NCBI GenBank assembly: GCA_937969495.1
Contig: CALBVY010000039.1
Span: 9,374-73,373 of the forward strand
Reading direction: 5' to 3'
Length of the DNA stretch: 64,000 bases
Source of the DNA: an uncultured Verrucomicrobiales bacterium
GTDB taxonomy: Bacteria; Verrucomicrobiota; Verrucomicrobiia; Verrucomicrobiales; Akkermansiaceae
Of this stretch, positions 1 through 64,000 are shown in pieces (position 1 is the stretch's first letter; every line of letters starts with the position of its first letter). The notes beneath the pieces are model-generated. The model ran no database searches. It was not told the origin of the DNA and saw only the letters and a program-made list of their open reading frames with translations. The position numbers and the translations under genes were made by a program.

Positions 1-469
1 CGGTAATGAGTAGAGGTACGGAAATAACCATGGCAATTAGCCTGGGTGTTACTAAATAATCGATGGGATGCACGCTCATAGAGCGCAGTGCATCCACCTG
101 CTCGGTGACTTTCATCGTGCCTATCTCCGCGGACATAGATGCCCCCACTCTACCTGCGAGCATGATACCAGTAAGTGAGGGGCCAAGCTCTCTAAGCATA
201 CCCACACTCACCAGAGCTCCACCCATAGATTCCATCTTTAGTCCACTAAGCTGAAAGAGCCCCTGTGCGGCAAGTACGGCACCCACAAATGCACCGGTGA
301 CAATCACTACTGGCTGAGAGCGAAAACCAATCTCTACCATTTGGTCTACTAGTAGATTCCATCTTTTTTTCCCACGTAGAAGAGACTCGATGATTTGTCC
401 GAGTAATAAACACAGCTCTCCGAGGTAATTGAGAAGTCCTAACAGAGGGCGACCGATGGCAGCGAACAT
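1..469 (-). CDS. mlaE: MlaE family ABC transporter permease (partial, 3' end runs off the window)
   Basis: Not in the ORF track. Manual translation from ATG at 469 gives MFAAIGRPLL...LRELGPSLTGIMLAGRVGASMSAEIGTMKVTEQVDALRSMSVHPIDYLVTPRL, the MlaE signature. Confidence 0.92.
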   Translation of the reverse strand, partial: MFAAIGRPLLGLLNYLGELCLLLGQIIESLLRGKKRWNLLVDQMVEIGFRSQPVVIVTGAFVGAVLAAQGLFQLSGLKMESMGGALVSVGMLRELGPSLTGIMLAGRVGASMSAEIGTMKVTEQVDALRSMSVHPIDYLVTPRLIAMVISVPLLIT

Positions 470-524
470 GAAGGTAAGTTAATCCCAGCTTATGATGAAG
501 CCAATGGTAAAAAAGAACCCGTCA

Positions 525-1970
525 CTAACGTGCCACGACGCTCGGCGTACTGGTAGTGCCATAACGATCCACCGCACTTACTGCTATAGCTTCTGGGGAG
601 CCTTGTAGCGCGATACTGGTGCTACTGCTGGGTATGACCTTCATCGTAAACCAATTTTTCCCATAGCGCGCTTGAATCACATACTTAGCTGCTCCAGCAA
701 TCTTATTCCACTGCGCCTTCACCCCCCCGCGTGTGGGGGCAGCGTGAATGATGGGGGTAGGAATTTTATGATGGCTGATCCATGGCATGGGCGGCACGAG
801 AGCCGCAGTGGGGTATGTGGTCTTTGCTAACATACTGGAAATATTCCCCCTATTCTCTCTCAGTGACTTCATGCTCCAGTGTACATGACCCACGTAGTTT
901 TTCCCAATACTCCTAGAAAGACTGATTTGATTAATGATCTCAGATGCTGGTCGACCAGGATCAGCACTACTATTAATACGTGCCGTAGCGATACCAGGCC
1001 AGACTGGGCGTTTCCCTTGAGTGCGCCACCAGCTCAGCAGGCGGGTGTAGCTCTGAGGGCTGTTAATACGCCAGTAGAGCTGCGGTGAGAGGTAATCACA
1101 CCAGCCGTTAGCGAGCCACTTCCGGGAATCTGCTGCGAGGTGCTCGTATGCATTGATCGTAGCGGTAGTGCCGCTGGGGACTCCAGGTTTCCAGATGCCA
1201 AAGGGGCTGATACCTACACGCACCCATGGTTTAATCTTTTTTACTGAGGTATACATATCACGCACAAAAGCATCCACATATCCACGGCGTTGGGAGGAGG
1301 TTTTGCCATCTGGAAATATCTGCTTAGGCTTACCGTTAGGTGCTACGTCTGGATAGGGATAGAAGTAATCGTCAATATGAATACCATCGACATCATAACG
1401 TCTGGTGACATCAAGGATAACAGACAGGGCACGCTGCCGGGTAAAGGAGCTAGCTGGGTCCATCCACTTGTAGTTTTTAAAATTACGGATCACGGATGGG
1501 TGCGTGCGGGTCACGTGATTACTTGTTGCCCGCATAGTGGCATTTGGCAGAGCACGGAAGGGGTTAAACCATGCATGCACCTCAATGCCGCGTGCGTGTG
1601 CTTGGGTGATACAGTAAGCCAGCGGATCATAGCCAGGTGATCGCCCCATGGCCCCACTAAGCCATGAACTCCACGGCTCAATGCTAGACCGATAGAGAGC
1701 ATCAGCATTGGGCCGAACTTGAAAAATAAGCACATTCAATTTTAGCCGCACCATCTGATCAAGCATGGCGCGCAGCTCCGCCTGCTGAGCAGAGGCGGAG
1801 AGACCTTGGCGGCTTGGCCAATCAATATTATAAACGCAGGCAGCCCAGACGCCACGGAACTCACGGGTGACCACTGGAGGCCTCTCACGGCTAGGTGAGT
1901 AACGCTGCGCATTTGCTGTTAGCGCGCTAAATAGCAGAGCGATTAGTAGAATCCAGATGCGTTTTATCAT
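525..1970 (-). CDS. Secreted glycoside hydrolase-like 10 (GHL10/DUF187, YddW/DigH-like) protein
   Basis: Motifs EFRGVW..NIDWPS, EVHAWFNPFR, YDVDGIHIDDYFYPY, DYLSPQLYW. Signal peptide from ATG 1970 (MIKRIWILLIALL); the ORF track start at 2045 is probably too long. Confidence 0.85.
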   Translation of the reverse strand: MIKRIWILLIALLFSALTANAQRYSPSRERPPVVTREFRGVWAACVYNIDWPSRQGLSASAQQAELRAMLDQMVRLKLNVLIFQVRPNADALYRSSIEPWSSWLSGAMGRSPGYDPLAYCITQAHARGIEVHAWFNPFRALPNATMRATSNHVTRTHPSVIRNFKNYKWMDPASSFTRQRALSVILDVTRRYDVDGIHIDDYFYPYPDVAPNGKPKQIFPDGKTSSQRRGYVDAFVRDMYTSVKKIKPWVRVGISPFGIWKPGVPSGTTATINAYEHLAADSRKWLANGWCDYLSPQLYWRINSPQSYTRLLSWWRTQGKRPVWPGIATARINSSADPGRPASEIINQISLSRSIGKNYVGHVHWSMKSLRENRGNISSMLAKTTYPTAALVPPMPWISHHKIPTPIIHAAPTRGGVKAQWNKIAGAAKYVIQARYGKNWFTMKVIPSSSTSIALQGSPEAIAVSAVDRYGTTSTPSVVAR

Positions 1971-2094
1971 GATCGTGAAGCTCGTGTATGAATCATTGGA
2001 ACGCAAGTGGAAAGCCCACGTGTCTGGGGAGAGTGAAAAGCACATCGAGGGCTATTTCTTCCTCACCTAGACAGCACACCCCATCCATTTTTTG

Positions 2095-3195
2095 TTAGAA
2101 ATTTAAACCCTGCAGAGATTTGGGTAAAAACACACCGTCTTTTCTGATGAGTTTACCATCAAAGTAGATCTCGCCACCGCCGTAGTCTTTACGCTGAATG
2201 GTGACCATATCCCAGTGGACTTGGGAGCGGTTACCGTTATCAGCTTCTTCGTATGCCTGACCAGGTGTGAAATGAAATGAGCCGGCGATTTTTTCATCAA
2301 AGAGAATATCACGCATGGGCTCTTTAATCCCTGGGTGGAAGCCAAGAGCAAACTCGCCGATGTAGCGAGCACCTGGATCCGAATCGAGAATCTTATTAAG
2401 CGCCTTAGTCTGCCCTCCTGCCTCCGCTTTAACGATTTTCCCTTTTTCGAATTCAAGGCGGATGTTATCGAATGGAATCCCCTGATAGACCGTGGGCGCA
2501 TTGTGTGTGATCACTCCCTCGACGCTATTTTTAACTGGAGCGGTAAAGACTTCGCCATCAGGGATATTATAGTTTCCACCACAGACGATGGCAGGGATAT
2601 CTTTGATGGAAAACTGGAGATCAGTGCCTTTGTTTTTAATATGCACGTGATCCGTTTTTTCCATGAGCCTCTTCAGAGCATTCATAGCAGGGAGCATGGA
2701 TTTATAATCGAGCAGGCAGACGCGGAAGTAAAAATCTTCAAACGCCTCCGTACTCATGCCCGCTTGTTGTGCCATAGCAGGGTGTGGCCAGCGTAATACG
2801 CACCACTTAGTTTTTGCCACGCGGTGGTTCATCACCTTGCGCATGTGCTTCATGACGGTTTTCATTTTTGCCGATGGCACATCACTGGTCTCGCAGATAT
2901 TGTGTGAGCCACGGATGGCAATGTAGGCATCCATATCTTTTATCTCTGCGAGCTGGTGCTTTGCGATAACCGCATATTGATCATCGGTAGCCCCCATAAA
3001 AAGCTCACGCCCTAGCAGACCGTGATCAACACGCACAACGGGGGTGGCTTTTCTCGCTCTCACCTCCCGAATAAGTGCGATGCCTAACTCATCTGGAACA
3101 TCCATGAGATGGAGCAGCACCTTTTCACCTTTCTTAATTGAAGTGGAGTAACGAACGAGTTGTTTAGCGAGATCAATAATGCGTGAGTCCTTCAT
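2095..3195 (-). CDS. Aminopeptidase, M29 (AmpS/PepS, thermophilic metalloprotease) family
   Basis: [38 protein letters not shown] motifs. ATG 3195 chosen over the upstream non-ATG start. Confidence 0.9.
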
Positions 3196-3274
3196 GCCAA
3201 TGACAACTACGAGAATTGTATAAAGAATCAAGATTTCAATTGTCCCTATTGAGCTAGGCGATTAGATAATACCC

Positions 3275-3880
3275 ATGCCCGATGGTTCAGGAAAATTCAA
3301 ACTCGGTGTGCTTGGTTCTGGCTCCGGCTCGAACATGCAGGCCATTCTTGATGCCATTGAAGAAGGATCACTCAATGCGGAGATTGTTCTCGTGCTATCA
3401 GATAATCCAGATGCCTACATTCTGGAGAGGGCAAAAAAATCGGGTATCCCCGCAGAAATCATTGATTGCCAAGGATACAAAACTCGTTTCCCTGATGATT
3501 CACAGAAGCTTATTGCAGAAAAGCTCAAGGACCACGGAGTAGACATCGTCTGTCTTGCTGGTTTTATGCGCTTGGTGAAACAGCCTATGTTAGACGTCTT
3601 TCCTGATCGCATCCTTAATATTCACCCCTCATTACTTCCTGCATACCCTGGCCTTATGGCGTGGCAACAAGCCGTAGAAGATGGTGCACAAGAGTCTGGC
3701 TGCACCGTTCACTATGTAGATGCTGGCATGGATACCGGCCCAGTTATCTTACAAGCGCGAGTCCCCGTACTTCCTCACGATACAGCAGATAGCTTACACG
3801 CCCGCATTCAGGAGCAAGAACACCAGCTTTACCCAGAGGCCATCAAGCTTGTCTGGAAAAAACTTTCCCACACACAATAA
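3275..3880 (+). CDS. purN: Phosphoribosylglycinamide formyltransferase
   Basis: GSGSGSNMQAI, LAGFMRL, LNIHPSLLP, GCTVHYVDAGMDTGP. Confidence 0.96.
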   Translation: MPDGSGKFKLGVLGSGSGSNMQAILDAIEEGSLNAEIVLVLSDNPDAYILERAKKSGIPAEIIDCQGYKTRFPDDSQKLIAEKLKDHGVDIVCLAGFMRLVKQPMLDVFPDRILNIHPSLLPAYPGLMAWQQAVEDGAQESGCTVHYVDAGMDTGPVILQARVPVLPHDTADSLHARIQEQEHQLYPEAIKLVWKKLSHTQ

Positions 3881-3904
3881 TTCCCATCACGAACCCATAA
3901 AATA

Positions 3905-5161
3905 ATGCCTACCAAAAAATCAGCCACCAAGAAAGCCGCCAAGAATACCCCCCAAAGAGCGTGGGAGAAACCCATGCCTAAGGCGCAGTTCGAGTTCATG
4001 CGTGATATCTTAGACGCACCTAGCCCCATCGGTATTGAGGCAGCGATGTCCTATGGTGTGCTTAAGCCTTACTTTGAGAAATTCATGCCCAAGTCATGGG
4101 TTATCCACCAGTTTAAGGGAAATGCTGGCATCGTGCTCGATACCCACCCTGGCCAGGACAACATGACCTCCGTAATGATCATCGGCCACGCTGATAAGAT
4201 CCGTATGCAGGTGCGTAAAATCGACAATGATGGCAAGATCTGGGTGAATACAGATTCATTTCTCCCCTGCACTCTCATCGGCCATGAAGTAAAACTCTTC
4301 AGCCAGCAGCCGGATAAGCCAGGTGCATTCCGCTGTATCGAAGGAGGCACCATCGAGGCACTCGGCGCTATCCACTTTTCAGAACCTGCACAACGCTCTG
4401 GTGACAAAGGCCTGAAGCCAGAAATGATTTATCTAGAGCTCCAGATGCACGGTGAAAAGTGCAAAGAGAAAATCGAAGCACTCGGTATCCGTCCCGGAGA
4501 CCCGATTATTCTGAACCGCCCGATTAAGCGCGGTTTCTCTGAAGATAGCTTCTACGGTGCCTATCTCGATAACGGCCTAGGCTGCTTTGTCGTTGCAGAA
4601 ATTGCCAAAATTCTCGCGAAATCACCACTCAAGAATGTGCGCGTGCTCTACACCATTGCCACACACGAGGAGATTGGCCGCTTTGGCGCTACCGCCATGG
4701 CTGGTGAGATGAAGCCAGACATCCTCATTGGCTCTGATGTTAATCATGACTATGATGCCGCTCCTGGTATTGGAGCTAAGCGCATGAACTCGCTTACTAT
4801 GGGTAAAGGCTTCACCTTGACCAATGGCTCCATCACCAGCGCCTACCTCAACACCATCATCGAGCAGGTATGCCTAAAAAATAACATCCCCTACCAGATT
4901 GACTTCTCCGGACGTGATACGGGCACAGATGCCATGGCAGCTTCTCTAGCAGGTATTGATAGCGCCGCCACATCCATAGGCTTCCCTATCAGGAATATGC
5001 ACACCATTTCTGAGACCGGACACACCACAGACGTTCTCGCCGCCATCCACGGTATGGTAGAAACCTTCAAAGCCATGGATAAAATGAACCGTGGAAAAGG
5101 AATCTCACGCGATGACCTAAAGGATGGTCACCCTCGTCTTGATCAGGCAAAAGCTCTTTAA
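3905..5161 (+). CDS. M42 family (M20/M25/M40 clan) metallo-aminopeptidase
   Basis: Metal ligands in HADKI, LDNGLG, THEEIG, DVNHD, NMHT; Lys/Ala-rich N-terminal tail. Confidence 0.85.
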   Translation: MPTKKSATKKAAKNTPQRAWEKPMPKAQFEFMRDILDAPSPIGIEAAMSYGVLKPYFEKFMPKSWVIHQFKGNAGIVLDTHPGQDNMTSVMIIGHADKIRMQVRKIDNDGKIWVNTDSFLPCTLIGHEVKLFSQQPDKPGAFRCIEGGTIEALGAIHFSEPAQRSGDKGLKPEMIYLELQMHGEKCKEKIEALGIRPGDPIILNRPIKRGFSEDSFYGAYLDNGLGCFVVAEIAKILAKSPLKNVRVLYTIATHEEIGRFGATAMAGEMKPDILIGSDVNHDYDAAPGIGAKRMNSLTMGKGFTLTNGSITSAYLNTIIEQVCLKNNIPYQIDFSGRDTGTDAMAASLAGIDSAATSIGFPIRNMHTISETGHTTDVLAAIHGMVETFKAMDKMNRGKGISRDDLKDGHPRLDQAKAL

Positions 5162-5363
5162 CTCATGCTGAGTTTTATTATTGATTTTTTTCTTTGTCCA
5201 GCGGGCATCACTGACTGCATTCTGCAGAATGAGCACTTTAAACATGAAGATAGGATCAAATGGCGGTTGACTTACTTTATCTTGTTTATACCCCTTCCCT
5301 ATTTATTATGGAAGGGTGAATGTAGATCTCAAGGTTCTTAAAGGTGCGCTAAATAGTTCGTTT

Positions 5364-5392
5364 TTGACAGAAACTTCAAAAACATCAATACT
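5364..5392 (+). promoter_or_regulatory. Putative sigma70 promoter of the RND operon (TTGACA-N17-AATACT)
   Basis: Perfect -35 at 5364-5369, 17-nt spacer, 4/6 match -10 at 5387-5392; predicted +1 falls at about the ATG (5399). Confidence 0.45.
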
Positions 5393-5398
5393 GTGCAC

Positions 5399-6469
5399 AT
5401 GCAAAGTAAGCTTTTTCGAAATCTTTTCATTTATCACCTTCTAGCTCTTCCTGTCCTCGTGTCCTCCTGTGGAGAAAAGAAAAAAAACTCTAATGAGGAA
5501 GTCGTTCGCCCCGTGAAAATGATCACCATTGAGGCAGCGAGTAACATTCAGGATATCAAACTCCCGGCAGTCATTCAGGCCAGCTCCTCGGCGGATCTTA
5601 CTTTTAAGGTTTCCGGCCAGTTGGTAGAGTTCCCAGTCTCTTCGAGCCAAAAGGTCAAGAAGGGCGATCTCATCGGTAAGCTCGATACCCGCAGCTACCA
5701 GAACGAGGTTATGTCTGCTCAGACTGATTTCGATGCCGCGAAGCAGGACTTCGACCGAGCGGTGACTCTGCTCGCGCAGGATGCCATCGCAAAGAAAGTC
5801 CACGATCAGCGGGAGGCCACGCTGAAGGTCGCTAAGGCACGTCTCGATAATGCTAAAAAGTCGCTCGAAGACACCGTCCTTCTCGCACCCTTCGATGGCA
5901 TCATTTCTAAAAAACACGTGAGCAAGCGCGATAACGTCCAAGCGCTTGCCAAGATCGCCACGCTCCAGACCATCGGTAACGCTGAGGCCTCGGTGCAGGT
6001 TCCGGCCTCTCTCGTTGCCAATTCTCGAAACATCGAGACTGTGGAATCCTTCGTTATTCTCGACTCCTCGCCCGATATCAAGATGCCGACCAAATTCGTC
6101 TCCGCTTCCACCGAAGCTGATCCTCAAACGCAAACTTTCAAAGTCACCTACGCCTTCAGCCCACCAGAAAACATCGTCATTCTCCCTGGCATGACCGGCT
6201 CTATCGAAGCCAAGATCACGGACAAAAACGCCTCCACTTCCAGCCAGATCAGCGTTCCCATCGCCGCCATCTCTGCCGAGGGCGAAAAAACCTTCGTCTG
6301 GATCATCCAGAAAGATTCCATGACTGCCACGCGCCGCGAGATCACCGTGGGAGAAAGTCTCGGTCAGGAAGTGCTTATCACCTCTGGCCTTCAGGTCGGA
6401 GAAACCGTCGCCGGCGCTGGTGGCCAGTATCTTCACGAAGGCATGAAGGTCAGCGAATTCAAAAACTAA
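5399..6469 (+). CDS. RND efflux periplasmic adaptor (membrane fusion protein), lipoprotein
   Basis: Lipobox LVSSC, VRPVK, L.FKVSGQL, lipoyl/hairpin region, LAPFDG; precedes an RND permease. Confidence 0.92.
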   Translation: MQSKLFRNLFIYHLLALPVLVSSCGEKKKNSNEEVVRPVKMITIEAASNIQDIKLPAVIQASSSADLTFKVSGQLVEFPVSSSQKVKKGDLIGKLDTRSYQNEVMSAQTDFDAAKQDFDRAVTLLAQDAIAKKVHDQREATLKVAKARLDNAKKSLEDTVLLAPFDGIISKKHVSKRDNVQALAKIATLQTIGNAEASVQVPASLVANSRNIETVESFVILDSSPDIKMPTKFVSASTEADPQTQTFKVTYAFSPPENIVILPGMTGSIEAKITDKNASTSSQISVPIAAISAEGEKTFVWIIQKDSMTATRREITVGESLGQEVLITSGLQVGETVAGAGGQYLHEGMKVSEFKN

Positions 6470-6479
6470 CGCGCTTCCT

Positions 6480-9400
6480 ATGAATCTCGCTGAATTTTCC
6501 ATCAAGAATCGCCTCCTCTGCAGCATCGTCATTTTACTGGCGACGGCGGGTGGCTGGTTCGCCTACCAAAACATGGCGCGCTTCGAGGATCCTGAGTTTA
6601 CGATACGCCAAGCTCAAATCTACACCTCCTATCCCGGTGCCTCTCCGCTCGAAGTGGCGGAAGAAGTGACCGAGCCCCTTGAGTCCGCCCTCCAGGAACT
6701 CGCCGAGGTCGAAAAAATCACCTCCACCAATACCGACGGAAATTCCCAGATCAGCGTCGAGGTGAAATATGAGTTTTCTAAAACTAAGGCGGACCTCCAG
6801 AGCGTCTGGAGCAAGCTCCGCAACAAGGTCAAAGACGCCACTCTCCAACTCCCAACCGGCGTTTCCACTCCTTATGTGAATGACGACTTCGGCGATGTCT
6901 TCGGCCTCTATTACATGATCACGGGCGAAGGATTCACGCCCAAGGAACTTCACGACTACGCCAAGAAACTCCGCACCGATCTTCTCGCCGTTGAAGGCGT
7001 CGGCAAGATCCGCATCAGCGGCGATCAGAAGGAAGCCATCTACGTCGAGATCTCCCGCGAGCGAGCATCCGCCCTCGGCCTTTCCGTCGGCAAGATCTAT
7101 CAAGACCTCGCCCAGCAAAACTCCATCATCTCCGCAGGCGATGTCCAGATGGGCGACCGCCGCCTCGTCATCTCGCCCGCAGGCTCTGTCGATTCCGTGG
7201 AAGCGATCAAAAACGTCATCGTCTCCACCCCGGCTGACGACACCATCGTTTACCTCAAGGACATCGCCACCGTGCGCCGCGACTACGTCACGCCTGTCAC
7301 CTTCATCCAGCGCGACAAAGGCCAACCTGCTCTCGGTTTCGGTGTAGCCAATGTCCCCGGTGAAAACGTCGTCAAGATCGGCAAAGCCATCGACGAAAAA
7401 CTAAAAGCCACCCTCGGCTCCCGTCCGCTCGGCATCGAAGTCCACGAGTTTTATCACCAGGGAAAAGTCGTTGATGTCGCGGTGAAAGACTTCGCCTTCA
7501 ATGTCTTCCTCGCGCTTGTCATCGTCCTCGTCACCCTCTTTTTCTTCATGGGGCTGCGCTCTGCCATCGTCATCGGTGCTGTTCTCCTCTTCACCATCGC
7601 GGCGACTCTCACCACGATGTATCTCATCGATATCCCGATGCATCGCATCTCGCTCGGTGCTCTCATCATCGCTCTTGGGATGCTCGTCGATAACGCTATC
7701 GTCGTGACCGAAGGCATCCTCGTGGGCACCCAGCAGGGTCGGAAAAAATTAGACATCGCCAAGGAGATCGTCAGCAAAACCATCTGGCCACTCCTCGCAG
7801 GAACTCTCGTTGGCATCATCGCCTTCGCGCCTATCGGCTTCGCGCCCGGACAGACTGCGGAATACACCGGCCACCTTTTCTGGGTCGTCATGATCTCGCT
7901 CTTCTTCAGTTGGATCTTCGCGATCACCCTCGTCCCGCTTTTTGCCGATCTCCTTTTCAAAGAAGCCTCTGGTGAAAAGACAGAAGCCAAACCCGAAAGC
8001 AAATTCCTCCTCGGCTACAAGGCCATGATGCGAGGCGTCCTCCGCGCTCGCTGGGTCGTCATCGCTATCACCGTGGGACTTTTCCTCGCCTCCGTCTGGG
8101 GATTCCAGTTTGTGAAAAGTGGATTCTTTCCCGCCTCAACGACTCCCCAAATAGTAGTCGACTACTGGCTCCCACAAGGCACCGACATCAGCACGACCAA
8201 AGCCGACATGCTCGCTCTCGAAAAGAGCATTTCAGAAATGGAAGGCATTGATGCCGTGCAGACTCTCATCGGCGGCGGCTCACCGATTCGTCACATCCTC
8301 GTCTACGCCCCAGAACCTAACAACACCTCCTACGGCCAGCTTCTCATCAAAACCAAGTCCTACGAAGCCATCGCTGGAATGCTGCCAAAGATCCAAGCTC
8401 ACATCGATCAAAACTACCCGAACGCCCAAGGCAAAGTCTGGCAATTCTCCCTCGGACCCGGCGGTGGATCGAAGATCGAAGCCGAGTTCACTGGACCCGA
8501 TCCCGTCATCCTCCGCCAACTCGCCACCCAGGCCAAGGCCGCCATGGCTGCCGACCCGAAAGCCATCATGATCAAGGATACCTGGCGTCAACCCATCCCT
8601 TACATCGAGCCGCAATACTCCGAGACTCGTGGCCGTCGTCTCGGCATTTCTCGTGAAGATCTCGCCGCTGCTTTGCAGACGAACTTCTCAGGAAAAAACG
8701 TCGGTGTTTACCGCGAGGCAGACACCCTCATCCCCATCGTTGCCCGCGCTCCTCAAGACGAACGCCAATCGCCCGAAAACATTTCTAACATCCATATCGC
8801 CAGCTCCACCACCGGAAACACCGTGCCTCTCACCGAGACCGTTGACGGTTTCAAGACCCTCTGGCGCGATGGCCGTCTCATCCGCGAAAACCGCGTCTGG
8901 CTCATCAAAGCCCAGGCCGATCCCACCGTCGGCGAACTCGCCTCCGACCTCTTCGCCCGCGTGCAACCTGCCATCGAAGCGATCGAACTCCCCGAGGGCT
9001 ACAACCTCAAGTGGGGGGGCGAATACGGCGACAGCGCCGAAGCCTCCGGCGACCTCGCCAAGACCATTCCCCTCGGATTTCTCGCCATGGTTCTCGTCGT
9101 CGTTGTGCTCTTCAATGCCTTTCGCCAGCCCATCGTCATCTGGCTCGCGGTTCCTCTTTCCCTCATCGGAGTGGTCTTTGGCCTCATAGTGATGGGAGTG
9201 CCGATGGAGTTCATGGCCATCCTCGGATTACTCTCGCTCTCAGGACTACTCATTAAGAATGGCATCGTCCTCGTCGATCAAATGGATCTCGAAATCAAAG
9301 ACGGCAAACCCCGCTTCGATGCCATCGTCGACTCCGCCGCCAGCCGCGTCCGCCCCGTCATGATGGGAGCACTTACGACAGTTCTAGGAGTCATCCCACT

Positions 9401-9536
9401 CTTCACCGACGCCTTCTTCAAGTCCATGGCCGTCGTCCTCGTCTTCGGCCTCTCCTTTGCCACCGTCCTCACCCTAATTGTTGTCCCAGCCTTCTACGCC
9501 GTCTTCTTCCGCGTGAAGAATAATGAGCGAGCGTAA
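6480..9536 (+). CDS. RND efflux transporter permease (AcrB/AcrD/AcrF family)
   Basis: 1018 aa with two TM bundles; LGMLVDNAIVV, KNGIVLVD, SRVRPVMM motifs. Confidence 0.96.
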   Translation: MNLAEFSIKNRLLCSIVILLATAGGWFAYQNMARFEDPEFTIRQAQIYTSYPGASPLEVAEEVTEPLESALQELAEVEKITSTNTDGNSQISVEVKYEFSKTKADLQSVWSKLRNKVKDATLQLPTGVSTPYVNDDFGDVFGLYYMITGEGFTPKELHDYAKKLRTDLLAVEGVGKIRISGDQKEAIYVEISRERASALGLSVGKIYQDLAQQNSIISAGDVQMGDRRLVISPAGSVDSVEAIKNVIVSTPADDTIVYLKDIATVRRDYVTPVTFIQRDKGQPALGFGVANVPGENVVKIGKAIDEKLKATLGSRPLGIEVHEFYHQGKVVDVAVKDFAFNVFLALVIVLVTLFFFMGLRSAIVIGAVLLFTIAATLTTMYLIDIPMHRISLGALIIALGMLVDNAIVVTEGILVGTQQGRKKLDIAKEIVSKTIWPLLAGTLVGIIAFAPIGFAPGQTAEYTGHLFWVVMISLFFSWIFAITLVPLFADLLFKEASGEKTEAKPESKFLLGYKAMMRGVLRARWVVIAITVGLFLASVWGFQFVKSGFFPASTTPQIVVDYWLPQGTDISTTKADMLALEKSISEMEGIDAVQTLIGGGSPIRHILVYAPEPNNTSYGQLLIKTKSYEAIAGMLPKIQAHIDQNYPNAQGKVWQFSLGPGGGSKIEAEFTGPDPVILRQLATQAKAAMAADPKAIMIKDTWRQPIPYIEPQYSETRGRRLGISREDLAAALQTNFSGKNVGVYREADTLIPIVARAPQDERQSPENISNIHIASSTTGNTVPLTETVDGFKTLWRDGRLIRENRVWLIKAQADPTVGELASDLFARVQPAIEAIELPEGYNLKWGGEYGDSAEASGDLAKTIPLGFLAMVLVVVVLFNAFRQPIVIWLAVPLSLIGVVFGLIVMGVPMEFMAILGLLSLSGLLIKNGIVLVDQMDLEIKDGKPRFDAIVDSAASRVRPVMMGALTTVLGVIPLFTDAFFKSMAVVLVFGLSFATVLTLIVVPAFYAVFFRVKNNERA

Positions 9537-9583
9537 GTTTTCTGACTCGCTCCCAGTGATGAAAGGTGCAAAATAAATGGTTT

Positions 9584-9601
9584 TGGCAACGGACCTTGCC
9601 A
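9584..9601. promoter_or_regulatory. Palindrome TGGCAA-N6-TTGCCA, candidate operator upstream of the XRE-IrrE gene
   Basis: Perfect 6-bp inverted arms 31 nt upstream of the ATG at 9633. Confidence 0.3.
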
Positions 9602-9632
9602 GCTATGCTAGTATTTAGAAAATCATTAAGTA

Positions 9633-10781
9633 ATGAAAGTCACCGTCCAGCCTCGGGTTTTGGAATGGGCCCGCCAGAGAGCGGCGCTCACTGAGGGTGA
9701 ATTGGCCAAAAAACTGGGTGCCAAGGAGGAACAGATTGAGCAATGGGAAGACGATGGGACGTTGACCTACAAGAGGATCGAGAAACTCGCGAAAGCGACC
9801 CGGGTTCCCTTTGGCTATCTCTTCTTGAGTGAACCGCCGAAGGAAAAACTCCCAGTCACCGATTTCCGCACTGTCGGTAGCAATGGCGAAAATGAGCCAA
9901 GCCCAGAGCTATTAGATGTCATCTACGATGCCATGCGGAAGCAGAATTGGTATAGAGATCATCTACTGGAGATGGAAGCTGACCCTTTGCCTTTCATCGG
10001 TTCTACCACACTGAAAACTTCTCCACTTCAGCTAGCTTTAAAAATTAGGAAAAAGTTCAGGCTGGCGACATCTCTGAGAAGCACGGCCAAAAACTGGGAA
10101 GAAGCATTAAACTTCATGTTCCGGCATTGTGAGGAGGAGGGCGTTCTAGTCCTGCGCAGCGGGGTGGCATCCGGTAATCCACACCGTCCCTTGGAGATAA
10201 GCGAATTTCGTGGTTTTGCTCTAAGCGATCCATACGCGCCACTAATTTTTATTAACAGTAAAGATGCTCCTGCAGCTCAAATGTTTACTCTTATTCACGA
10301 GCTTGTGCACTTATGGCTGGGAGTTTCTGGGGTGTCCAATCTCGAGAAAACATACGCTCAGAATCAGAAAATCGAACAGTTCTGTAATCAGACGGCGGCT
10401 GAAATTCTGGTTCCGCTCTCTGAGCTAAAAGAAGTGGTCCAAGAGGTGGGAACGGAGACTTCTACCTTGAGAAAGCACTTCAAAGTAAGCCTTCTGGTCA
10501 TTTTCCGAAGGCTCAAAGACTTAGGAGTGCTTTCTGAAGCGGAATTCAAAAAGCGTTACAAAGCAGAAGTCGATGAGTTTCAGAAAAAGCGGAGCAAGCA
10601 GAAGGGTGGCGGAGACTACTATGCCACTCAAAAAGTCCGGGTGAGCCCCAGCTTTGCACGTGCCTTGATTGGCAGCACGCTAGAAGGGAAAACACCTTAT
10701 CGAGAGGCTTTCGGGCTATTGGGTGTCAAAAAAACAGAAACGTTCAAGAAATTTGCCAGTGAACTTAAATTCAATTTCTGA
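9633..10781 (+). CDS. XRE-family HTH + ImmA/IrrE (Peptidase_M78) metallopeptidase
   Basis: N-terminal HTH (WARQRAALTEGELAKKLG), DFRT motif, FRGF, HELVH zinc motif, EQFCNQTAAEILVP. Confidence 0.92.
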   Translation: MKVTVQPRVLEWARQRAALTEGELAKKLGAKEEQIEQWEDDGTLTYKRIEKLAKATRVPFGYLFLSEPPKEKLPVTDFRTVGSNGENEPSPELLDVIYDAMRKQNWYRDHLLEMEADPLPFIGSTTLKTSPLQLALKIRKKFRLATSLRSTAKNWEEALNFMFRHCEEEGVLVLRSGVASGNPHRPLEISEFRGFALSDPYAPLIFINSKDAPAAQMFTLIHELVHLWLGVSGVSNLEKTYAQNQKIEQFCNQTAAEILVPLSELKEVVQEVGTETSTLRKHFKVSLLVIFRRLKDLGVLSEAEFKKRYKAEVDEFQKKRSKQKGGGDYYATQKVRVSPSFARALIGSTLEGKTPYREAFGLLGVKKTETFKKFASELKFNF

Positions 10782-11317
10782 TGCCTTATCTCTTGGACAC
10801 AAACACTCTGATTCAAGCGAAGAACGAATATTACGCTTTTGATCTTTGCCCAGGGTTCTGGCACTGGATTGAACAAGAAAATCAGAGGGGCGAAGTCGTT
10901 AGCATAGAACCCGTTCTCACTGAGATCCGAGACGGGCAAGATGAACTTACTGATTGGGCGAACCAACATGCCCAAGAGCTTTTTCTACCCATAGATCAAG
11001 CAACTACCGCAGCTCTCACAACCGTGGTCAATTGGGTCCATGCTGGAGACTTCAAAGAAGAAGCGAAACGCGACTTTCTAGCTAAAGCTGACCCTATCCT
11101 CATTGCGTATGCGATGTCGCACCCAGGCACGATTCTAGCGACTCACGAGGTTCATATCGAAGGGGAGCGCAAGAAGGTGAAGATCCCGACAGTCTGCAAA
11201 GCTCTCGAAGTGCCCTGTGTCCGAACATTCCAAATGCTCAAGGCACAGAATGCTCAGTTTGTTCTCAAGACCGGACATCATTTAGCGCCCAAAGAGTTAA
11301 TAATGAATCAATCATGA
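10781..11317 (+). CDS. DUF4411 family PIN-like nuclease domain protein
   Basis: YLLDTN, ADPILIA, THE, KIPTVC motifs. Start overlaps the stop of the XRE-IrrE gene (TGATG); this gene pair is a known arrangement. Confidence 0.85.
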   Translation: MPYLLDTNTLIQAKNEYYAFDLCPGFWHWIEQENQRGEVVSIEPVLTEIRDGQDELTDWANQHAQELFLPIDQATTAALTTVVNWVHAGDFKEEAKRDFLAKADPILIAYAMSHPGTILATHEVHIEGERKKVKIPTVCKALEVPCVRTFQMLKAQNAQFVLKTGHHLAPKELIMNQS

Positions 11318-11364
11318 AATTCGCCAGACACTGTCTGGCCAATCTTACCCAAAACTTTCCCGCC

Positions 11365-12744
11365 ATGAAACTCACCGCCTCTGCCCTCACCATCGCGCTC
11401 CTCCTCAGTGGCTGCGCCACCGACCCCAATGCCGTCAACCAGCAAGCCTCTGAAGAGGGGTTAGCTGCCTTGCCAAATACTCCCATCACTTGGGCGCAGG
11501 CTAAACAGCGAGCTGGAAACGTCCGAGTCGGCTGGATCAGCTCTTTCCGTGATGGCACTCTCACGAAGTTAGTCCGCGAAGCTCAGTCCAATAATCCAGA
11601 CCTCCGAGCCGCCGCAGCCAAGGTGCAGAGTTCTCAAGCTCTCGCTCGTCAAGCGGGCGCAGCACTCTCTCCTCAGCTCAATGCCACTGGCGGAGGATCT
11701 CGCTCTGGTTCAGGCGTCGGTAGCTCAAGAGGGAACCTCAATCTCGGACTGCAAGCCAGTTGGGAACTCGATCTCTGGGGACGAATCCGTTCAGGCCGCA
11801 ATGCTTCCGTTAATAACGCGGAAGCTGCCGCTGCCGAATATCGCTACACCCAACACTCACTCGCCGCCAGTGTTGCCCGAGCCTACTTCCTCGCCATCGA
11901 CGCCCAGAGACAAGAGGCCCTCGCGCAACAAACCCTCGCATCTCTTTCCAAAAACCAACGCATCGTTGCCGCTCGTCGCGCCGTTGGTGAATCTGACCGC
12001 TATGATATCTCACTCATCAACTCAGATGTCGCCAGTGCCAAGGCCAGCCTCGTCGCTGCGAAAGGAAGTAAACGAGACGCCCTCCGCGCCCTTGAACTAC
12101 TGCTCGGTCGTTACCCCGGTGCAGACATTCAAGTCCGCAAGAGCCTTCCTCCCGTGCCATCGCCACCGCCTGCCGGAGTGCCTTCACAGCTTCTTGAGCG
12201 TCGCCCAGATCTCATCGCTGCCGAGCGCCGCATCGCCGCCGCAATCAATAACGTGAACAAATCCAAAGCCGCGCGCCTGCCACAGATTTCCCTTACCGCC
12301 TCCGGTGGAGCATCGTCTAATGCCCTCAACTCACTCACTAACCCCGGAAATCTCGCCTGGCAAGCCACCTCTAGTCTCCTCGTCCCCATCGCCGATGGCG
12401 GAGCCCGCAAGGCTCAGGTCGAAGTCGACAAAGCCAACCAAAAAGCCGCCGTTTCCTCCTACGCCAGTGCCGCCCTCAAAGCCTTTGGCGATGTCGAAAA
12501 ATCCCTCGACCAAGGCACCGTCATTCGCCAGCGCCGCAGCCTCATCACCCAGTCCCTCACCGATGCCAAAAGCGCCCTCGACGTCGCCGAGAAAAACTAC
12601 AAAGCCGGAGAAACCGACCTCTTCCAAGTCCTCCAACTCCGCCAAAAAGTGAACAGCCTCGAAGCCAGCAAGATCACACTGGAACGTGCGCAGTTAGATC
12701 AGATTGTGGGCCTGAATTTAGCGTTGGGTGGGAGCTGGAAATAA
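11365..12744 (+). CDS. Efflux outer-membrane factor lipoprotein (NodT/OprM/TolC family)
   Basis: Lipobox LLSGC, SWELDLWGR, PSQLLERRPDLIAAERR, LNLALGGSW. ATG 11365 preferred over 11314. Confidence 0.93.
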   Translation: MKLTASALTIALLLSGCATDPNAVNQQASEEGLAALPNTPITWAQAKQRAGNVRVGWISSFRDGTLTKLVREAQSNNPDLRAAAAKVQSSQALARQAGAALSPQLNATGGGSRSGSGVGSSRGNLNLGLQASWELDLWGRIRSGRNASVNNAEAAAAEYRYTQHSLAASVARAYFLAIDAQRQEALAQQTLASLSKNQRIVAARRAVGESDRYDISLINSDVASAKASLVAAKGSKRDALRALELLLGRYPGADIQVRKSLPPVPSPPPAGVPSQLLERRPDLIAAERRIAAAINNVNKSKAARLPQISLTASGGASSNALNSLTNPGNLAWQATSSLLVPIADGGARKAQVEVDKANQKAAVSSYASAALKAFGDVEKSLDQGTVIRQRRSLITQSLTDAKSALDVAEKNYKAGETDLFQVLQLRQKVNSLEASKITLERAQLDQIVGLNLALGGSWK

Positions 12745-12754
12745 ATTAAATCAC

Positions 12755-14971
12755 ATGAAACCCAGAGGGAGAAAACTGTCGAACGATGCTCCCAAGGGAA
12801 GCCATAGAGACGACACATATGGGCGTAAGGATTTTGCCCGACAAATTGCCACTGAAATAAGAGCTTGGGATGGCAAGGATTCCTTAACTGTTGGTCTTTC
12901 AGGCCCTTGGGGATCAGGTAAAACGACTCTAAAAAACTTCGTTTGTGAGGCCATTAACTATCGTCGAATAAGCAGGAAAATCAGAATTCTGGATTTTAAT
13001 CCATGGCAATTTTCCGGTAGGCGGACAGTTACCGAAGCATTTTTCGGCGAGCTAGAAACTCTTTTCAGTGAGGAAAAAGTGATTGAAAAGGCTCAGATTC
13101 GAGCTCTCTCCTCGCGTCTGACAGCTAGTGCGACTTTTGGCAAAGGCTTTGCCAAGTTGATGCAATTAGCTGCTCTTCCTGCTGCGGCTATCGATCCCGA
13201 TGCAGCAGCTACTTTGGCAGCGATTGGGGGAGCATCGGAAAAAACTGCCGAGGCTATCGAAGGTGCTGCCGATGTAGCCAAAGTAGATGATGCGAATACC
13301 AATTTGAGTCTGTCAGACCTTAAAAAGAAAATTGCCTCAAATCTCGCTGACTTAAATGATCCTGTGCTGATTGTCATTGATGATATCGACCGACTCACGG
13401 AGGAAGAAATTCGAGAGGTATTCCAGCTTGTCCGCATCAATGCTGATTTCCCCAATCTCGTCTACCTACTTTTATTTGATAGAGATGTTGTTTCCAGTGC
13501 CCTCAACCCAATATCCGGGGGACGAGGGGATGAATTTTTAGAAAAAATTACTCCCATAATCTACGAGGTTCCCAAGGCACGAGAAAAAGTTTTGCTTCAG
13601 CAACTTTCAGATGAGGTCAACAAACTCTTAGGGGAACTTGGTTGCGACAATGCCTGGCTCAATAGTCGATTTCATGAGCTGTGGAATAGTGGAGTAAGAA
13701 CTTACTTTCAAAACCCGAGGGACGTTAACCGTTTTATGAACGGCCTTTCCTCTTTTTGGACACTGATGACTGAAGATTCCATTCCTGAGTTGGATCTAGT
13801 CGAGATGTTTGTGTTAGAAGCGATCCGTCTTTTCGACCGAGAATTCTACGCATCACTTCATGCCTGCGAAGAGCTGCTCACAACAGGCCGCACTTCGCGA
13901 TTTTATTTATCAAAGGAAGAAGCAACAGATGCGGAGGATAGGCAAATTCAAGAAATTGCAAATAAATCGAAAATTGGTGACAAGCGCCTAGCTCTTAATT
14001 TGATCGAGCACTTATTTCCGGCGACAGGCAAACATGCAGGAGGGCACAACGATGTATGGTTAGAGGAACGTAGAGTTGGACATAAAGCATTTTTCAATCG
14101 GTATTTCAGTAGAAATATTAGTAACGAGGAGGTCAGGGCGACAGACATTACCAGTTTGATCATGTGCCTAAAAAAAGGAGAAAGCATTTCTACTGCTATT
14201 CCGAAATGGGATCAGCGAGGCATATCCAATGACTTGTTGCGAGAGCTACTCGTTCATATTGATTCATTTTCTCAAGATGAACTCAGAGTCGCGCTGAATA
14301 CTCTATCGTTAGATTGTGATCTCTTCACTATCCGTGATCGAAAAGAAGCCTTCGGAGAGATCGGGATTACTTATCTTGTAGGCTCAATCATCTCTAAGAT
14401 TTTTAGAAAACTTCCAGAAAACTCAAGAGAAGATATCCTTCTGAAGGCCCTAGAAAATTCATCAGGATTCTCACTACCTTTGGAGCTCTTTTGGAAAGAG
14501 AGCGAGCACATTCCGGCCTATGAAGCTTCCGAAGGCTTTCGGGAAAAGATTCGCAGCATCGCCCGAAACAAAATTCGAGCATGCGCTAGCAAAGGTTTTC
14601 CTGAGAACCATGATCTAGGTCCGATTATGTTGGGCTGGAAAATGCTGGAAGGAGGCGACCCTTCAAATCCTCGCGAATGGCTATCAACTCAATTAGTCGA
14701 TTCAGAAAAGGCTCTCAAAGTCCTCAAATGCTTTATCGGCATTTGCCACATTGGGACAAATCACCGAAGTAAAAGACGCTATTCAGTTTATGGAGGAGCA
14801 GATGAACTGTTAGATTTTGAACGGGTGAATGAACTAACCAAGGGCATCAAGCTTGATGACATTGATGCTGATGATGATAGGCGTGCTATTAGAGCCCTAC
14901 GATATCACTTCGAGCAAGGTAACGAGCGCTCCTTCCGCGATGAAAATGATCCGCTGACCGAGAATGTCTAG
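12755..14971 (+). CDS. KAP family P-loop NTPase with uncharacterised C-terminal region
   Basis: D.YGR..FA, Walker A GPWGSGKT, FNPW, Walker B VIDDIDRL, FLEK, NPR..NR. Confidence 0.9.
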   Translation: MKPRGRKLSNDAPKGSHRDDTYGRKDFARQIATEIRAWDGKDSLTVGLSGPWGSGKTTLKNFVCEAINYRRISRKIRILDFNPWQFSGRRTVTEAFFGELETLFSEEKVIEKAQIRALSSRLTASATFGKGFAKLMQLAALPAAAIDPDAAATLAAIGGASEKTAEAIEGAADVAKVDDANTNLSLSDLKKKIASNLADLNDPVLIVIDDIDRLTEEEIREVFQLVRINADFPNLVYLLLFDRDVVSSALNPISGGRGDEFLEKITPIIYEVPKAREKVLLQQLSDEVNKLLGELGCDNAWLNSRFHELWNSGVRTYFQNPRDVNRFMNGLSSFWTLMTEDSIPELDLVEMFVLEAIRLFDREFYASLHACEELLTTGRTSRFYLSKEEATDAEDRQIQEIANKSKIGDKRLALNLIEHLFPATGKHAGGHNDVWLEERRVGHKAFFNRYFSRNISNEEVRATDITSLIMCLKKGESISTAIPKWDQRGISNDLLRELLVHIDSFSQDELRVALNTLSLDCDLFTIRDRKEAFGEIGITYLVGSIISKIFRKLPENSREDILLKALENSSGFSLPLELFWKESEHIPAYEASEGFREKIRSIARNKIRACASKGFPENHDLGPIMLGWKMLEGGDPSNPREWLSTQLVDSEKALKVLKCFIGICHIGTNHRSKRRYSVYGGADELLDFERVNELTKGIKLDDIDADDDRRAIRALRYHFEQGNERSFRDENDPLTENV

Positions 14972-15001
14972 TGCGGCTTCGCTTTAGCGAATCAAATTAT
15001 T

Positions 15002-16228
15002 TCATTCTGGAAACTCCCAAGCAATTTGCCCATCCGGTCGAACCAGCCCTCGTTTCTGCGGGCCGACTTGCTCCGTCATCATGCGTAGAATATCGCTGCT
15101 CACCTCAGGACTATGCCTATGGTAGCTGTGGCCATTTCCTGAAAAAGCATCCTGTGCGTTTGAGACATCGATGAAATGGAGCTTCGGATGATTGCGGAGC
15201 CATTGGTGGGTTCCTGCGGAAGTTCCAGCCATGTCATTGATCTGCCCAAGACGTCCCAAGGAGAAGACGCGACGCGAAAGCCCGAGTGCGAAGTCATCGC
15301 GCGACAGGTAGAGATTGAGATCGTCCACAACATTGAGCACACCGTCGCCAAGGGCGGAGGCAAATTGTTGTGGATCGTAATCACTGGCGATGAGTGCCAC
15401 TTGCCCCACGCGATAGTTCTTTCCACGCGAAGAGAGAGACAGTTCATTCAGAGCAGTCATAGCCACTCGCGTGCCCGCACTGTGCGCGATGATGTGGATC
15501 TTCCGAGCATTCGTATTTTCTGAGAGATAAGCCACGAGCTTGCGAAGGTTTCGACCGCTAATCTGGGCAGTTTCGATGTCATGCAGATAGGCAAAAATCT
15601 TTGGGGTGGCTGGCCACGCGTAGGAAATCATCACGCCGTCATTGCCCATGAAGTTCCAGAGTTCTGCCGATGCTAAGAGTGGATTTTCAAAAACCACCCG
15701 GAATCCGTGCACAAAGAGAAAAACATCCTTTTGGCCTGAAGTCGCCAACTTTTGGTTGATCAGCTTGGCAAAGGCGTGGTCTGCCTTTTTGAGGTTTTGC
15801 TTTTCCTCAGTGCTCGTGAGATCGCCATAGGGCATCACCTTTGAGAGATAGCCAAGCTCGTTGATTCCTGTGACCTCGCCGGGGAATGGCTTGAGCTTTT
15901 CTCCGGCGATAGGAAGGAGCCGCACCAAGTTCCCCCCGAGTTTGTGCTCTGCATAAGCAACCTCACCGATCCCAGCCCTCATTAACGAACCACGAGCGTT
16001 CTGGTAAAAGCGTTGGCCTCCACTTTTACCCGCTGCAGGTTTGCGGTCTGTGACATAGAGCATCCCTTGGTAGGGAGATTTTTTAAGGTAGGCTTTCTTG
16101 GCAAAGTCATCACGCATTGCCTCACCGAAGTGCGCCGGAGTCGGCATCATCCCAAGGCGATCGAATTTTTTAAAAGCACAACTGCTCGCTCCGAGCAGAA
16201 TGAGAGCGCTAAAAAATATTCTACTCAT
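15002..16228 (-). CDS. DUF900 family alpha/beta hydrolase, probable lipoprotein
   Basis: FLFVHGF, YAWP, nucleophile elbow AHSAG, C-terminal GHSY; N-terminal LGASSC. Confidence 0.82.
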   Translation of the reverse strand: MSRIFFSALILLGASSCAFKKFDRLGMMPTPAHFGEAMRDDFAKKAYLKKSPYQGMLYVTDRKPAAGKSGGQRFYQNARGSLMRAGIGEVAYAEHKLGGNLVRLLPIAGEKLKPFPGEVTGINELGYLSKVMPYGDLTSTEEKQNLKKADHAFAKLINQKLATSGQKDVFLFVHGFRVVFENPLLASAELWNFMGNDGVMISYAWPATPKIFAYLHDIETAQISGRNLRKLVAYLSENTNARKIHIIAHSAGTRVAMTALNELSLSSRGKNYRVGQVALIASDYDPQQFASALGDGVLNVVDDLNLYLSRDDFALGLSRRVFSLGRLGQINDMAGTSAGTHQWLRNHPKLHFIDVSNAQDAFSGNGHSYHRHSPEVSSDILRMMTEQVGPQKRGLVRPDGQIAWEFPE

Positions 16229-16859
16229 GATCAGAAGAGGATGAGGCTCCAATCAGTGCCGAGATGAAAACCGCCAGATAAAGAACTCCACTCAAAGAGG
16301 TAAAGAGCACAACCACTTTCGCAAAAGGAGTCACGGGCACGATATCGCCATATCCCAAAGTCGTCAGTGTCACGAAGCTCAGGTAAAGCTGATCACTCAA
16401 TGCAGGGGCCATTGATGTTAGCTGATTTAAAAAAGCTCCTTGATCGATCTGCAAAGCAACAACAACCCAGAGAAACCAATACAATCCAATAGCCAAATAC
16501 CCAGTCACCCCGGCGATCATACGATCGACTCGCGGCACCTCTGATTTAAAAAAACTATGCCTAACAATTTCCCGAAAAAGCAAATAGAATACCGCACTAA
16601 GGCACCCCAATTTTAGAACCCCAACCACCGAACCAGTCCCCAAACGACTTAACCCAAAGGCCAGACCGGAGAAAAGAATATAACCAAAAAACCATCTCTT
16701 ACTACTCGCCATCACTGCACCACTGAAGGCAAAGGCTATGGGAAAAACAAAGGACAACCAGAACGTCGACATCGTCGCCCATGTGACTGAAGACAAAATC
16801 AACGCCAACTGCACAAGCAGAAGGAAACGAGCTTTATTTTCAGAACTGAGAAGATGCAT
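16221..16859 (-). CDS. Potassium channel family (Ion_trans_2) membrane protein
   Basis: Pore signature YLSFVTLTTLGYGDIVP; several TM helices. Confidence 0.85.
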   Translation of the reverse strand: MHLLSSENKARFLLLVQLALILSSVTWATMSTFWLSFVFPIAFAFSGAVMASSKRWFFGYILFSGLAFGLSRLGTGSVVGVLKLGCLSAVFYLLFREIVRHSFFKSEVPRVDRMIAGVTGYLAIGLYWFLWVVVALQIDQGAFLNQLTSMAPALSDQLYLSFVTLTTLGYGDIVPVTPFAKVVVLFTSLSGVLYLAVFISALIGASSSSDHE

Positions 16860-16871
16860 GACAAAAAAATC

Positions 16872-18083
16872 CTATCCGCCACACCACTGAAGAGCAAAGC
16901 GAATGATGAAGGCATTTGTGACATCCACAAAGAAAGCTCCCACCAGTGGCAACATAATAAAGGCCATTGGAGCAGATCCGTGAGCCTTTGTCACCGCTGT
17001 CATGTTCGCAATTGCCACCGGAGTCGCCCCGAGTGCGAAGCCACCAAAACCAGCACTGAGAACCGCCGCTTCATAATCCTTCCCCATGAGTTTGAAGAGA
17101 ACAAACACGATAAACACAAACGCCACCACCGTCTGTACCGCCAAAATCACCAGCAAAGGACCCGCAAGGCTCGCGAGCTCCCAAAGCTTCATACTCATCA
17201 GCGTCATGGCTAGAAAGAGCCCAAGCGAGAAATCCGATACCACAGCCAAAGCCTTTGTGCGTGTAGGCCAGGCAAGTCTCGGAAAAAGATGTGGCACAGT
17301 ATTGGTAAGGAAAATCCCCACTAACAAACACGGAACAAAGAGCGGTAGGCTGAAGTTCATCGCAAGAATTTGCTGATGCGCCACATAGCCGATGATCATA
17401 CAAATATGCATCACCAGAATCACCTGCATAAGGCTGAAGTGATTCACCTCCTTTTCATCTTCACCCTCATGGGCAAGGCCGGCCAGGGGTTTCTCAGCTT
17501 CCTGAAGAAACACTAACTTATTTCGTGAAATCAAAAACTTCGAAATCGGTCCACCTATCAAACTCGCCACGATCAGGCCTAGCGTGGCACTTGCAATCCC
17601 GATCTCCAAAGCATTCTCTATCCCCAACTTATTGACCTCTGGAGCCCACGCAATCGCCGTCCCGTGACCACCAATCAAAGACATCGACCCCGCCAACACC
17701 CCAATCGCTGGATGCTGCCCAATCGACTTTGCGGTCAAGATTCCCACCACGTCCTGAATCACGATGAAACCAAGAGTCAAAATCAGTAAAATGATCAAAG
17801 GTCGTCCACTCTTAATCAAATCCGAGCAACGAGCATTTAGCCCAATACAGGTAAAAAAATAGACCAATAACTGATCTCGGGCATTAAGCGTAAAGGACAC
17901 CTCAATTCCCCCCACAAAGTAGATCACTCCAACAACAGCCGCAGCAAGCAAACCACCCGTTACTGGCTCCGGAATATTGTATTTCCGCAGCAAACCCACC
18001 CTCCGATTCAAATGAACTCCTGAAAAGAGCACCACAATAGCCAAGGTAATGGTGAGAAAACTATCAGCTTGGAAAATAGACAT
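16872..18083 (-). CDS. gltS: Sodium/glutamate symporter
   Basis: IPEPVTGG, GGHGTA.AW, GATPVAIANM, PLVGAFFVD. Confidence 0.93.
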   Translation of the reverse strand: MSIFQADSFLTITLAIVVLFSGVHLNRRVGLLRKYNIPEPVTGGLLAAAVVGVIYFVGGIEVSFTLNARDQLLVYFFTCIGLNARCSDLIKSGRPLIILLILTLGFIVIQDVVGILTAKSIGQHPAIGVLAGSMSLIGGHGTAIAWAPEVNKLGIENALEIGIASATLGLIVASLIGGPISKFLISRNKLVFLQEAEKPLAGLAHEGEDEKEVNHFSLMQVILVMHICMIIGYVAHQQILAMNFSLPLFVPCLLVGIFLTNTVPHLFPRLAWPTRTKALAVVSDFSLGLFLAMTLMSMKLWELASLAGPLLVILAVQTVVAFVFIVFVLFKLMGKDYEAAVLSAGFGGFALGATPVAIANMTAVTKAHGSAPMAFIMLPLVGAFFVDVTNAFIIRFALQWCGG

Positions 18084-18365
18084 AGATTGTAATTCGTTTT
18101 CAACAAATTTACAGGTTTCGTCGAGATTTTACCTTTATTATTTGGAGGAAGTCTTTTTTGTTGTGCAGCAAAAGTGGAAGTAAATCTCCCAGCAAAGAAG
18201 AAACCTGGAATGTTTTCGGAATTGAGTGTAGCGGATGTACAACAATTAATTAGAGACGAAAGATAAAGTATTAGATTGTCGGTTCAGTTAGAAAAAAGAA
18301 GATTCAGAAAAAAGATCCACAAGTGTTAGGATTTTCTCTTAGACACAATTACTGTAAAAAAATTA

Positions 18366-18393
18366 AATAAAAGCTGCAGGTCAAAACTGCAGC
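18366..18393 (-). terminator. Intrinsic terminator after the DUF2059 gene
   Basis: GCTGCAG-N7-CTGCAGC stem (18373-18393) followed on the minus strand by a T-rich tract. Confidence 0.6.
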
Positions 18394-18403
18394 ACTGCGC
18401 TAA

Positions 18404-18895
18404 TCATTCTTTATCCGCAGCGATACTCGCAAGAAAAGCCTCTATTTTAGCTGTAAGCTGAGGTTGTTTTTCTTGTGCGGCCGTCATGCCTATTTCCATA
18501 CCTTTTTGAGTTAATTGAGGCATTGTCATCAGCACTTTCTTTCCAAGAGGTGTCTGATAGAAGCTCTTAAGCCCCGTTAATTCTTTCAATGTAAAAGTAG
18601 ATGCATAGAGCGTTGAATACTTTAAGATAATAGATTCTTGGTCAATATCGTTTTCCCACCAGTTAGTAAATATGGCGCTAAGCTCAGTAACTTGTGCTGG
18701 ATTAAGATTCATCTGCTCAATCATAGGCTCCAGCATTGGTTGCATAGCAGCTTCAAAGCTAGTAGAAATTTGTGTTCGAAGCTCCATTATTTCTATGAGT
18801 TCCGATGCTTCTGCGAGAGATTTTTCATTCACTTCCTGTGCAGAAGCAAAAGACGTTAATAATGCAAGTGTAGTGATTATAATAAAAACTTTCAT
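18404..18895 (-). CDS. DUF2059 domain secreted protein
   Basis: Signal peptide; Y..TFTLKEL..LKSFYQTPLGKK motif. Confidence 0.85.
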   Translation of the reverse strand: MKVFIIITTLALLTSFASAQEVNEKSLAEASELIEIMELRTQISTSFEAAMQPMLEPMIEQMNLNPAQVTELSAIFTNWWENDIDQESIILKYSTLYASTFTLKELTGLKSFYQTPLGKKVLMTMPQLTQKGMEIGMTAAQEKQPQLTAKIEAFLASIAADKE

Positions 18896-18945
18896 AAAGT
18901 TTTAATTAAGCTAATGCACAGATAATGCAATCATAAAACATCTTA

Positions 18946-20715
18946 CTAACAAGTTTTACCACCAGAAGAAGATCTCCGCCATTGACGAATGGCTTGATGG
19001 AGTTGCTTTTCTACTGTTGGGTTTTTCTCTGCATTAGCATAAGTGCGCTGATAGTGGTATGTTAACAAAGTATCTAAAAATTCTGGAGCACGTTCTGTAT
19101 TTTTTAAATAGATGATCTGCTGGCGTAGTGTGCGCCCGAGTGGCATAGGGTAACCTAAGGTAGCGCATGTTTGTTTGAACTGGAGTAAATATCCAGCTTG
19201 GCTTTGTGGTATTATCCGTCCGTCAAGAGTGGTCTTTGTTTTCTTAAAGTAGCGAAGGACTAAAAATCCTATTGAGCATAAACTGAGAATACCAAGGATG
19301 GTGAGTAGTTTTGCTTGATTGATGTGAGTGCCTAAATTCATTTCTGGGAGGACACTCTCCTGCTGATCCATACTAAGGGCTTCACTGGGGTCTGGTGCTT
19401 TTTCATTTGCAGGCGCAGTGACAGTCTCCGGCCTCGCATTATTATCTGGCGGTGTGGTGTCAAAGATCACCCAGCCGTAGCCCTGAATTTTGATCTCAGT
19501 CCATGCGTGTGCATCCTTGGCACGAAAGACAAACATTTTCTGCGCTGGGTAAAGACGTCCTCCAGACCAACCGTAGGCGATTCTGCTAGGGATACCAATA
19601 GCCCGACAAAGCATAGCTGCAGCGGTAGCAAAGTGCTCGCAGTAACCACGCTTTTCTGTGTAGAGAAAATTTACTAAAGGGTTAGTTCCACTCTTATTAG
19701 TGGTTTCTAATGAATATTGATAATTATTCTGCAGATAGCTTTTTAACGCGAGTAGTTGACTGGCAGTATCTGGTTGATTTTGAAAAGCTAAAGCAGTTTT
19801 TTGTAAGCGCTCTCTTAGTGCCATGGGTATTACTAACTCCTCCTCCGTGGCGGCGGTAGGCACTATCTCATTATCTAACAAATTAGATAAAAGGAGAGGC
19901 TGAGAGATGGCACTGTAACTATAACCAGCATTGGTATTTTCAGCCTCTGGGAGCAGATAAACAGATTCGGCTAATCTAGTGAGCGTGCTGGCATCAGTAG
20001 TGATAGCTCCGTGCAGGGCAGTAAAGACATTTTGTCCTGTGGGATTAACCGCATGATAAACACGGTGACGGATGGCGGGGCGGTCCTTTGCTTGTTCGGC
20101 AAAACGGATAGGCGCTTTCTGCACGGTGCGTGCTCTAGGTGCGGCTGACCAGGCTGTGCCATTGAACTGAGAAAATGCAAATGAACTGAGGTAAATCCGG
20201 GAGTTAAGTAAGACTTGCACATCATCATCACTAGCGAGTTCTACAAATGCCTCTGGCTTATTTGTTAGCTGATGATTACTTTGTTGGGGAAGATCACGTT
20301 CGAGGTTGTTTTTAAAAATCCATGGACCTGAGCCATCACCGCTAAAAGTAAGATCTGCGTTGAAATCCTTTGTTCCCGAGCTTTGATCATCGTTTATTTT
20401 AGCAACATGATCATGCACCATGACGGCAAAACTTTGCGCTGGCTGCGCCAAAGTACTGATAAATACAACGAAACAGGCCTCGATAAAAACAATAACAAGA
20501 CCTAGGCTAAAATAATCTAACAGTGAAGCCTTTCGGAGGCTCGCCATACAAGTGCTTTGGTTGCTTTGATGTTTTCCCATCCCCCAGACTGCGAGCCCCC
20601 CTACCACTGCGGCTACGGCTAGACAGGAGCGTAGTAATAACCCCGGCCCATCTGGCCAGCCACGCAGGAGGAGATAAGCGCCGGCAATAGCAATGATGAG
20701 GAAAAGTATACGCAT
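18946..20715 (-). CDS. Transglutaminase-like membrane protein
   Basis: Catalytic triad in GYCEHFATA, HAWTE, FDTTP; N-terminal TM helices. Confidence 0.87.
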   Translation of the reverse strand: MRILFLIIAIAGAYLLLRGWPDGPGLLLRSCLAVAAVVGGLAVWGMGKHQSNQSTCMASLRKASLLDYFSLGLVIVFIEACFVVFISTLAQPAQSFAVMVHDHVAKINDDQSSGTKDFNADLTFSGDGSGPWIFKNNLERDLPQQSNHQLTNKPEAFVELASDDDVQVLLNSRIYLSSFAFSQFNGTAWSAAPRARTVQKAPIRFAEQAKDRPAIRHRVYHAVNPTGQNVFTALHGAITTDASTLTRLAESVYLLPEAENTNAGYSYSAISQPLLLSNLLDNEIVPTAATEEELVIPMALRERLQKTALAFQNQPDTASQLLALKSYLQNNYQYSLETTNKSGTNPLVNFLYTEKRGYCEHFATAAAMLCRAIGIPSRIAYGWSGGRLYPAQKMFVFRAKDAHAWTEIKIQGYGWVIFDTTPPDNNARPETVTAPANEKAPDPSEALSMDQQESVLPEMNLGTHINQAKLLTILGILSLCSIGFLVLRYFKKTKTTLDGRIIPQSQAGYLLQFKQTCATLGYPMPLGRTLRQQIIYLKNTERAPEFLDTLLTYHYQRTYANAEKNPTVEKQLHQAIRQWRRSSSGGKTC

Positions 20716-20728
20716 GGTAAAAATACAG

Positions 20729-21880
20729 TTACGCGCTAGCAGCGTGAAGAATCTGATGACGATAGCGCACCTGGCGGATATCCACGATCAAAGTCTGAGG
20801 GTGTTTGGTAAGTAGGTGCGCCCAAGATTCTGGCGCCATATCAGAAATAATCATCAGAGTATGGTCAGAGGAAACACCGCGAAGACAGGCCTCCAGATCA
20901 TGTGCCTCTGTACCGCGAGCGCGTGAGATGCTAGAGAGATTATATAAACAATCAGCAAGCTGGGCGTGAGTGGTACAAGATACTGGCGCCCAGTGATAAA
21001 AGTCTGCTGCGAGAACGCAAGGGATACCTCCTCTCTGTAATGTTGAGAGTGCTCCGGCTAGGAGTGAGAGCGCCCGCTCAAAGCGATCCTCTCGGAGCAT
21101 CTCTCCGCCAGTGGCGTAGGAATGAAAAACAATGTGGCAGTGATCTGGGTGGAAGCCAGGGGGATCATACTCACGCACTCTGAGGGCATGACCTTGTGCT
21201 AGTGAGCGTGCAGATGCTGGCCAGTGAATATGTTTCGCAGAGTCTCCTGCTTGCCATGGGCGAATGCCTCGCGGCTCTCCAAAGGTGTGGCCGGTGGCAC
21301 TACCACTACGCGGCACAGCATCATACATAGAGCCATCACAGCTTAACTCGACGGGGGTGATGCAGCGTGGCGTGACTGTGATTTCACGGTCGACTTCCAG
21401 ATACCTATGTAGCCGAAAAAGCCTTAAGGGAAACGTGCTTGTCAGCCAGACTGAATGGATATTTGCAGCGCCCCGCTTTCTCAAGGTCACGGGCAGCTCG
21501 ATACGTGCCGCAGAGCCAGAAGCTGTCCATGGCGCTACTGCTTCTATGGCTGCACCGGCATCGTTTTTACCATCTCTACCAAGTAGCTGGAGCATGATCT
21601 TGGTGTGAAATGCGTCTAACAAAAAATGTCGGTTATGCAGCGTGATTTCAAGTGGGAATGCTATCCCTGCTTTCACCCGTGTAGGTGCGTGTAAACTAAC
21701 TTCAAGCTTCCTAAGACTAAGGACTCCTAGCGCCCACACTGAGATGAGTAGAATGATTCCGCACAAACCGAGCATCATCAAAGCGCCATCCACCACCACC
21801 ACCCCACCGATAACAAGTGCTACGGAACCACCAGCAACGGCGGCACCTCGTAAGCTAAGTGGCTGGCGCTTTTTAATCAC
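20729..21880 (-). CDS. DUF58 domain membrane protein
   Basis: GIRPWQAGDSAKHIHWPASAR...VREY motif; N-terminal TM; GTG start. Confidence 0.87.
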   Translation of the reverse strand: MIKKRQPLSLRGAAVAGGSVALVIGGVVVVDGALMMLGLCGIILLISVWALGVLSLRKLEVSLHAPTRVKAGIAFPLEITLHNRHFLLDAFHTKIMLQLLGRDGKNDAGAAIEAVAPWTASGSAARIELPVTLRKRGAANIHSVWLTSTFPLRLFRLHRYLEVDREITVTPRCITPVELSCDGSMYDAVPRSGSATGHTFGEPRGIRPWQAGDSAKHIHWPASARSLAQGHALRVREYDPPGFHPDHCHIVFHSYATGGEMLREDRFERALSLLAGALSTLQRGGIPCVLAADFYHWAPVSCTTHAQLADCLYNLSSISRARGTEAHDLEACLRGVSSDHTLMIISDMAPESWAHLLTKHPQTLIVDIRQVRYRHQILHAASA

Positions 21881-21944
21881 TGCTTGATTCTGCCAGCTTT
21901 AGTATTTGAGGAAAGAATGGAATCAAGGCATTATTTGATCATAG

Positions 21945-21976
21945 AAAAAGGCTGCATGTCCTAACATACAGCCTTT
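21945..21976 (-). terminator. Intrinsic terminator after the thioredoxin-family gene
   Basis: AAAGGCTG.ATGT-loop-ACAT.CAGCCTTT stem with a T-tract on the minus strand. Confidence 0.6.
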
Positions 21977-22009
21977 GGAAAAGGATCAATTCAGATGATA
22001 TTGACAGAA

Positions 22010-22462
22010 TTAGTCCATATCTTTTTTTTCAAGCGCGCTATCGAGGTGGGCAAGAAATTGGTCTACAGTGGGGTACTTTGATGCTGTGAAACGGGTGAAT
22101 TCTTTCCCTTTGTCATCCATAAGAATGACGGTGGGCACGCCACTTACATTATATTTGGTCATGACTTTTTCGTTTTTCTTTTTGAGTTGAGGATCCTTGT
22201 TGGGGATATCGATTACAACGAGAACATATTTCTCAGAAGCTTTTTTGACGAACTCGGGTTTTGAAAATACCTTTTTTTGCATCATGATACATGGTGGGCA
22301 CCAGTCTGATCCGGTGAACTCTACCATCACGGCTTTGTTTTCCTTTTTGGCTTTAGCCACAGCCTTTTCGATATTGGTTTCCCACCCTTTACCAGCGAGG
22401 GCAGTGCCTGTCATGATGGTGAGAGCGAAGGTGGTGGTAATTATTTTTTGAATAGCTGTCAT
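22010..22462 (-). CDS. Secreted thioredoxin family protein (Thioredoxin_7/DsbD-like)
   Basis: Signal peptide, FTGSDWCPPC active site, cis-Pro GVPT. Confidence 0.9.
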   Translation of the reverse strand: MTAIQKIITTTFALTIMTGTALAGKGWETNIEKAVAKAKKENKAVMVEFTGSDWCPPCIMMQKKVFSKPEFVKKASEKYVLVVIDIPNKDPQLKKKNEKVMTKYNVSGVPTVILMDDKGKEFTRFTASKYPTVDQFLAHLDSALEKKDMD

Positions 22463-22538
22463 AGATAAGTATGACGTCAGAAATGAGGACTTTATTCCAA
22501 AGTTCTCGAAAAAACTTCTTCAAATGTTAAATTCCGTT

Positions 22539-23129
22539 ATGCAGAAATTACTTGTTGCTACAGGAAACGCCCATAAAACTGAGGAAATTTGCGCCCTTCT
22601 TGGTGATGGCTACGAGGTGTGTGATTTAAAATCTTACCCGCATCTACCAGCGGTGGAGGAGACGGGGACGACATTTCTTGAGAATGCTACCCTAAAAGCG
22701 GTGGAGATAAGTCGCCAGGTGCCAGGCTTGGTATTATCAGATGACTCTGGGCTAGAAGTAGATGCGCTTGGCGGCGCTCCGGGTGTCTATTCTGCGCGCT
22801 ATGCTGGGGAGGACGGAGATGATCAACGGAATAATGAGAAGCTCCTCCGAGAGCTGGCACATAGCTCTGAATTAGAGCGAGGCGGACGTTTCCGCTGTGT
22901 GATGGTACTGGCAGAAAATGGTGAGCGTCTCGCGCATTTTGATGGTGCCGTAGAGGGACACATCATGAGCGGAGGTCAGGGTAATGGCGGCTTTGGGTAT
23001 GACCCCTTATTTGTACCAGTGGGATATCAGCAGTCTTTTGCTGAATTAGGTGAGGAAATTAAAAACACCCTTAGCCACCGCGCCCGTGCCATGGAAAAAG
23101 TTAGTGCGTGGCTAGCACAGCGTAGCTAG
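22539..23129 (+). CDS. rdgB: Non-canonical purine NTP pyrophosphatase (RdgB/HAM1)
   Basis: ATGNAHK, ENATLKA, SDDSGLEV, GFGYDPLF, SHRARA. Confidence 0.95.
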   Translation: MQKLLVATGNAHKTEEICALLGDGYEVCDLKSYPHLPAVEETGTTFLENATLKAVEISRQVPGLVLSDDSGLEVDALGGAPGVYSARYAGEDGDDQRNNEKLLRELAHSSELERGGRFRCVMVLAENGERLAHFDGAVEGHIMSGGQGNGGFGYDPLFVPVGYQQSFAELGEEIKNTLSHRARAMEKVSAWLAQRS

Positions 23130-23141
23130 TTAGATCTAGTT

Positions 23142-23477
23142 CTATACAGAGAGCATGAGCTTACCCTCAACTTCCTTAATGGGGAAGGTCTGCAAGGAAT
23201 AATTAGGATCGGTTAGGCAAATGCCTGTTTCCAGACTGTAATGATGTTTATGCAGAGGACAAGCCACATAGGGGATACCATTTTCATCACCTACAATACC
23301 ACGTGAGAGCACCATGCGCTGGTTGATCGGGTTATAGTTTTGCACCGCGTACCATTTACCATCTGTGGGTAAGTTAAATACGGCAATCTGAAGATCATTC
23401 ACTTTGACACAGGTGCCTAAGTTAAGTGGGAAGTCCTTGCAGTCTCCTATGCAAGTCCATGTAGATTCTGTGATCAT
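23142..23477 (-). CDS. nirD: Nitrite reductase small subunit (Rieske-like)
   Basis: QIAVF, LSRGIVGD, VACPLHK; directly follows nirB. Confidence 0.92.
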   Translation of the reverse strand: MITESTWTCIGDCKDFPLNLGTCVKVNDLQIAVFNLPTDGKWYAVQNYNPINQRMVLSRGIVGDENGIPYVACPLHKHHYSLETGICLTDPNYSLQTFPIKEVEGKLMLSV

Positions 23478-23506
23478 GGTATATTTTGTTAGAAAGAGGA
23501 AATGGG

Positions 23507-26029
23507 CTAGGTCTTTGCGAGGGCATCCTCGTCAGCTGTTTCATTAAGTTTGGCTGGGCAGATTTGGTCACGCACTTTAACAAACTCAACGGTATCATCT
23601 ACATCATCACTGTTTGCAAATGCTTTAAATCGTTTGAGTTTCTGTGGATCGTTAATGGCGTTTGCCCATTCACATTCGTAGGTGTTAATGAGGTGCTGCA
23701 TCTGTGCTTCAAGCTCTTCGGCTATTCCCAGTGAATCGTTGATGACAACGTCTTGTAAGTGCTCTAGGCCTCCTTCAAGCTTGGTCATCCACGTCGATGT
23801 GCGCTCGAGGCGATCAGCCGTCTTAATGTAATACATGAGAAACCGATCAATATACTTGATAAGCGTCTCACGATCAATGTCTGTGGCAAAGAGGTCTGCA
23901 TGGCGTGGTGTGAGGCCGCCATTACCACAAACGTAGAGATTCCAGCCTTTTTCTGTAGCGATGATACCAAAGTCCTTTGAACGGGCTTCCGCACACTCTC
24001 GGGCGCAGCCGGATACCGCGCTCTTGAGCTTATGAGGTGAGCGAATACCACGGTAACGTTTTTCAATATCGATGGCGAGGGTGGTAGAGTCCTGCACACC
24101 AAAGCGGCACCACGTGGAGCCAACGCAGGATTTCACAGTGCGTAGCGCCTTACCATAAGCATGGCCAGACTCAAAGCCAGCATCGATGAGCTCTTTCCAG
24201 ATGAGAGGGAGCTGATGCGCGCGCGCTCCTAACAAGTCAATCCGCTGTCCCCCGGTGAGCTTCATGTAGAGATTGTATTTTTTAGCCACCTCCCCGATGA
24301 CGATGAGCTTGTCCGGAGTGATTTCCCCCCCTGGGATACGTGGGATCACGGAGTAGGTGCCGTCTTGTTGAATATTAGCTAGAAATGCATCATTGGTATC
24401 TTGGAGGGGCGCGTTCTCTAAGATCGGTTTATTCCAAGTAGAGGCGAGAATGGAGCCTACGGCAGGTTTACAAATCTCACAGCCTAAGCCGGTACCGTGT
24501 TTTTTAATCAGCTCATCAAATGTCTGAATCCCTGTTGACCTAACAATTTGATAGAGATCTTGTCGTGAATGATCAAAGTGCTCACAGATGCGGTTACTTA
24601 CCACTACGCCGTTTTCCTTCATCCGTGCTTTAAAGATGTCAGTCATCAGAGGCACACAGCCACCGCAGCCTGTACCTGCTTTAGTACAGGCTTTAAGTTC
24701 TCCTATGGTGCTGCAGCCATCATCAATGGCCGAGCAAATGGTGCCTTTAGAGACGGCTTCACAGGAGCAGATCTGCGCACTGTCTGGGATGTCACCTGCG
24801 CCCATAGCAGGGGCGCCATCACTGGCTGGGAGAATCAGTTGAATAGGCTCTGGCGGGAGTACCATTTCATTTTGATACATCTGTAAGAGGCCCCCATAGG
24901 CAGAGGCATCACCCACGAGGATACCGCCGAGGAGTTTTTTACCATCTTCTGAGATGACGATTTTTTTAAAGAGTTTAGCGTGTGGATCATTAATAACGAT
25001 CTCACGGGCATTAGATCCCTCAGGTGCTTCAATAGCTCCAAAGCTTGCTACATCAGTGCCGATGAGTTTGAGCTTGGTAGACATGTCAGACCCTTCAAAA
25101 CTGGCCTCTTTTCCTAACAAAAGATCAGAAACAGTATCTGCCATCTGATAACCAGGGGCAACAAGTCCATAGATCATACCGTTGTAGAGCGCGCACTCAC
25201 CAATGGCAAAAATATCGGGGTCACTGGTGAGCATGTAGCTGTCTACATCAATGCCGCCACGTTCGCCGATATTGAGGCCAGCTTCTTTTGCCAGCTCGTC
25301 ACGAGGGCGGATACCCGCGGAGACGATGATCATATCCACCTCTAACTGAGTGTCATCTGAAAATTCCATGGCGGTTACAGCACCTTCTCCAGCGATATTT
25401 TTAGTGGCTTTATTAAGGTGCACACTAATATCACGCTCTTCGATGATGTCTTTAAGGAGGAGTCCAGCAGCTGTATCAAGCTGCCGCGGCATCAGTCTGG
25501 GGGCAAATTCAACAACGTGAGTTTTCATCCCAAGATCTTGTGCTGCTTTTGCCGCCTCAAGTCCTAATAGACCACCTCCGATAATGGCACAGGTTTTACT
25601 TTTCTGAGCATAAGCTTTAATGTCATCAAGATCTTCAATTGTGCGGTAAACAAACACACCCTCTTTTTCTATCCCTGGAACTGGAGGGACAAAAGCGGAT
25701 GAGCCAGTAGCCATCACCAGTTTATCGTAAGGCACTTTTTTACCAGATGCCGTAGTGACCGTTTTATTCTCGCGGTCAATGCTGATGGCTTTTTCATTAA
25801 TGTGGAGCTCCACGCCATTTTCTTCATACCACTCGAACTTAGCCATGGCCAGATCCTCAGCGGCTTTACCAGAAAAATATTCTGATAGATGAACGCGATC
25901 GTATGCTGGCCGAGGTTCTTCGCAGAATGTGATAATCTGGTAGCGTTGATCAGTGTCTTTGGCCACTAGGCGCTCACAGAACTTGTAGCCGACCATGCCG
26001 TTGCCGATGACGATAACTCTTTGTTTCAT
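23507..26029 (-). CDS. nirB: NADH-dependent siroheme nitrite reductase large subunit
   Basis: FAD motif GNGMVG, GGGLLGLEAA, two BFD-like Fe-S regions (CSC...CGGC, CEH...CEIC), VKSCVGSTWC and SGCARECA siroheme/4Fe-4S ligands. Confidence 0.97.
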   Translation of the reverse strand: MKQRVIVIGNGMVGYKFCERLVAKDTDQRYQIITFCEEPRPAYDRVHLSEYFSGKAAEDLAMAKFEWYEENGVELHINEKAISIDRENKTVTTASGKKVPYDKLVMATGSSAFVPPVPGIEKEGVFVYRTIEDLDDIKAYAQKSKTCAIIGGGLLGLEAAKAAQDLGMKTHVVEFAPRLMPRQLDTAAGLLLKDIIEERDISVHLNKATKNIAGEGAVTAMEFSDDTQLEVDMIIVSAGIRPRDELAKEAGLNIGERGGIDVDSYMLTSDPDIFAIGECALYNGMIYGLVAPGYQMADTVSDLLLGKEASFEGSDMSTKLKLIGTDVASFGAIEAPEGSNAREIVINDPHAKLFKKIVISEDGKKLLGGILVGDASAYGGLLQMYQNEMVLPPEPIQLILPASDGAPAMGAGDIPDSAQICSCEAVSKGTICSAIDDGCSTIGELKACTKAGTGCGGCVPLMTDIFKARMKENGVVVSNRICEHFDHSRQDLYQIVRSTGIQTFDELIKKHGTGLGCEICKPAVGSILASTWNKPILENAPLQDTNDAFLANIQQDGTYSVIPRIPGGEITPDKLIVIGEVAKKYNLYMKLTGGQRIDLLGARAHQLPLIWKELIDAGFESGHAYGKALRTVKSCVGSTWCRFGVQDSTTLAIDIEKRYRGIRSPHKLKSAVSGCARECAEARSKDFGIIATEKGWNLYVCGNGGLTPRHADLFATDIDRETLIKYIDRFLMYYIKTADRLERTSTWMTKLEGGLEHLQDVVINDSLGIAEELEAQMQHLINTYECEWANAINDPQKLKRFKAFANSDDVDDTVEFVKVRDQICPAKLNETADEDALAKT

Positions 26030-26064
26030 GTTTTTCTTCCTTTAAAGGATTCAAGGGAAAACTA

Positions 26065-26080
26065 AGCATGAGTTGTGCCA
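26065..26080 (-). promoter_or_regulatory. sigma54 (-24/-12) promoter of nirBD: TGGCACAACTCATGCT
   Basis: Exact GG-N10-GC spacing and TGGCAC -24 box, 35 nt upstream of the nirB ATG. Confidence 0.7.
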
Positions 26081-26094
26081 TGTGGGGCACCGAT

Positions 26095-26133
26095 CCATGA
26101 AGCTGACTCATGGTTTTGATGAGCTCAGATGAT
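26095..26133. promoter_or_regulatory. Tandem LysR-type boxes (CCATGA-N7-TCATGG at 26095-26113; ATGA-N7-TGAT at 26119-26133)
   Basis: T-N11-A dyads whose ATGA half-sites start 22 bp apart, just upstream of the nirB sigma54 promoter. Confidence 0.5.
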
Positions 26134-26154
26134 TCAGCTCAAAATACGGGCTGA

Positions 26155-27066
26155 TTAATGGCTGACTGCTGCACCAAGCTGAGTGCGGCAGATCTCGATG
26201 AAGTTTTGCTCGGGTAGAGAAAAAGACTTATTGTTATGCGAATAAATACCCCATTGGCGTCTAGGGGGTGGAGAGGAAATAGAATGCTCAACCAGTGAGC
26301 CATCGGCTATTTCCTTAGCGGCTACCCAGCGGGGAATGATACCCACGCCCATACCCAGCTTGGTCATTTCCTTAATCGCCTCCATATTTCCCAGTGTGAG
26401 TGGATGGTGATGCTGGATGACATGTTCATTAAAGTGGCGGCTGACCAGACGTTTCGTTTCACTCTTTGCACAGTAGGTAATAAGCCTGATATTAGACAGT
26501 TCCTTACGTTCCTGGGGTGCTTGTTGGGTCCATGGATGATCCTTCGGGGTGATGAAGCAGAGGCTATCTTCTGCTAGTGGAGTAAAAATATACTTCTGAT
26601 CATGGGGGGTCATCTGCAGTCCAAATGCTAGATCAAGCTGGCCAGATTTGATTTGATCTAGCACATCTGCGGTGTCCCCGATGTTAACTGAGATTTCACA
26701 CTTGGGGTGCTCCTTGTAAAAAGCCTTTAACACCTGAGGCAGAATGAGGTGACAGATGGAGTCTGGAGCGCCAATGTGAATGGCCGAGTAGCCCCACTGC
26801 TTGAGTGTATCTAGCTTTGTAAGACTGGTTTCTAACTCCTTCACCACCCGCTTAGCATGGTGGAGGAAAACTTCACCGTATGGGGTGAGAATGATGTGTT
26901 TCCCCATGCGCTCAATCAATTTACAATCAAGCTGTTTTTCCAGTGATTTGATCGAGTGACTCACTGCTGATTGTGTGATGAAGCATTGCTTCGCTGCCGC
27001 CGTAAATGAGCGCGTATCTTCAAGGGCAATAAAGATATTAAGCTGGCGGATGTCAGGTAGATTCAT
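26155..27066 (-). CDS. LysR family transcriptional regulator
   Basis: HTH SFTAAAKQCFITQSAVSHSIKSLE, LTPYG, C-terminal substrate-binding domain. Confidence 0.95.
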   Translation of the reverse strand: MNLPDIRQLNIFIALEDTRSFTAAAKQCFITQSAVSHSIKSLEKQLDCKLIERMGKHIILTPYGEVFLHHAKRVVKELETSLTKLDTLKQWGYSAIHIGAPDSICHLILPQVLKAFYKEHPKCEISVNIGDTADVLDQIKSGQLDLAFGLQMTPHDQKYIFTPLAEDSLCFITPKDHPWTQQAPQERKELSNIRLITYCAKSETKRLVSRHFNEHVIQHHHPLTLGNMEAIKEMTKLGMGVGIIPRWVAAKEIADGSLVEHSISSPPPRRQWGIYSHNNKSFSLPEQNFIEICRTQLGAAVSH

Positions 27067-27179
27067 GAATAAGAAATGGAGTAAGACCTAATGTATCATC
27101 AGCATGTATCGTACCATGTTCTCTGGATTAATAAGGTTCATGCTATTAATGAGTCTAGATGTCACCGTAGGGAAATGGT

Positions 27180-27195
27180 TGGCATACCAGATGCT
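27180..27195 (+). promoter_or_regulatory. sigma54 (-24/-12) promoter of the ferredoxin-DmsC/nitrate reductase operon: TGGCATACCAGATGCT
   Basis: Exact GG-N10-GC spacing; same ATGCT -12 variant as the nirB promoter. Confidence 0.65.
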
Positions 27196-27206
27196 ATGAT
27201 AAGGTA

Positions 27207-28898
27207 ATGTCTTTGACTGGCTCTTCTTTGCTGGAACCTGAAGGTGTGGATCAATCCTCGCCTCAGAGTTCTGTGCCTCCGTTGGAACAGGTTAATCTCA
27301 TTGATCAAATGCTCAAGGAGCAAGGGCAAATGTCTGCCGTAGAGCGCTTTAGCCAAAAGCATACATCTACGCAGGGCCATATGCAGCGAAGTTATTACGA
27401 GGATCTCATTCCTATTCGTAAACCATCAACTGGAGAACAGTATGCCTTTGAGGTAGATCTCGATAAATGCACTGGCTGCAAAGCCTGCGTCGTAGCGTGT
27501 CATAGTCTGAATGGCCTTCATGAAAATGAAAGCTGGAGAGATATTGGCTCCATTCGCGGTGTTTCCGATGGCGTGGTCGAGCAGCAGACCGTTACCTCGG
27601 CATGCCATCATTGTGCTGATCCAGCGTGTTTAAACGGCTGCCCAGTGGGCGCGTATGAAAAGGAAACAGACACCGGTATTGTCCGGCATCTCGATGATCA
27701 GTGTATCGGGTGCCAATATTGCTCATTAAAGTGTCCTTATGATGTACCAAAGTATGATAAGGCGCTAGGGATTGTTAGAAAATGTGATATGTGCCACGAG
27801 CGCCTAGCCGAGGGTGAGGCACCTGCCTGCGTGCAGGCTTGCCCTAATGGAGCGATTAAAATTACGCTGACGGATACTGCCACAGTGAATGCTGCTGCTA
27901 AGCCAGGGCGGAGTATTTTACCCGGAGCATTCCGCTCAGATTATACAAAACCCACCACAACATTCCGTAGCAGCCGTAAGCTGACAGACTCCATGAAAGC
28001 GAGCGATGAGCACGAGCTAACCCCTGCGCACGCGCATACCCCTCTGGTATGGATGCTCACTTTGACACAGGTGGCGGTGGGAATCTCCCTTGCTGATTTA
28101 CTAGTTTCTACTGTCTCAGCAGCATGGATGCAGACGCTTAAAGTGCCTCTCAGTATAGCCGCTATCGTGATAGGCAATATCGGCTTAATCGCCAGTTTCC
28201 TTCACCTAGGGAGCCCTAAGGGTGCGTGGAGAATTTTTCTAGGGCTTAAAAAATCATGGCTTAGCCGGGAGATTGTGATGTTTAGTGCCTGGATGCCTGC
28301 ACTGATGACTTACACGGCACTCACTGGGTTTCCTCAGTTATTTGAGTGGTTACCAGATGAGCTAACGGCAACAGCATTGTGGGCCACCGTGTTATTAGGC
28401 CTGTTGAGTGTCTATTGCTCGATTATGGTTTATGTAGATACTCAGAGAGCATTTTGGTCGATAAATAAGACTGCTGGGCGCTTTGTGGGCACGATGATCT
28501 TAGGTGGATTTGCAGGTCTACTACTTACAGAAATGGTGGTTTATGGTGCTGTGAGTATGGTGGCTCTTGGTGGATTTATCTTAGGGGCTCTCATTAAAGT
28601 AGTTACAGAGGTTTCTCTGCTGTTACCGGCTCGATCTGATACATGGAGTTTTGCCAAGAAAAGTGCCCTTTTGCAGCTTCGCCCATTGGGTCAGGTACTG
28701 AAGCTTCGCTGGATTTTGTTAGGAATTGCGATGATAGCTGGCATATTGGCACTCTTCATGCCCTCTGCGGGTTTTTTATTAGGAAGCATTGCATTTTTAG
28801 CACTACTGGCAGGTGAGTGGATGGAAAGAAGTTTGTTTTTTCAAGCAGTGGTGACATTAAAGATGCCGGGTGAAATAGCAGCACCCACGCACGATTAG
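27207..28898 (+). CDS. Fusion of DmsB/NrfC-type 4x[4Fe-4S] ferredoxin and DmsC/YnfH-type membrane anchor
   Basis: [37 protein letters not shown]...PACVQACP, followed by about 8 TM helices with HLGSP and SWLSREI. Confidence 0.88.
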
Positions 28899-28908
28899 GA
28901 GATCTAGA

Positions 28909-31149
28909 ATGGCAACTAAACAAGTAACTCTCAAAAAGCTTATCCCCCCTATCCGACAGTGGGAGGGACCTAAGACACAACGCCTCGTGCGAACACCTGG
29001 TGACTTTGGTCTAGGCCAAGTACCTGTCGAGATGAAGCCGGATGCTACCACCAATGTGATTTGTGGATTTTGCTCCACCGGCTGTGGCCTTAACATCCAC
29101 ATGAAAGACGGACAAGCAGTAAGCCTAACGCCTACTACAGATTACCCCGTAAACATGGGGATGGCCTGCCCGAAAGGATGGGAAGCGCTGACACCTCTCC
29201 AAGCAAATGACCGCGCTACCACACCCATGATCCGGGAGCAGCGCGGGGGCAAGCTAGTGGCTACCGATTGGCACAACGCTCTTACTGAGTTTACTACACG
29301 TTTTAAAAGAGTCCAAAAAGAGCATGGCAAGGAATCCGTGGCCTTTATCAGCACAGGACAGATCGTTACTGAGGAAATGGCCTATCTAGGTGCGCTGGCT
29401 AAGTTTGGCATGGGGATCAAACACGGCGATGGTAATACTAGGCAGTGTATGGCTACTGCGGTAGTAGCGTATAAGCAGAGCTTTGGCTTTGATGCTCCAC
29501 CCTATACGTATCAAGATTTTGAGGAATCAGATGTCATCGTGCTAGTGGGATCCAATCTTTGTATCGCACATCCTATTATGTGGCAGCGTGTGGAGAGAAA
29601 TCAAAACAACCCAGAGATTATCGTAATCGATCCACGCAAGACTGAAACCGCGGTGGCGGCTACCCAACATTACCCCATCACACCCAAAAGTGATCTCGTG
29701 TTTTTCTATGGACTAGCAAAAATTTTGTTAGAAAAAAACTATGTCGATGAGGCATTTCTCGAAGCTCACTGTGAAGGGTATCAGGAATTCTATGAGCATA
29801 TTCAAAAGTTTACCCTAGATGAGGTGGAACAGTGCAGTGGTATTACTCCTGAGCAGATGGAGTATCTCGCTGAAACGATCGGTAATGGTCAACGTGTTTC
29901 TTTCTGGTGGACGATGGGGATCAATCAAGGTCACGAGGCAGTGAGAACGGCACAAGCGATTATTAATATTGCCCTAATGACCGGCAATATAGGTAGACCT
30001 GGCACAGGGGCGAACTCGATCACTGGTCAATGTAATGCGATGGGTTCTCGTTTATTTAGTAATACCACAGGTTTGTTAGGAGGGCATGATTTTGCGAATG
30101 CGCAAGACAGGGAGAAGGTAGCTGATATCTTAGATATCGATGTATCACTTATTCCAGATGCTCCGAGTATGGCCTATGATCAAATCGTTAACGGCATCCA
30201 TGATGGAAAAATCAAAGGTCTATGGGTGATTGCCACCAATGGTGCGCATTCGTGGATTCACCAAGATCGCTACAAGGAGGCGATGGAGAAGCTCGATTAC
30301 TTAGTGGTGCAAGATATGTACACCACCACAGAAACTGTGGAATATGCAGATCTACTACTGCCGGCGGCTGGCTGGGCGGAGAAAGATGGCACATTCATTA
30401 ACTCAGAACGCAGAGTGGGCTTAGTTAAAAAAGTCGCCAAGGCTCCTGGAGATGCGCTTTCTGATTTTAATATTTTCCGTCTGATTACGGATTACTGGGG
30501 ATGTAGAGACGCATTTGCCAGTTGGACATCACCGGAAAAAGTTTTCCAACTTCTCACCAAGCTAAGTGAAGGTCAGCCGTGTGATATATCAGGGATAAAA
30601 AACTATCAGCAGATCGATGCTCAAGGTGGTATTCAGTGGCCATGTTTACCTCAAGATGTGGCAGGGCTAAATAAGGATAATCAACGACGCTTATTTGGCG
30701 ATGGCCGCTTTTATCACACCAATCAACGCGCGAAATTTATCTTTGCAGATCCACAACAAGTTGCTGAGCCAACAGATAAAGACTTCTCCATGATTCTCCT
30801 AACAGGAAGAGGAAGCTCAGCTCAGTGGCACACACAGACACGGACCAAAAAATCCGCCGTACTAAGGAAGCTCTATCCACAATCAATCTATGTGGAGATT
30901 CACCCAGATGATGCTGACGATTTAGGAATTAAGCCCAATGATCTAGTGCTGGTGAAGTCACGCCGTGCTGGTGTCACAGCCACCGCACTGGTAACACCCA
31001 CGGTACAGAGAGGTCAGCTATTTATGCCCATGCATTATGCAAAGGCAAACCAGCTGACGATGGGCTCATTTGACCCTTACTCACGACAGCCGAGTTATAA
31101 ATTCTGTGCTGTGGCGGTGATGTCTGCGGTAAATACGAGCCCCAGCTGA
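28909..31149 (+). CDS. Molybdopterin oxidoreductase, NasA/NarB-like nitrate reductase catalytic subunit
   Basis: CGFCSTGC...CPKG Fe-S motif, RQCMATA (Cys Mo ligand), [24 protein letters not shown]. No twin-arginine signal. Adjacent to nirBD. Confidence 0.85.
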
Positions 31150-31865
31150 GTGCCATCGAGATCAAATTGATCATGCAGCACGGCACGAGGAATATGGAGT
31201 ATGGCCTGATTTCCTATCATCTTAATCGTGCCCCTAAGAGTTACCGGCTCGGTTTTTTTCATGGTGAGATTAACCTTTTTATTTCCTACTGCTTTGGTGA
31301 GGACCAGGCCGCTTCCTTTTACCTGAGAGTAGCCTAACACACTGAAATAAGACTGCGGGAGCACAAAGGTGTCTTGCGCACTGAGTAAGGATGTATGGCT
31401 TAAATGATTGGGGATAATTTGTAAGACGTTTCTAGCAATACGAACGTTAATATTACCCACCAAGGCACCCCAGGTGAAGTCCATATCATAGCCCTTGATA
31501 TTAGTTAGGCGAATATCCTGAAGAGAAATTTGCTGTTTACCCGTACTTCGATCCTCTTGAATCCTAACGATGACTTTGCCTTTGAGTGCTGCTGTGTCAT
31601 GAGCCTTGCGACTCCCTAACAAACCTCCTTTAGGATCAATGGAGAGATCAATGGTCCCCGTGCTACGCGTTGTATCGATGGTAAACTCCACCGTTTTCGT
31701 AGTTGGTGCAAAGGAAGTCATTAGCTGGCCGCTATCGGTAGGCACCACCGTAGAGGCTATCGGCGGAGGAGCTGGATCATTTTTCCAAAATCCACAGGCA
31801 GGTAAAAACACAGCGCAATAAAGAATCAGCAATGCTTTTACGGTATAAGAAAATGTTTTTATCAT
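31095..31865 (-). CDS. Hypothetical lipoprotein
   Basis: Lipobox-like FLPAC after a hydrophobic stretch; long ORF; 3' end overlaps the convergent Mo-enzyme gene by 55 nt. Confidence 0.6.
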
Positions 31866-31947
31866 GCTGAAGCTTGCGGGCATTGGTGAGGCAGACTAAA
31901 TAGGGCATGGGCAATCGTCAATGTCTGCCCGTGAAGGTTTTATTATT

Positions 31948-33042
31948 ATGTCTTCTTGCTGCTGCAACAAACCAGAGCCCCCTCAGACCAATCCCTCTCA
32001 AGATGAGGATGGATCATGCTGCGGAGCGAGTGGTCAGAGTGTGGACTGGCTGCTGTGGGCTTCTTTCGCTCTCTGCGCTATAGGCTATGTGGTGCATTTG
32101 TTATTGGGAAATCATTTGCCGCACCAGTTGGCACATTTTAGCCAGGGGGTCTTTGAGCTCCTAAACAAAATGTGGTGGGGTCTGGCTCTAGGTATTTTCG
32201 CCGTAGGGGCGCTCGGCAAGGTGCCCCGCGAGTGGGTGGCAGCGGTTCTTGGTAGACCTGGCAGTATTCAGGGAATCTTTCGCGCCATGGCAGCGGGCTT
32301 GATTTTGGATCTTTGTAATCATGGTATTTTGTTAGTAGCGATGAAGCTCTACGAACGCGGTGCATCACTTGGGCAGACGCTCGCATTTCTTATCGCCAGT
32401 CCGTGGAATTCACTTTCATTGACACTGATATTAATCGCACTCATTGGGCTGAAGTGGGCATTGGCTTTTATTCTGCTTTCGGCTCTGATTGCCGTAGTGA
32501 CTGGCCTATGTGTAGAGGCCATGGTCAAAAAGGGATTCCTAGCAGGAAACCCCAATCAAGTAGCCATACCGGAAAATTTTGATTTGTTAGGTGAAGTAAA
32601 GGTATTTTGTCGCCCCAGTAAGTGGCGGCTGACTACCTTCGGCTCGATGATCAAACATGGTTTTGCTGAGTCTGGTATGATTCTCCGGTGGATATTTCTA
32701 GGCACCCTCATGGCAGCGGCTATTCGTGCCTTTGTGCCACAGGAAATCTTTGGTGAGTGGTTTGGGCCTACGTGGGCGGGTGTTTTGCTCACTCTGCTGG
32801 CGGCTTCCGTCATTGAAGTGTGTTCGGAAGGTTCCAGCCCTATTGCGGCTGACCTTGTGACACGCGCCTCAGCACCTGGAAATGGTTTTGCTTTTCTGAT
32901 GGCTGGAGCGGCAACGGATTATACGGAGATTATCGCACTGAAGGAGACCACCAAATCTTGGAAGTCTGCATTTATCTTACCATTACTTACTTTGCCACAG
33001 GTCGTGGTGATCGCATGGATCATCAACGCCTGGGCAAATTAG
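31948..33042 (+). CDS. DUF318 (ArsP-like) predicted permease with Cys-rich N-terminus
   Basis: Two repeats of TM bundles with LDLCNHG and IEVCSEG motifs; N-terminal SSCCC and GSCCG. Confidence 0.8.
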   Translation: MSSCCCNKPEPPQTNPSQDEDGSCCGASGQSVDWLLWASFALCAIGYVVHLLLGNHLPHQLAHFSQGVFELLNKMWWGLALGIFAVGALGKVPREWVAAVLGRPGSIQGIFRAMAAGLILDLCNHGILLVAMKLYERGASLGQTLAFLIASPWNSLSLTLILIALIGLKWALAFILLSALIAVVTGLCVEAMVKKGFLAGNPNQVAIPENFDLLGEVKVFCRPSKWRLTTFGSMIKHGFAESGMILRWIFLGTLMAAAIRAFVPQEIFGEWFGPTWAGVLLTLLAASVIEVCSEGSSPIAADLVTRASAPGNGFAFLMAGAATDYTEIIALKETTKSWKSAFILPLLTLPQVVVIAWIINAWAN

Positions 33043-33058
33043 ATTGTCCCTTTGAATA

Positions 33059-33661
33059 TTAAGGGCTTTCGAAAATGAGATCTGATTTTTTCTCAGTGGT
33101 ATCGAGCTTTTTGGGAGTTATAGGGCTGATGATCATGGCGTAATTATCATAGCGGACATTTCCTCCCACCTGATCCATGATGTAGTTGAGCACCACCTCG
33201 GCGGGGACACGGTTTAAGCGAAGACTAACGTCTCTACCTTTAAAGGTATGGGTGGGATCACGGACAATGAAGTTGAGACTGGCTGTTTTCTTGGACTCCC
33301 GCTCTATCATTATTTTGAGGACATCCAATGCTTCTTGTAGAGTCACTTGTTCCAAGTCTATTTTGGGAATGATCACTTTCTTTAGGGTAGCCTTACGCTT
33401 ATTGACCACTAATGATTTTTTATTATTTTGAAGGTAAAAGAAATAGTGGCGCGCTTGGGCATGCTTAGGGTTAAGCTTTAAGACCTTACGGAAATTGGTC
33501 TGCGCAAGATCATATTTCCCTTGGCGCATGGCGGTAATACCCGTGCTATAGAGGGTGTTTACCTGCTGCATGCGTTGATCACTTTGTCTACTCTGGGCAG
33601 ACACGGAGGCGCTGACAACTAATGTCAGTGCCACAATTAATGTTGTGGTTCTGTATTTCAT
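33059..33661 (-). CDS. Secreted TPR + STN/secretin-N-like domain protein
   Basis: Signal peptide, TPR-like helix pair (YDLAQTNFRKVLKLNP), IPKIDLEQVTLQEAL...VSLRLNRVP..VVL.YI. Confidence 0.6.
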   Translation of the reverse strand: MKYRTTTLIVALTLVVSASVSAQSRQSDQRMQQVNTLYSTGITAMRQGKYDLAQTNFRKVLKLNPKHAQARHYFFYLQNNKKSLVVNKRKATLKKVIIPKIDLEQVTLQEALDVLKIMIERESKKTASLNFIVRDPTHTFKGRDVSLRLNRVPAEVVLNYIMDQVGGNVRYDNYAMIISPITPKKLDTTEKKSDLIFESP

Positions 33662-33780
33662 AACTGGATCGTAGTTCGTGTTAAGCTATGAGTATACGAG
33701 GTGTGAGTATACTTATAACATTCATAACACTATATCCAGATTGAGAGTCTATGCAAAGGGGAAAAGCACGGTAGCCATTT

Positions 33781-35027
33781 CAGGGTCATCCAGCTAGGGA
33801 GAGGAGATGGTTCCTGTAATCATCATCGGCCATTGCCTTCATCTGCTTCATGGGTAAAGATTTGTTAATGGTTTTATCCAATTTCAGTATGTTCTGAGCT
33901 AGTCGTCTCAACACGGCAAAATTGCGGGCTGCGTTTTTCACCCTCACTTGTGAATGGTCTTCGCGATACAGAGTGTCTAAAACCCAGTGGCAACCATTTT
34001 CAATACTCCAGTGCTGCCGTACCAAGCTTTGAAAAGTTTCAGCGCACCCATCCAAGCTGCTGATATAGAATCTCTTCTGCTTGCTGGTTTTCATGCTACT
34101 TAAACAGTAAGTCTCGGATTCGATCATGATCAGGCATTGAAGCCCGTTCCATTTTTTGCGAACCGAGCGTGACATCCAGTCAAGCTCGTTAGTGACAGCT
34201 ACTCGCCGTGTACAAACTCGACCATTGGCTTTTTCTGTTTGCTCACAAAGGCTCCAAGCCTTGCTTTTTTCCTGGGCCACCTGCGTGGTTGCAAAATGAA
34301 ACTGGTCAATAGCCTCATTGTGCAATGTCCCTTGATTGCGCTTGAGAGCCATAAGGTAGTCAGCTCCCTTGTCCTTCACTTTTTTTGCGATTGCTGTCTG
34401 GGTACCCATGGCATCCACGGAAATGACATGACCTTTGATCTCTAGCTGCTCAAGAAGAAGTGGAATGGCTGGGATCTCATTACTTTTTTTCTGCACAAAT
34501 TCCACAGCAAGTGTCACTCCTGTGTCAGCAGCCCAGGCACTCAGGCAATGCTCCTGTTCCGAACTGGACTTCCCACTACCTCTGATCGTTTTGCCATCGA
34601 TAGCTATGAGTTGTTTTGCTAACTCAGGGTGAAGATCCCTGATGTGTTCAACCACGCATTTGCTGAACTGCTGGGGATCCATGAGGGAAAACAGGTTAAT
34701 GAGAGTCTGCTTAACCGGGATACCATTGGGCAATTTGATCCATTTTTTTAACCACCGTTCATGAACATGGGCAAACTCAACAATCCCTGAAAAGGATTGA
34801 ACCCCGCAGACCAACGCGCTGACAGCAATAAACAAAATCTCCCCAAAGTAGTGTTTTTTGTTCCCTCCGAGACGAGGATCTTCGATGACGATGAATCGTT
34901 CAAAACCATTGGGTAAACCTCCCGAGTAGTCATTTTTATTTGGATTTCTGGGCATCCAGAAATTATAAGGCGCCTAACAAAAAGTACAACTCTAAATTGT
35001 CAATATTTCCCTAGCTGGATGACCCTG
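33781..35027 (-). mobile_element. ISAs1 family insertion sequence, 1247 bp
   Basis: Perfect 20-bp terminal IRs CAGGGTCATCCAGCTAGGGA (33781-33800) and its complement (35008-35027); 10-bp TSD GTAGCCATTT at 33771-33780 and 35028-35037. Confidence 0.95.
33786..34955 (-). CDS. ISAs1 family DDE transposase
   Basis: EDPR, IAIDGKT, KSNEI.A, VDAMGTQ, LKRNQ, RQHWSIEN..HWVLD..YRED; stop codon lies inside the IR. Confidence 0.96.
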   Translation of the reverse strand: MPRNPNKNDYSGGLPNGFERFIVIEDPRLGGNKKHYFGEILFIAVSALVCGVQSFSGIVEFAHVHERWLKKWIKLPNGIPVKQTLINLFSLMDPQQFSKCVVEHIRDLHPELAKQLIAIDGKTIRGSGKSSSEQEHCLSAWAADTGVTLAVEFVQKKSNEIPAIPLLLEQLEIKGHVISVDAMGTQTAIAKKVKDKGADYLMALKRNQGTLHNEAIDQFHFATTQVAQEKSKAWSLCEQTEKANGRVCTRRVAVTNELDWMSRSVRKKWNGLQCLIMIESETYCLSSMKTSKQKRFYISSLDGCAETFQSLVRQHWSIENGCHWVLDTLYREDHSQVRVKNAARNFAVLRRLAQNILKLDKTINKSLPMKQMKAMADDDYRNHLLSLAG

Positions 35028-35116
35028 GTAGCCATTTCAGCCATGTGCTTGGTGCAGAAAAGTTACACCCAGATGATGCATTAGATTTTGATAGAAATGC
35101 ATATTCTAGGTTGCAC

Positions 35117-35488
35117 CTAGGCGTTCCAGTTCAGGGCACCTTTTTTCAATGCATAAATGTAGGCCACAGCTAACACACCGGCAAAGCCACAGATACTCCA
35201 GAATGCCATTGGCCCCTCTTGAATCAAATCACGGAACTGCACCGCCCATGGGTAAAGGAATACTACTTCAATATCAAAAATGACAAAAAGCATGGCGATT
35301 ACATAAAATTTTACACTAAAGCGCGGTGCACCATCACCGATAGGTTTCATACCGCACTCATAAGGACTTTCCTTGGTGGGATTTGACTTACCCTTTTTCC
35401 CCAGTAGCAGGCTCATAAGTAGCATGACACCAGCGAAACCAAGCGCAATAACGGCCTGCATAATGACGGGAAGATAATTCTCTAGCAT
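35117..35488 (-). CDS. nuoA: NADH-quinone oxidoreductase subunit A
   Basis: KESPYECG, RFSVKFYVIAMLFVIFDIEVVFLYPWAV. Confidence 0.95.
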   Translation of the reverse strand: MLENYLPVIMQAVIALGFAGVMLLMSLLLGKKGKSNPTKESPYECGMKPIGDGAPRFSVKFYVIAMLFVIFDIEVVFLYPWAVQFRDLIQEGPMAFWSICGFAGVLAVAYIYALKKGALNWNA

Positions 35489-35546
35489 GGTGGTAAGAAG
35501 ATATATTGGTATGAAGAGGCAGAATAGCAATGAATGCTTAAATAAG

Positions 35547-35584
35547 AAAACTCACATCGCCGTTGCAGGTGATGTGAGTTTTTT
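35547..35584. terminator. Bidirectional-looking intrinsic terminator
   Basis: AAAACTCACATCGC-N8-GTGATGTGAGTTTT stem with A/T tracts on both sides, downstream of the 35659-35967 gene. Confidence 0.7.
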
Positions 35585-35658
35585 AAAACAATTCGCAATG
35601 GTAAAACCAGCACGAAATTTTGATTTGGTTCGATTAATGGAGTTTGCTCCAGCCTAGG

Positions 35659-35967
35659 CTAAACAGACTCTTGGGCAGCAAGGAAATCACTATGAGCTTC
35701 TGAGAGCTTTGGTAGGCCCTTATATTCCTTACCTTCTTTTTCAATCATTCCTCGGGTGACAAGATTTTGTAGTTTTTCATACGCACGTAGACGGAGCATC
35801 TCTTCTCCACCACTTACGGCGTTACGCTCCTTGAGCTTTGCGTAAACAGCTTCGAATAAGTCGTTGAATCCGAAGAAGCTGTCATCATCACCCAGTACAT
35901 TAACAATTTCATCTGTTACATGATCTGGGACGCGGCGAGAGAAGCGAGTTCTTTTCGTAGTAGCCAT
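35659..35967 (-). CDS. Small hypothetical protein (102 aa), possibly winged-helix-like
   Basis: MATTKRTRFSRRVPDHVTDEI...SGGEEMLRLRAYEKLQNLV.RGMIEK. Charged, non-random composition, followed by a terminator. ATG 35967 chosen. Confidence 0.7.
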   Translation of the reverse strand: MATTKRTRFSRRVPDHVTDEIVNVLGDDDSFFGFNDLFEAVYAKLKERNAVSGGEEMLRLRAYEKLQNLVTRGMIEKEGKEYKGLPKLSEAHSDFLAAQESV

Positions 35968-36116
35968 AGACGAATTGTGCCACAACAAACCATTAAAAGC
36001 GAATTGAAAATAATAAAAAGCATAAATTTTCATCTTTTTTGCCTGATAGTTTTGAAATTTTCTTAAAATGATGGAGTTGACACCACAGGCTCAGAAGCCA
36101 TTGTCACACCTAGAAT

Positions 36117-37136
36117 ATGAGTGCAACATCTGGAAAACATCTAGCTATTGTAGGGGCTACGGGAGCTGTGGGGCAGGAAATACTTGATTGTTTAGAGCGC
36201 CGTAATTTCCCCGTTAGCGAATTAACTTTATTAGCATCCGCGAGATCTGCGGGGAAAGAATTCACCTTCCGCGGAACCTTAATCAAAGTTAAGGAATTAA
36301 CACATGATGCATTCGCAGGTATTGATATTGCTCTGTTCAGCGCTGGTGGTGGTATTTCCAAAGAGTTTGCACCATCCGCCGCCGCCGCTGGGTGTGTGGT
36401 CATTGATAACTCTTCCTGTTTCCGTATGGATGAGGATGTGCCTCTGGTGGTGCCGGAGATTAATCCGGAAGCGATTCAGAACCGCCCGCGAAACATTATC
36501 GCTAATCCCAACTGCACTTCCATCATTACGCTGATGGCGCTCTACCCTCTGCATAAACTCTACGGGCTGAAGTCTATTATCGCTTCGAGCTACCAAGCCG
36601 TCTCAGGTAGCGGTGCTCAGGGAATCGCTGAACTTCAGGAGCAGATTAAAGTGCTCGGCTCCGGTGGAGAGATCACTGCTGAGATGCAAAATATTTACCC
36701 TCATCAGATTGTTTCCAATGTGATTCCACAGGTAGATGCTTTTACCGATAACGGCTATACCAAAGAGGAGCTAAAAATGCTCAATGAGAGCCGTAAGATT
36801 CTCAACCTCCCCGAGCTCAAGGTTACATGCACCTGCGTGCGCGTCCCTGTGTATCGGTCCCACTCCGTGAGTGTAACAGCACAGTTTGATCAACCAGTCC
36901 ATGTCAGCGAAGCTCGGGCGGCATTTGCTAGTTACCCAGGTATTGATGCCAAAGATGATCCGGGAAATAATCTTTACCCTGTGCCGTTAGATACCACTGG
37001 GAAGGATAATTGTCTAGTAGGCCGTATTCGCAAGGACATGGTCTTCGACAATGCTCTCACCCTCTGGGTAGTGGGTGACCAAGTCCTCAAGGGGGCTGCA
37101 CTTAATGCCGTGCAAATTGCTGAGCTGGTAGAATAG
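36117..37136 (+). CDS. asd: Aspartate-semialdehyde dehydrogenase
   Basis: VGATGAVG, IDNSSCFR, IANPNCTS, SYQAVSGSG, TCVRVPV..SHS. Confidence 0.97.
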   Translation: MSATSGKHLAIVGATGAVGQEILDCLERRNFPVSELTLLASARSAGKEFTFRGTLIKVKELTHDAFAGIDIALFSAGGGISKEFAPSAAAAGCVVIDNSSCFRMDEDVPLVVPEINPEAIQNRPRNIIANPNCTSIITLMALYPLHKLYGLKSIIASSYQAVSGSGAQGIAELQEQIKVLGSGGEITAEMQNIYPHQIVSNVIPQVDAFTDNGYTKEELKMLNESRKILNLPELKVTCTCVRVPVYRSHSVSVTAQFDQPVHVSEARAAFASYPGIDAKDDPGNNLYPVPLDTTGKDNCLVGRIRKDMVFDNALTLWVVGDQVLKGAALNAVQIAELVE

Positions 37137-37167
37137 CTGAGAGAAAAAATTAAAAAAACCAGCGCAT

Positions 37168-38052
37168 ATGGACGATCTAAAACCCTGGCTCAAAGCCACG
37201 CAAAAGCAGGTAGACTCGGCACTGAGTAGATTTCTACCACGTGAGTCTGCTCGGCCACAAACCATTCACAAAGCAATGCGTTACAGCATCTTTGCAGGAG
37301 GTAAACGTCTACGCCCTATCCTCACCCTCGCCGCAGCTGAAGCCTGTGGAGGAGATATAGAACATGCCTTAGCCCCTGCCTGCGCCACCGAGATCATGCA
37401 TACCTACTCGCTTGTGCACGATGACTTACCATCGATGGACGATGACGATCTGCGCCGTGGTCGCCCTACCAGTCATAAAGTTTTTGGAGAAGGTATGGCC
37501 GTCCTCACAGGTGATGCCTTGTTGACGCAGGTGTTTATCGTTATTGCGCAGACTCCAGCTACCAAGCGCTATTCGGTAAAAGACTACGTGCAGGAAATTG
37601 CTGACACAGGAGGAAGTAAAAAACTCATCGGAGGACAGGTACTTGATCTGGAAGGTGAAGGGAAACAACTCACCAAAAAAGATCTCATCCGTATCCATGA
37701 GGCTAAGACCGCCGCCCTCCTAACCTGTTCCGTCAGGCTTGGTGCCATGACGGCCAATGCCACTCCGGCGCAACTAGATGCACTCACAACCTTTGGCTAC
37801 CATCTCGGACTCGCCTTTCAAGTGATCGATGACATCCTCGATGTTACTCAGACCACAGAAATGCTGGGTAAAACAGCCGGTAAGGATGAAGCCGTAGATA
37901 AGTCCACCTACCCAGCCATTCTTGGACTGGAGAAATCACGTCAAGAAGCCGCCCGCCTTACCAAAAAGGCACTGGGTGCACTAGCTCCTTTGGGTAAAAA
38001 AAGCCAACGGCTTGAGCAGATCGCGAGGTATCTACTAGACCGCGAGTATTAA
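37168..38052 (+). CDS. ispA: Polyprenyl diphosphate synthase (FPP/GGPP synthase)
   Basis: GGKRLRP, FARM HDDLPSMDDDDLRRG, KTAALL, SARM QVIDDILD, KSTYP. Confidence 0.88.
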   Translation: MDDLKPWLKATQKQVDSALSRFLPRESARPQTIHKAMRYSIFAGGKRLRPILTLAAAEACGGDIEHALAPACATEIMHTYSLVHDDLPSMDDDDLRRGRPTSHKVFGEGMAVLTGDALLTQVFIVIAQTPATKRYSVKDYVQEIADTGGSKKLIGGQVLDLEGEGKQLTKKDLIRIHEAKTAALLTCSVRLGAMTANATPAQLDALTTFGYHLGLAFQVIDDILDVTQTTEMLGKTAGKDEAVDKSTYPAILGLEKSRQEAARLTKKALGALAPLGKKSQRLEQIARYLLDREY

Positions 38053-38069
38053 GCCACAGCTGAAGTAAT

Positions 38070-39032
38070 TTACTTACACAACGGCCTGCACATATCAATC
38101 AGTGCAGGATCAACAACACAGCGTGTATCCGCCACCTTTTGAATAGGAAGTGTGCCAAAACTTCCAGAGCGGTAAACCATGATATTACACGTCTCCCCAC
38201 GCTGCAGTGAGTCCACCGCAGCAGTGGCAAATTTAAATGCCATAAGACGATCTCTCACCGTAGGTGAGCCACCACGTTGAATATGGCCCAAAATAGTCAG
38301 ACGGGCATCCATCTTTAAGTTATCACCTATCCAGCGTGTTAGGTAATCACTCATACCTGTACCTTCTGCTACAATACCAATCAAAAAGTTTCTACCCTCT
38401 TTGATTTGTAGGCGGAGCCGTTCACCGATGCTATCCAGATTATACTCCAGCTCCGGAACCATACAGATTTCCGCCCCACTGGTTACCGCTGAGGCCATCG
38501 CTAAATAGCCGCAGTCACGCCCCATCGTTTCCACCACAAAAGCGCGGTTAAATGAGTTAGCCGTATCACGGATGCTATCCACAGATTGGCGGATCATATT
38601 CAGTGCTGTATCCACCCCTAAACAGTAGTCTGTCCCAGGAATATCATTATCAATGGTCGCTGGAATACCCGCAAATGGCACCTTAAAATCTGTGTAAAAT
38701 TGATTTAATGCACGAAAAGATCCATCACCACCTATAACCACCAATTTTTTAATACCGTGTTTTTCAAGGTTCTCATATGCTTTCTGACGATGTTCATATT
38801 CAAAGAATCGTTTGGAGCGCGTAGACCTCAGCACCGTGCCTCCACGATTAACGATGCTAGAGACAGCGTTTGAGGTCGCTTTTTCAATGTGATCTTCAAT
38901 CAGCCCACGCAAGCCATTGTAGACCAAATAAGGCTGGTAGCCTTGACTAAGTGCGTATTCAACAGCGCATTTGACGGCTGGATTCATTCCTGCTGCGTCA
39001 CCGCCGGAGGTCATAATTGCTATACCTTCCAT
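38070..39032 (-). CDS. pfkA: ATP-dependent 6-phosphofructokinase
   Basis: TSGGDAAGMN, GGDGS, PATIDND, VETMGRDCG, LGHIQRGG. Confidence 0.95.
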   Translation of the reverse strand: MEGIAIMTSGGDAAGMNPAVKCAVEYALSQGYQPYLVYNGLRGLIEDHIEKATSNAVSSIVNRGGTVLRSTRSKRFFEYEHRQKAYENLEKHGIKKLVVIGGDGSFRALNQFYTDFKVPFAGIPATIDNDIPGTDYCLGVDTALNMIRQSVDSIRDTANSFNRAFVVETMGRDCGYLAMASAVTSGAEICMVPELEYNLDSIGERLRLQIKEGRNFLIGIVAEGTGMSDYLTRWIGDNLKMDARLTILGHIQRGGSPTVRDRLMAFKFATAAVDSLQRGETCNIMVYRSGSFGTLPIQKVADTRCVVDPALIDMCRPLCK

Positions 39033-39132
39033 GATAAAAATAAAAGAGTGCGTTAAAATAAATAAACCATATGAAATTTCACATCAAATGGCAATAACCT
39101 CCCTTATGTGCTATCTTTCAAAAATGCAAGTA

Positions 39133-39152
39133 ACAGTATAAAAATATACTGT
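39133..39152. promoter_or_regulatory. Perfect palindrome ACAGTATA-AAAA-TATACTGT between pfkA and tRNA-Cys
   Basis: 8-4-8 inverted repeat overlapping a minus-strand TTGACA (39150-39155). Confidence 0.4.
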
Positions 39153-39231
39153 CAAAAAACGGCCATTGACAAGCTCCCCACTGCACACTACCAAAATCCC
39201 GTCTTGGAGTTATTTACCGCTCCAAATAAAA

Positions 39232-39306
39232 GGCGGAGTGGCCAAGTGGTAAGGCATCGGTTTGCAAAACCGACATTCGCGGGTTCGATTCCCGCCTCCG
39301 CCTCCA
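39232..39306 (+). tRNA. tRNA-Cys (GCA)
   Basis: Acceptor stem GGCGGAG/CTCCGCC, anticodon arm TCGGT-TTGCAAA-ACCGA, T-loop GGTTCGATTCC, encoded CCA end. Confidence 0.97.
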
Positions 39307-39332
39307 TTATTTTCTTACGGGTTTAAATCAAA

Positions 39333-40502
39333 TTATCTTTGATAAATTGGAAGAATCTTCATGCAAGGTGTAAGAGCTATGATTGCTAGAGAAGTGGAGT
39401 AAGCTGCCCCATATGGTGCAGCAGAACCTCTTCTGGGCCATATCCCTGTGGGATCTTGCAAAGGTAAAAGATAATTATAGCACTCTTTCATACCTGTTAC
39501 CCAGAGTTGACCGCCCATCTGGATAGAAGCCTGTGTTACATAATAACAGGTATAATACGGGTAATATCTTCTGCAGTGCGAAAGAAAAGCATTGATATTC
39601 CTTGCTGAGAATTTACTCAAATAAGCAGACGATTTTAACAAAGCTGGGTGTTTATGTTTCCCTGCAAGGGCAACACATAACGTGCCTGCCGCTGTCATAA
39701 TAAAGGAGCTCCGATCATCACTAGAAATGTAGCGAAAGCCTCCTTGAGGCGTCTGATTTCGTAATACGAAGTTTGCAATACGGTCCATTACTTTTTCAGG
39801 GACATCAAATCCAGCGTTGCGAATAGAGCGTAGTGAAGCAGCATGCCAACCTGTCACCGATACATCTCCCTCAGCTCTATCTCTCCAAGGTCGGGTGTAG
39901 CGGAAGCCTCCGTCATCTTTTGCTTCTCCTTTCCTAATGTCCCAGAGCTGGAGTGTACACTTTAGCCCTTTTTCAATACCTTGTTTAATCCGAAAAGCAC
40001 GTTGAGGCTCAGTTAATCCATAAACCTCACCGAGCATTAGCATGCAGATGGCATGACAGTATGTCTTGGCTCCTCCACCGTTAACATATAAGTCACCTCC
40101 TCTGGGTATCATGTTAATCTCTGGATAATTAAGCTCTTGCGCAGCGAATAGTCCACTTTTTTGCTGAATGGATAACACGTAATTCAATGCCCTATCAAGT
40201 TGCTTGCCATAGGGGCCTTCGCCAGGGCGGTGCCCCCGCGATAGATATGCCATAATAGCAAGGGAGGTAATAGCTGGCTTGCCGTGTCTTTGCGTTTGAA
40301 AACTACCATTTGCCTCTTGCAGTCGCGCAAGAGCCTTCAAGCCTCTGTCCACGCTATCGGTTAGTTTTTTCATCTCAGTATCAGTCAGCGCCTGAGGAAG
40401 TGGAGCAGAAGGGTCAATAAGCGAGATTTCACCTTTGGGCACCTGTCCAAAACAACACCCCAATGAGCATATAAATACAATAATGTAAGAAATAAAATTC
40501 AT
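39333..40502 (-). CDS. Prenyltransferase/squalene-oxidase-repeat (alpha/alpha barrel) secreted protein, paralog 3
   Basis: Signal peptide, LQEANGSF/QTPQGGF QW-like repeats, DGGFRY, GDVSVTGW, C-terminal LPIYQR. Confidence 0.85.
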   Translation of the reverse strand: MNFISYIIVFICSLGCCFGQVPKGEISLIDPSAPLPQALTDTEMKKLTDSVDRGLKALARLQEANGSFQTQRHGKPAITSLAIMAYLSRGHRPGEGPYGKQLDRALNYVLSIQQKSGLFAAQELNYPEINMIPRGGDLYVNGGGAKTYCHAICMLMLGEVYGLTEPQRAFRIKQGIEKGLKCTLQLWDIRKGEAKDDGGFRYTRPWRDRAEGDVSVTGWHAASLRSIRNAGFDVPEKVMDRIANFVLRNQTPQGGFRYISSDDRSSFIMTAAGTLCVALAGKHKHPALLKSSAYLSKFSARNINAFLSHCRRYYPYYTCYYVTQASIQMGGQLWVTGMKECYNYLLPLQDPTGIWPRRGSAAPYGAAYSTSLAIIALTPCMKILPIYQR

Positions 40503-40547
40503 AGATCTATTTAATGACGATTTAATCATTTATTGTTAGATAATTCA

Positions 40548-41741
40548 CTACCTTTGATAAATTGGAAGAAGTTGTAAAGGAGGCGTGAGAGAAAGAATAG
40601 CCATTGAGGTAGAATAGACTTTCCCAAATCTAGTAGTATGCCCTAGCGGCTTCCAGAAGCCAGATTGCATCTGCTTAGGCAAAAGATAACTATAACAATT
40701 TTTCATAGATTTTCTCCAGAGACGCCCACCCAGCTGCATGCTTATCTGTGTCATATAATAGCATGTGTAGTAGGGATAATATCTATTGTATTGATTAGTA
40801 AAAAACTTGGCGCTCGTTATATCAAATCTATTAAGAAACTGGCTAGATTTCTTTAGTGCTGGATGATCGTGTTTCCCTGTTAAGGTCAGACATAGAGAGC
40901 CCGCAGCGGTCATGGTAAAAGTGCTACGATATCCTGGATGAGGTAAATACCCAAAACCTCCATCAGCGTTTTGATTTCTAATAGCAAAACCTGCTAATCT
41001 ATTGGTCACTCCTTCTGGCACCTCAAAACCAGCATTAGCAATAGACCGCAAGGAAGCTGCAAACCATGAAGTCACGGAAAAATCAGATTCACCACGTATT
41101 TGTAGACTACCTTTATAAGGGCGAAAATACCGAAAGCCACCATCATCTTTAACTGATTTTTTTCTAACATTCCAAAGCTTCAGTGTGCACACCAGACCTT
41201 TCTCAATGGCTTTACGAATGCGGAACGAATTTTTAGGATCAGAAACTCCATACACTTCTCCCAACATGAGCATACATATAGGGTGGCAATACGACTTAGC
41301 GACACCTCCCACAGAATAAAGCTCCGTCAGAGATCGCCCAGTTAAGTCCGTCTCGATGAGAGCATAGTTAAAATCTTCATTAGCAAATAATCCGCTTCTT
41401 TTTTGAATAGATAGAATGTGGTTCACAGCCTTATCCAGTAGCTTCCCATAAGGGCCTTGACCTGGTTTATGTCCCCTCGAAAGAAAAGCCATGATCGCCA
41501 TGGAAGTTACCGCAGGCTTGGAATATTCAGGGTTTGCAAAACTGCCATCTGCCAATTGCAGCGTCGCAAGAGCTTTAAGTCCTCTATCTACACTAGCCGT
41601 TAGTTTTTTAATCTCTGCATCATTAAGAGCCCTAGGAAGTGGTGCAGAAGGGTCAATAAGGGGGGGGTCACCTTTGGGAATTTCTCCAAGACAACATCCT
41701 AATGAGCAGATTAATAAAATAATATGATAGATAGATTTCAT
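40548..41741 (-). CDS. Prenyltransferase/squalene-oxidase-repeat secreted protein, paralog 2
   Basis: LQLADGSF, DGGFRY, SDFSVTSW, QNADGGFGY, LPIYQR. Confidence 0.85.
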   Translation of the reverse strand: MKSIYHIILLICSLGCCLGEIPKGDPPLIDPSAPLPRALNDAEIKKLTASVDRGLKALATLQLADGSFANPEYSKPAVTSMAIMAFLSRGHKPGQGPYGKLLDKAVNHILSIQKRSGLFANEDFNYALIETDLTGRSLTELYSVGGVAKSYCHPICMLMLGEVYGVSDPKNSFRIRKAIEKGLVCTLKLWNVRKKSVKDDGGFRYFRPYKGSLQIRGESDFSVTSWFAASLRSIANAGFEVPEGVTNRLAGFAIRNQNADGGFGYLPHPGYRSTFTMTAAGSLCLTLTGKHDHPALKKSSQFLNRFDITSAKFFTNQYNRYYPYYTCYYMTQISMQLGGRLWRKSMKNCYSYLLPKQMQSGFWKPLGHTTRFGKVYSTSMAILSLTPPLQLLPIYQR

Positions 41742-41755
41742 TCCCAGGGTACTTC

Positions 41756-42922
41756 TCATCTTTGGTAAATTGGCAGGATTTGCATGGATGGAGTTAAGGC
41801 AATAATAGCCAAAGATGTGGAGTAAGCCTGCCCATAACGTGCTGAACGCTCAAAGGCCGGCCAATGACCAGAGGCCAATTGTTTTGGCAAAAGATAGTTA
41901 TAACACTCCTTCATACATTTTACCCACAAAGCTCCACCCATCTGAATAGCTGCTTGAGTCACATAATAACACGAATAGTAAGCATAGATTGTATGCCCTC
42001 CAGTTGCTTTAAAACACAGTGGTGAAGCAGCATTAAACCGATACAAATAGCGACATGCCCGCTCAAGTGAGGAATGATCATGTCTTGCTGCTAGTCCTAT
42101 GCAAAGAGTTCCCGCAGCGGTCATCACAAATGAACTTTGTCCACGAACCAAGTAACTGAAACCTCCGTCAGGGCATTGCGTCTTGACAACGTAAGCCACA
42201 ATACGGTTCATGACATTTTCTGGCACATCAAATCCAGCATTACGAATAGAACGTAGTGAGCTTACATGCCACGCTGTAACTGATAAATCAGAATCATTAC
42301 TCCCATGAAGACGGGTGTAACGAAACCCTCCATCGTTCATTGACGATTTTTTTCTAATATCCCAGAGCTCTAAGGTGAACTTAAGTCCCTTGGTGATCGC
42401 CGCTTTAACGCGGAATGTATGCTTAGGATCAGTTAAGCCATAGACCTCTCCAAGCATAAGCATACAAATGGCATGGTTATAGGTCTTGGCAGTACCGCCT
42501 GCACCACGCACGTCCGCCTCACGTATAGGAACATTAATTAAAGCAGTATTAATTTCCTGACTCGCAAAAAGTCCGCTTTTCTTTTGGGTTGTAAGCACGT
42601 AGTCCAATGCTTTATCGATCTGCTTGCCATAAGGACCTTCGCCAGGGCGGTGACCACGCGATAAATATGCCATAATCGCAAACGAAGTAATAGCTGGCTT
42701 CCCGTGATTTAGAGTGGGAAAACTACCATCTGCTAGTTGCAATTTAGAAAGTGCCCGTAGCCCTCTATCTACGCTGGTAGTTAGCTTTTGCATCTCCGCA
42801 CTAGTTAGAGCCTGAGGGAGTGGTCCGGAAGGATCCATCAGCGGAAGCTTATCTGTTGGAGCCTGTCCTAGGCAGTATCCCGATGAATAGGTTAATAAAA
42901 TAATGTAAACAAAAGTTTTCAT
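41756..42922 (-). CDS. Prenyltransferase/squalene-oxidase-repeat secreted protein, paralog 1
   Basis: LQLADGSF, DGGFRY, SDLSVTAW, QCPDGGFSY, LPIYQR; ATGA overlap with the upstream gene. Confidence 0.85.
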   Translation of the reverse strand: MKTFVYIILLTYSSGYCLGQAPTDKLPLMDPSGPLPQALTSAEMQKLTTSVDRGLRALSKLQLADGSFPTLNHGKPAITSFAIMAYLSRGHRPGEGPYGKQIDKALDYVLTTQKKSGLFASQEINTALINVPIREADVRGAGGTAKTYNHAICMLMLGEVYGLTDPKHTFRVKAAITKGLKFTLELWDIRKKSSMNDGGFRYTRLHGSNDSDLSVTAWHVSSLRSIRNAGFDVPENVMNRIVAYVVKTQCPDGGFSYLVRGQSSFVMTAAGTLCIGLAARHDHSSLERACRYLYRFNAASPLCFKATGGHTIYAYYSCYYVTQAAIQMGGALWVKCMKECYNYLLPKQLASGHWPAFERSARYGQAYSTSLAIIALTPSMQILPIYQR

Positions 42923-45900
42923 TTGTTTTTCTCATTATTGTTATTTTCCTCAGCTATTTCGCGGAAATACTGTTCTATAGCCTCTCGATATGCCTCTGGA
43001 ATATCTGAGTCAACATCTTGACTCAAACTTTGCCTCAGCTCACTTGAGAGCTTGTTCCAACTTTCACCTCCTTCAAAAAGCTTAGTTCCACGGTTTTTCC
43101 ATGGAACGGCGATTTTTTTATAAAGAGCTTCAGACATAGCATTACGATTCTTATTAGCTTTTTGCTGAGCTTTAGCTGCATTACGTTGAGCATTTTTAGC
43201 TTGTTGCTGCTGCTCTTTTTTAGCTTGTTGCATCTCCCGACGCTTCTTTTCTATTTCCTTTTTCTCTTTTTTCTCTTTTTTTGTAGCCTTCTCCCAGTCA
43301 GTTTTCACCTTAAGATTAAAGGTTGGTTTTATACCTAGTTCCATCTTCGCTTCTCTTGGCTGTCTGGCTTCTTTTTCTAGTCTAGCAAGAGTATCTTGCA
43401 GCGCTTGTAACATATCTTCCTCGTTGAGAGTTTTTGCTGGGGCAGGAGGCTCTTCAGGGTCCGGCTCCTTGTTCTTTTCTTTGACAAATTCAACAATAGC
43501 CATATCTAACAATTTAACACCTTTCTCTATTAACTCTGCGGCTTTTTCCTGATGAGGAATGGCATTCTTAGCCCAAGGAGCTAAGTTATGTGTTAATATA
43601 TTTTTTTGAGTTTCGAGAAGATCTTTTTCCATAATCTGGCTAAGCTTATTAATCGTTTCATCTATTTTTACTGACACACCACTCAATCTAGCAAGTTCAG
43701 AAGAAAGCCTTAAAACAGTATTGGCTGTCTCAGAATTAATCTCCTTCTGCAGCTGCATCACAAATGCCTGGTAGTCTTTTTTATCCAGACAACCTAACAA
43801 ATAACGATTGGATTTTATTGATAAATCCATTGCTGTGAGGTCTGAGATCCTTATATCAACATACTCTCCATCTAAACGTTTAATATCTACATCCGCTAGA
43901 ATAGCCTCCGCTCGTTGATGGGCATGATTTAGTTTTATGAAATAACTTTTGAGCTCACTGATTTTTTCCGTTGGAGTCTCGGCCAAGCTCGTTGCTATGT
44001 TAGATAGACCGGAGAATGCTTTTGTTAATTTTTGACACTGTTCTACAGAAGCCTTTTGAGGGATCCAAATCTGGGCATTCCCCATGGCATTGGTTGTTTG
44101 ATTAGAGAATTCCATCAGACGTTCTTTCAAAATATCTGACAGCTTCTGCATCGGAAACTCTTCAACAGCTAACTCCTTATTGATATCAACAAGTAACAAC
44201 TGTCGATTCCGAAGCTTAGAAAGTACTTCTCGGAAAATACCGCCACCTGTTGGATTGAGCCTGGTGAGCATTTTTGAACGTAGGTCAGGTCGCTCTTGTA
44301 AGAGTTCGCTCAATCTCTTGAGAAGCTCTCTTTTAAATTTTATTTTGGCAATCTCATCTTTTATTTCTTGATCTGACAACTCAGCACGGAGTGTCGGGTA
44401 GGGGCTACCTGGTCATCCGCCTCATGTAGAACCTGGCATATCTTCGACGGTAACGGTATGCATCTTTTTGAACTGATGAGCCAAATTTTCAATTTCTTCC
44501 ATCTCGATGATGGATTCAAACTGTGATTCTGTTTCCTCCAATAGCTTGATTACCCATCTGAGCCGTTCATCAACAGCATCAAGCTTGACCATAATAAAAT
44601 CAGGATCAGGTTTTTTCAGAGCTTCTTTCATTGCCATCACAGCGGGTGCAAAGCCGTTTTCTACTATACCCTTAGCTTGTATCCCAAAGAATGAGTAGGG
44701 AGTGCCCTCGCTGATTTTTCTAAGATTCTCAGCGCTTTCCGCTCCTTTCTCAAGAATCTGAATTAACTCTGGGGAGAGATTACGAGAAGTATTCTGCAAG
44801 CTTTGACCTACTCTCTCTATTTGTTTATCTTTTACTAAATCATCAAAGCGGATCAAAGCAACAAGACGACGACCTTCTTGTGCGTTTTCCCGGATCCCTT
44901 CGATAACATGCTTAATCGCAATCTGTTTTTTCTTTTGTCCGTCACCTGCAACAAGATGACTTTCGTATTCATCTACAGTTACTTTCGCCGATTTACTTTG
45001 AGCTGATTCACTTTCAAGATCTAGTTTACGTTTTGCTATCTGCTCCTCTTTAGCTCGGTTCTGATTCTTATCACGGTTTTCTTTTTGTGCTTTAGCGATA
45101 GTATCAATTGCCTTATCGATTTCTTCTTCAACCTGTTTGAGCTTGGACTCCGAGTTACCAGATTCTGCAGCCTCTCCAATCAGTTCCTGAATTTTCGCAA
45201 TTGATTTTTTGACGTCGTTTTTTAAATCTTCCGAATCAATTTCTTGAGCCATCTCTTGAAGCTCGTCCACTTGTTTAGAAAGATTTTGTAAGTTGTTGGT
45301 CTGGTTCTGATCCTGCTGTCCTTGCTGACCCTGTTGACCCTGTTGACCCTGTTGACCCTGTTGACCCTGTTGACCGTCGATACCTTGGCGTATTGAATTA
45401 GCCTCTTGTTTTACAGCAGATAAGCCTGACCGCAGTTTGTTTAAATTCTCTGCTTGAGCCAGTTCCCTCTGAGCTTTTTGGAGTGCTCTTTGTGCTTCTT
45501 GATTTAGATTATGAAGTGCTTGTTCTGCTTTTTGAATATTACCTTCAGCTTCTTTCAAGTCTTCTTTAGATACATCCGGAGATTTTCCACCCCCAAGGCT
45601 TTTCTGGGCTTTACTGATTTCACTCTTTATAGCTTGCAGCTGATTTTTAGCTCCTTCATCCAAAGAACTTGCGGACTTTTTAGCTTCACTTAACTGCTGG
45701 CGTGTTTTTGCTGTCGCTGCGGCCGCTGATTGATTTTGTTTGCCGCTTTGTTGAGAAGTCTGCCCTTGCTTCTGATTTTCACCTGACTGTTTAGCCTTCA
45801 TCGCTTTCTTGTTAGAAGCGTTGGCGCTAGCCAATTGATTTTTTAATTCTCCTAGTTTAGCTATCTTCTCTTGCAGTTTTTCCTCTTGTTTTCTGAGTTC

Positions 45901-47820
45901 CTGATATTCAAGGTCGTCTTGCTTAGATTCATTCTTAGCAATTTCGTTCTCCAGCTCACGTCGCATTTTAGTCAAAGCTTCACGTGCCTTAGCAATTTCA
46001 GCCTGGCTCGATTGAAGATCCTTCATAGGATTTTTGTCAGTCTTTGCGTCCTCCAATTTTTGGTTAGCCTTAGAGATAGAAGACTTCAGATTTTTCAATT
46101 CCTCACTATTGATATCTTTCAGCTGATCTGCTCTCTGCTTTGCTTTGCTAACATGGTCTTGAGTTTTCTGAGCTAACTGCTTCTTGTTTGATTGATCATC
46201 TGGCTCCACATTTGCCTTCAAGGCCTGAGAGTTTGCTTCTTTAGCTTTTCTAAGTTCATCGTCTAGCTGATTCATTTGGCTTAAAATTTGTTTAAGCGCA
46301 TCATTTTCTTTTTCCAGTTCATCAACTAGAAATTGATTAGATTTCTCAAATGAAGCTAACCCTTTTGAGTCTTCTACTTCGACCAAATAATTAAGCTGAG
46401 AATTTTCTGTAATAGGTAATTTACTAAGATCAAGAGTAACAGAACTTTCTATTTTCTTTGAACCCTTTTGGTCTTTAAGATCTATGGGAAAATAAAACTT
46501 TTCTTTCTCCCCCTCTGCATTTGTTACCTCTGCAACTAGACGAGCCGCTTCCACCCCATAGTCATCCTTTGCTTGAAACTTAACCTCAAGCAATTCATCT
46601 GCTTTCATAACAAAAGTTTCTGTATCTTTTAGAAGGTTTACCTTAGGAGCTTTATCGGCAATAGCAACTAAGCTTATTTTCATTTGAGATTTCAAATTAC
46701 CTATTTTTGAAGTCATTTTAAAATCAGCATGAACTGTATTGATAACATTGACTTTATGGGTGTAGGTCTTTGCTGAACTTTCAGTCAGTATCTCTTGAGT
46801 AACTTTACCCCCTGTATTGGTATCAAAGGTTGCCTGAAGAACTTCTTGGTCAACTTCGATCTCGAAATCAACCACACTGCCTTGAGGTATTTTGATCTTA
46901 CGTGGAAGCTTACTCAGGATCCAAGGTTTCAGTTTAGTATATGCTGGAGGTGTAATGGTAATTTTCCCACTGACGATAGCAGGCTTATCAATCATAGTAA
47001 CCTGCTTCCAAGCTGACTGAGTATCACCAGCAATAACACGATAAGAGAAGTCTGCTACCCTATTTAATATCTTGTGAGAAAGGCTCCCAGTAGCTTGATC
47101 GATGTCAATCAAACGCTCTTCGATCAACCCGCTCGTAGAGCGTTCTTGGACTTTTACTTGATCCGGTATTTTCCCAGAAACGGTAACCTCAATTGAGTAA
47201 TCTTTTCCTCTTGGATGAATCACCTCACCTTCTTTCTGAGAAATTATCGTTAGAGTATTATTATTCCATGGACTTAACAGCCTATCCAATAATTTAGGGA
47301 AAGCAGATCCCATCATAAAAGCAAAACCGCATAATAAAATAATAGAACCAACAAAAGTAAAAGAAGCTTGTTTAAATGACCGGCTTTTAATTAATTTACT
47401 ACTTCCACTTTTTATTTCTAAATGATTGACCTGATCTCCTACGGCTTGAAGTAAATTTGTCGAACAATTTTCTGCGCCCTCTAATTCTACTGAAGTCACT
47501 AAACGTTCCTCGAGATCGGGGTTTACTTCATCTAGCCATTTTGCTGTTTCTTCCTGACTAGATTCGAACTTCATTTTTCCCCAGACCCATCGAAAAGAAA
47601 CAATGAGTACTACTAATACAACTAAACTAAGTATAACCCGTGACCATAAAGATTTTAACTCAAAATTCCAGTCAATATACATCGCTAGTATAACTGGTAA
47701 AACAATGGCACTAGCAATACCTAAAAAGAGATAGATTGTCCGAATTAGCCTACGCTCACGTTTTTCAGCCGAGAGAGCTTTCAGAGTTTCTTCAGATAAA
47801 TGATTGTTATTTTGTGTCAT
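42919..47820 (-). CDS. Giant membrane-anchored coiled-coil protein (DUF4175-like architecture), probably one 1633-aa selenoprotein with U-G-G-U at 1133-1136; otherwise two ORFs 44422-47820 and 42919-44379
   Basis: Both track ORFs share a frame. The linker reads ...DMPGST-TGA-GGC-GGA-TGA-PGSPYPTLRAELSDQE. Three N-terminal TM segments, Ig-like beta region, long coiled coils, C-terminal W..L...LR..L.Q..IPEAYREAIEQYF motif. SECIS-like hairpin downstream of the TGAs. Confidence 0.7.
44375..44395 (-). promoter_or_regulatory. Candidate bacterial SECIS element
   Basis: GACA-CUC[CGUGCU]GAG-U-UGUC: 7-bp stem, bulged U, 6-nt loop with G at position 2; loop starts 24 and 33 nt after the two UGAs. Confidence 0.55.
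45313..45375 (-). repeat. 9-bp tandem repeat encoding (GQQ)7
   Basis: Five perfect GGTCAACAG units (45331-45375) plus two synonymous variants. Confidence 0.95.
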
Positions 47821-47844
47821 GATAACTATGCGTTATTGGTTTGC

Positions 47845-50460
47845 TTATGAAAGACCTATTCGACGACGTAATGCCCACTCTGAAGCAGCTATAAAGAGAA
47901 TGGCAATAAGTAATGGCCAAACATCCCAAAGGGGGCGTTTTTTTGTTGTTTTGATAATTTCGGGCTTAAAATCAAGAGCTTCAAGCATCAGAGAAAAAGT
48001 GCCCGGAGTAATCGTTGCTGCAAGTGGCAGACTGTTAACTTGACCCCAAAATTTGGAGTTAGCATCTGCAATCTGTAACTCTTCTACTTCGATTTCTTTT
48101 TCTACAATGATTTTGATAAGCTCCTTATCCGGATGAAGTTTTTGATCAGAATCTATAATATGTTGGATAGCCTCTCCTGAATAATTTAGTTCGTATTCCC
48201 CAGAAGGAATATCTCTAAACCTCACATAGAAATCTCCAGGTTGATTATCCACTGGTATTGGCTTCATCTCTGCTACTGCAGTGCCGTCCTTGCTTAAAAC
48301 AGCAGTAAAGTCAGCATCAGTAAATGGCTCGCCGTTCTCAGCCTTAACTCGGAGACGTCCCTCTATTTCCTCACCTGGTTTTAAAATTGCCCGTTGAAGA
48401 CGAGTGGCGAGCAAGGTGTCACTGAATCCGTAATTATCGACACATATGCCACGGATAATTTGTCCCCATAGCTTTGCGTGATATTTATCTCCATATCTGA
48501 AGCGGAGATGATAGAGGCAAGGGGCTGCAAAGTAGGCCACTCTTCCGCTACCATAGCGCTGTTTCGCACAGAAATCATAAGATGTTCCATCACTCGACGT
48601 TGCTTTTAGGAGCACATTCGCGGATGATTTTGCTTTAAGCCAAGGAGAGAGTGAATACTGAGGAGTGACTTGGAAAATTGACTGCCAAATCTGCTGAGTT
48701 TTTTCCCCTTCCAGATCAACCATTCGGTTAATAGGTCTGTTTATGGGAGGGTGCACTACAAAAGACCCATTTATCATAGTATTACTAACCTTTATCATTG
48801 GAATTAACGCTTCTAGTGGTCCATCCATGAAACTAGATGGCATACTATGAGGCCCAGCTAGAATAATAAGATTTCCTCCATCATTCACATATTCTAAAAG
48901 CAATTTCTGATGTTCTAGCGTTAGGTATTCAGGAGTAAGATCTCCTAGAATAACAAGATCATAAAGCTTCCATGTTGCCAAATCAAAGGGAAGCGCAATC
49001 GGCTCTTTAGCGGACTTCCCAGGAAAACTGTGTCTTGGCTGGAATACGATACTGCTCATCTTAATCGAGGGGTCTCGATTAAAAAGATTTTGTAAGTAAC
49101 GAGTTTCCCAACGCGGAAATGTATCAGAGACTAAAACCTTATAATTGTCTTTAAGAACCGCACAATCTAGGGAGGCCTTATTATTAATGAGGGAGGTCTC
49201 GCCTGTTATTGAGGATAACTCGATGACAAGCTGATGCATACCAACACCCTTCGCTTGCCATTTAATATCTACTTGTTCACTTGTTCCATTTCCTTTCAAG
49301 CTCACTTCCTGGCTTTGTAAGATTTTATCCCCTTCTTTCAAAGAAAGTGTTACTATCTCTGGCACACTGTTCTTTGAAGAAACTAAAACTGTTACAATAA
49401 GGGTATCTTTCTCTCGTATTCTTGAAGGACTGACTACTGAATCGATCCGAGCATCTGGGGTATTAGATGCGTCCCCTACTGGAAAGACGATTAGAGGCTG
49501 ACTCAAAATATCGTTAGAAAAATTCTTTTCCATATCACCCGAGTCATAACCATCAGTGATCAATATCGAAAGTTGTGTTCCTTTCATATAATCACGTCTC
49601 CCTAGATTATTTAAATTTTCATAAAGATGTGTTTTAGGTTCTCCAGATAAATCCACCTCAACCTTCTTATTCATATCTTGCTGAGAAAGGGTATTTGAGA
49701 ACTTTGAAACGCGTAAGTCATAGCGCTCTGAAAGCTCTTCAAACACTTTATTAGATTTCTGGAGCCAATTATTCACCAAGGTTAAGCGGGACAGATTCTC
49801 TTTAGCCACTCCGGATGGCTCTTGTATAGCAATGACTCGTCTCAGGCTCGTAGCAGTCTGAGAAATAAGTTCTGATGCACGGTAGAGATCACCTAAAAAA
49901 TCATCAGAACCAACATCTTGAAGCACGCCCATCGATGCATTTAATGTCTTTCGTGGTGCTTTCATCAATCTAGTTAGGGAGGTATCATTTTTAATAATGT
50001 CTAACTTTAAACCAGCCTGCTTTAAGATTTCTATAATACTCACTATCTCAGCATGAAGGCCTTCAGAAGATTTACTTAGATTACGATTTAGAAGATTCAG
50101 CCGAATTCGAGCAGCCTCAGTTAAGGTAAGGGCCTCATCGATTGGTTGAGGAGCTGAGAAATTTTCCCATGAAGAAGTGTTTACGCCAATCTCATCTGTG
50201 AGAGACATACTCTGTGAAACATCAATCCCTAAATTGGCAGTAACAGGGAGTAATTCTTCTTTAGTTTTGATCGCGCGTGGCTGAGCAATCAAAAGCCATA
50301 TCAGTAAGCTCAAAATCGAACGCAGTAAAAATAATGTCCAGCGTACCTTCTTCGTTTGATCCTGAGTTTGCTGATGAAGTAGATAACCGAAAAAAGCAAT
50401 AGTAAGCCCAGCCCCTATGAGAAGCTGAACGGGATGCAATGATGTTTCGATGCTAGACAT
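47845..50460 (-). CDS. Membrane protein with vWA-like and class I glutamine amidotransferase-like (GATase1_like/DUF1355) domains
   Basis: IDVSQSM MIDAS-like motif, LITDG, PRWETRYL, YDLVILGD, GGNLIILAG, YGSGRV, C-terminal TM LWD.WPLL...EWALRRRIGL. Confidence 0.78.
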   Translation of the reverse strand: MSSIETSLHPVQLLIGAGLTIAFFGYLLHQQTQDQTKKVRWTLFLLRSILSLLIWLLIAQPRAIKTKEELLPVTANLGIDVSQSMSLTDEIGVNTSSWENFSAPQPIDEALTLTEAARIRLNLLNRNLSKSSEGLHAEIVSIIEILKQAGLKLDIIKNDTSLTRLMKAPRKTLNASMGVLQDVGSDDFLGDLYRASELISQTATSLRRVIAIQEPSGVAKENLSRLTLVNNWLQKSNKVFEELSERYDLRVSKFSNTLSQQDMNKKVEVDLSGEPKTHLYENLNNLGRRDYMKGTQLSILITDGYDSGDMEKNFSNDILSQPLIVFPVGDASNTPDARIDSVVSPSRIREKDTLIVTVLVSSKNSVPEIVTLSLKEGDKILQSQEVSLKGNGTSEQVDIKWQAKGVGMHQLVIELSSITGETSLINNKASLDCAVLKDNYKVLVSDTFPRWETRYLQNLFNRDPSIKMSSIVFQPRHSFPGKSAKEPIALPFDLATWKLYDLVILGDLTPEYLTLEHQKLLLEYVNDGGNLIILAGPHSMPSSFMDGPLEALIPMIKVSNTMINGSFVVHPPINRPINRMVDLEGEKTQQIWQSIFQVTPQYSLSPWLKAKSSANVLLKATSSDGTSYDFCAKQRYGSGRVAYFAAPCLYHLRFRYGDKYHAKLWGQIIRGICVDNYGFSDTLLATRLQRAILKPGEEIEGRLRVKAENGEPFTDADFTAVLSKDGTAVAEMKPIPVDNQPGDFYVRFRDIPSGEYELNYSGEAIQHIIDSDQKLHPDKELIKIIVEKEIEVEELQIADANSKFWGQVNSLPLAATITPGTFSLMLEALDFKPEIIKTTKKRPLWDVWPLLIAILFIAASEWALRRRIGLS

Positions 50461-50466
50461 GTATTT

Positions 50467-52680
50467 CTAATAGATCGGTTTAAGATGAATTCTTCCTGAG
50501 GACCTTTGACGGCGCTTTGCGAGCCGATGCGCTAGGATAGCCTCAGCGATAAAGAAAAGTCCTGACACGATAGCAAACCACATGGCTAAGGACCACTTCC
50601 CTCTATTTTCATACTCTTCAGGGGATAATGTACTAAACGCTGCTCCACGGATTAGCTCCTTTGCCTGGCTATCATTAAGACTAGTGATATCTGATTCATT
50701 ATCCGTTCGTTTTACATTAAAGATTTGAGTAGGGTGCTTCCCATTTTCATCCTCAACGCCATTGATACGATAGAGCCCAGGGAGAAATATATTTGCCGTT
50801 TGGAATACTCCACCTAACTGCTGAAGCTCTTCCGTGGAACCATCAGGGCGAGTGACTGTGACCGAATTTCCTTCAATTGTTTTATCTAGAATCGGAATAC
50901 GCAATATTTCTCCAGGATTAAGATTCCTTATAGAAATTCCGTTTCCAATACACTCTCGCAGGGTCTCTCGCATGATTGGAACAAAAGTCTGAAGAATTGG
51001 TAGATTTGTATTACTACGGCTTAAGTCACACATTTGCAGAATGACCCTGCCTGGATATGCTGGAATGGAAAGTAAGATAGGATTTCCGTTAGACGTCTGA
51101 AGAAGTTTTTCCCCATCTAGAAAATTGACTTCATTAAGTTGGTGAAGCTTCACAAGCTTAGCATCAGAAAGATCGAGATGGTATGCCGCTATAGCATCTA
51201 AATAGTCCTCATTTCTACTATTAGCTATCACCCTCATAGGCTTTCTTTTATCTGGACTCTCTAAGATGTTCGTTTTGCTTAATGAGTCTAAATCTAAATT
51301 TTTGAGTAATTTCGTAGTCCATGAAGGTAGCTCACCATTCTGTTGCCCCAACATCAGCCAAAGACCACGACCAGAAGCTACAAAATCTTTAATTTTCTCA
51401 TAGGAAGATGAAGGGAGAAAATCAGCACTTGCAATAATCACCGCAAGATAATCGCCAAGCACAACTCCATCTAACTCTGTGCTCTTAATTACTTTAGAAT
51501 TAAAAATGGAACGGCTCTTAGCAGAAGAAGCGCGTTTAATCGATAGGTTGCCACCGAGAGACGCTATTATAAATTGCGAGGGGAGAATCTGACCTTCCTC
51601 TACTCTCTCGGTATCATCAACAATTAGAACGCGTGGTTCAGTAGTTGAAGATAATGCTAGGATCGCACTGTTATCAGCCGAAAGAGGATCGTCATCAACT
51701 TCGAGACGACATTCGACTACTTGATCTCCAGAATCTTCGATAACAATAAACTGTTCAATATTAAGCTCACTTGAAGGTAGTAATCCTACAAGATCTAATC
51801 GCTCTACCTCTTTATCATTAATAAGCCATACCACTTGCGCACCATAGATACGGTCTTCTGAGTAATTTCTTAATGTAGCTCGAAAACGCTGTTTTGAACC
51901 AGTGGCTACAGTATCTCGGTCAGCCTCCAATGACACAACAGCAACTTGAGGCCCCTGTACTTCAGAAAATCCTTTATGCTTAGCGAGACGAAGTGATAGG
52001 TTAGGGTCATCGGAAATTCGTCTATCAACATTAGCCCAGCGATCTTTTTCTGAAGGTTGCCATGCACTTTCTTGCAAGTCATGCACAACGATTAAATTGC
52101 GTTGCTTACTATCATTTTCTTCAGTGACTGAATTGATTGCGAGGAGAATAGCTTTTGCTAGGCTGGATCCTCCTGCATCGAGCTTTTGCTCCGCAATGAT
52201 TTTGGCAAGGCTTTTACGATTATTTTTAGTTAGAGAAAGGGGTTCCTCTTTCAGCCACCGAGGCTTCGCTCCAACTAAAAGAACTCTTACCGTTGAATTA
52301 TCAGGTAAATCATCTATTTCATCTAATAATACTTGCCGGATAATCTCTTGCCGTGAGACACCATAAATATCTACCGCAGAAGTTGACATCGAAATATCCC
52401 AAACAAGAACCGTCTCCACCTGAGAGCTACTTACAAACAACTTTGAGGCAAGTGGCTGAGCGAATGTAAGAATAAGAAAAATAATGGCGAGCGCACGTAG
52501 TAATAAGAGTAAACGGTCGCGTAACCGATGTCTTTTTGAGCTTGCGCTATTAACCGATTTCTTCAGGAAATCCATAGCCCCCCATGATAAAACCTTAGAT
52601 TTCTGGCGCGTCAATAGATGAATAACTATCGGAAGACCCACGGCCAACAACCCTATAAGAAAGAAAGGAGACGCAAACAT
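50467..52680 (-). CDS. BatA N-terminal double-TM + vWA domain protein
   Basis: LPIVIHLLTRQK...WGAMDFL...LLLLRALA...FAQP (BatA), WDISMST, VHDLQ, CARDB-like region, C-terminal TM. Confidence 0.85.
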   Translation of the reverse strand: MFASPFFLIGLLAVGLPIVIHLLTRQKSKVLSWGAMDFLKKSVNSASSKRHRLRDRLLLLLRALAIIFLILTFAQPLASKLFVSSSQVETVLVWDISMSTSAVDIYGVSRQEIIRQVLLDEIDDLPDNSTVRVLLVGAKPRWLKEEPLSLTKNNRKSLAKIIAEQKLDAGGSSLAKAILLAINSVTEENDSKQRNLIVVHDLQESAWQPSEKDRWANVDRRISDDPNLSLRLAKHKGFSEVQGPQVAVVSLEADRDTVATGSKQRFRATLRNYSEDRIYGAQVVWLINDKEVERLDLVGLLPSSELNIEQFIVIEDSGDQVVECRLEVDDDPLSADNSAILALSSTTEPRVLIVDDTERVEEGQILPSQFIIASLGGNLSIKRASSAKSRSIFNSKVIKSTELDGVVLGDYLAVIIASADFLPSSSYEKIKDFVASGRGLWLMLGQQNGELPSWTTKLLKNLDLDSLSKTNILESPDKRKPMRVIANSRNEDYLDAIAAYHLDLSDAKLVKLHQLNEVNFLDGEKLLQTSNGNPILLSIPAYPGRVILQMCDLSRSNTNLPILQTFVPIMRETLRECIGNGISIRNLNPGEILRIPILDKTIEGNSVTVTRPDGSTEELQQLGGVFQTANIFLPGLYRINGVEDENGKHPTQIFNVKRTDNESDITSLNDSQAKELIRGAAFSTLSPEEYENRGKWSLAMWFAIVSGLFFIAEAILAHRLAKRRQRSSGRIHLKPIY

Positions 52681-53621
52681 TATTTCATAAAGGTTGTTTG
52701 ACGTTCAATAAACTTAGTCAACGAGGCACCCACTGGCTGGTCTGTTACTAAAGGTTCATAGCCAGCTCGATTCGATAAACAAATCTTACGAAGCTTCTCA
52801 ATATGGTCTTCCACAGCAGCTCTGTAAGCATCCACTATTTCATGAGGATTAACATCAAGACTTTCGTTAGATTCCAGGCTTACAAACCGAAAAGGATTTT
52901 TATAATCAAATGTGATTTCTTCAGGTGCTAGAGTCTGAAGCCAATGGAACCGGTGCCTACGTCCTGTCAGAAAAGCAAGCTCAGGCTCTAAAGTATCAAG
53001 ATCTAATAAGGCATCTGAAACAATGATAACCCTAGTCGGGTTTCGTAGACTTTTCCCAAGATTCCGGAGGCTCTCAGCAATTCGTGTTTCACCTGATGCA
53101 GGAGTCTGAGCCAGAGTATGTAAAATCTGATGAAACTGTGAGCTAGACGCCTTCGGCCACAGTAATCCAGGGGCATCATCCCCCGCAATCAGCAAACCTA
53201 CTGGGTCTCTTTCTTGAAGAACAGCTTTAGAGAGAAACGCAACAATAGCCTGAGCAAAATGATACTTGGAACGAGATGACTCTGCAAATGACATTGAGCC
53301 GCTAGCATCGATTAGAAACACCGTTTCCAGCGTAGATGGGTCATCGTATAATTTGATTTCGAGGCGATCAGACCGTCCCACAATACGCCAATCAAGCTTT
53401 CTCACCTCATCACCAGGAGAATAGGAGCGATGCTCTGCAAATTCCGTTGTTCCGCCCCTGAGCCTAGCTCGATGGATACCTGACATCCTACCTCTTACCC
53501 GTTGATTGACAGGAAAACTCGCCTTTTTAAGATAAGTCATATCTTCTGAGGTGAGCCATTCATCCAGTAGATAAGACTGAGAAGCGGATGCTTTATTGAG
53601 CTGTGGTTCCACAGAGTTCAT
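52680..53621 (-). CDS. DUF58 domain protein (vWA-like)
   Basis: G.H.....G.TTEFAEHRSYSPGDEVRKLDWR, LIDASGSM, IVSD. Confidence 0.93.
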   Translation of the reverse strand: MNSVEPQLNKASASQSYLLDEWLTSEDMTYLKKASFPVNQRVRGRMSGIHRARLRGGTTEFAEHRSYSPGDEVRKLDWRIVGRSDRLEIKLYDDPSTLETVFLIDASGSMSFAESSRSKYHFAQAIVAFLSKAVLQERDPVGLLIAGDDAPGLLWPKASSSQFHQILHTLAQTPASGETRIAESLRNLGKSLRNPTRVIIVSDALLDLDTLEPELAFLTGRRHRFHWLQTLAPEEITFDYKNPFRFVSLESNESLDVNPHEIVDAYRAAVEDHIEKLRKICLSNRAGYEPLVTDQPVGASLTKFIERQTTFMK

Positions 53622-54617
53622 CTATAGCATATGTGAGATGATTTCATCTGGAGAAAGACCCTCTGATTCAGCATTAAACGTAAGTGCAATACGATGCCTG
53701 AGAATTGGATACGCCATGGCAGCAATATCTTCCGTCGTAACATGCTGACGGCCGTGTAAAACCGCTCTCGCCTTAGCAGAAGACGCTAAGAAAATACTCG
53801 CTCTAGGACCAGCTCCGAATCCTATCTTATCTACCAATTCTGGAGGCATCTCAGCGGAATTAGGCCGAGATCTTCTCACCACCGCAGCCGCATAATCAAC
53901 ACATGTCTTAGAAATGGGCACCTTGCGGATGACGCGCTGCATAGCCTCTAGCTCTTCGCCCTCGATTACCGGCTCTAGAGTAACACGGCCTTCGCTTGAA
54001 GCCTTTTCTACAATCTTAGACTCATCCTCTGCACTTGGGTAGTTAAGGAGAATCTTCAGCATAAACCGATCCAGCTGAGCTTCTGGCAGAGGATAGGTTC
54101 CCTCTTGTTCAATAGGATTTTGAGTTGCTAGAACGAAAAAAGGCTTAGGTAATGGGTGAGTAACTTGGCCAATAGTAACCTGCCTCTCTTCCATCGCCTC
54201 TAGTAAAGCACTTTGAGTTTTGGGCGGGGTTCTGTTTACTTCATCAGCTAAAACAAAATTTCCAAAAAGTGGCCCCTCTTGAAAACGGAAAAAACGTTCA
54301 CCTGTTTCCATGTCTTGCTGTAACACTTCAGAACCAGTAAGATCTCCAGGCATCAGATCTGGAGTAAACTGGACCCTTTTAAAACTAAGATCCAGTAAAC
54401 AAGCGATTGAAGAAATAAGCTTAGTCTTAGCCAAGCCAGGTGCGCCCTCTAAGATACAATGTCCACCGCATAATAGAGTGATGAAAATTTGTTCTATTTC
54501 AGAATCGAGCCCAATAATCACTTTAGAGAGCTCAGCTTTAATACTAGCAAAGCTCGTTTGGATCTTTTGAGTAACTTCTAGGTCTGATTCTATCAGAGTG
54601 TTTTCTTGTGTTAACAT
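53622..54617 (-). CDS. MoxR family AAA+ ATPase
   Basis: LEGAPGLAKT, RVQFTPDLMPGD, LADEVNRTPPKTQSALLEAM, ATQNPIEQEGTYPLPEAQLDRF. Confidence 0.97.
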   Translation of the reverse strand: MLTQENTLIESDLEVTQKIQTSFASIKAELSKVIIGLDSEIEQIFITLLCGGHCILEGAPGLAKTKLISSIACLLDLSFKRVQFTPDLMPGDLTGSEVLQQDMETGERFFRFQEGPLFGNFVLADEVNRTPPKTQSALLEAMEERQVTIGQVTHPLPKPFFVLATQNPIEQEGTYPLPEAQLDRFMLKILLNYPSAEDESKIVEKASSEGRVTLEPVIEGEELEAMQRVIRKVPISKTCVDYAAAVVRRSRPNSAEMPPELVDKIGFGAGPRASIFLASSAKARAVLHGRQHVTTEDIAAMAYPILRHRIALTFNAESEGLSPDEIISHML

Positions 54618-54964
54618 TGAGAGAGTAATTTAGTGATTATTAAGTGTATGAGCTTTAATGAATTAAATATGGATATGATACGTCTTTAAACTAGGCTTTT
54701 ATCATTTCAACATCATTTCTTGATTTTTATTTTTTAAGTAGGCAATAAAGGTTAAATCGATGGCTTTTATAACAAAAAAGATAAATATGTTAGAAAGGCT
54801 AAAATTATTATAATAATTGCGTGCTGATTGATCTGGTATCAACCCATAAATTTTACGCGAAGTTCCCCTCGTCTGTCCATAGAGGGCGTCCATCACAACC
54901 TACTATCCAAACGATAGCGTAGCAGCTTTAGTTGCCTACTATGTCTTTTTTTTGTAAAAAGATG

Positions 54965-55019
54965 TGTGGATATTTCCACACATTCAAACCAAGTCAACTT
55001 AAATGTGGTTTTTTTCACA
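54965..55019. promoter_or_regulatory. Twin dyads TGTGG-N6-CCACA (54965-54980) and TGTGG-N6-TCACA (55004-55019), CRP/FNR-like geometry
   Basis: Two related palindromes 39 bp apart in the divergent intergenic region. Confidence 0.45.
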
Positions 55020-55065
55020 GTTACGTGATCTGCAACTTCTTCTCAGATCCCGAGTTTAAGGATAC

Positions 55066-55644
55066 ATGAGACTTCTCTATATTACCCTAGCCCTTGTTCT
55101 TGCGCAGCCAGTTTTAGCGCAGCGAAATCGTGTTGATAATGCGCCTAAAGTGGGTGAACCGATTCCCCAGGTATCCGCCGTGGCAATGAAAGGTCATCAA
55201 AAAGTGGATCTTTCCAAGCCTGATAAAGTGACGGTTCTTATCTTTGGGTCTCATACCTGAGGGCCATTCATGCGGCAGACCGGGCGTCTGCAGAAAATGT
55301 ATGAAACTTATGGTGAAAAGGCTGATTTTTGGTGGATCTACATTCAAGAGGCGCATGCTACGGATGGCCGCCGGCCTAGCAAAAAAGTTAAAATTGCTCT
55401 GCATAAAACGTTAGAAGACCGGAAAAAAGCTGCTGCTGGGTGTAGCGAAGCTTCTCGTTTAAAGGTGCCTGTGCTTCTTGATGATATGCAGGATACAGTT
55501 TCCAATGCCTACTCAGCGCGCCCTGAGAGGTTTTTTATTCTCGGTGCAGATGGTAAGGTGGCTTACTCAGGAGCGCGCGGCCCCAGAGGCATTAATCTTG
55601 ATGCCCTAGAGAAGCGGTTAAGTGAACTTACCACCAAGGAGTAA
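55066..55644 (+). CDS. Secreted iodothyronine-deiodinase-like (thioredoxin-fold) selenoprotein, 192 aa, Sec65
   Basis: Track ORFs 55066-55260 and 55270-55644 are in frame: VLIFGSHT-TGA-GPFM, then YIQEAHATDG. This matches the deiodinase FGS.TUPPF and YI.EAH..DG motifs. Signal peptide present; SECIS-like hairpin downstream. Confidence 0.88.
55275..55291 (+). promoter_or_regulatory. Candidate bacterial SECIS element
   Basis: GCAGAC[CGGGC]GUCUGC perfect 6-bp stem; loop begins 20 nt after the UGA and has G at position 2. Confidence 0.65.
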
Positions 55645-55667
55645 GAGCCAAACAAACTGAATGAAGA

Positions 55668-56738
55668 TTAATCAAGCTGAACAATCTCACCAGTGCGGAA
55701 TGATTGATCTGCAGCGGCAACGATTTTCATTGAGTTGATAGCATCGTCCATATGGTCTGTTAGGTCACTATCGTTTTTGATGGCGTTTAGGAAAAACTCC
55801 TGTTCGCGGTGGCAGAGTTCATCATGATCTGGCTCATCGCCTGTTTCTGTCCAGGTATCCTTTTTGACAAATTCGTTATTGGCATCGAGCTCTGAGAAGT
55901 GTCTGCGCAGGGTATTGGTTTTAGTATGGGCATCCACATCTGCGGAAGCACCTTCGCCGGCAGCTTCTTTGGCCTCGATGGTGACACACCCCTTCGGCCC
56001 AACGACATCTTTGACAAAGAAGGCAGTTTCACTCATCATAGGACCCCAGCCAGCTTCATACCAGCCTACAGAACCATCCTCAAAGGTAACTTGGAGGTGG
56101 CCGTAGTTGATTTTACCCTCTGGAAGTTCATCGCTAAGGCGAGCACCTATGCCGGCTACACGAATCGGCTTGGAGCGTGTCATCTGGCACATGACATCCA
56201 CATAGTGAACGCCACAGTCTACGATGGGGCTGATGGATGACATCAGGTTTTTATGAGTCTCCCAATTATCACCTGATGATTGTTGGTTCAGGTTCATCCG
56301 CATGACTAACGGCTTTCCAAGCTCGTGTGACATCTCGATAAATTTCTGCCAGCTTGGGTGATGGCGGAGGATGTATCCGATGACAAGTTTACGGTTGTTT
56401 GCTTTAGCCGCTGCAACAATTTTTTCTGCTTCCTCGACCGTTTCTGCGAGTGGTTTTTCAATAAATACATCACATCCAGCCTCCAGTGCTGCAATCGCGT
56501 AGGGCGCGTGAGTATCTGGGTAAGTGGAAATTGAAACGGCATCTGGCTGCGTCTCTTTTAACGCTTGGTAATAATCATCAAAGAGAGCATAGCCGCCGCC
56601 AAGTTCCTCATTGAGCTTCTCCCGTGATGCGGCAGAGCGTGTGCAGATACCAACGATTTCGAACTCAGGGATATTGTGATAAGCAATGGCGTGTGAACGC
56701 CCCATGTGGCCAGCGCCAGCGCAAAGAATTTTGATCAT
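55668..56738 (-). CDS. Gfo/Idh/MocA family oxidoreductase
   Basis: GAGHMG, HAPYA..ALEAG..VFIEKP, DCGVHYVD. Confidence 0.92.
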   Translation of the reverse strand: MIKILCAGAGHMGRSHAIAYHNIPEFEIVGICTRSAASREKLNEELGGGYALFDDYYQALKETQPDAVSISTYPDTHAPYAIAALEAGCDVFIEKPLAETVEEAEKIVAAAKANNRKLVIGYILRHHPSWQKFIEMSHELGKPLVMRMNLNQQSSGDNWETHKNLMSSISPIVDCGVHYVDVMCQMTRSKPIRVAGIGARLSDELPEGKINYGHLQVTFEDGSVGWYEAGWGPMMSETAFFVKDVVGPKGCVTIEAKEAAGEGASADVDAHTKTNTLRRHFSELDANNEFVKKDTWTETGDEPDHDELCHREQEFFLNAIKNDSDLTDHMDDAINSMKIVAAADQSFRTGEIVQLD

Positions 56739-56782
56739 GTTTTTGGAGATAAGTAGTTAGAGTGAGCGAATTAGTTTTAGGA

Positions 56783-58087
56783 TTAGTTTTCAGAGCTGGC
56801 CTTATCAGCATCTTTATCCCAAAAAGTGAGGGCAAACAGAATCATGACAATCAATGCAAAACCTGCTGGCACATACCAAAATTTAGCAAAATCAATTTTG
56901 TCTCCCATCGTGCATATTGCCGTCCATTGGCCAAAAAGTTGAGCCCCGATGCCTAATCCTAAGCCTTGAGTTAGCATAACAACAAGTGACTGTGCCTGGC
57001 TGCGAATAGCTGGAGGTGCTTTTTTATCTGTATAAATCATACCTGTTACAAAAAAGAAATCATAACAGATGCCGTGTAGAAGAATACCCAAGAATATAGG
57101 AAGCGTGAGTAGCGGGCCTTCTTGACCAAAAGCAAATCCCCAGAGTCCATAACGTGCTACCCATGCAGCCATGCCAATAGTCAGCATCCATTTAACGCCA
57201 AGGCGGGCAAAGCAGAATGGCATAATCAGCATAAAGATGATTTCTGACATTTGACCCGTGCTCATTGCTCCTGTTGTTGATCCAAAGAGGGTGACACCCA
57301 TTTCGCCAACGTAGCCATACCCTTTAGCATAATAGCCTGCAAGTGGGATACAGATCAGAAAACTGGCGATCGCAAATACGAGGAAGCCTCTATTTTTAAG
57401 AAGCCCCCAAGCATCGATACCTACAATTTCACCAAGTGAGATTTTTTTACCTTTTGATGGAGGAGCTGTTTTAGGAAGTGTGAGGCAGTAGAGCCCAAGA
57501 ATTGCTGATGCGATTGCAGCAGCAGTGAAAATATGAGATGAGTTATCAGAAAACTGCTCAGCATCCATTCCAGCTGAACGACACATCCACATTACCCAGT
57601 TACCTGCTATCCAACCAACTGTTCCCATAACACGAACAATGGGAAATTGTTTTTCTGTATTTTCCAAATGGCTAAATGCGAGACTGGCTGTAAGTCCCAA
57701 GGTAGGCATAAAGCAGATCATATATGCAAGTAGGCATAAGATCATAGGATGACTAAATTGACCTAGAAGTGAGCTTGGTGCACCAGCTTCCGCTAAACTT
57801 GGTGCGATATAGAGAAGCGCAGCGCCTAAGAGGAATAAAATGGAAAGTACCTTTTCTGTATTAAGGAAACGATCTGCGATAAGCCCTAATGTTAGAGGGG
57901 CTAAGATGGCGGCGATAGGTGCTACTGTATATGCTGCCGCATCATAAGAACCACCATCACCGATAGCGGTCATACCATTTTTGTTTAAGAATCCCCAAAG
58001 GGCTACGTACCAGGCTCCCCATATAAAAAACTGGAGGAACATCATAATGGAAAGGCGGAGGCAGTTAGAACTAGATGGTGTGCTCAT
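56783..58087 (-). CDS. MFS nucleoside:H+ symporter (NupG/XapB-like)
   Basis: MMFLQFFIWGAW, IADRF, FPIVRVMGTVGW, GQMSE, LHGICYDFFFV. Confidence 0.9.
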   Translation of the reverse strand: MSTPSSSNCLRLSIMMFLQFFIWGAWYVALWGFLNKNGMTAIGDGGSYDAAAYTVAPIAAILAPLTLGLIADRFLNTEKVLSILFLLGAALLYIAPSLAEAGAPSSLLGQFSHPMILCLLAYMICFMPTLGLTASLAFSHLENTEKQFPIVRVMGTVGWIAGNWVMWMCRSAGMDAEQFSDNSSHIFTAAAIASAILGLYCLTLPKTAPPSKGKKISLGEIVGIDAWGLLKNRGFLVFAIASFLICIPLAGYYAKGYGYVGEMGVTLFGSTTGAMSTGQMSEIIFMLIMPFCFARLGVKWMLTIGMAAWVARYGLWGFAFGQEGPLLTLPIFLGILLHGICYDFFFVTGMIYTDKKAPPAIRSQAQSLVVMLTQGLGLGIGAQLFGQWTAICTMGDKIDFAKFWYVPAGFALIVMILFALTFWDKDADKASSEN

Positions 58088-58155
58088 AGGTCGGTTATTT
58101 GAGTGGATTTAATCAGGAATTAGAAATTTGGCAATCTGTCTGTGTCTTCCTTTTA

Positions 58156-59190
58156 TCACTTGTGGTGGATGGTGGGAAATTGTGCTGATTTCTGTTCGTG
58201 GGGCTTTTGATGGTGATCAAGCGTGTAGAGGAGTAGTTGATCACCATGTGTGTTATTGATCAACGTATGAGCGTATTGTTTGCTGACGCAAGATGCTGTG
58301 GCGAGGGCATCAGCACGCGTCGCGGTGGCGGAGATCACGGTAGCGGAGACTCTCTGGATAAGACCTAAGCCAGTGCTGGGATTAACAATATGGGAGTAAC
58401 GTGTACCTGATATTTCGATAAATTGATGGAGATCTCCGGAGGTGGAGACTGCGCAGTTAGAAACGATAATAAATGGTTGGCTGTTTGTGGTTGATTCTGT
58501 GGAGAGAGTTTTTAGCCCTACACGCCAGCCTTTTTTACCTGGTGGCGGATGACCTAATCTGATGTCACCTCCTGCAGCGATGCTGACGCTGGTGATACCG
58601 TGTTTTTGGATGATATTGAGCATGAGATCAGCGGCGTAGCCTTTGGCAATACCGCCGAGATCGATTTTCATACGGTCGATTTTTTTAGTCGCCTGAGGAG
58701 ATTTGCTCGCAGTGCTGACGGTGAGGTTTTGCCACCGGGTAATTTGTTTTGCTTGATCAATGGCTTCTTGAGTGGGGAGTTTGCCCCTTGTTTTAGCGCG
58801 TCGCCAGTTCCACGTATGACCGCCGATGGTAGGATCATAGGCAGCTTGTGTTTCCTCAGCGATATCGAGAGCTTTTTGTAAAACGTCTGCGAGTAGTGGT
58901 GATATTTCCTGAGTGGCAGGAGGTTTCATCAGCTGGGAGAGCTCACTGGTGGCGGAGTAGTCTGAGCAGGCATGTTCTACTTCTGCTGCTTTGCGGAAGG
59001 CTGCTGTGGCTGCCGCTACCGCCGTGGAATGATCTTTGGCATAGAGCGTGATCTGGAAGCGTGTGCTCATGTGCGTTTCCTCGTAATGAAAACGCTCGAG
59101 TGCTGGGGGGCTATCTGCCGCCACTGAGCTGATGGTAGCTGCTACTAACACACATGCTAGGTGGCGGAATGATGCCGGGAATGAAATCAT
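58156..59190 (-). CDS. apbE: FAD:protein FMN transferase
   Basis: MSTRF.I, YDPTIG, IDLGGIAKGYAAD, AGGDI, VSTSGD, YSHIVNP.TG, ADALATA. Confidence 0.93.
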   Translation of the reverse strand: MISFPASFRHLACVLVAATISSVAADSPPALERFHYEETHMSTRFQITLYAKDHSTAVAAATAAFRKAAEVEHACSDYSATSELSQLMKPPATQEISPLLADVLQKALDIAEETQAAYDPTIGGHTWNWRRAKTRGKLPTQEAIDQAKQITRWQNLTVSTASKSPQATKKIDRMKIDLGGIAKGYAADLMLNIIQKHGITSVSIAAGGDIRLGHPPPGKKGWRVGLKTLSTESTTNSQPFIIVSNCAVSTSGDLHQFIEISGTRYSHIVNPSTGLGLIQRVSATVISATATRADALATASCVSKQYAHTLINNTHGDQLLLYTLDHHQKPHEQKSAQFPTIHHK

Positions 59191-59198
59191 AAAACTAA

Positions 59199-60383
59199 CT
59201 ATTCTTCACCTGGTCCGGTGTTCCAGAGCAGGTGCATTTCTTCCACAGATGGAATTTTTGCGGGGCGCACGATGCGGAAGCCAAGCCAGCGTGCGGAGGT
59301 GTGGTACCAGATAGACTGTGGGCGCTGAGGATCCAGAATTTTCCACATGGGGTCTGAGACCAAGCGTGCTGCAGAGCGGAGGTCCTTTGCATCCATCTCG
59401 AAGTGACCACCGCGTACAACGCGCTGGTAGCGTTTTTTACTCAGTTGGAGAGGGTTAAGGGCACCGTTTTTCACTTCGGAGTAGCCTGTCTTGAGGTGGG
59501 AATCGAGCACCCACTCGGCGACGTTACCATGCATGTCATGCAGTCCCCAAGCGTTGGGTTTCTTTTCTCCTACTGGCTGGTATTCATACTCGTAGACGGC
59601 ATCGATGCGGGCATTTTTCTTAAACCACGCGTAGTCCTCAAGCTTGGCAGGATCATCACCAAAGCTATAGGCGGTCTTACTTCCTGCTCGGCAGGCGTAT
59701 TCCCACTCTGCTTCCGTAGGTAAACGGTAGTAGTGGCCAGTCTGTGCGCTGAGCCACTCGCAGAACTTGCTGGCGGCATGTTGGGTCATCGAACAGGCAG
59801 GGTATTCCTCTGAATAGCCGGCGCCATTGCCCATGTTAAAGTGCATGACGTGATAAGGAGATGTGGGCTGGGAGAGGATATCGATGAGGCTTTCATCACC
59901 TTGGGCTTGGTTGGGCTCAGGGGTTTTGAGGTTACTATCGCGGTTCAGGCTGCCGTTTTTGTTTCTAGAAACTTCTTTGAGCATTTCATTGTTCATGAAG
60001 GTCTGATAGAGATCCCAGGTAACTTCGACTTTGCCCATCCAGAAGGGTTCGATCTTAATTTCTCGCTGTGGGCTTTCGTCCGTGCCGCGGCCTTTTTCTG
60101 TTTCCGCAGATCCCATGGTAAAGGTCCCAGCGGGAATGGGGAGCATTTCAAATTTGGCATCATCAGCCTCAGGGACAGTTTCTGTGTAAGACTTCATTTC
60201 CTGAGCTTTCTCAGCAGCAGCTTTTTTGCTGATAATCTCGTGAATGGTTTTGGTGAGATGAAGGTATTCTGGTGCTACGGGTGTGGCGGCATTACCGATT
60301 GCTGTAACGGTGGTAGTGGTGGGCTCTTTGGCGTAAGCGCTGAGAGTTAAGAGGCCAGATAGAATCAAGGTTGAGTATTTCAT
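59199..60383 (-). CDS. Secreted formylglycine-generating enzyme (FGE/SUMF1)-like domain protein, copy 2
   Basis: IPAGTFTMGS, EVTW..Y, RLPTEAEWEYACRAG, KPNAWGLHDMHGNVAEW, GFRIVR; no catalytic Cys pair seen. Confidence 0.9.
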   Translation of the reverse strand: MKYSTLILSGLLTLSAYAKEPTTTTVTAIGNAATPVAPEYLHLTKTIHEIISKKAAAEKAQEMKSYTETVPEADDAKFEMLPIPAGTFTMGSAETEKGRGTDESPQREIKIEPFWMGKVEVTWDLYQTFMNNEMLKEVSRNKNGSLNRDSNLKTPEPNQAQGDESLIDILSQPTSPYHVMHFNMGNGAGYSEEYPACSMTQHAASKFCEWLSAQTGHYYRLPTEAEWEYACRAGSKTAYSFGDDPAKLEDYAWFKKNARIDAVYEYEYQPVGEKKPNAWGLHDMHGNVAEWVLDSHLKTGYSEVKNGALNPLQLSKKRYQRVVRGGHFEMDAKDLRSAARLVSDPMWKILDPQRPQSIWYHTSARWLGFRIVRPAKIPSVEEMHLLWNTGPGEE

Positions 60384-60398
60384 AATGGGTTTGGAAAG

Positions 60399-61586
60399 TT
60401 ATTCGACTTCACCTGGACCAGTGTTCCAGAGCAGGTGCATTTCTTCGACAGATGGAATTTTTGCGGGGCGGATGATGCGGAAACCAACATAGCGTGACTG
60501 ACTTAAAAACCAAATAGATCGAGGCATTTGAGGGTCTTTCTTATTCCAAATTGGCTTTGATGGGAAACGTGCTGCGGAACGGAGGCCTTCTGCTGTCATT
60601 TCATAGTGTCCTCCACGAGTAACGCGTGGATAAGTTTTTTTACTTAGCTGAAGTGGGTTGAGTGTGCGATCTGGGAGCTTTGGGTAACCTGGTGAGAGGT
60701 AGGCATCGAGAACCCATTCAGCCATATTGCCATGCATGTCGTGGAGCCCCCAGGCGTTGGGTTTCTTTTCGCCTGCTGGCTGATATTCATATTCAAAAAA
60801 AGAATCCACACGTGAGTTTTTCTTAAACCACGCGTAGTCCTCAAGCTTGGAGGCATTGTCACCGAAGCTGTAGGCTGTCTTCGTCCCTGCACGACAGGCG
60901 TATTCCCATTCTGCCTCTGTTGGTAAGCGGTAGTAATGTCCGGTTTGAGCACTGAGCCACTCACAGAATTTACTGGCGGCGTGCTGACTCATGGCGCACG
61001 CAGGGTATTCATCGGCGTAAGCAGCACCATTAGCCATGTTGTAGTGTGTGGGGACGATGGGGTTAGTAGGTTGAGAAATGATATCTAGAAACCGCTCGTC
61101 GCCTTGTTGTTTGTTAGGCTCGGATGTCCAGCGATCGGCATCACGATTAATGGTGCCGCTTTTGTTGCGCGAGACTCCGCGTCTATTCTCGTTTTTCATG
61201 AACCCCATATAAAGGGCCCATGTGACTTCTTGTTTCGCCATCCAGAAGGGCTCAATCTTGATCTCTCTCTGAGGGCCTTCATTTTGATCACGCCCTTTTT
61301 CTCCTTCCGGAGACCCCATGGTGTAGGTGCCACCGGGGATGGGTAGCATCTCAAACTCTGCATCGTCAGATTCTGGGATGGTGCCTGTGTAGGGCTTCAT
61401 TCCTTGAGCTTTTTCATCAGCGGCTTTTTTGGTGATGATTTCGTGAATCTTTTTAGTGATATGCAGTGAATCTGGGGCTACAGGGGTCTGGACACTACCA
61501 CTTTGCGTCACGGAGCTGGCTACGGGCTCTTTGGCGTAGCTGTTCAAGGTAATGAGGCCTGATAGGATCAGGGTAGGGTATTTCAT
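60399..61586 (-). CDS. Secreted FGE/SUMF1-like domain protein, copy 1
   Basis: Same motifs; closely similar to the adjacent copy, sharing the C-terminal EEMHLLWNTGPGE. Confidence 0.9.
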   Translation of the reverse strand: MKYPTLILSGLITLNSYAKEPVASSVTQSGSVQTPVAPDSLHITKKIHEIITKKAADEKAQGMKPYTGTIPESDDAEFEMLPIPGGTYTMGSPEGEKGRDQNEGPQREIKIEPFWMAKQEVTWALYMGFMKNENRRGVSRNKSGTINRDADRWTSEPNKQQGDERFLDIISQPTNPIVPTHYNMANGAAYADEYPACAMSQHAASKFCEWLSAQTGHYYRLPTEAEWEYACRAGTKTAYSFGDNASKLEDYAWFKKNSRVDSFFEYEYQPAGEKKPNAWGLHDMHGNMAEWVLDAYLSPGYPKLPDRTLNPLQLSKKTYPRVTRGGHYEMTAEGLRSAARFPSKPIWNKKDPQMPRSIWFLSQSRYVGFRIIRPAKIPSVEEMHLLWNTGPGEVE

Positions 61587-61612
61587 AGCGGGTATCATCG
61601 GGGTGTGAAAAA

Positions 61613-61911
61613 TTATTCGGCTTCACCTGGACCAGTGTTCCAGAGTAGGTGCATTTCTTCTATAAATGGGAGGCCAGCGGAAAGGTGACAGATAGATCCA
61701 GTGCTAGTAGTGCCAAGTTTGGCCGCTGAGCCTCTCGAAAAATTTACTGACTGCGTGCTCTGACTCATGGCATATGCGCGATAAGGTGCAGAGACTCAGG
61801 GGCAGGCACCTGCTTGGGTGCCGCCAAAGGTGTGATGCTAGAAGCGGTCTCCTCTTCAGCCTGACAGCTACAAGTGAGAATGCCTGCTAGGGTGAATAAG
61901 ACGCGCTTCAT
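61613..61911 (-). pseudogene. Internally deleted, frameshifted remnant of a third FGE-like paralog
   Basis: ATG 61911 gives MKRVLFTLAGIL...VPAPESLHL (cf. PVAPDSLHI). Out-of-frame pieces AMSQ and HAVSKFFERLSGQTWHY (cf. HAASKFCEWLSAQTGHY). Ends IEEMHLLWNTGPGEAE-TAA at 61613. Confidence 0.85.
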
Positions 61912-61926
61912 GAGCGTAAAGTCGGC

Positions 61927-63240
61927 TTATGTTTTTTGACCAGGCTTGGGGACTGGAGCGATGGCAAAATCGTCTTTGAAATTAAGTGTATCTGGCGCCA
62001 TGTCTTCATCGCTTTTGAAAAGATTTTTCCAAGTGACGCGTTTCCCGGTGTGAGCGGCTTCACGGCCTAGGATGGCGTGCGCTGTGGAGTTAGCCATGTA
62101 TTCACCTGTGTTGATAATTTTACCCTCTCGAAGACTTGCAAAGAATTCATTGTGGCAAACTTGGTACATATCTTGTGTAGCACCTTCTTCAGGACGATAG
62201 CGCCACATGGTTTTACCATCAGCATCGATGGCGCGTGGTTGAGCTGGACCGATAACGCTGCCTTTTTCACAGAAGATACGATCGATGACCTCGGTGTGGC
62301 TACGGTTGAACTGACGAGCACCTAGATGGCAGAAGATGCCATTGGGGTATTCGTAGGCCACGGAGTAGTGGTCAAAGACATTACTTGGATCATCACGCTG
62401 GATACGACCACCAGTGCCAACTGCTGCGATGGGTGCGACGTCTCCCATTGCCCATGCAATTTTGTCTGTGGAGTGGATGGACTGCTCGAGGATGGGTGCA
62501 CCTGATAGCCACTCGTAGTTAGTCCACCAGCGTACCTGCCATTCCACATCACCTACGTCAGCAGGTTTGACCGCATCTTTGGGGATGGGTTTGTAAACGC
62601 TACTCATGTAAGTGCCATAGACGGAGGTCACGCGGCCGAAATCACCATTGAGAATTTTCCCATAAGCAGCACGGGTGCTAGGGGCAAAACGCCAGCAGAA
62701 GCCGTGCTGGATAGCGACGTTATTTTTCTTGGCGATCTCGGTGGATTCTAACACGGATTTAACCCCGGCCATATCAACGGCCATTGGTTTTTCTGCAAAG
62801 ACGTGCTTTTTCGCTTCTACCGCCGCACGTAGGTGCTGGGGGCGGAATCCTGGAGGCGTTGCTAGAAGAACGACGTCTACACCAGAATCAATTACTTGTT
62901 GAAAAGAATTAAGGCCAGAAAACTGGCGTTCTTTGGCCACTTCACTGCGTTTAGCAAATCTCTTGAGTTGTTTAAGTGATCCCTCGATCTGCGAGCTAAA
63001 TGCGTCTCCCATAGCCCAGAGCTGAACATGCGGATCTGCTGCGAGTGCCTGCATTGCAGCACCTGTGCCGCGGCCACCACATCCAACTAACCCTACCTTG
63101 ATTGTCTTGCTGCCAAGGTTCTGAGCACTAACAATACCTGGCATGCCTAGGATTGGTACCGCAGCGGCGGCAGCGGTGGTGGTTTTGATGAAACTTCGGC
63201 GAGTATTAGAACTAGATTCGTTATTCATGATATTGCTCAT
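61927..63240 (-). CDS. Tat-exported Gfo/Idh/MocA family oxidoreductase
   Basis: Twin-arginine TRRSFIK, VGLVGCGGRGTGA, LATPPGFRP.H, AEKP, EQSIH. Confidence 0.92.
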   Translation of the reverse strand: MSNIMNNESSSNTRRSFIKTTTAAAAAVPILGMPGIVSAQNLGSKTIKVGLVGCGGRGTGAAMQALAADPHVQLWAMGDAFSSQIEGSLKQLKRFAKRSEVAKERQFSGLNSFQQVIDSGVDVVLLATPPGFRPQHLRAAVEAKKHVFAEKPMAVDMAGVKSVLESTEIAKKNNVAIQHGFCWRFAPSTRAAYGKILNGDFGRVTSVYGTYMSSVYKPIPKDAVKPADVGDVEWQVRWWTNYEWLSGAPILEQSIHSTDKIAWAMGDVAPIAAVGTGGRIQRDDPSNVFDHYSVAYEYPNGIFCHLGARQFNRSHTEVIDRIFCEKGSVIGPAQPRAIDADGKTMWRYRPEEGATQDMYQVCHNEFFASLREGKIINTGEYMANSTAHAILGREAAHTGKRVTWKNLFKSDEDMAPDTLNFKDDFAIAPVPKPGQKT

Positions 63241-63310
63241 ATAAAGATGTTACGGATGAAATGTAAATGATCTTACTAATTAAATAAGATAACGCCAAAG
63301 TTCACCGACC

Positions 63311-64000
63311 TTAGCGCTCTGCAATCGGTGGAACAGGCACTGTTTCCTGAGGCCCCATGTACTTGGTAAGAGGACGGTAGAGGCGATTGTCCTGTAGCTG
63401 CTCAAGCACCTGTGCGGTCCATCCAGAAGCACGGGCGATGGCGAAGATCGGTGTGAAGAGATCAGTAGGAATACCGAGTGAGTAGTAAACAGTGGCGGAA
63501 TAGAAGTCTACGTTGGCATTAAGCCCTTTACGCTCGCGCATGATTTCGGCAATGCGGTTGGACATATTGATCCACTTTGGCTCACCGAGTTCCTCTGTGA
63601 GTTTGATCGCCATCTTCTGTAAATGTGGAGCGCGGGGATCTAGAACTTTGTAAACGCGGTGACCGATACCCATGATCTTTTTCTTATTCACGAGGCAGTC
63701 TTCCACAAAGGCGTCTACTTTATCTTCCTCGCCGATTTCTTCCAGCATCTGGATAACGCCCTCGTTAGCACCGCCGTGCAGTGGGCCTTTTAGGGTGCCC
63801 ACAGCAGAAGTAATGGCGGAGTACATATCACTTAATGTCGCTACCGTTACACGTGCAGCAAAAGTAGAAGCATTCATGCCGTGATCAGCATGAATAATGT
63901 AAGCAATATCTAGTGTGCGAGCAACGGCCTCACTGGGCACCTCACCATTGACGAGGTAGAGGAAATACGCTGCTTCACCTAGGTCTGTGCGCACTTCTGG
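63311..64000 (-). CDS. Citrate synthase (or 2-methylcitrate synthase), partial, 5' end outside the window
   Basis: HADHGMNAST, KGPLHGGAN, GIGHRVYK..DPR, NVDFYSA. Confidence 0.93.
   Translation of the reverse strand, partial: PEVRTDLGEAAYFLYLVNGEVPSEAVARTLDIAYIIHADHGMNASTFAARVTVATLSDMYSAITSAVGTLKGPLHGGANEGVIQMLEEIGEEDKVDAFVEDCLVNKKKIMGIGHRVYKVLDPRAPHLQKMAIKLTEELGEPKWINMSNRIAEIMRERKGLNANVDFYSATVYYSLGIPTDLFTPIFAIARASGWTAQVLEQLQDNRLYRPLTKYMGPQETVPVPPIAER

What the first reader, a model, noticed from the sequence alone, without database searches (positions are those of the whole stretch)
55066..55644. Secreted deiodinase-like selenoprotein split by the ORF caller
Seen: signal peptide, then LIFGSHT-TGA-GPFMRQ and YIQEAHATDG in one frame, with hairpin GCAGAC[CGGGC]GUCUGC starting its loop 20 nt after the UGA. 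Established: animal iodothyronine deiodinases use FGS.TU.PF and YI.EAH..DG; bacterial homologs exist but their substrates are largely unknown. Inference: the host decodes Sec, which independently supports the UGGU reading in the neighbouring operon. The enzyme may be an extracytoplasmic reductive dehalogenase or peroxidase-like redox protein.
Basis: partly seen in the sequence, partly recalled or inferred. Interest (0 to 1): 0.8.

Follow-up and report, generated by a model that had tools for sequence, protein, structure and literature searches.

The report
Exported deiodinase-family selenoprotein gene, mis-split
This is a real single gene for a small exported selenium-containing enzyme related to animal thyroid-hormone deiodinases; gene callers cut it in two at its selenocysteine codon, the family has been known in marine bacteria since 2005, and its substrate is still unknown.

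Summary
Window 55066..55644 (+) is one 192-codon frame with a single in-frame TGA at 55258-55260. The read-through product matches Pfam T4_deiodinase across the TGA (E 9.8e-33) and solved mouse Dio3 and Dio2 (E 4e-20, 4e-16), with the TGA at the catalytic Sec.

- **Conservation:** the same TGA occurs in 27 other distinct loci (Verrucomicrobiota, Planctomycetota and others). Both flanks are under coding selection in one frame.
- **Cys forms:** 44 of 152 homologue clusters carry Cys at that position. 88 begin just after it, as expected if they are split there too.
- **Hairpin:** a 6-bp stem with loop CGGGC puts its loop 20 nt after the UGA. It shows modest covariation and is much commoner in Sec forms than in Cys forms.
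- **Genetic code:** TGA is an ordinary stop elsewhere in the window.
- **Second case:** a DUF4175 gene in the window carries TGA-GGC-GGA-TGA where homologues have Cys.

The Sec reading is therefore well supported, although no sel genes or tRNA-Sec lie in the window and the whole genome could not be searched. The product has a cleavable-type signal peptide and keeps the deiodinase proton-relay residues plus a candidate resolving Cys.

This is a new member of a known bacterial selenoprotein family. Its substrate (halogenated phenolic, peroxide or disulfide) is untested.

The parts
55066..55644 (+). Complete selenoprotein gene: 192 sense codons including one UGA (Sec65), ending in TAA. Public gene calls split it into a 64-aa and a 124-aa ORF.
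   Evidence: In one search, all 51 close homologues are 118-144 aa C-terminal fragments. In some searches, each orthologue locus has a 58-104 aa ORF called that ends 9 nt before the called deiodinase ORF.
55066..55119 (+). Signal peptide, codons 1-18 (MRLLYITLALVLAQPVLA). The predicted cleavage is after Ala18, before QRNR.
   Evidence: Read directly from the sequence. The same n/h/c layout and A-x-A|Q-R motif appear in 15 orthologues. No signal-peptide predictor was available.
55243..55269 (+). Active-site motif F60-G-S62-H-T64-U65-G-P-F68.
   Evidence: It aligns to FGSCT(U)PPF of mouse Dio3 and FGSAT(U)PPF of Dio2. The Sec/Cys column is invariant in alignment A2.
55258..55260 (+). UGA read as selenocysteine (Sec65).
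   Evidence: It is conserved in 27 other distinct loci. Cys occupies this position in 44 homologue clusters. TGA is a normal stop for 8 of 42 long ORFs in the window.
55275..55291 (+). Candidate bacterial SECIS hairpin: stem 55275-55280 with 55286-55291, loop CGGGC at 55281-55285.
   Evidence: Covariation is: A-U to G-C at 55279/55287, and G-C to C-G at 55275/55291 in L020.
55339..55356 (+). Y92-I-Q-E95-A-H97, the deiodinase 'YI.EAH' motif (proton-relay residues Tyr, Glu, His).
   Evidence: Alignment to Dio3 and Dio2. Residue roles are taken from PMC11592359. Y, E, A and H are invariant in A2.
55402..55404 (+). His113, equivalent to Dio2 His182 (second His of the proton relay).
   Evidence: It is conserved in the Verrucomicrobial clade but replaced by Pro in many other bacterial homologues.
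55441..55443 (+). Cys126, the candidate resolving cysteine.
   Evidence: It is present in 21 of 26 sequences of A2. It is not the position of the Cys in Dio3's ...APGCALVLD stretch, which aligns with Val133. The residue number and resolving role of that Dio3 Cys come from my own knowledge. The resolving role proposed for Cys126 is inference.
55576..55578 (+). Arg171, equivalent to Dio3 Arg275 (proposed substrate clamp).
   Evidence: Alignment GARGP to GGRGP. The role is taken from PMC11592359. The residue varies in other bacterial clades.

Best explanation
Window 55066..55644 is one gene of a marine Verrucomicrobiota bacterium (closest relatives are Akkermansiaceae MAGs). It encodes a 192-residue precursor of an exported thioredoxin-fold selenoprotein of the iodothyronine-deiodinase family.

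**Shown**
- The frame is continuous apart from one UGA.
- The UGA sits at the catalytic Sec/Cys position of the family.
- The UGA is conserved across many genomes, with coding selection on both sides.
- A small G-containing hairpin lies just downstream of the UGA.
- TGA is otherwise a stop codon in this window.

**Inferred**
- During translation, SelB with Sec-tRNA(Sec) binds the hairpin at 55275-55291 and inserts selenocysteine at codon 65.
- The precursor is exported through the Sec translocon and cleaved after Ala18, giving a periplasmic or secreted enzyme of about 19 kDa.
- The Sec65 selenolate is activated by the conserved Ser62/Thr64/Tyr92/Glu95/His97/His113 network. It attacks an electrophilic atom of a small substrate.
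- My first choice of substrate is a halogen on a phenolic ring, as in deiodinases. Otherwise it is a peroxide oxygen.
- The resulting Se-X or Se-OH intermediate is resolved by Cys126 to a selenenyl-sulfide.
- That bond is then re-reduced by an extracytoplasmic thiol relay.

The gene stands alone. Its neighbours differ from genome to genome.
For: - **Family:** Pfam T4_deiodinase E 9.8e-33 across residues 18-185. PDB Dio3 4TR3 E 4.2e-20 and Dio2 9H48 E 4.1e-16, with the catalytic position aligned to the TGA.
- **TGA conservation:** it is conserved in L001-L011, L020-L027 and L031-L042, with FGSHT-U-GPFMR or FGSYT-U-PPFR on either side.
- **Coding selection:** the codon-position substitution pattern is the same on both sides of the TGA.
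- **Cluster representatives (152):** 88 start just after the Sec codon and 44 span it with Cys.
- **Hairpin:** 90% of cells paired, 2 of 6 pairs compensatory, no shuffle reaching the covariation score. Stems of 6 bp or more occur in 16/27 Sec loci against 6/48 Cys loci, Mann-Whitney p = 3e-4.
- **Genetic code:** TGA ends 8 of 42 long ORFs, including Pfam-complete ones.
- **Second recoded gene:** a second gene in the window also has in-frame TGA, at 44413-44424, where homologues carry Cys.
- **Catalytic residues:** the proton-relay residues named for Dio2/Dio3 (PMC11592359) are all present.
- **Export:** the signal-peptide layout is conserved in orthologues.
- **Literature:** the family was described as bacterial selenoproteins with Cys homologues (PMC1088965; PMC13188914).
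Against: - No selA, selB, selD or tRNA-Sec lies in the 64 kb, and the rest of the genome could not be searched.
- The hairpin's folding energy alone is weak evidence (p = 0.025 in the window; combined p about 0.01 over non-independent loci).
- One orthologue sub-clade (L002, L008, L033, L035, L040, L042) has a U-U mismatch in the stem.
- Part of the hairpin sequence is constrained by the conserved peptide Q-(T/A)-G-R-L.
- Export, the role of Cys126, the reductant and the substrate are all inferred. No bacterial member of the family has been characterised in the literature I could search.
- His113 and Arg171 are not conserved across all bacterial homologues, so arguments from them apply to this clade only.
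Confidence: 0.85

Rival explanations
1. Same selenoprotein, but its job is peroxide reduction. It would be a peroxiredoxin/GPx-like selenol peroxidase protecting the envelope, not a dehalogenase.
For: - The Pfam Redoxin (31.8 bits) and AhpC-TSA (25.2 bits) models also match.
- Deiodinases are described as peroxiredoxin-like in fold and mechanism (titles and abstracts; PMC11592359).
- The 2005 authors suggested a generic redox role, because thyroid hormones are not expected in bacteria.
- A conserved Cys126 fits a two-cysteine-type peroxidatic cycle.
Against: - The match to T4_deiodinase is far stronger than to any peroxiredoxin model, and AhpC-TSA is below its cut-off.
- The deiodinase-specific insertion and the Tyr/Glu/His/His relay are retained.
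- None of this excludes peroxidase activity.
Confidence: 0.3
2. Same selenoprotein, but it acts as an extracytoplasmic thiol-disulfide oxidoreductase (TlpA/ResA-like) that reduces protein disulfides or sulfenic acids. It would not act on a small molecule.
For: - It has a thioredoxin fold and a weak Thioredoxin_8 match.
- It has a signal peptide.
- Many predicted bacterial selenoproteins are exported thiol-disulfide oxidoreductase-like proteins (tables).
Against: - There is no CxxC/UxxC motif: the sequence is U-G-P-F.
- The active site follows the deiodinase pattern rather than the TlpA pattern.
- No neighbourhood link to cytochrome maturation or Dsb genes is conserved.
Confidence: 0.12
3. The TGA is a true stop, so two separate products are made: a 64-aa exported peptide, and a 124-aa protein started at ATG 55270 behind the GAGGG that overlaps the TGA.
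For: - Gene callers make exactly this call everywhere.
- A Shine-Dalgarno-like GAGGG lies 9-13 nt before ATG 55270.
Against: - The split would cut the thioredoxin fold and remove the active site.
- One Pfam alignment crosses the TGA.
- In other clades the residues after the TGA are PPFR with no nearby start codon, yet the TGA and both flanks are conserved.
- Cys forms are continuous at this point.
Confidence: 0.03
4. The UGA is decoded, but not as Sec. It could be read by a reassigned genetic code (UGA = Trp or Gly) or by near-cognate read-through inserting Trp or Cys.
For: - Two database homologues show W at this position (P0100, P0126). That may reflect translation of TGA with an alternative code table.
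- Sec machinery was not found in the window.
Against: - TGA terminates 8 of 42 long ORFs in the window, including Pfam-complete proteins.
- The position is Cys in homologues and Sec in animal enzymes.
- A hairpin enriched in Sec forms follows the codon.
Confidence: 0.03
5. It is a pseudogene or a sequencing or assembly error.
For: One orthologue (Roseibacillus persicicus, L008) carries a +1 frameshift further downstream.
Against: - The same TGA is present in 27 independent loci from different assemblies and phyla.
- Both flanks are under purifying selection.
Confidence: 0.01

Closest known systems
Bacterial 'deiodinase-like protein' selenoprotein family (Zhang, Fomenko & Gladyshev 2005, Sargasso Sea; PMC1088965; listed in reviews PMC9312934 and PMC13188914)
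   Same: - It is a Pfam PF00837 protein from marine bacteria.
- It has an in-frame UGA at the catalytic position, followed by a small hairpin with a G in the loop.
- Sec and Cys forms coexist.
- The function is uncharacterised.
   Different: - The reviews give the motif of their representative as UxxC. Here it is U-G-P-F with no Cys at +3, which is closer to the animal T-U-P-P-F.
- This clade is Verrucomicrobial and has a signal peptide and a shorter insertion loop.
- I could not compare directly with the 2005 sequences.
Vertebrate iodothyronine deiodinases Dio1-3 (structures 4TR3/4TR4 Dio3, 9H48 Dio2)
   Same: - The catalytic domain is homologous (E 4e-20 and 4e-16), with Sec at the same position.
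- It shares FGS.TU.PF and YI.EAH..DG.
- The Ser/Thr/Tyr/Glu/His/His relay and the Arg275 equivalent are conserved.
- The insertion between the two His residues is of similar length: 15 residues here, 16 in Dio3.
   Different: - Sec insertion is signalled by a hairpin inside the coding region next to the UGA, not by a 3'-UTR SECIS.
- It has a cleavable-type signal peptide instead of an N-terminal membrane anchor.
- The Trp that follows the YI.EAH..DG motif in Dio3 and Dio2 (named Dio3 Trp207 / Dio2 Trp167) is Arg here.
- The Cys in Dio3's ...APGCALVLD stretch aligns with Val133 here. From my own knowledge, that Cys is the proposed resolving Cys239. A different Cys (Cys126) is conserved instead.
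- There is no thyroid hormone in the organism's biology.
NCBIfam NF038285 'deiodinase family protein' (deiodinase_rel, 347 positions)
   Same: The C-terminal half of that model (positions 174-340) aligns with residues 25-185 here, E 7.5e-40.
   Different: - The score of 137 bits is below the 250-bit cut-off, and the N-terminal ~170 positions of the model are absent.
- Long Cys-form homologues with EF-hand-like N-terminal extensions (for example P0108, P0116, P0176) may correspond to that model, but they were not scanned against it.
Peroxiredoxin / Redoxin / AhpC-TSA thioredoxin-fold peroxidases
   Same: It shares the thioredoxin fold, a nucleophilic (seleno)cysteine at the start of helix 1, and a possible resolving Cys. 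The Redoxin model is just above its cut-off (31.8 against 26.6 bits).
   Different: The match is much weaker than to T4_deiodinase, and AhpC-TSA is below its cut-off (25.2 against 26). The deiodinase insertion and His/Glu relay are present instead.

Membership tests
Pfam PF00837 T4_deiodinase | Whole-protein score at or above the gathering score (27 bits) | tested here: met
   113.9 bits, E 9.8e-33, residues 18-185 on profile 64-233/237. All 51 close homologues carry precomputed PF00837.
Iodothyronine deiodinase family (catalytic domain) | Sec or Cys in FGS.T[UC].PF at the N-terminus of helix 1 | tested here: met
   FGSHT-UGA-GPF aligns to FGSCT(C)PPF of 4TR3 and FGSAT(C)PPF of 9H48. From my own knowledge, those chains carry Cys in place of Sec.
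Iodothyronine deiodinase family (catalytic domain) | Deiodinase-specific insertion flanked by YI.EAH and a second His; Ser/Thr/Tyr/Glu/His/His hydrogen-bond relay | tested here: met
   S62, T64, Y92, E95, H97 and H113 align to Dio2 S127, T129, Y157, E160, H162 and H182 (roles from PMC11592359). H113 is clade-specific among bacteria.
Iodothyronine deiodinase family (animal enzymes) | N-terminal transmembrane anchor and 3'-UTR eukaryotic SECIS | tested here: not met
   The N-terminus has a 14-residue hydrophobic core with Pro and V-L-A|Q, which is signal-peptide-like and too short for a membrane span. The Rfam scan of the window found no SECIS family. The recoding signal candidate lies inside the ORF.
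Iodothyronine deiodinase family | Reductive deiodination activity | not testable with these tools
   It needs an enzyme assay. No bacterial member was found characterised in the searchable literature.
Bacterial selenoprotein (general criteria) | In-frame UGA conserved among orthologues, with conserved flanks and Cys in homologues | tested here: met
   27 other distinct loci carry the TGA. The codon-position pattern is coding on both sides. 44 clusters have Cys at the position.
Bacterial selenoprotein (general criteria) | Bacterial SECIS: a stem-loop immediately downstream of the UGA with a small apical loop containing G (PMC1088965). The numeric window of 16-37 nt comes from my own knowledge of bSECISearch. 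| tested here: met
   - The stem is 6 bp, the loop is CGGGC, and there are 20 nt between the UGA and the loop.
- Covariation is seen in 2 of 6 pairs.
- The hairpin is enriched in Sec forms over Cys forms.
- Caveats: energy alone is weak, and one sub-clade has a mismatch.
Bacterial selenoprotein (general criteria) | Genome encodes tRNA-Sec, SelA, SelB and SelD | not testable with these tools
   None is in the window or in the fetched flanks. Whole genomes cannot be searched by organism here. Indirect support comes from a second gene in the window with TGA at a Cys-homologous site.
Bacterial deiodinase-like selenoprotein as tabulated in reviews | UxxC redox motif | tested here: not met
   The motif here is U-G-P-F. 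The reviews list UxxC for their representative. This points to a different sub-family.
NCBIfam NF038285 deiodinase_rel | Score at or above 250 bits over the 347-position model | tested here: not met
   137.4 bits, covering model positions 174-340 only.
Peroxiredoxin (AhpC-TSA, PF00578) | Score at or above the gathering score (26 bits) | tested here: not met
   25.2 bits, and the match lies under the much stronger T4_deiodinase match.

The most novel reading that the evidence does not exclude
The protein is an extracytoplasmic, selenium-dependent reductive dehalogenase. Marine Verrucomicrobia living on algal material would use it to strip iodine or bromine from halogenated phenolics such as iodotyrosines or bromophenols. 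This would be a bacterial counterpart, and possibly the evolutionary source, of animal thyroid-hormone deiodination, and an unrecognised step in marine iodine cycling.
Probability: 0.2. Interest if true: 0.75.

Novelty: new member of a known kind. Interest (0 to 1): 0.35.

Why it matters
- **Annotation:** the gene is consistently mis-annotated. All 51 close homologues in the protein collection, and 88 of the 152 nearest cluster representatives, are stored as ~125-aa fragments that lack the active site. NCBI names some of them 'deiodinase-like protein'. Annotators of Verrucomicrobiota and Planctomycetota genomes should merge the two ORFs and mark Sec.
- **Sec decoding:** together with the DUF4175 'UGGU' gene, this shows the lineage very probably decodes Sec.
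- **Biochemistry:** the clade keeps the full set of residues assigned to deiodinase catalysis, and a cultured relative, Oceaniferula spumae NT6N, carries the gene. That gives a tractable way to ask what the ancestral, non-hormonal substrate of deiodinase-type enzymes is.

Tried and rejected
- **Structure prediction of the read-through protein:** The same happened for the exhaustive representative search with the read-through, so the 124-aa fragment was used instead. Fold comparison was therefore replaced by sequence comparison with PDB chains.
- **Rfam at gathering thresholds:** it found only the tRNA-Cys gene.
- **Sec machinery:**
  - ARAGORN on the window and on 19 loci found no tRNA-Sec.
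  - Pfam scans of 40 window ORFs found no SelA, SelB or SelD. The five ORFs at 28.9-33.7 kb and 22.0-22.5 kb were not scanned.
  - An attempt to extend beyond the window through an edge gene found no record.
I rejected them because results cannot be restricted to the relevant genomes.
- **Synteny:** neighbours of the orthologues differ in every genome (RtcA/RtcB, PDDEXK nuclease, PDZ/DUF6288 plus sulfatase, EF-Ts/S2, T2SS genes). There is no operon-based functional clue, and the adjacency to the MoxR operon is incidental.
- **Promoter and terminator scan:** not above the shuffle expectation.
- **Metagenome scan:** it returned only distant relatives. They were useful for TGA conservation but not for covariation within the clade.
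- **Folding energy as a stand-alone test of the hairpin:** too weak, so it was replaced by covariation and a Sec-versus-Cys control.
Full report
**What is in the sequence**

Window 55066..55644 (+) is one reading frame. It starts at ATG 55066, has 192 sense codons and ends at TAA 55642-55644. Its only internal stop is TGA at 55258-55260. A mechanical ORF list splits it into a 64-aa ORF (55066..55260) and a 124-aa ORF (55270..55644) in the same frame.

The product reads MRLLYITLALVLAQPVLAQRNR...VTVLIFGSHT-U-GPFMRQTGRLQKMYETYGEKADFWWIYIQEAHATDGRR.... The hairpin GCAGAC-CGGGC-GUCUGC occupies 55275-55291, with 20 nt between the UGA and the first loop base.

**Which family it belongs to**

With the UGA written as Cys, the protein matches Pfam T4_deiodinase at E 9.8e-33 (113.9 bits against a gathering score of 27). 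The single alignment covers residues 18-185 and so crosses the TGA. Redoxin and AhpC-TSA match far more weakly.

Among all PDB chains, the only matches are mouse Dio3 (4TR3/4TR4, E 4.2e-20) and Dio2 (9H48, E 4.1e-16). Their FGSCT-C-PPF and FGSAT-C-PPF align on FGSHT-U-GPF, and YIEEAHPSDG and YIDEAHPSDG align on YIQEAHATDG.

NCBIfam's deiodinase_rel model matches only with its C-terminal half and stays below its cut-off, 137 against 250 bits.

**Is the TGA decoded?**

Five lines of evidence agree.

1. All 51 close homologues in the 5.8-billion protein collection are 118-144 aa and cover only the part after the TGA. The split is therefore systematic.
2. I read the DNA of related loci.
   - The same in-frame TGA sits at the same codon in 11 genome loci. 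These include Akkermansiaceae and Verrucomicrobiaceae MAGs, Oceaniferula spumae NT6N, Roseibacillus persicicus and Planctomycetota/Pirellulaceae.
   - It is also present in 8 metagenome contigs and 8 further distinct contigs.
   - Protein sequence is conserved on both sides: FGSHT-U-GPFMR in Verrucomicrobiota and FGSYT-U-PPFR elsewhere.
   - Among 15 orthologues, substitutions upstream of the TGA fall at codon positions 1/2/3 at 0.22/0.125/0.63 per codon. Downstream the values are 0.18/0.13/0.55. Both halves are therefore under coding selection in one frame.
3. An exhaustive profile-free search found 1761 relatives. Of the 152 nearest cluster representatives:
   - 88 begin right after the Sec codon;
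   - 44 span it with Cys (FGSYTCPPFR, FGNFTCGPFR);
   - 2 have W;
   - 3 have other residues;
   - 15 are fragments.
4. TGA is the ordinary stop of 8 of 42 long ORFs in the window, including Pfam-complete proteins. The genetic code is therefore not reassigned.
5. A second gene in the window shows the same phenomenon (see 'The neighbouring UGGU').

**The hairpin**

Folding energy alone is weak evidence. It gives p = 0.025 against other 36-nt windows of the same source, and a combined p of about 0.01 over 20 non-independent loci.

Covariation adds support. In 17 distinct sequences that share the register, 90% of cells pair. Two of six pairs change on both sides:
- A-U to G-C at 55279/55287. This couples a Thr/Ala codon change to a synonymous CGU/CGC change.
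- G-C to C-G at the outer pair, in L020.

No shuffle reaches the covariation score, and all slid registers collapse.

As a control I fetched 48 Cys-form loci from Planctomycetota, Opitutia and Acidobacteriota. A perfect stem of 6 bp or more, with its loop 14-30 nt after the codon, occurs in 6 of 48 Cys loci and in 16 of 27 Sec loci (Mann-Whitney p = 3e-4). Sec-form loops are G-rich: CGGGC, GGUC, GGC, GGU. Sequences within each class are related, so these p-values overstate independence.

More distant Sec forms have different hairpins in a shifted register. This is expected for bacterial SECIS elements.

One sub-clade (L002, L008, L033, L035, L040, L042) has a U-U mismatch in the stem. I cannot explain this.

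**Sec machinery**

The window has no tRNA-Sec and no Rfam match other than tRNA-Cys. The 40 ORFs I scanned include no SelA, SelB or SelD. The fetched flanks have none either. Whole genomes cannot be queried by organism with these tools, so this defining feature remains untested. The literature shows complete Sec-insertion gene sets in alga-associated Planctomycetes (PMC4807772). That is only background for the PVC group.

**The neighbouring 'UGGU'**

On the minus strand, the 1132-aa DUF4175 ORF (44422..47820) ends in TGA GGC GGA TGA (44413-44424). It runs in frame into the 486-aa ORF 42919..44379.
- **Continuous homologues** read through this point with Cys. These are ...EDS-C-PTSPY in a Chthoniobacter flavus MAG (L043) and ...PPSA-C-D-C-RLGPY in P0202.
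- **Split homologues** read PGST-U-GG-U-AGSPY (L044), PPPGGT-U-CGSPY (L045) and PPGGG-U-GSSPY (L046).

This is a second probable selenoprotein gene in the same contig, inside the MoxR/DUF58/BatA-VWA operon. It supports Sec decoding in this organism independently. No NCBIfam model covers it. The 2026 review does not mention DUF4175, MoxR or aerotolerance.

**Anatomy and likely mechanism**

*Export.* The N-terminus has a basic start, a 14-residue hydrophobic core with Pro at -4, and V-L-A before Gln. Orthologues keep this layout with A-x-A|Q-R. I read this as a signal peptidase I signal peptide. Many Cys forms also carry signal peptides, often with EF-hand-like extensions.

*Catalytic residues.* The residues that PMC11592359 assigns to the deiodinase proton relay (Dio2 S127, T129, Y157, E160, H162, H182) correspond to S62, T64, Y92, E95, H97 and H113 here. 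Dio3 Arg275 corresponds to R171.

*Conservation across bacteria.* In a 26-sequence alignment of Sec and Cys forms:
- U/C65, Y92, E95, A96, H97, R119, P135, P153, R155 and G163 are invariant.
- H113 and R171 are kept in this clade but not in all bacterial homologues.
- The insertion loop is 11 columns shorter in this clade than in most of the other bacterial homologues aligned.
- Cys126 is present in 21 of 26 sequences.

The Cys in Dio3's ...APGCALVLD stretch aligns with Val133 here. From my own knowledge, that residue is the proposed resolving Cys239 of Dio3.

*Proposed cycle (inference).* The Sec65 selenolate attacks a halogen of a phenolic substrate or a peroxide oxygen. The Se-X or Se-OH intermediate is resolved by Cys126 to a Se-S bond. 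That bond is reduced by an extracytoplasmic thiol relay.

*Substrate.* I rank reductive dehalogenation first, because the clade keeps the deiodinase-specific residues and the source is a marine metagenome. Peroxidase activity is nearly as likely. A thiol-disulfide oxidoreductase role is less likely because there is no UxxC motif.

*Context.* Neighbourhood gives no help, because the gene's neighbours differ in every genome. Here it lies between the divergently transcribed MoxR operon and a convergent Gfo/Idh/MocA oxidoreductase.

**Comparison with what is known**

Bacterial deiodinase-like selenoproteins, with Cys homologues and bacterial-type SECIS elements, were reported from the Sargasso Sea in 2005. 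Their function was left as 'possibly redox' (PMC1088965). They are listed in the 2022 and 2026 reviews with a UxxC motif. I found no experimental characterisation of a bacterial member.

The present gene is a new member of that kind. It differs in several ways:
- It belongs to a Verrucomicrobial sub-family.
- Its motif is T-U-G-P-F, closer to the animal T-U-P-P-F.
- It has a signal peptide.
- It has the animal-like second His.

**Verdict**

Novelty is low, and the main practical value is for annotation. The open question is the substrate. The more novel item in the window is the DUF4175 UGGU gene.

Noticed in passing
window 42919-47820 (- strand), recoding site 44413-44424: The 1132-aa DUF4175 ORF and the following 486-aa ORF appear to be one gene of about 1620 codons, joined by TGA GGC GGA TGA ('ST-U-GG-U-PG'). 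Continuous homologues have Cys here (L043: EDS-C-PTSPY; P0202: SA-C-D-C-RLGPY). Split homologues have U-GG-U, U-C or a single U (L044-L046). A hairpin GGUAG-CCC-CUACC follows the second UGA. The gene lies in a MoxR/DUF58/BatA-VWA operon. No NCBIfam model matches it, and a term search of the 2026 selenoproteome review found no mention of DUF4175, MoxR or aerotolerance. It may be a new selenoprotein family.
   Followed up: partly
window 54965-54980 and 55004-55019: These are the only two TGTG-N8-CACA palindromes in the 64-kb window (TGTGGATATTTCCACA and TGTGGTTTTTTTCACA). They lie 39 bp apart, in the 448-bp region between the deiodinase-like gene and the divergent MoxR operon. They have a CRP/FNR-like operator shape. 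The first is also a 9-bp perfect inverted repeat that the scan flagged as terminator-like. Neither is present upstream of the orthologues.
   Followed up: partly
L008 (Roseibacillus persicicus KCTC 12988, NZ_BMXI01000002.1), about 190 nt after the TGA at 3989: This isolate's orthologue has a +1 frameshift after ...AAEGCS. The rest of the protein (LKVPVLLDDMND...) continues in another frame. This is either a pseudogene or an assembly error.
   Followed up: partly
L002, L008, L033, L035, L040, L042 (hairpin region 17-34 nt after the TGA): In this orthologue sub-clade, Gln (CAG) is replaced by Leu or Met (CUG/AUG). This puts a U-U mismatch (plus an A-G mismatch in L040) in the middle of the candidate SECIS stem. 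Either the element tolerates an internal mismatch or a different structure is used.
   Followed up: no
proteins P0100 and P0126: Two database homologues have Trp exactly at the Sec/Cys position (FGSITWGPF, FASFTWLPF). This would be expected if a gene caller translated TGA with an alternative code table. The DNA was not checked.
   Followed up: no
window 5393-14971 (+ strand): An RND efflux set is interrupted between the pump and the outer-membrane gene. The set is HlyD-type adaptor 5393-6469, AcrB-type pump 6480-9536 and outer-membrane factor 11314-12744. The interruption is an HTH/ImmA-IrrE M78 peptidase gene (9633-10781) and a DUF4411 gene (10781-11317). A KAP-family NTPase (12728-14971) follows. 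The inserted genes look like a mobile or defence-type module.
   Followed up: no
window 39333-42922 (- strand); also L044 and L045 downstream of the DUF4175 gene: Three consecutive ~390-400 aa proteins give weak matches to the prenyltransferase / squalene-hopene-cyclase alpha-alpha toroid domain. They close the MoxR/BatA/DUF4175 operon. The same kind of gene follows the DUF4175 gene in two related contigs, so the linkage is conserved.
   Followed up: no
window 33786-34955 (- strand): A DDE transposase (DDE_Tnp_1 plus DDE_Tnp_1_assoc) is present, indicating an insertion sequence in the contig.
   Followed up: no
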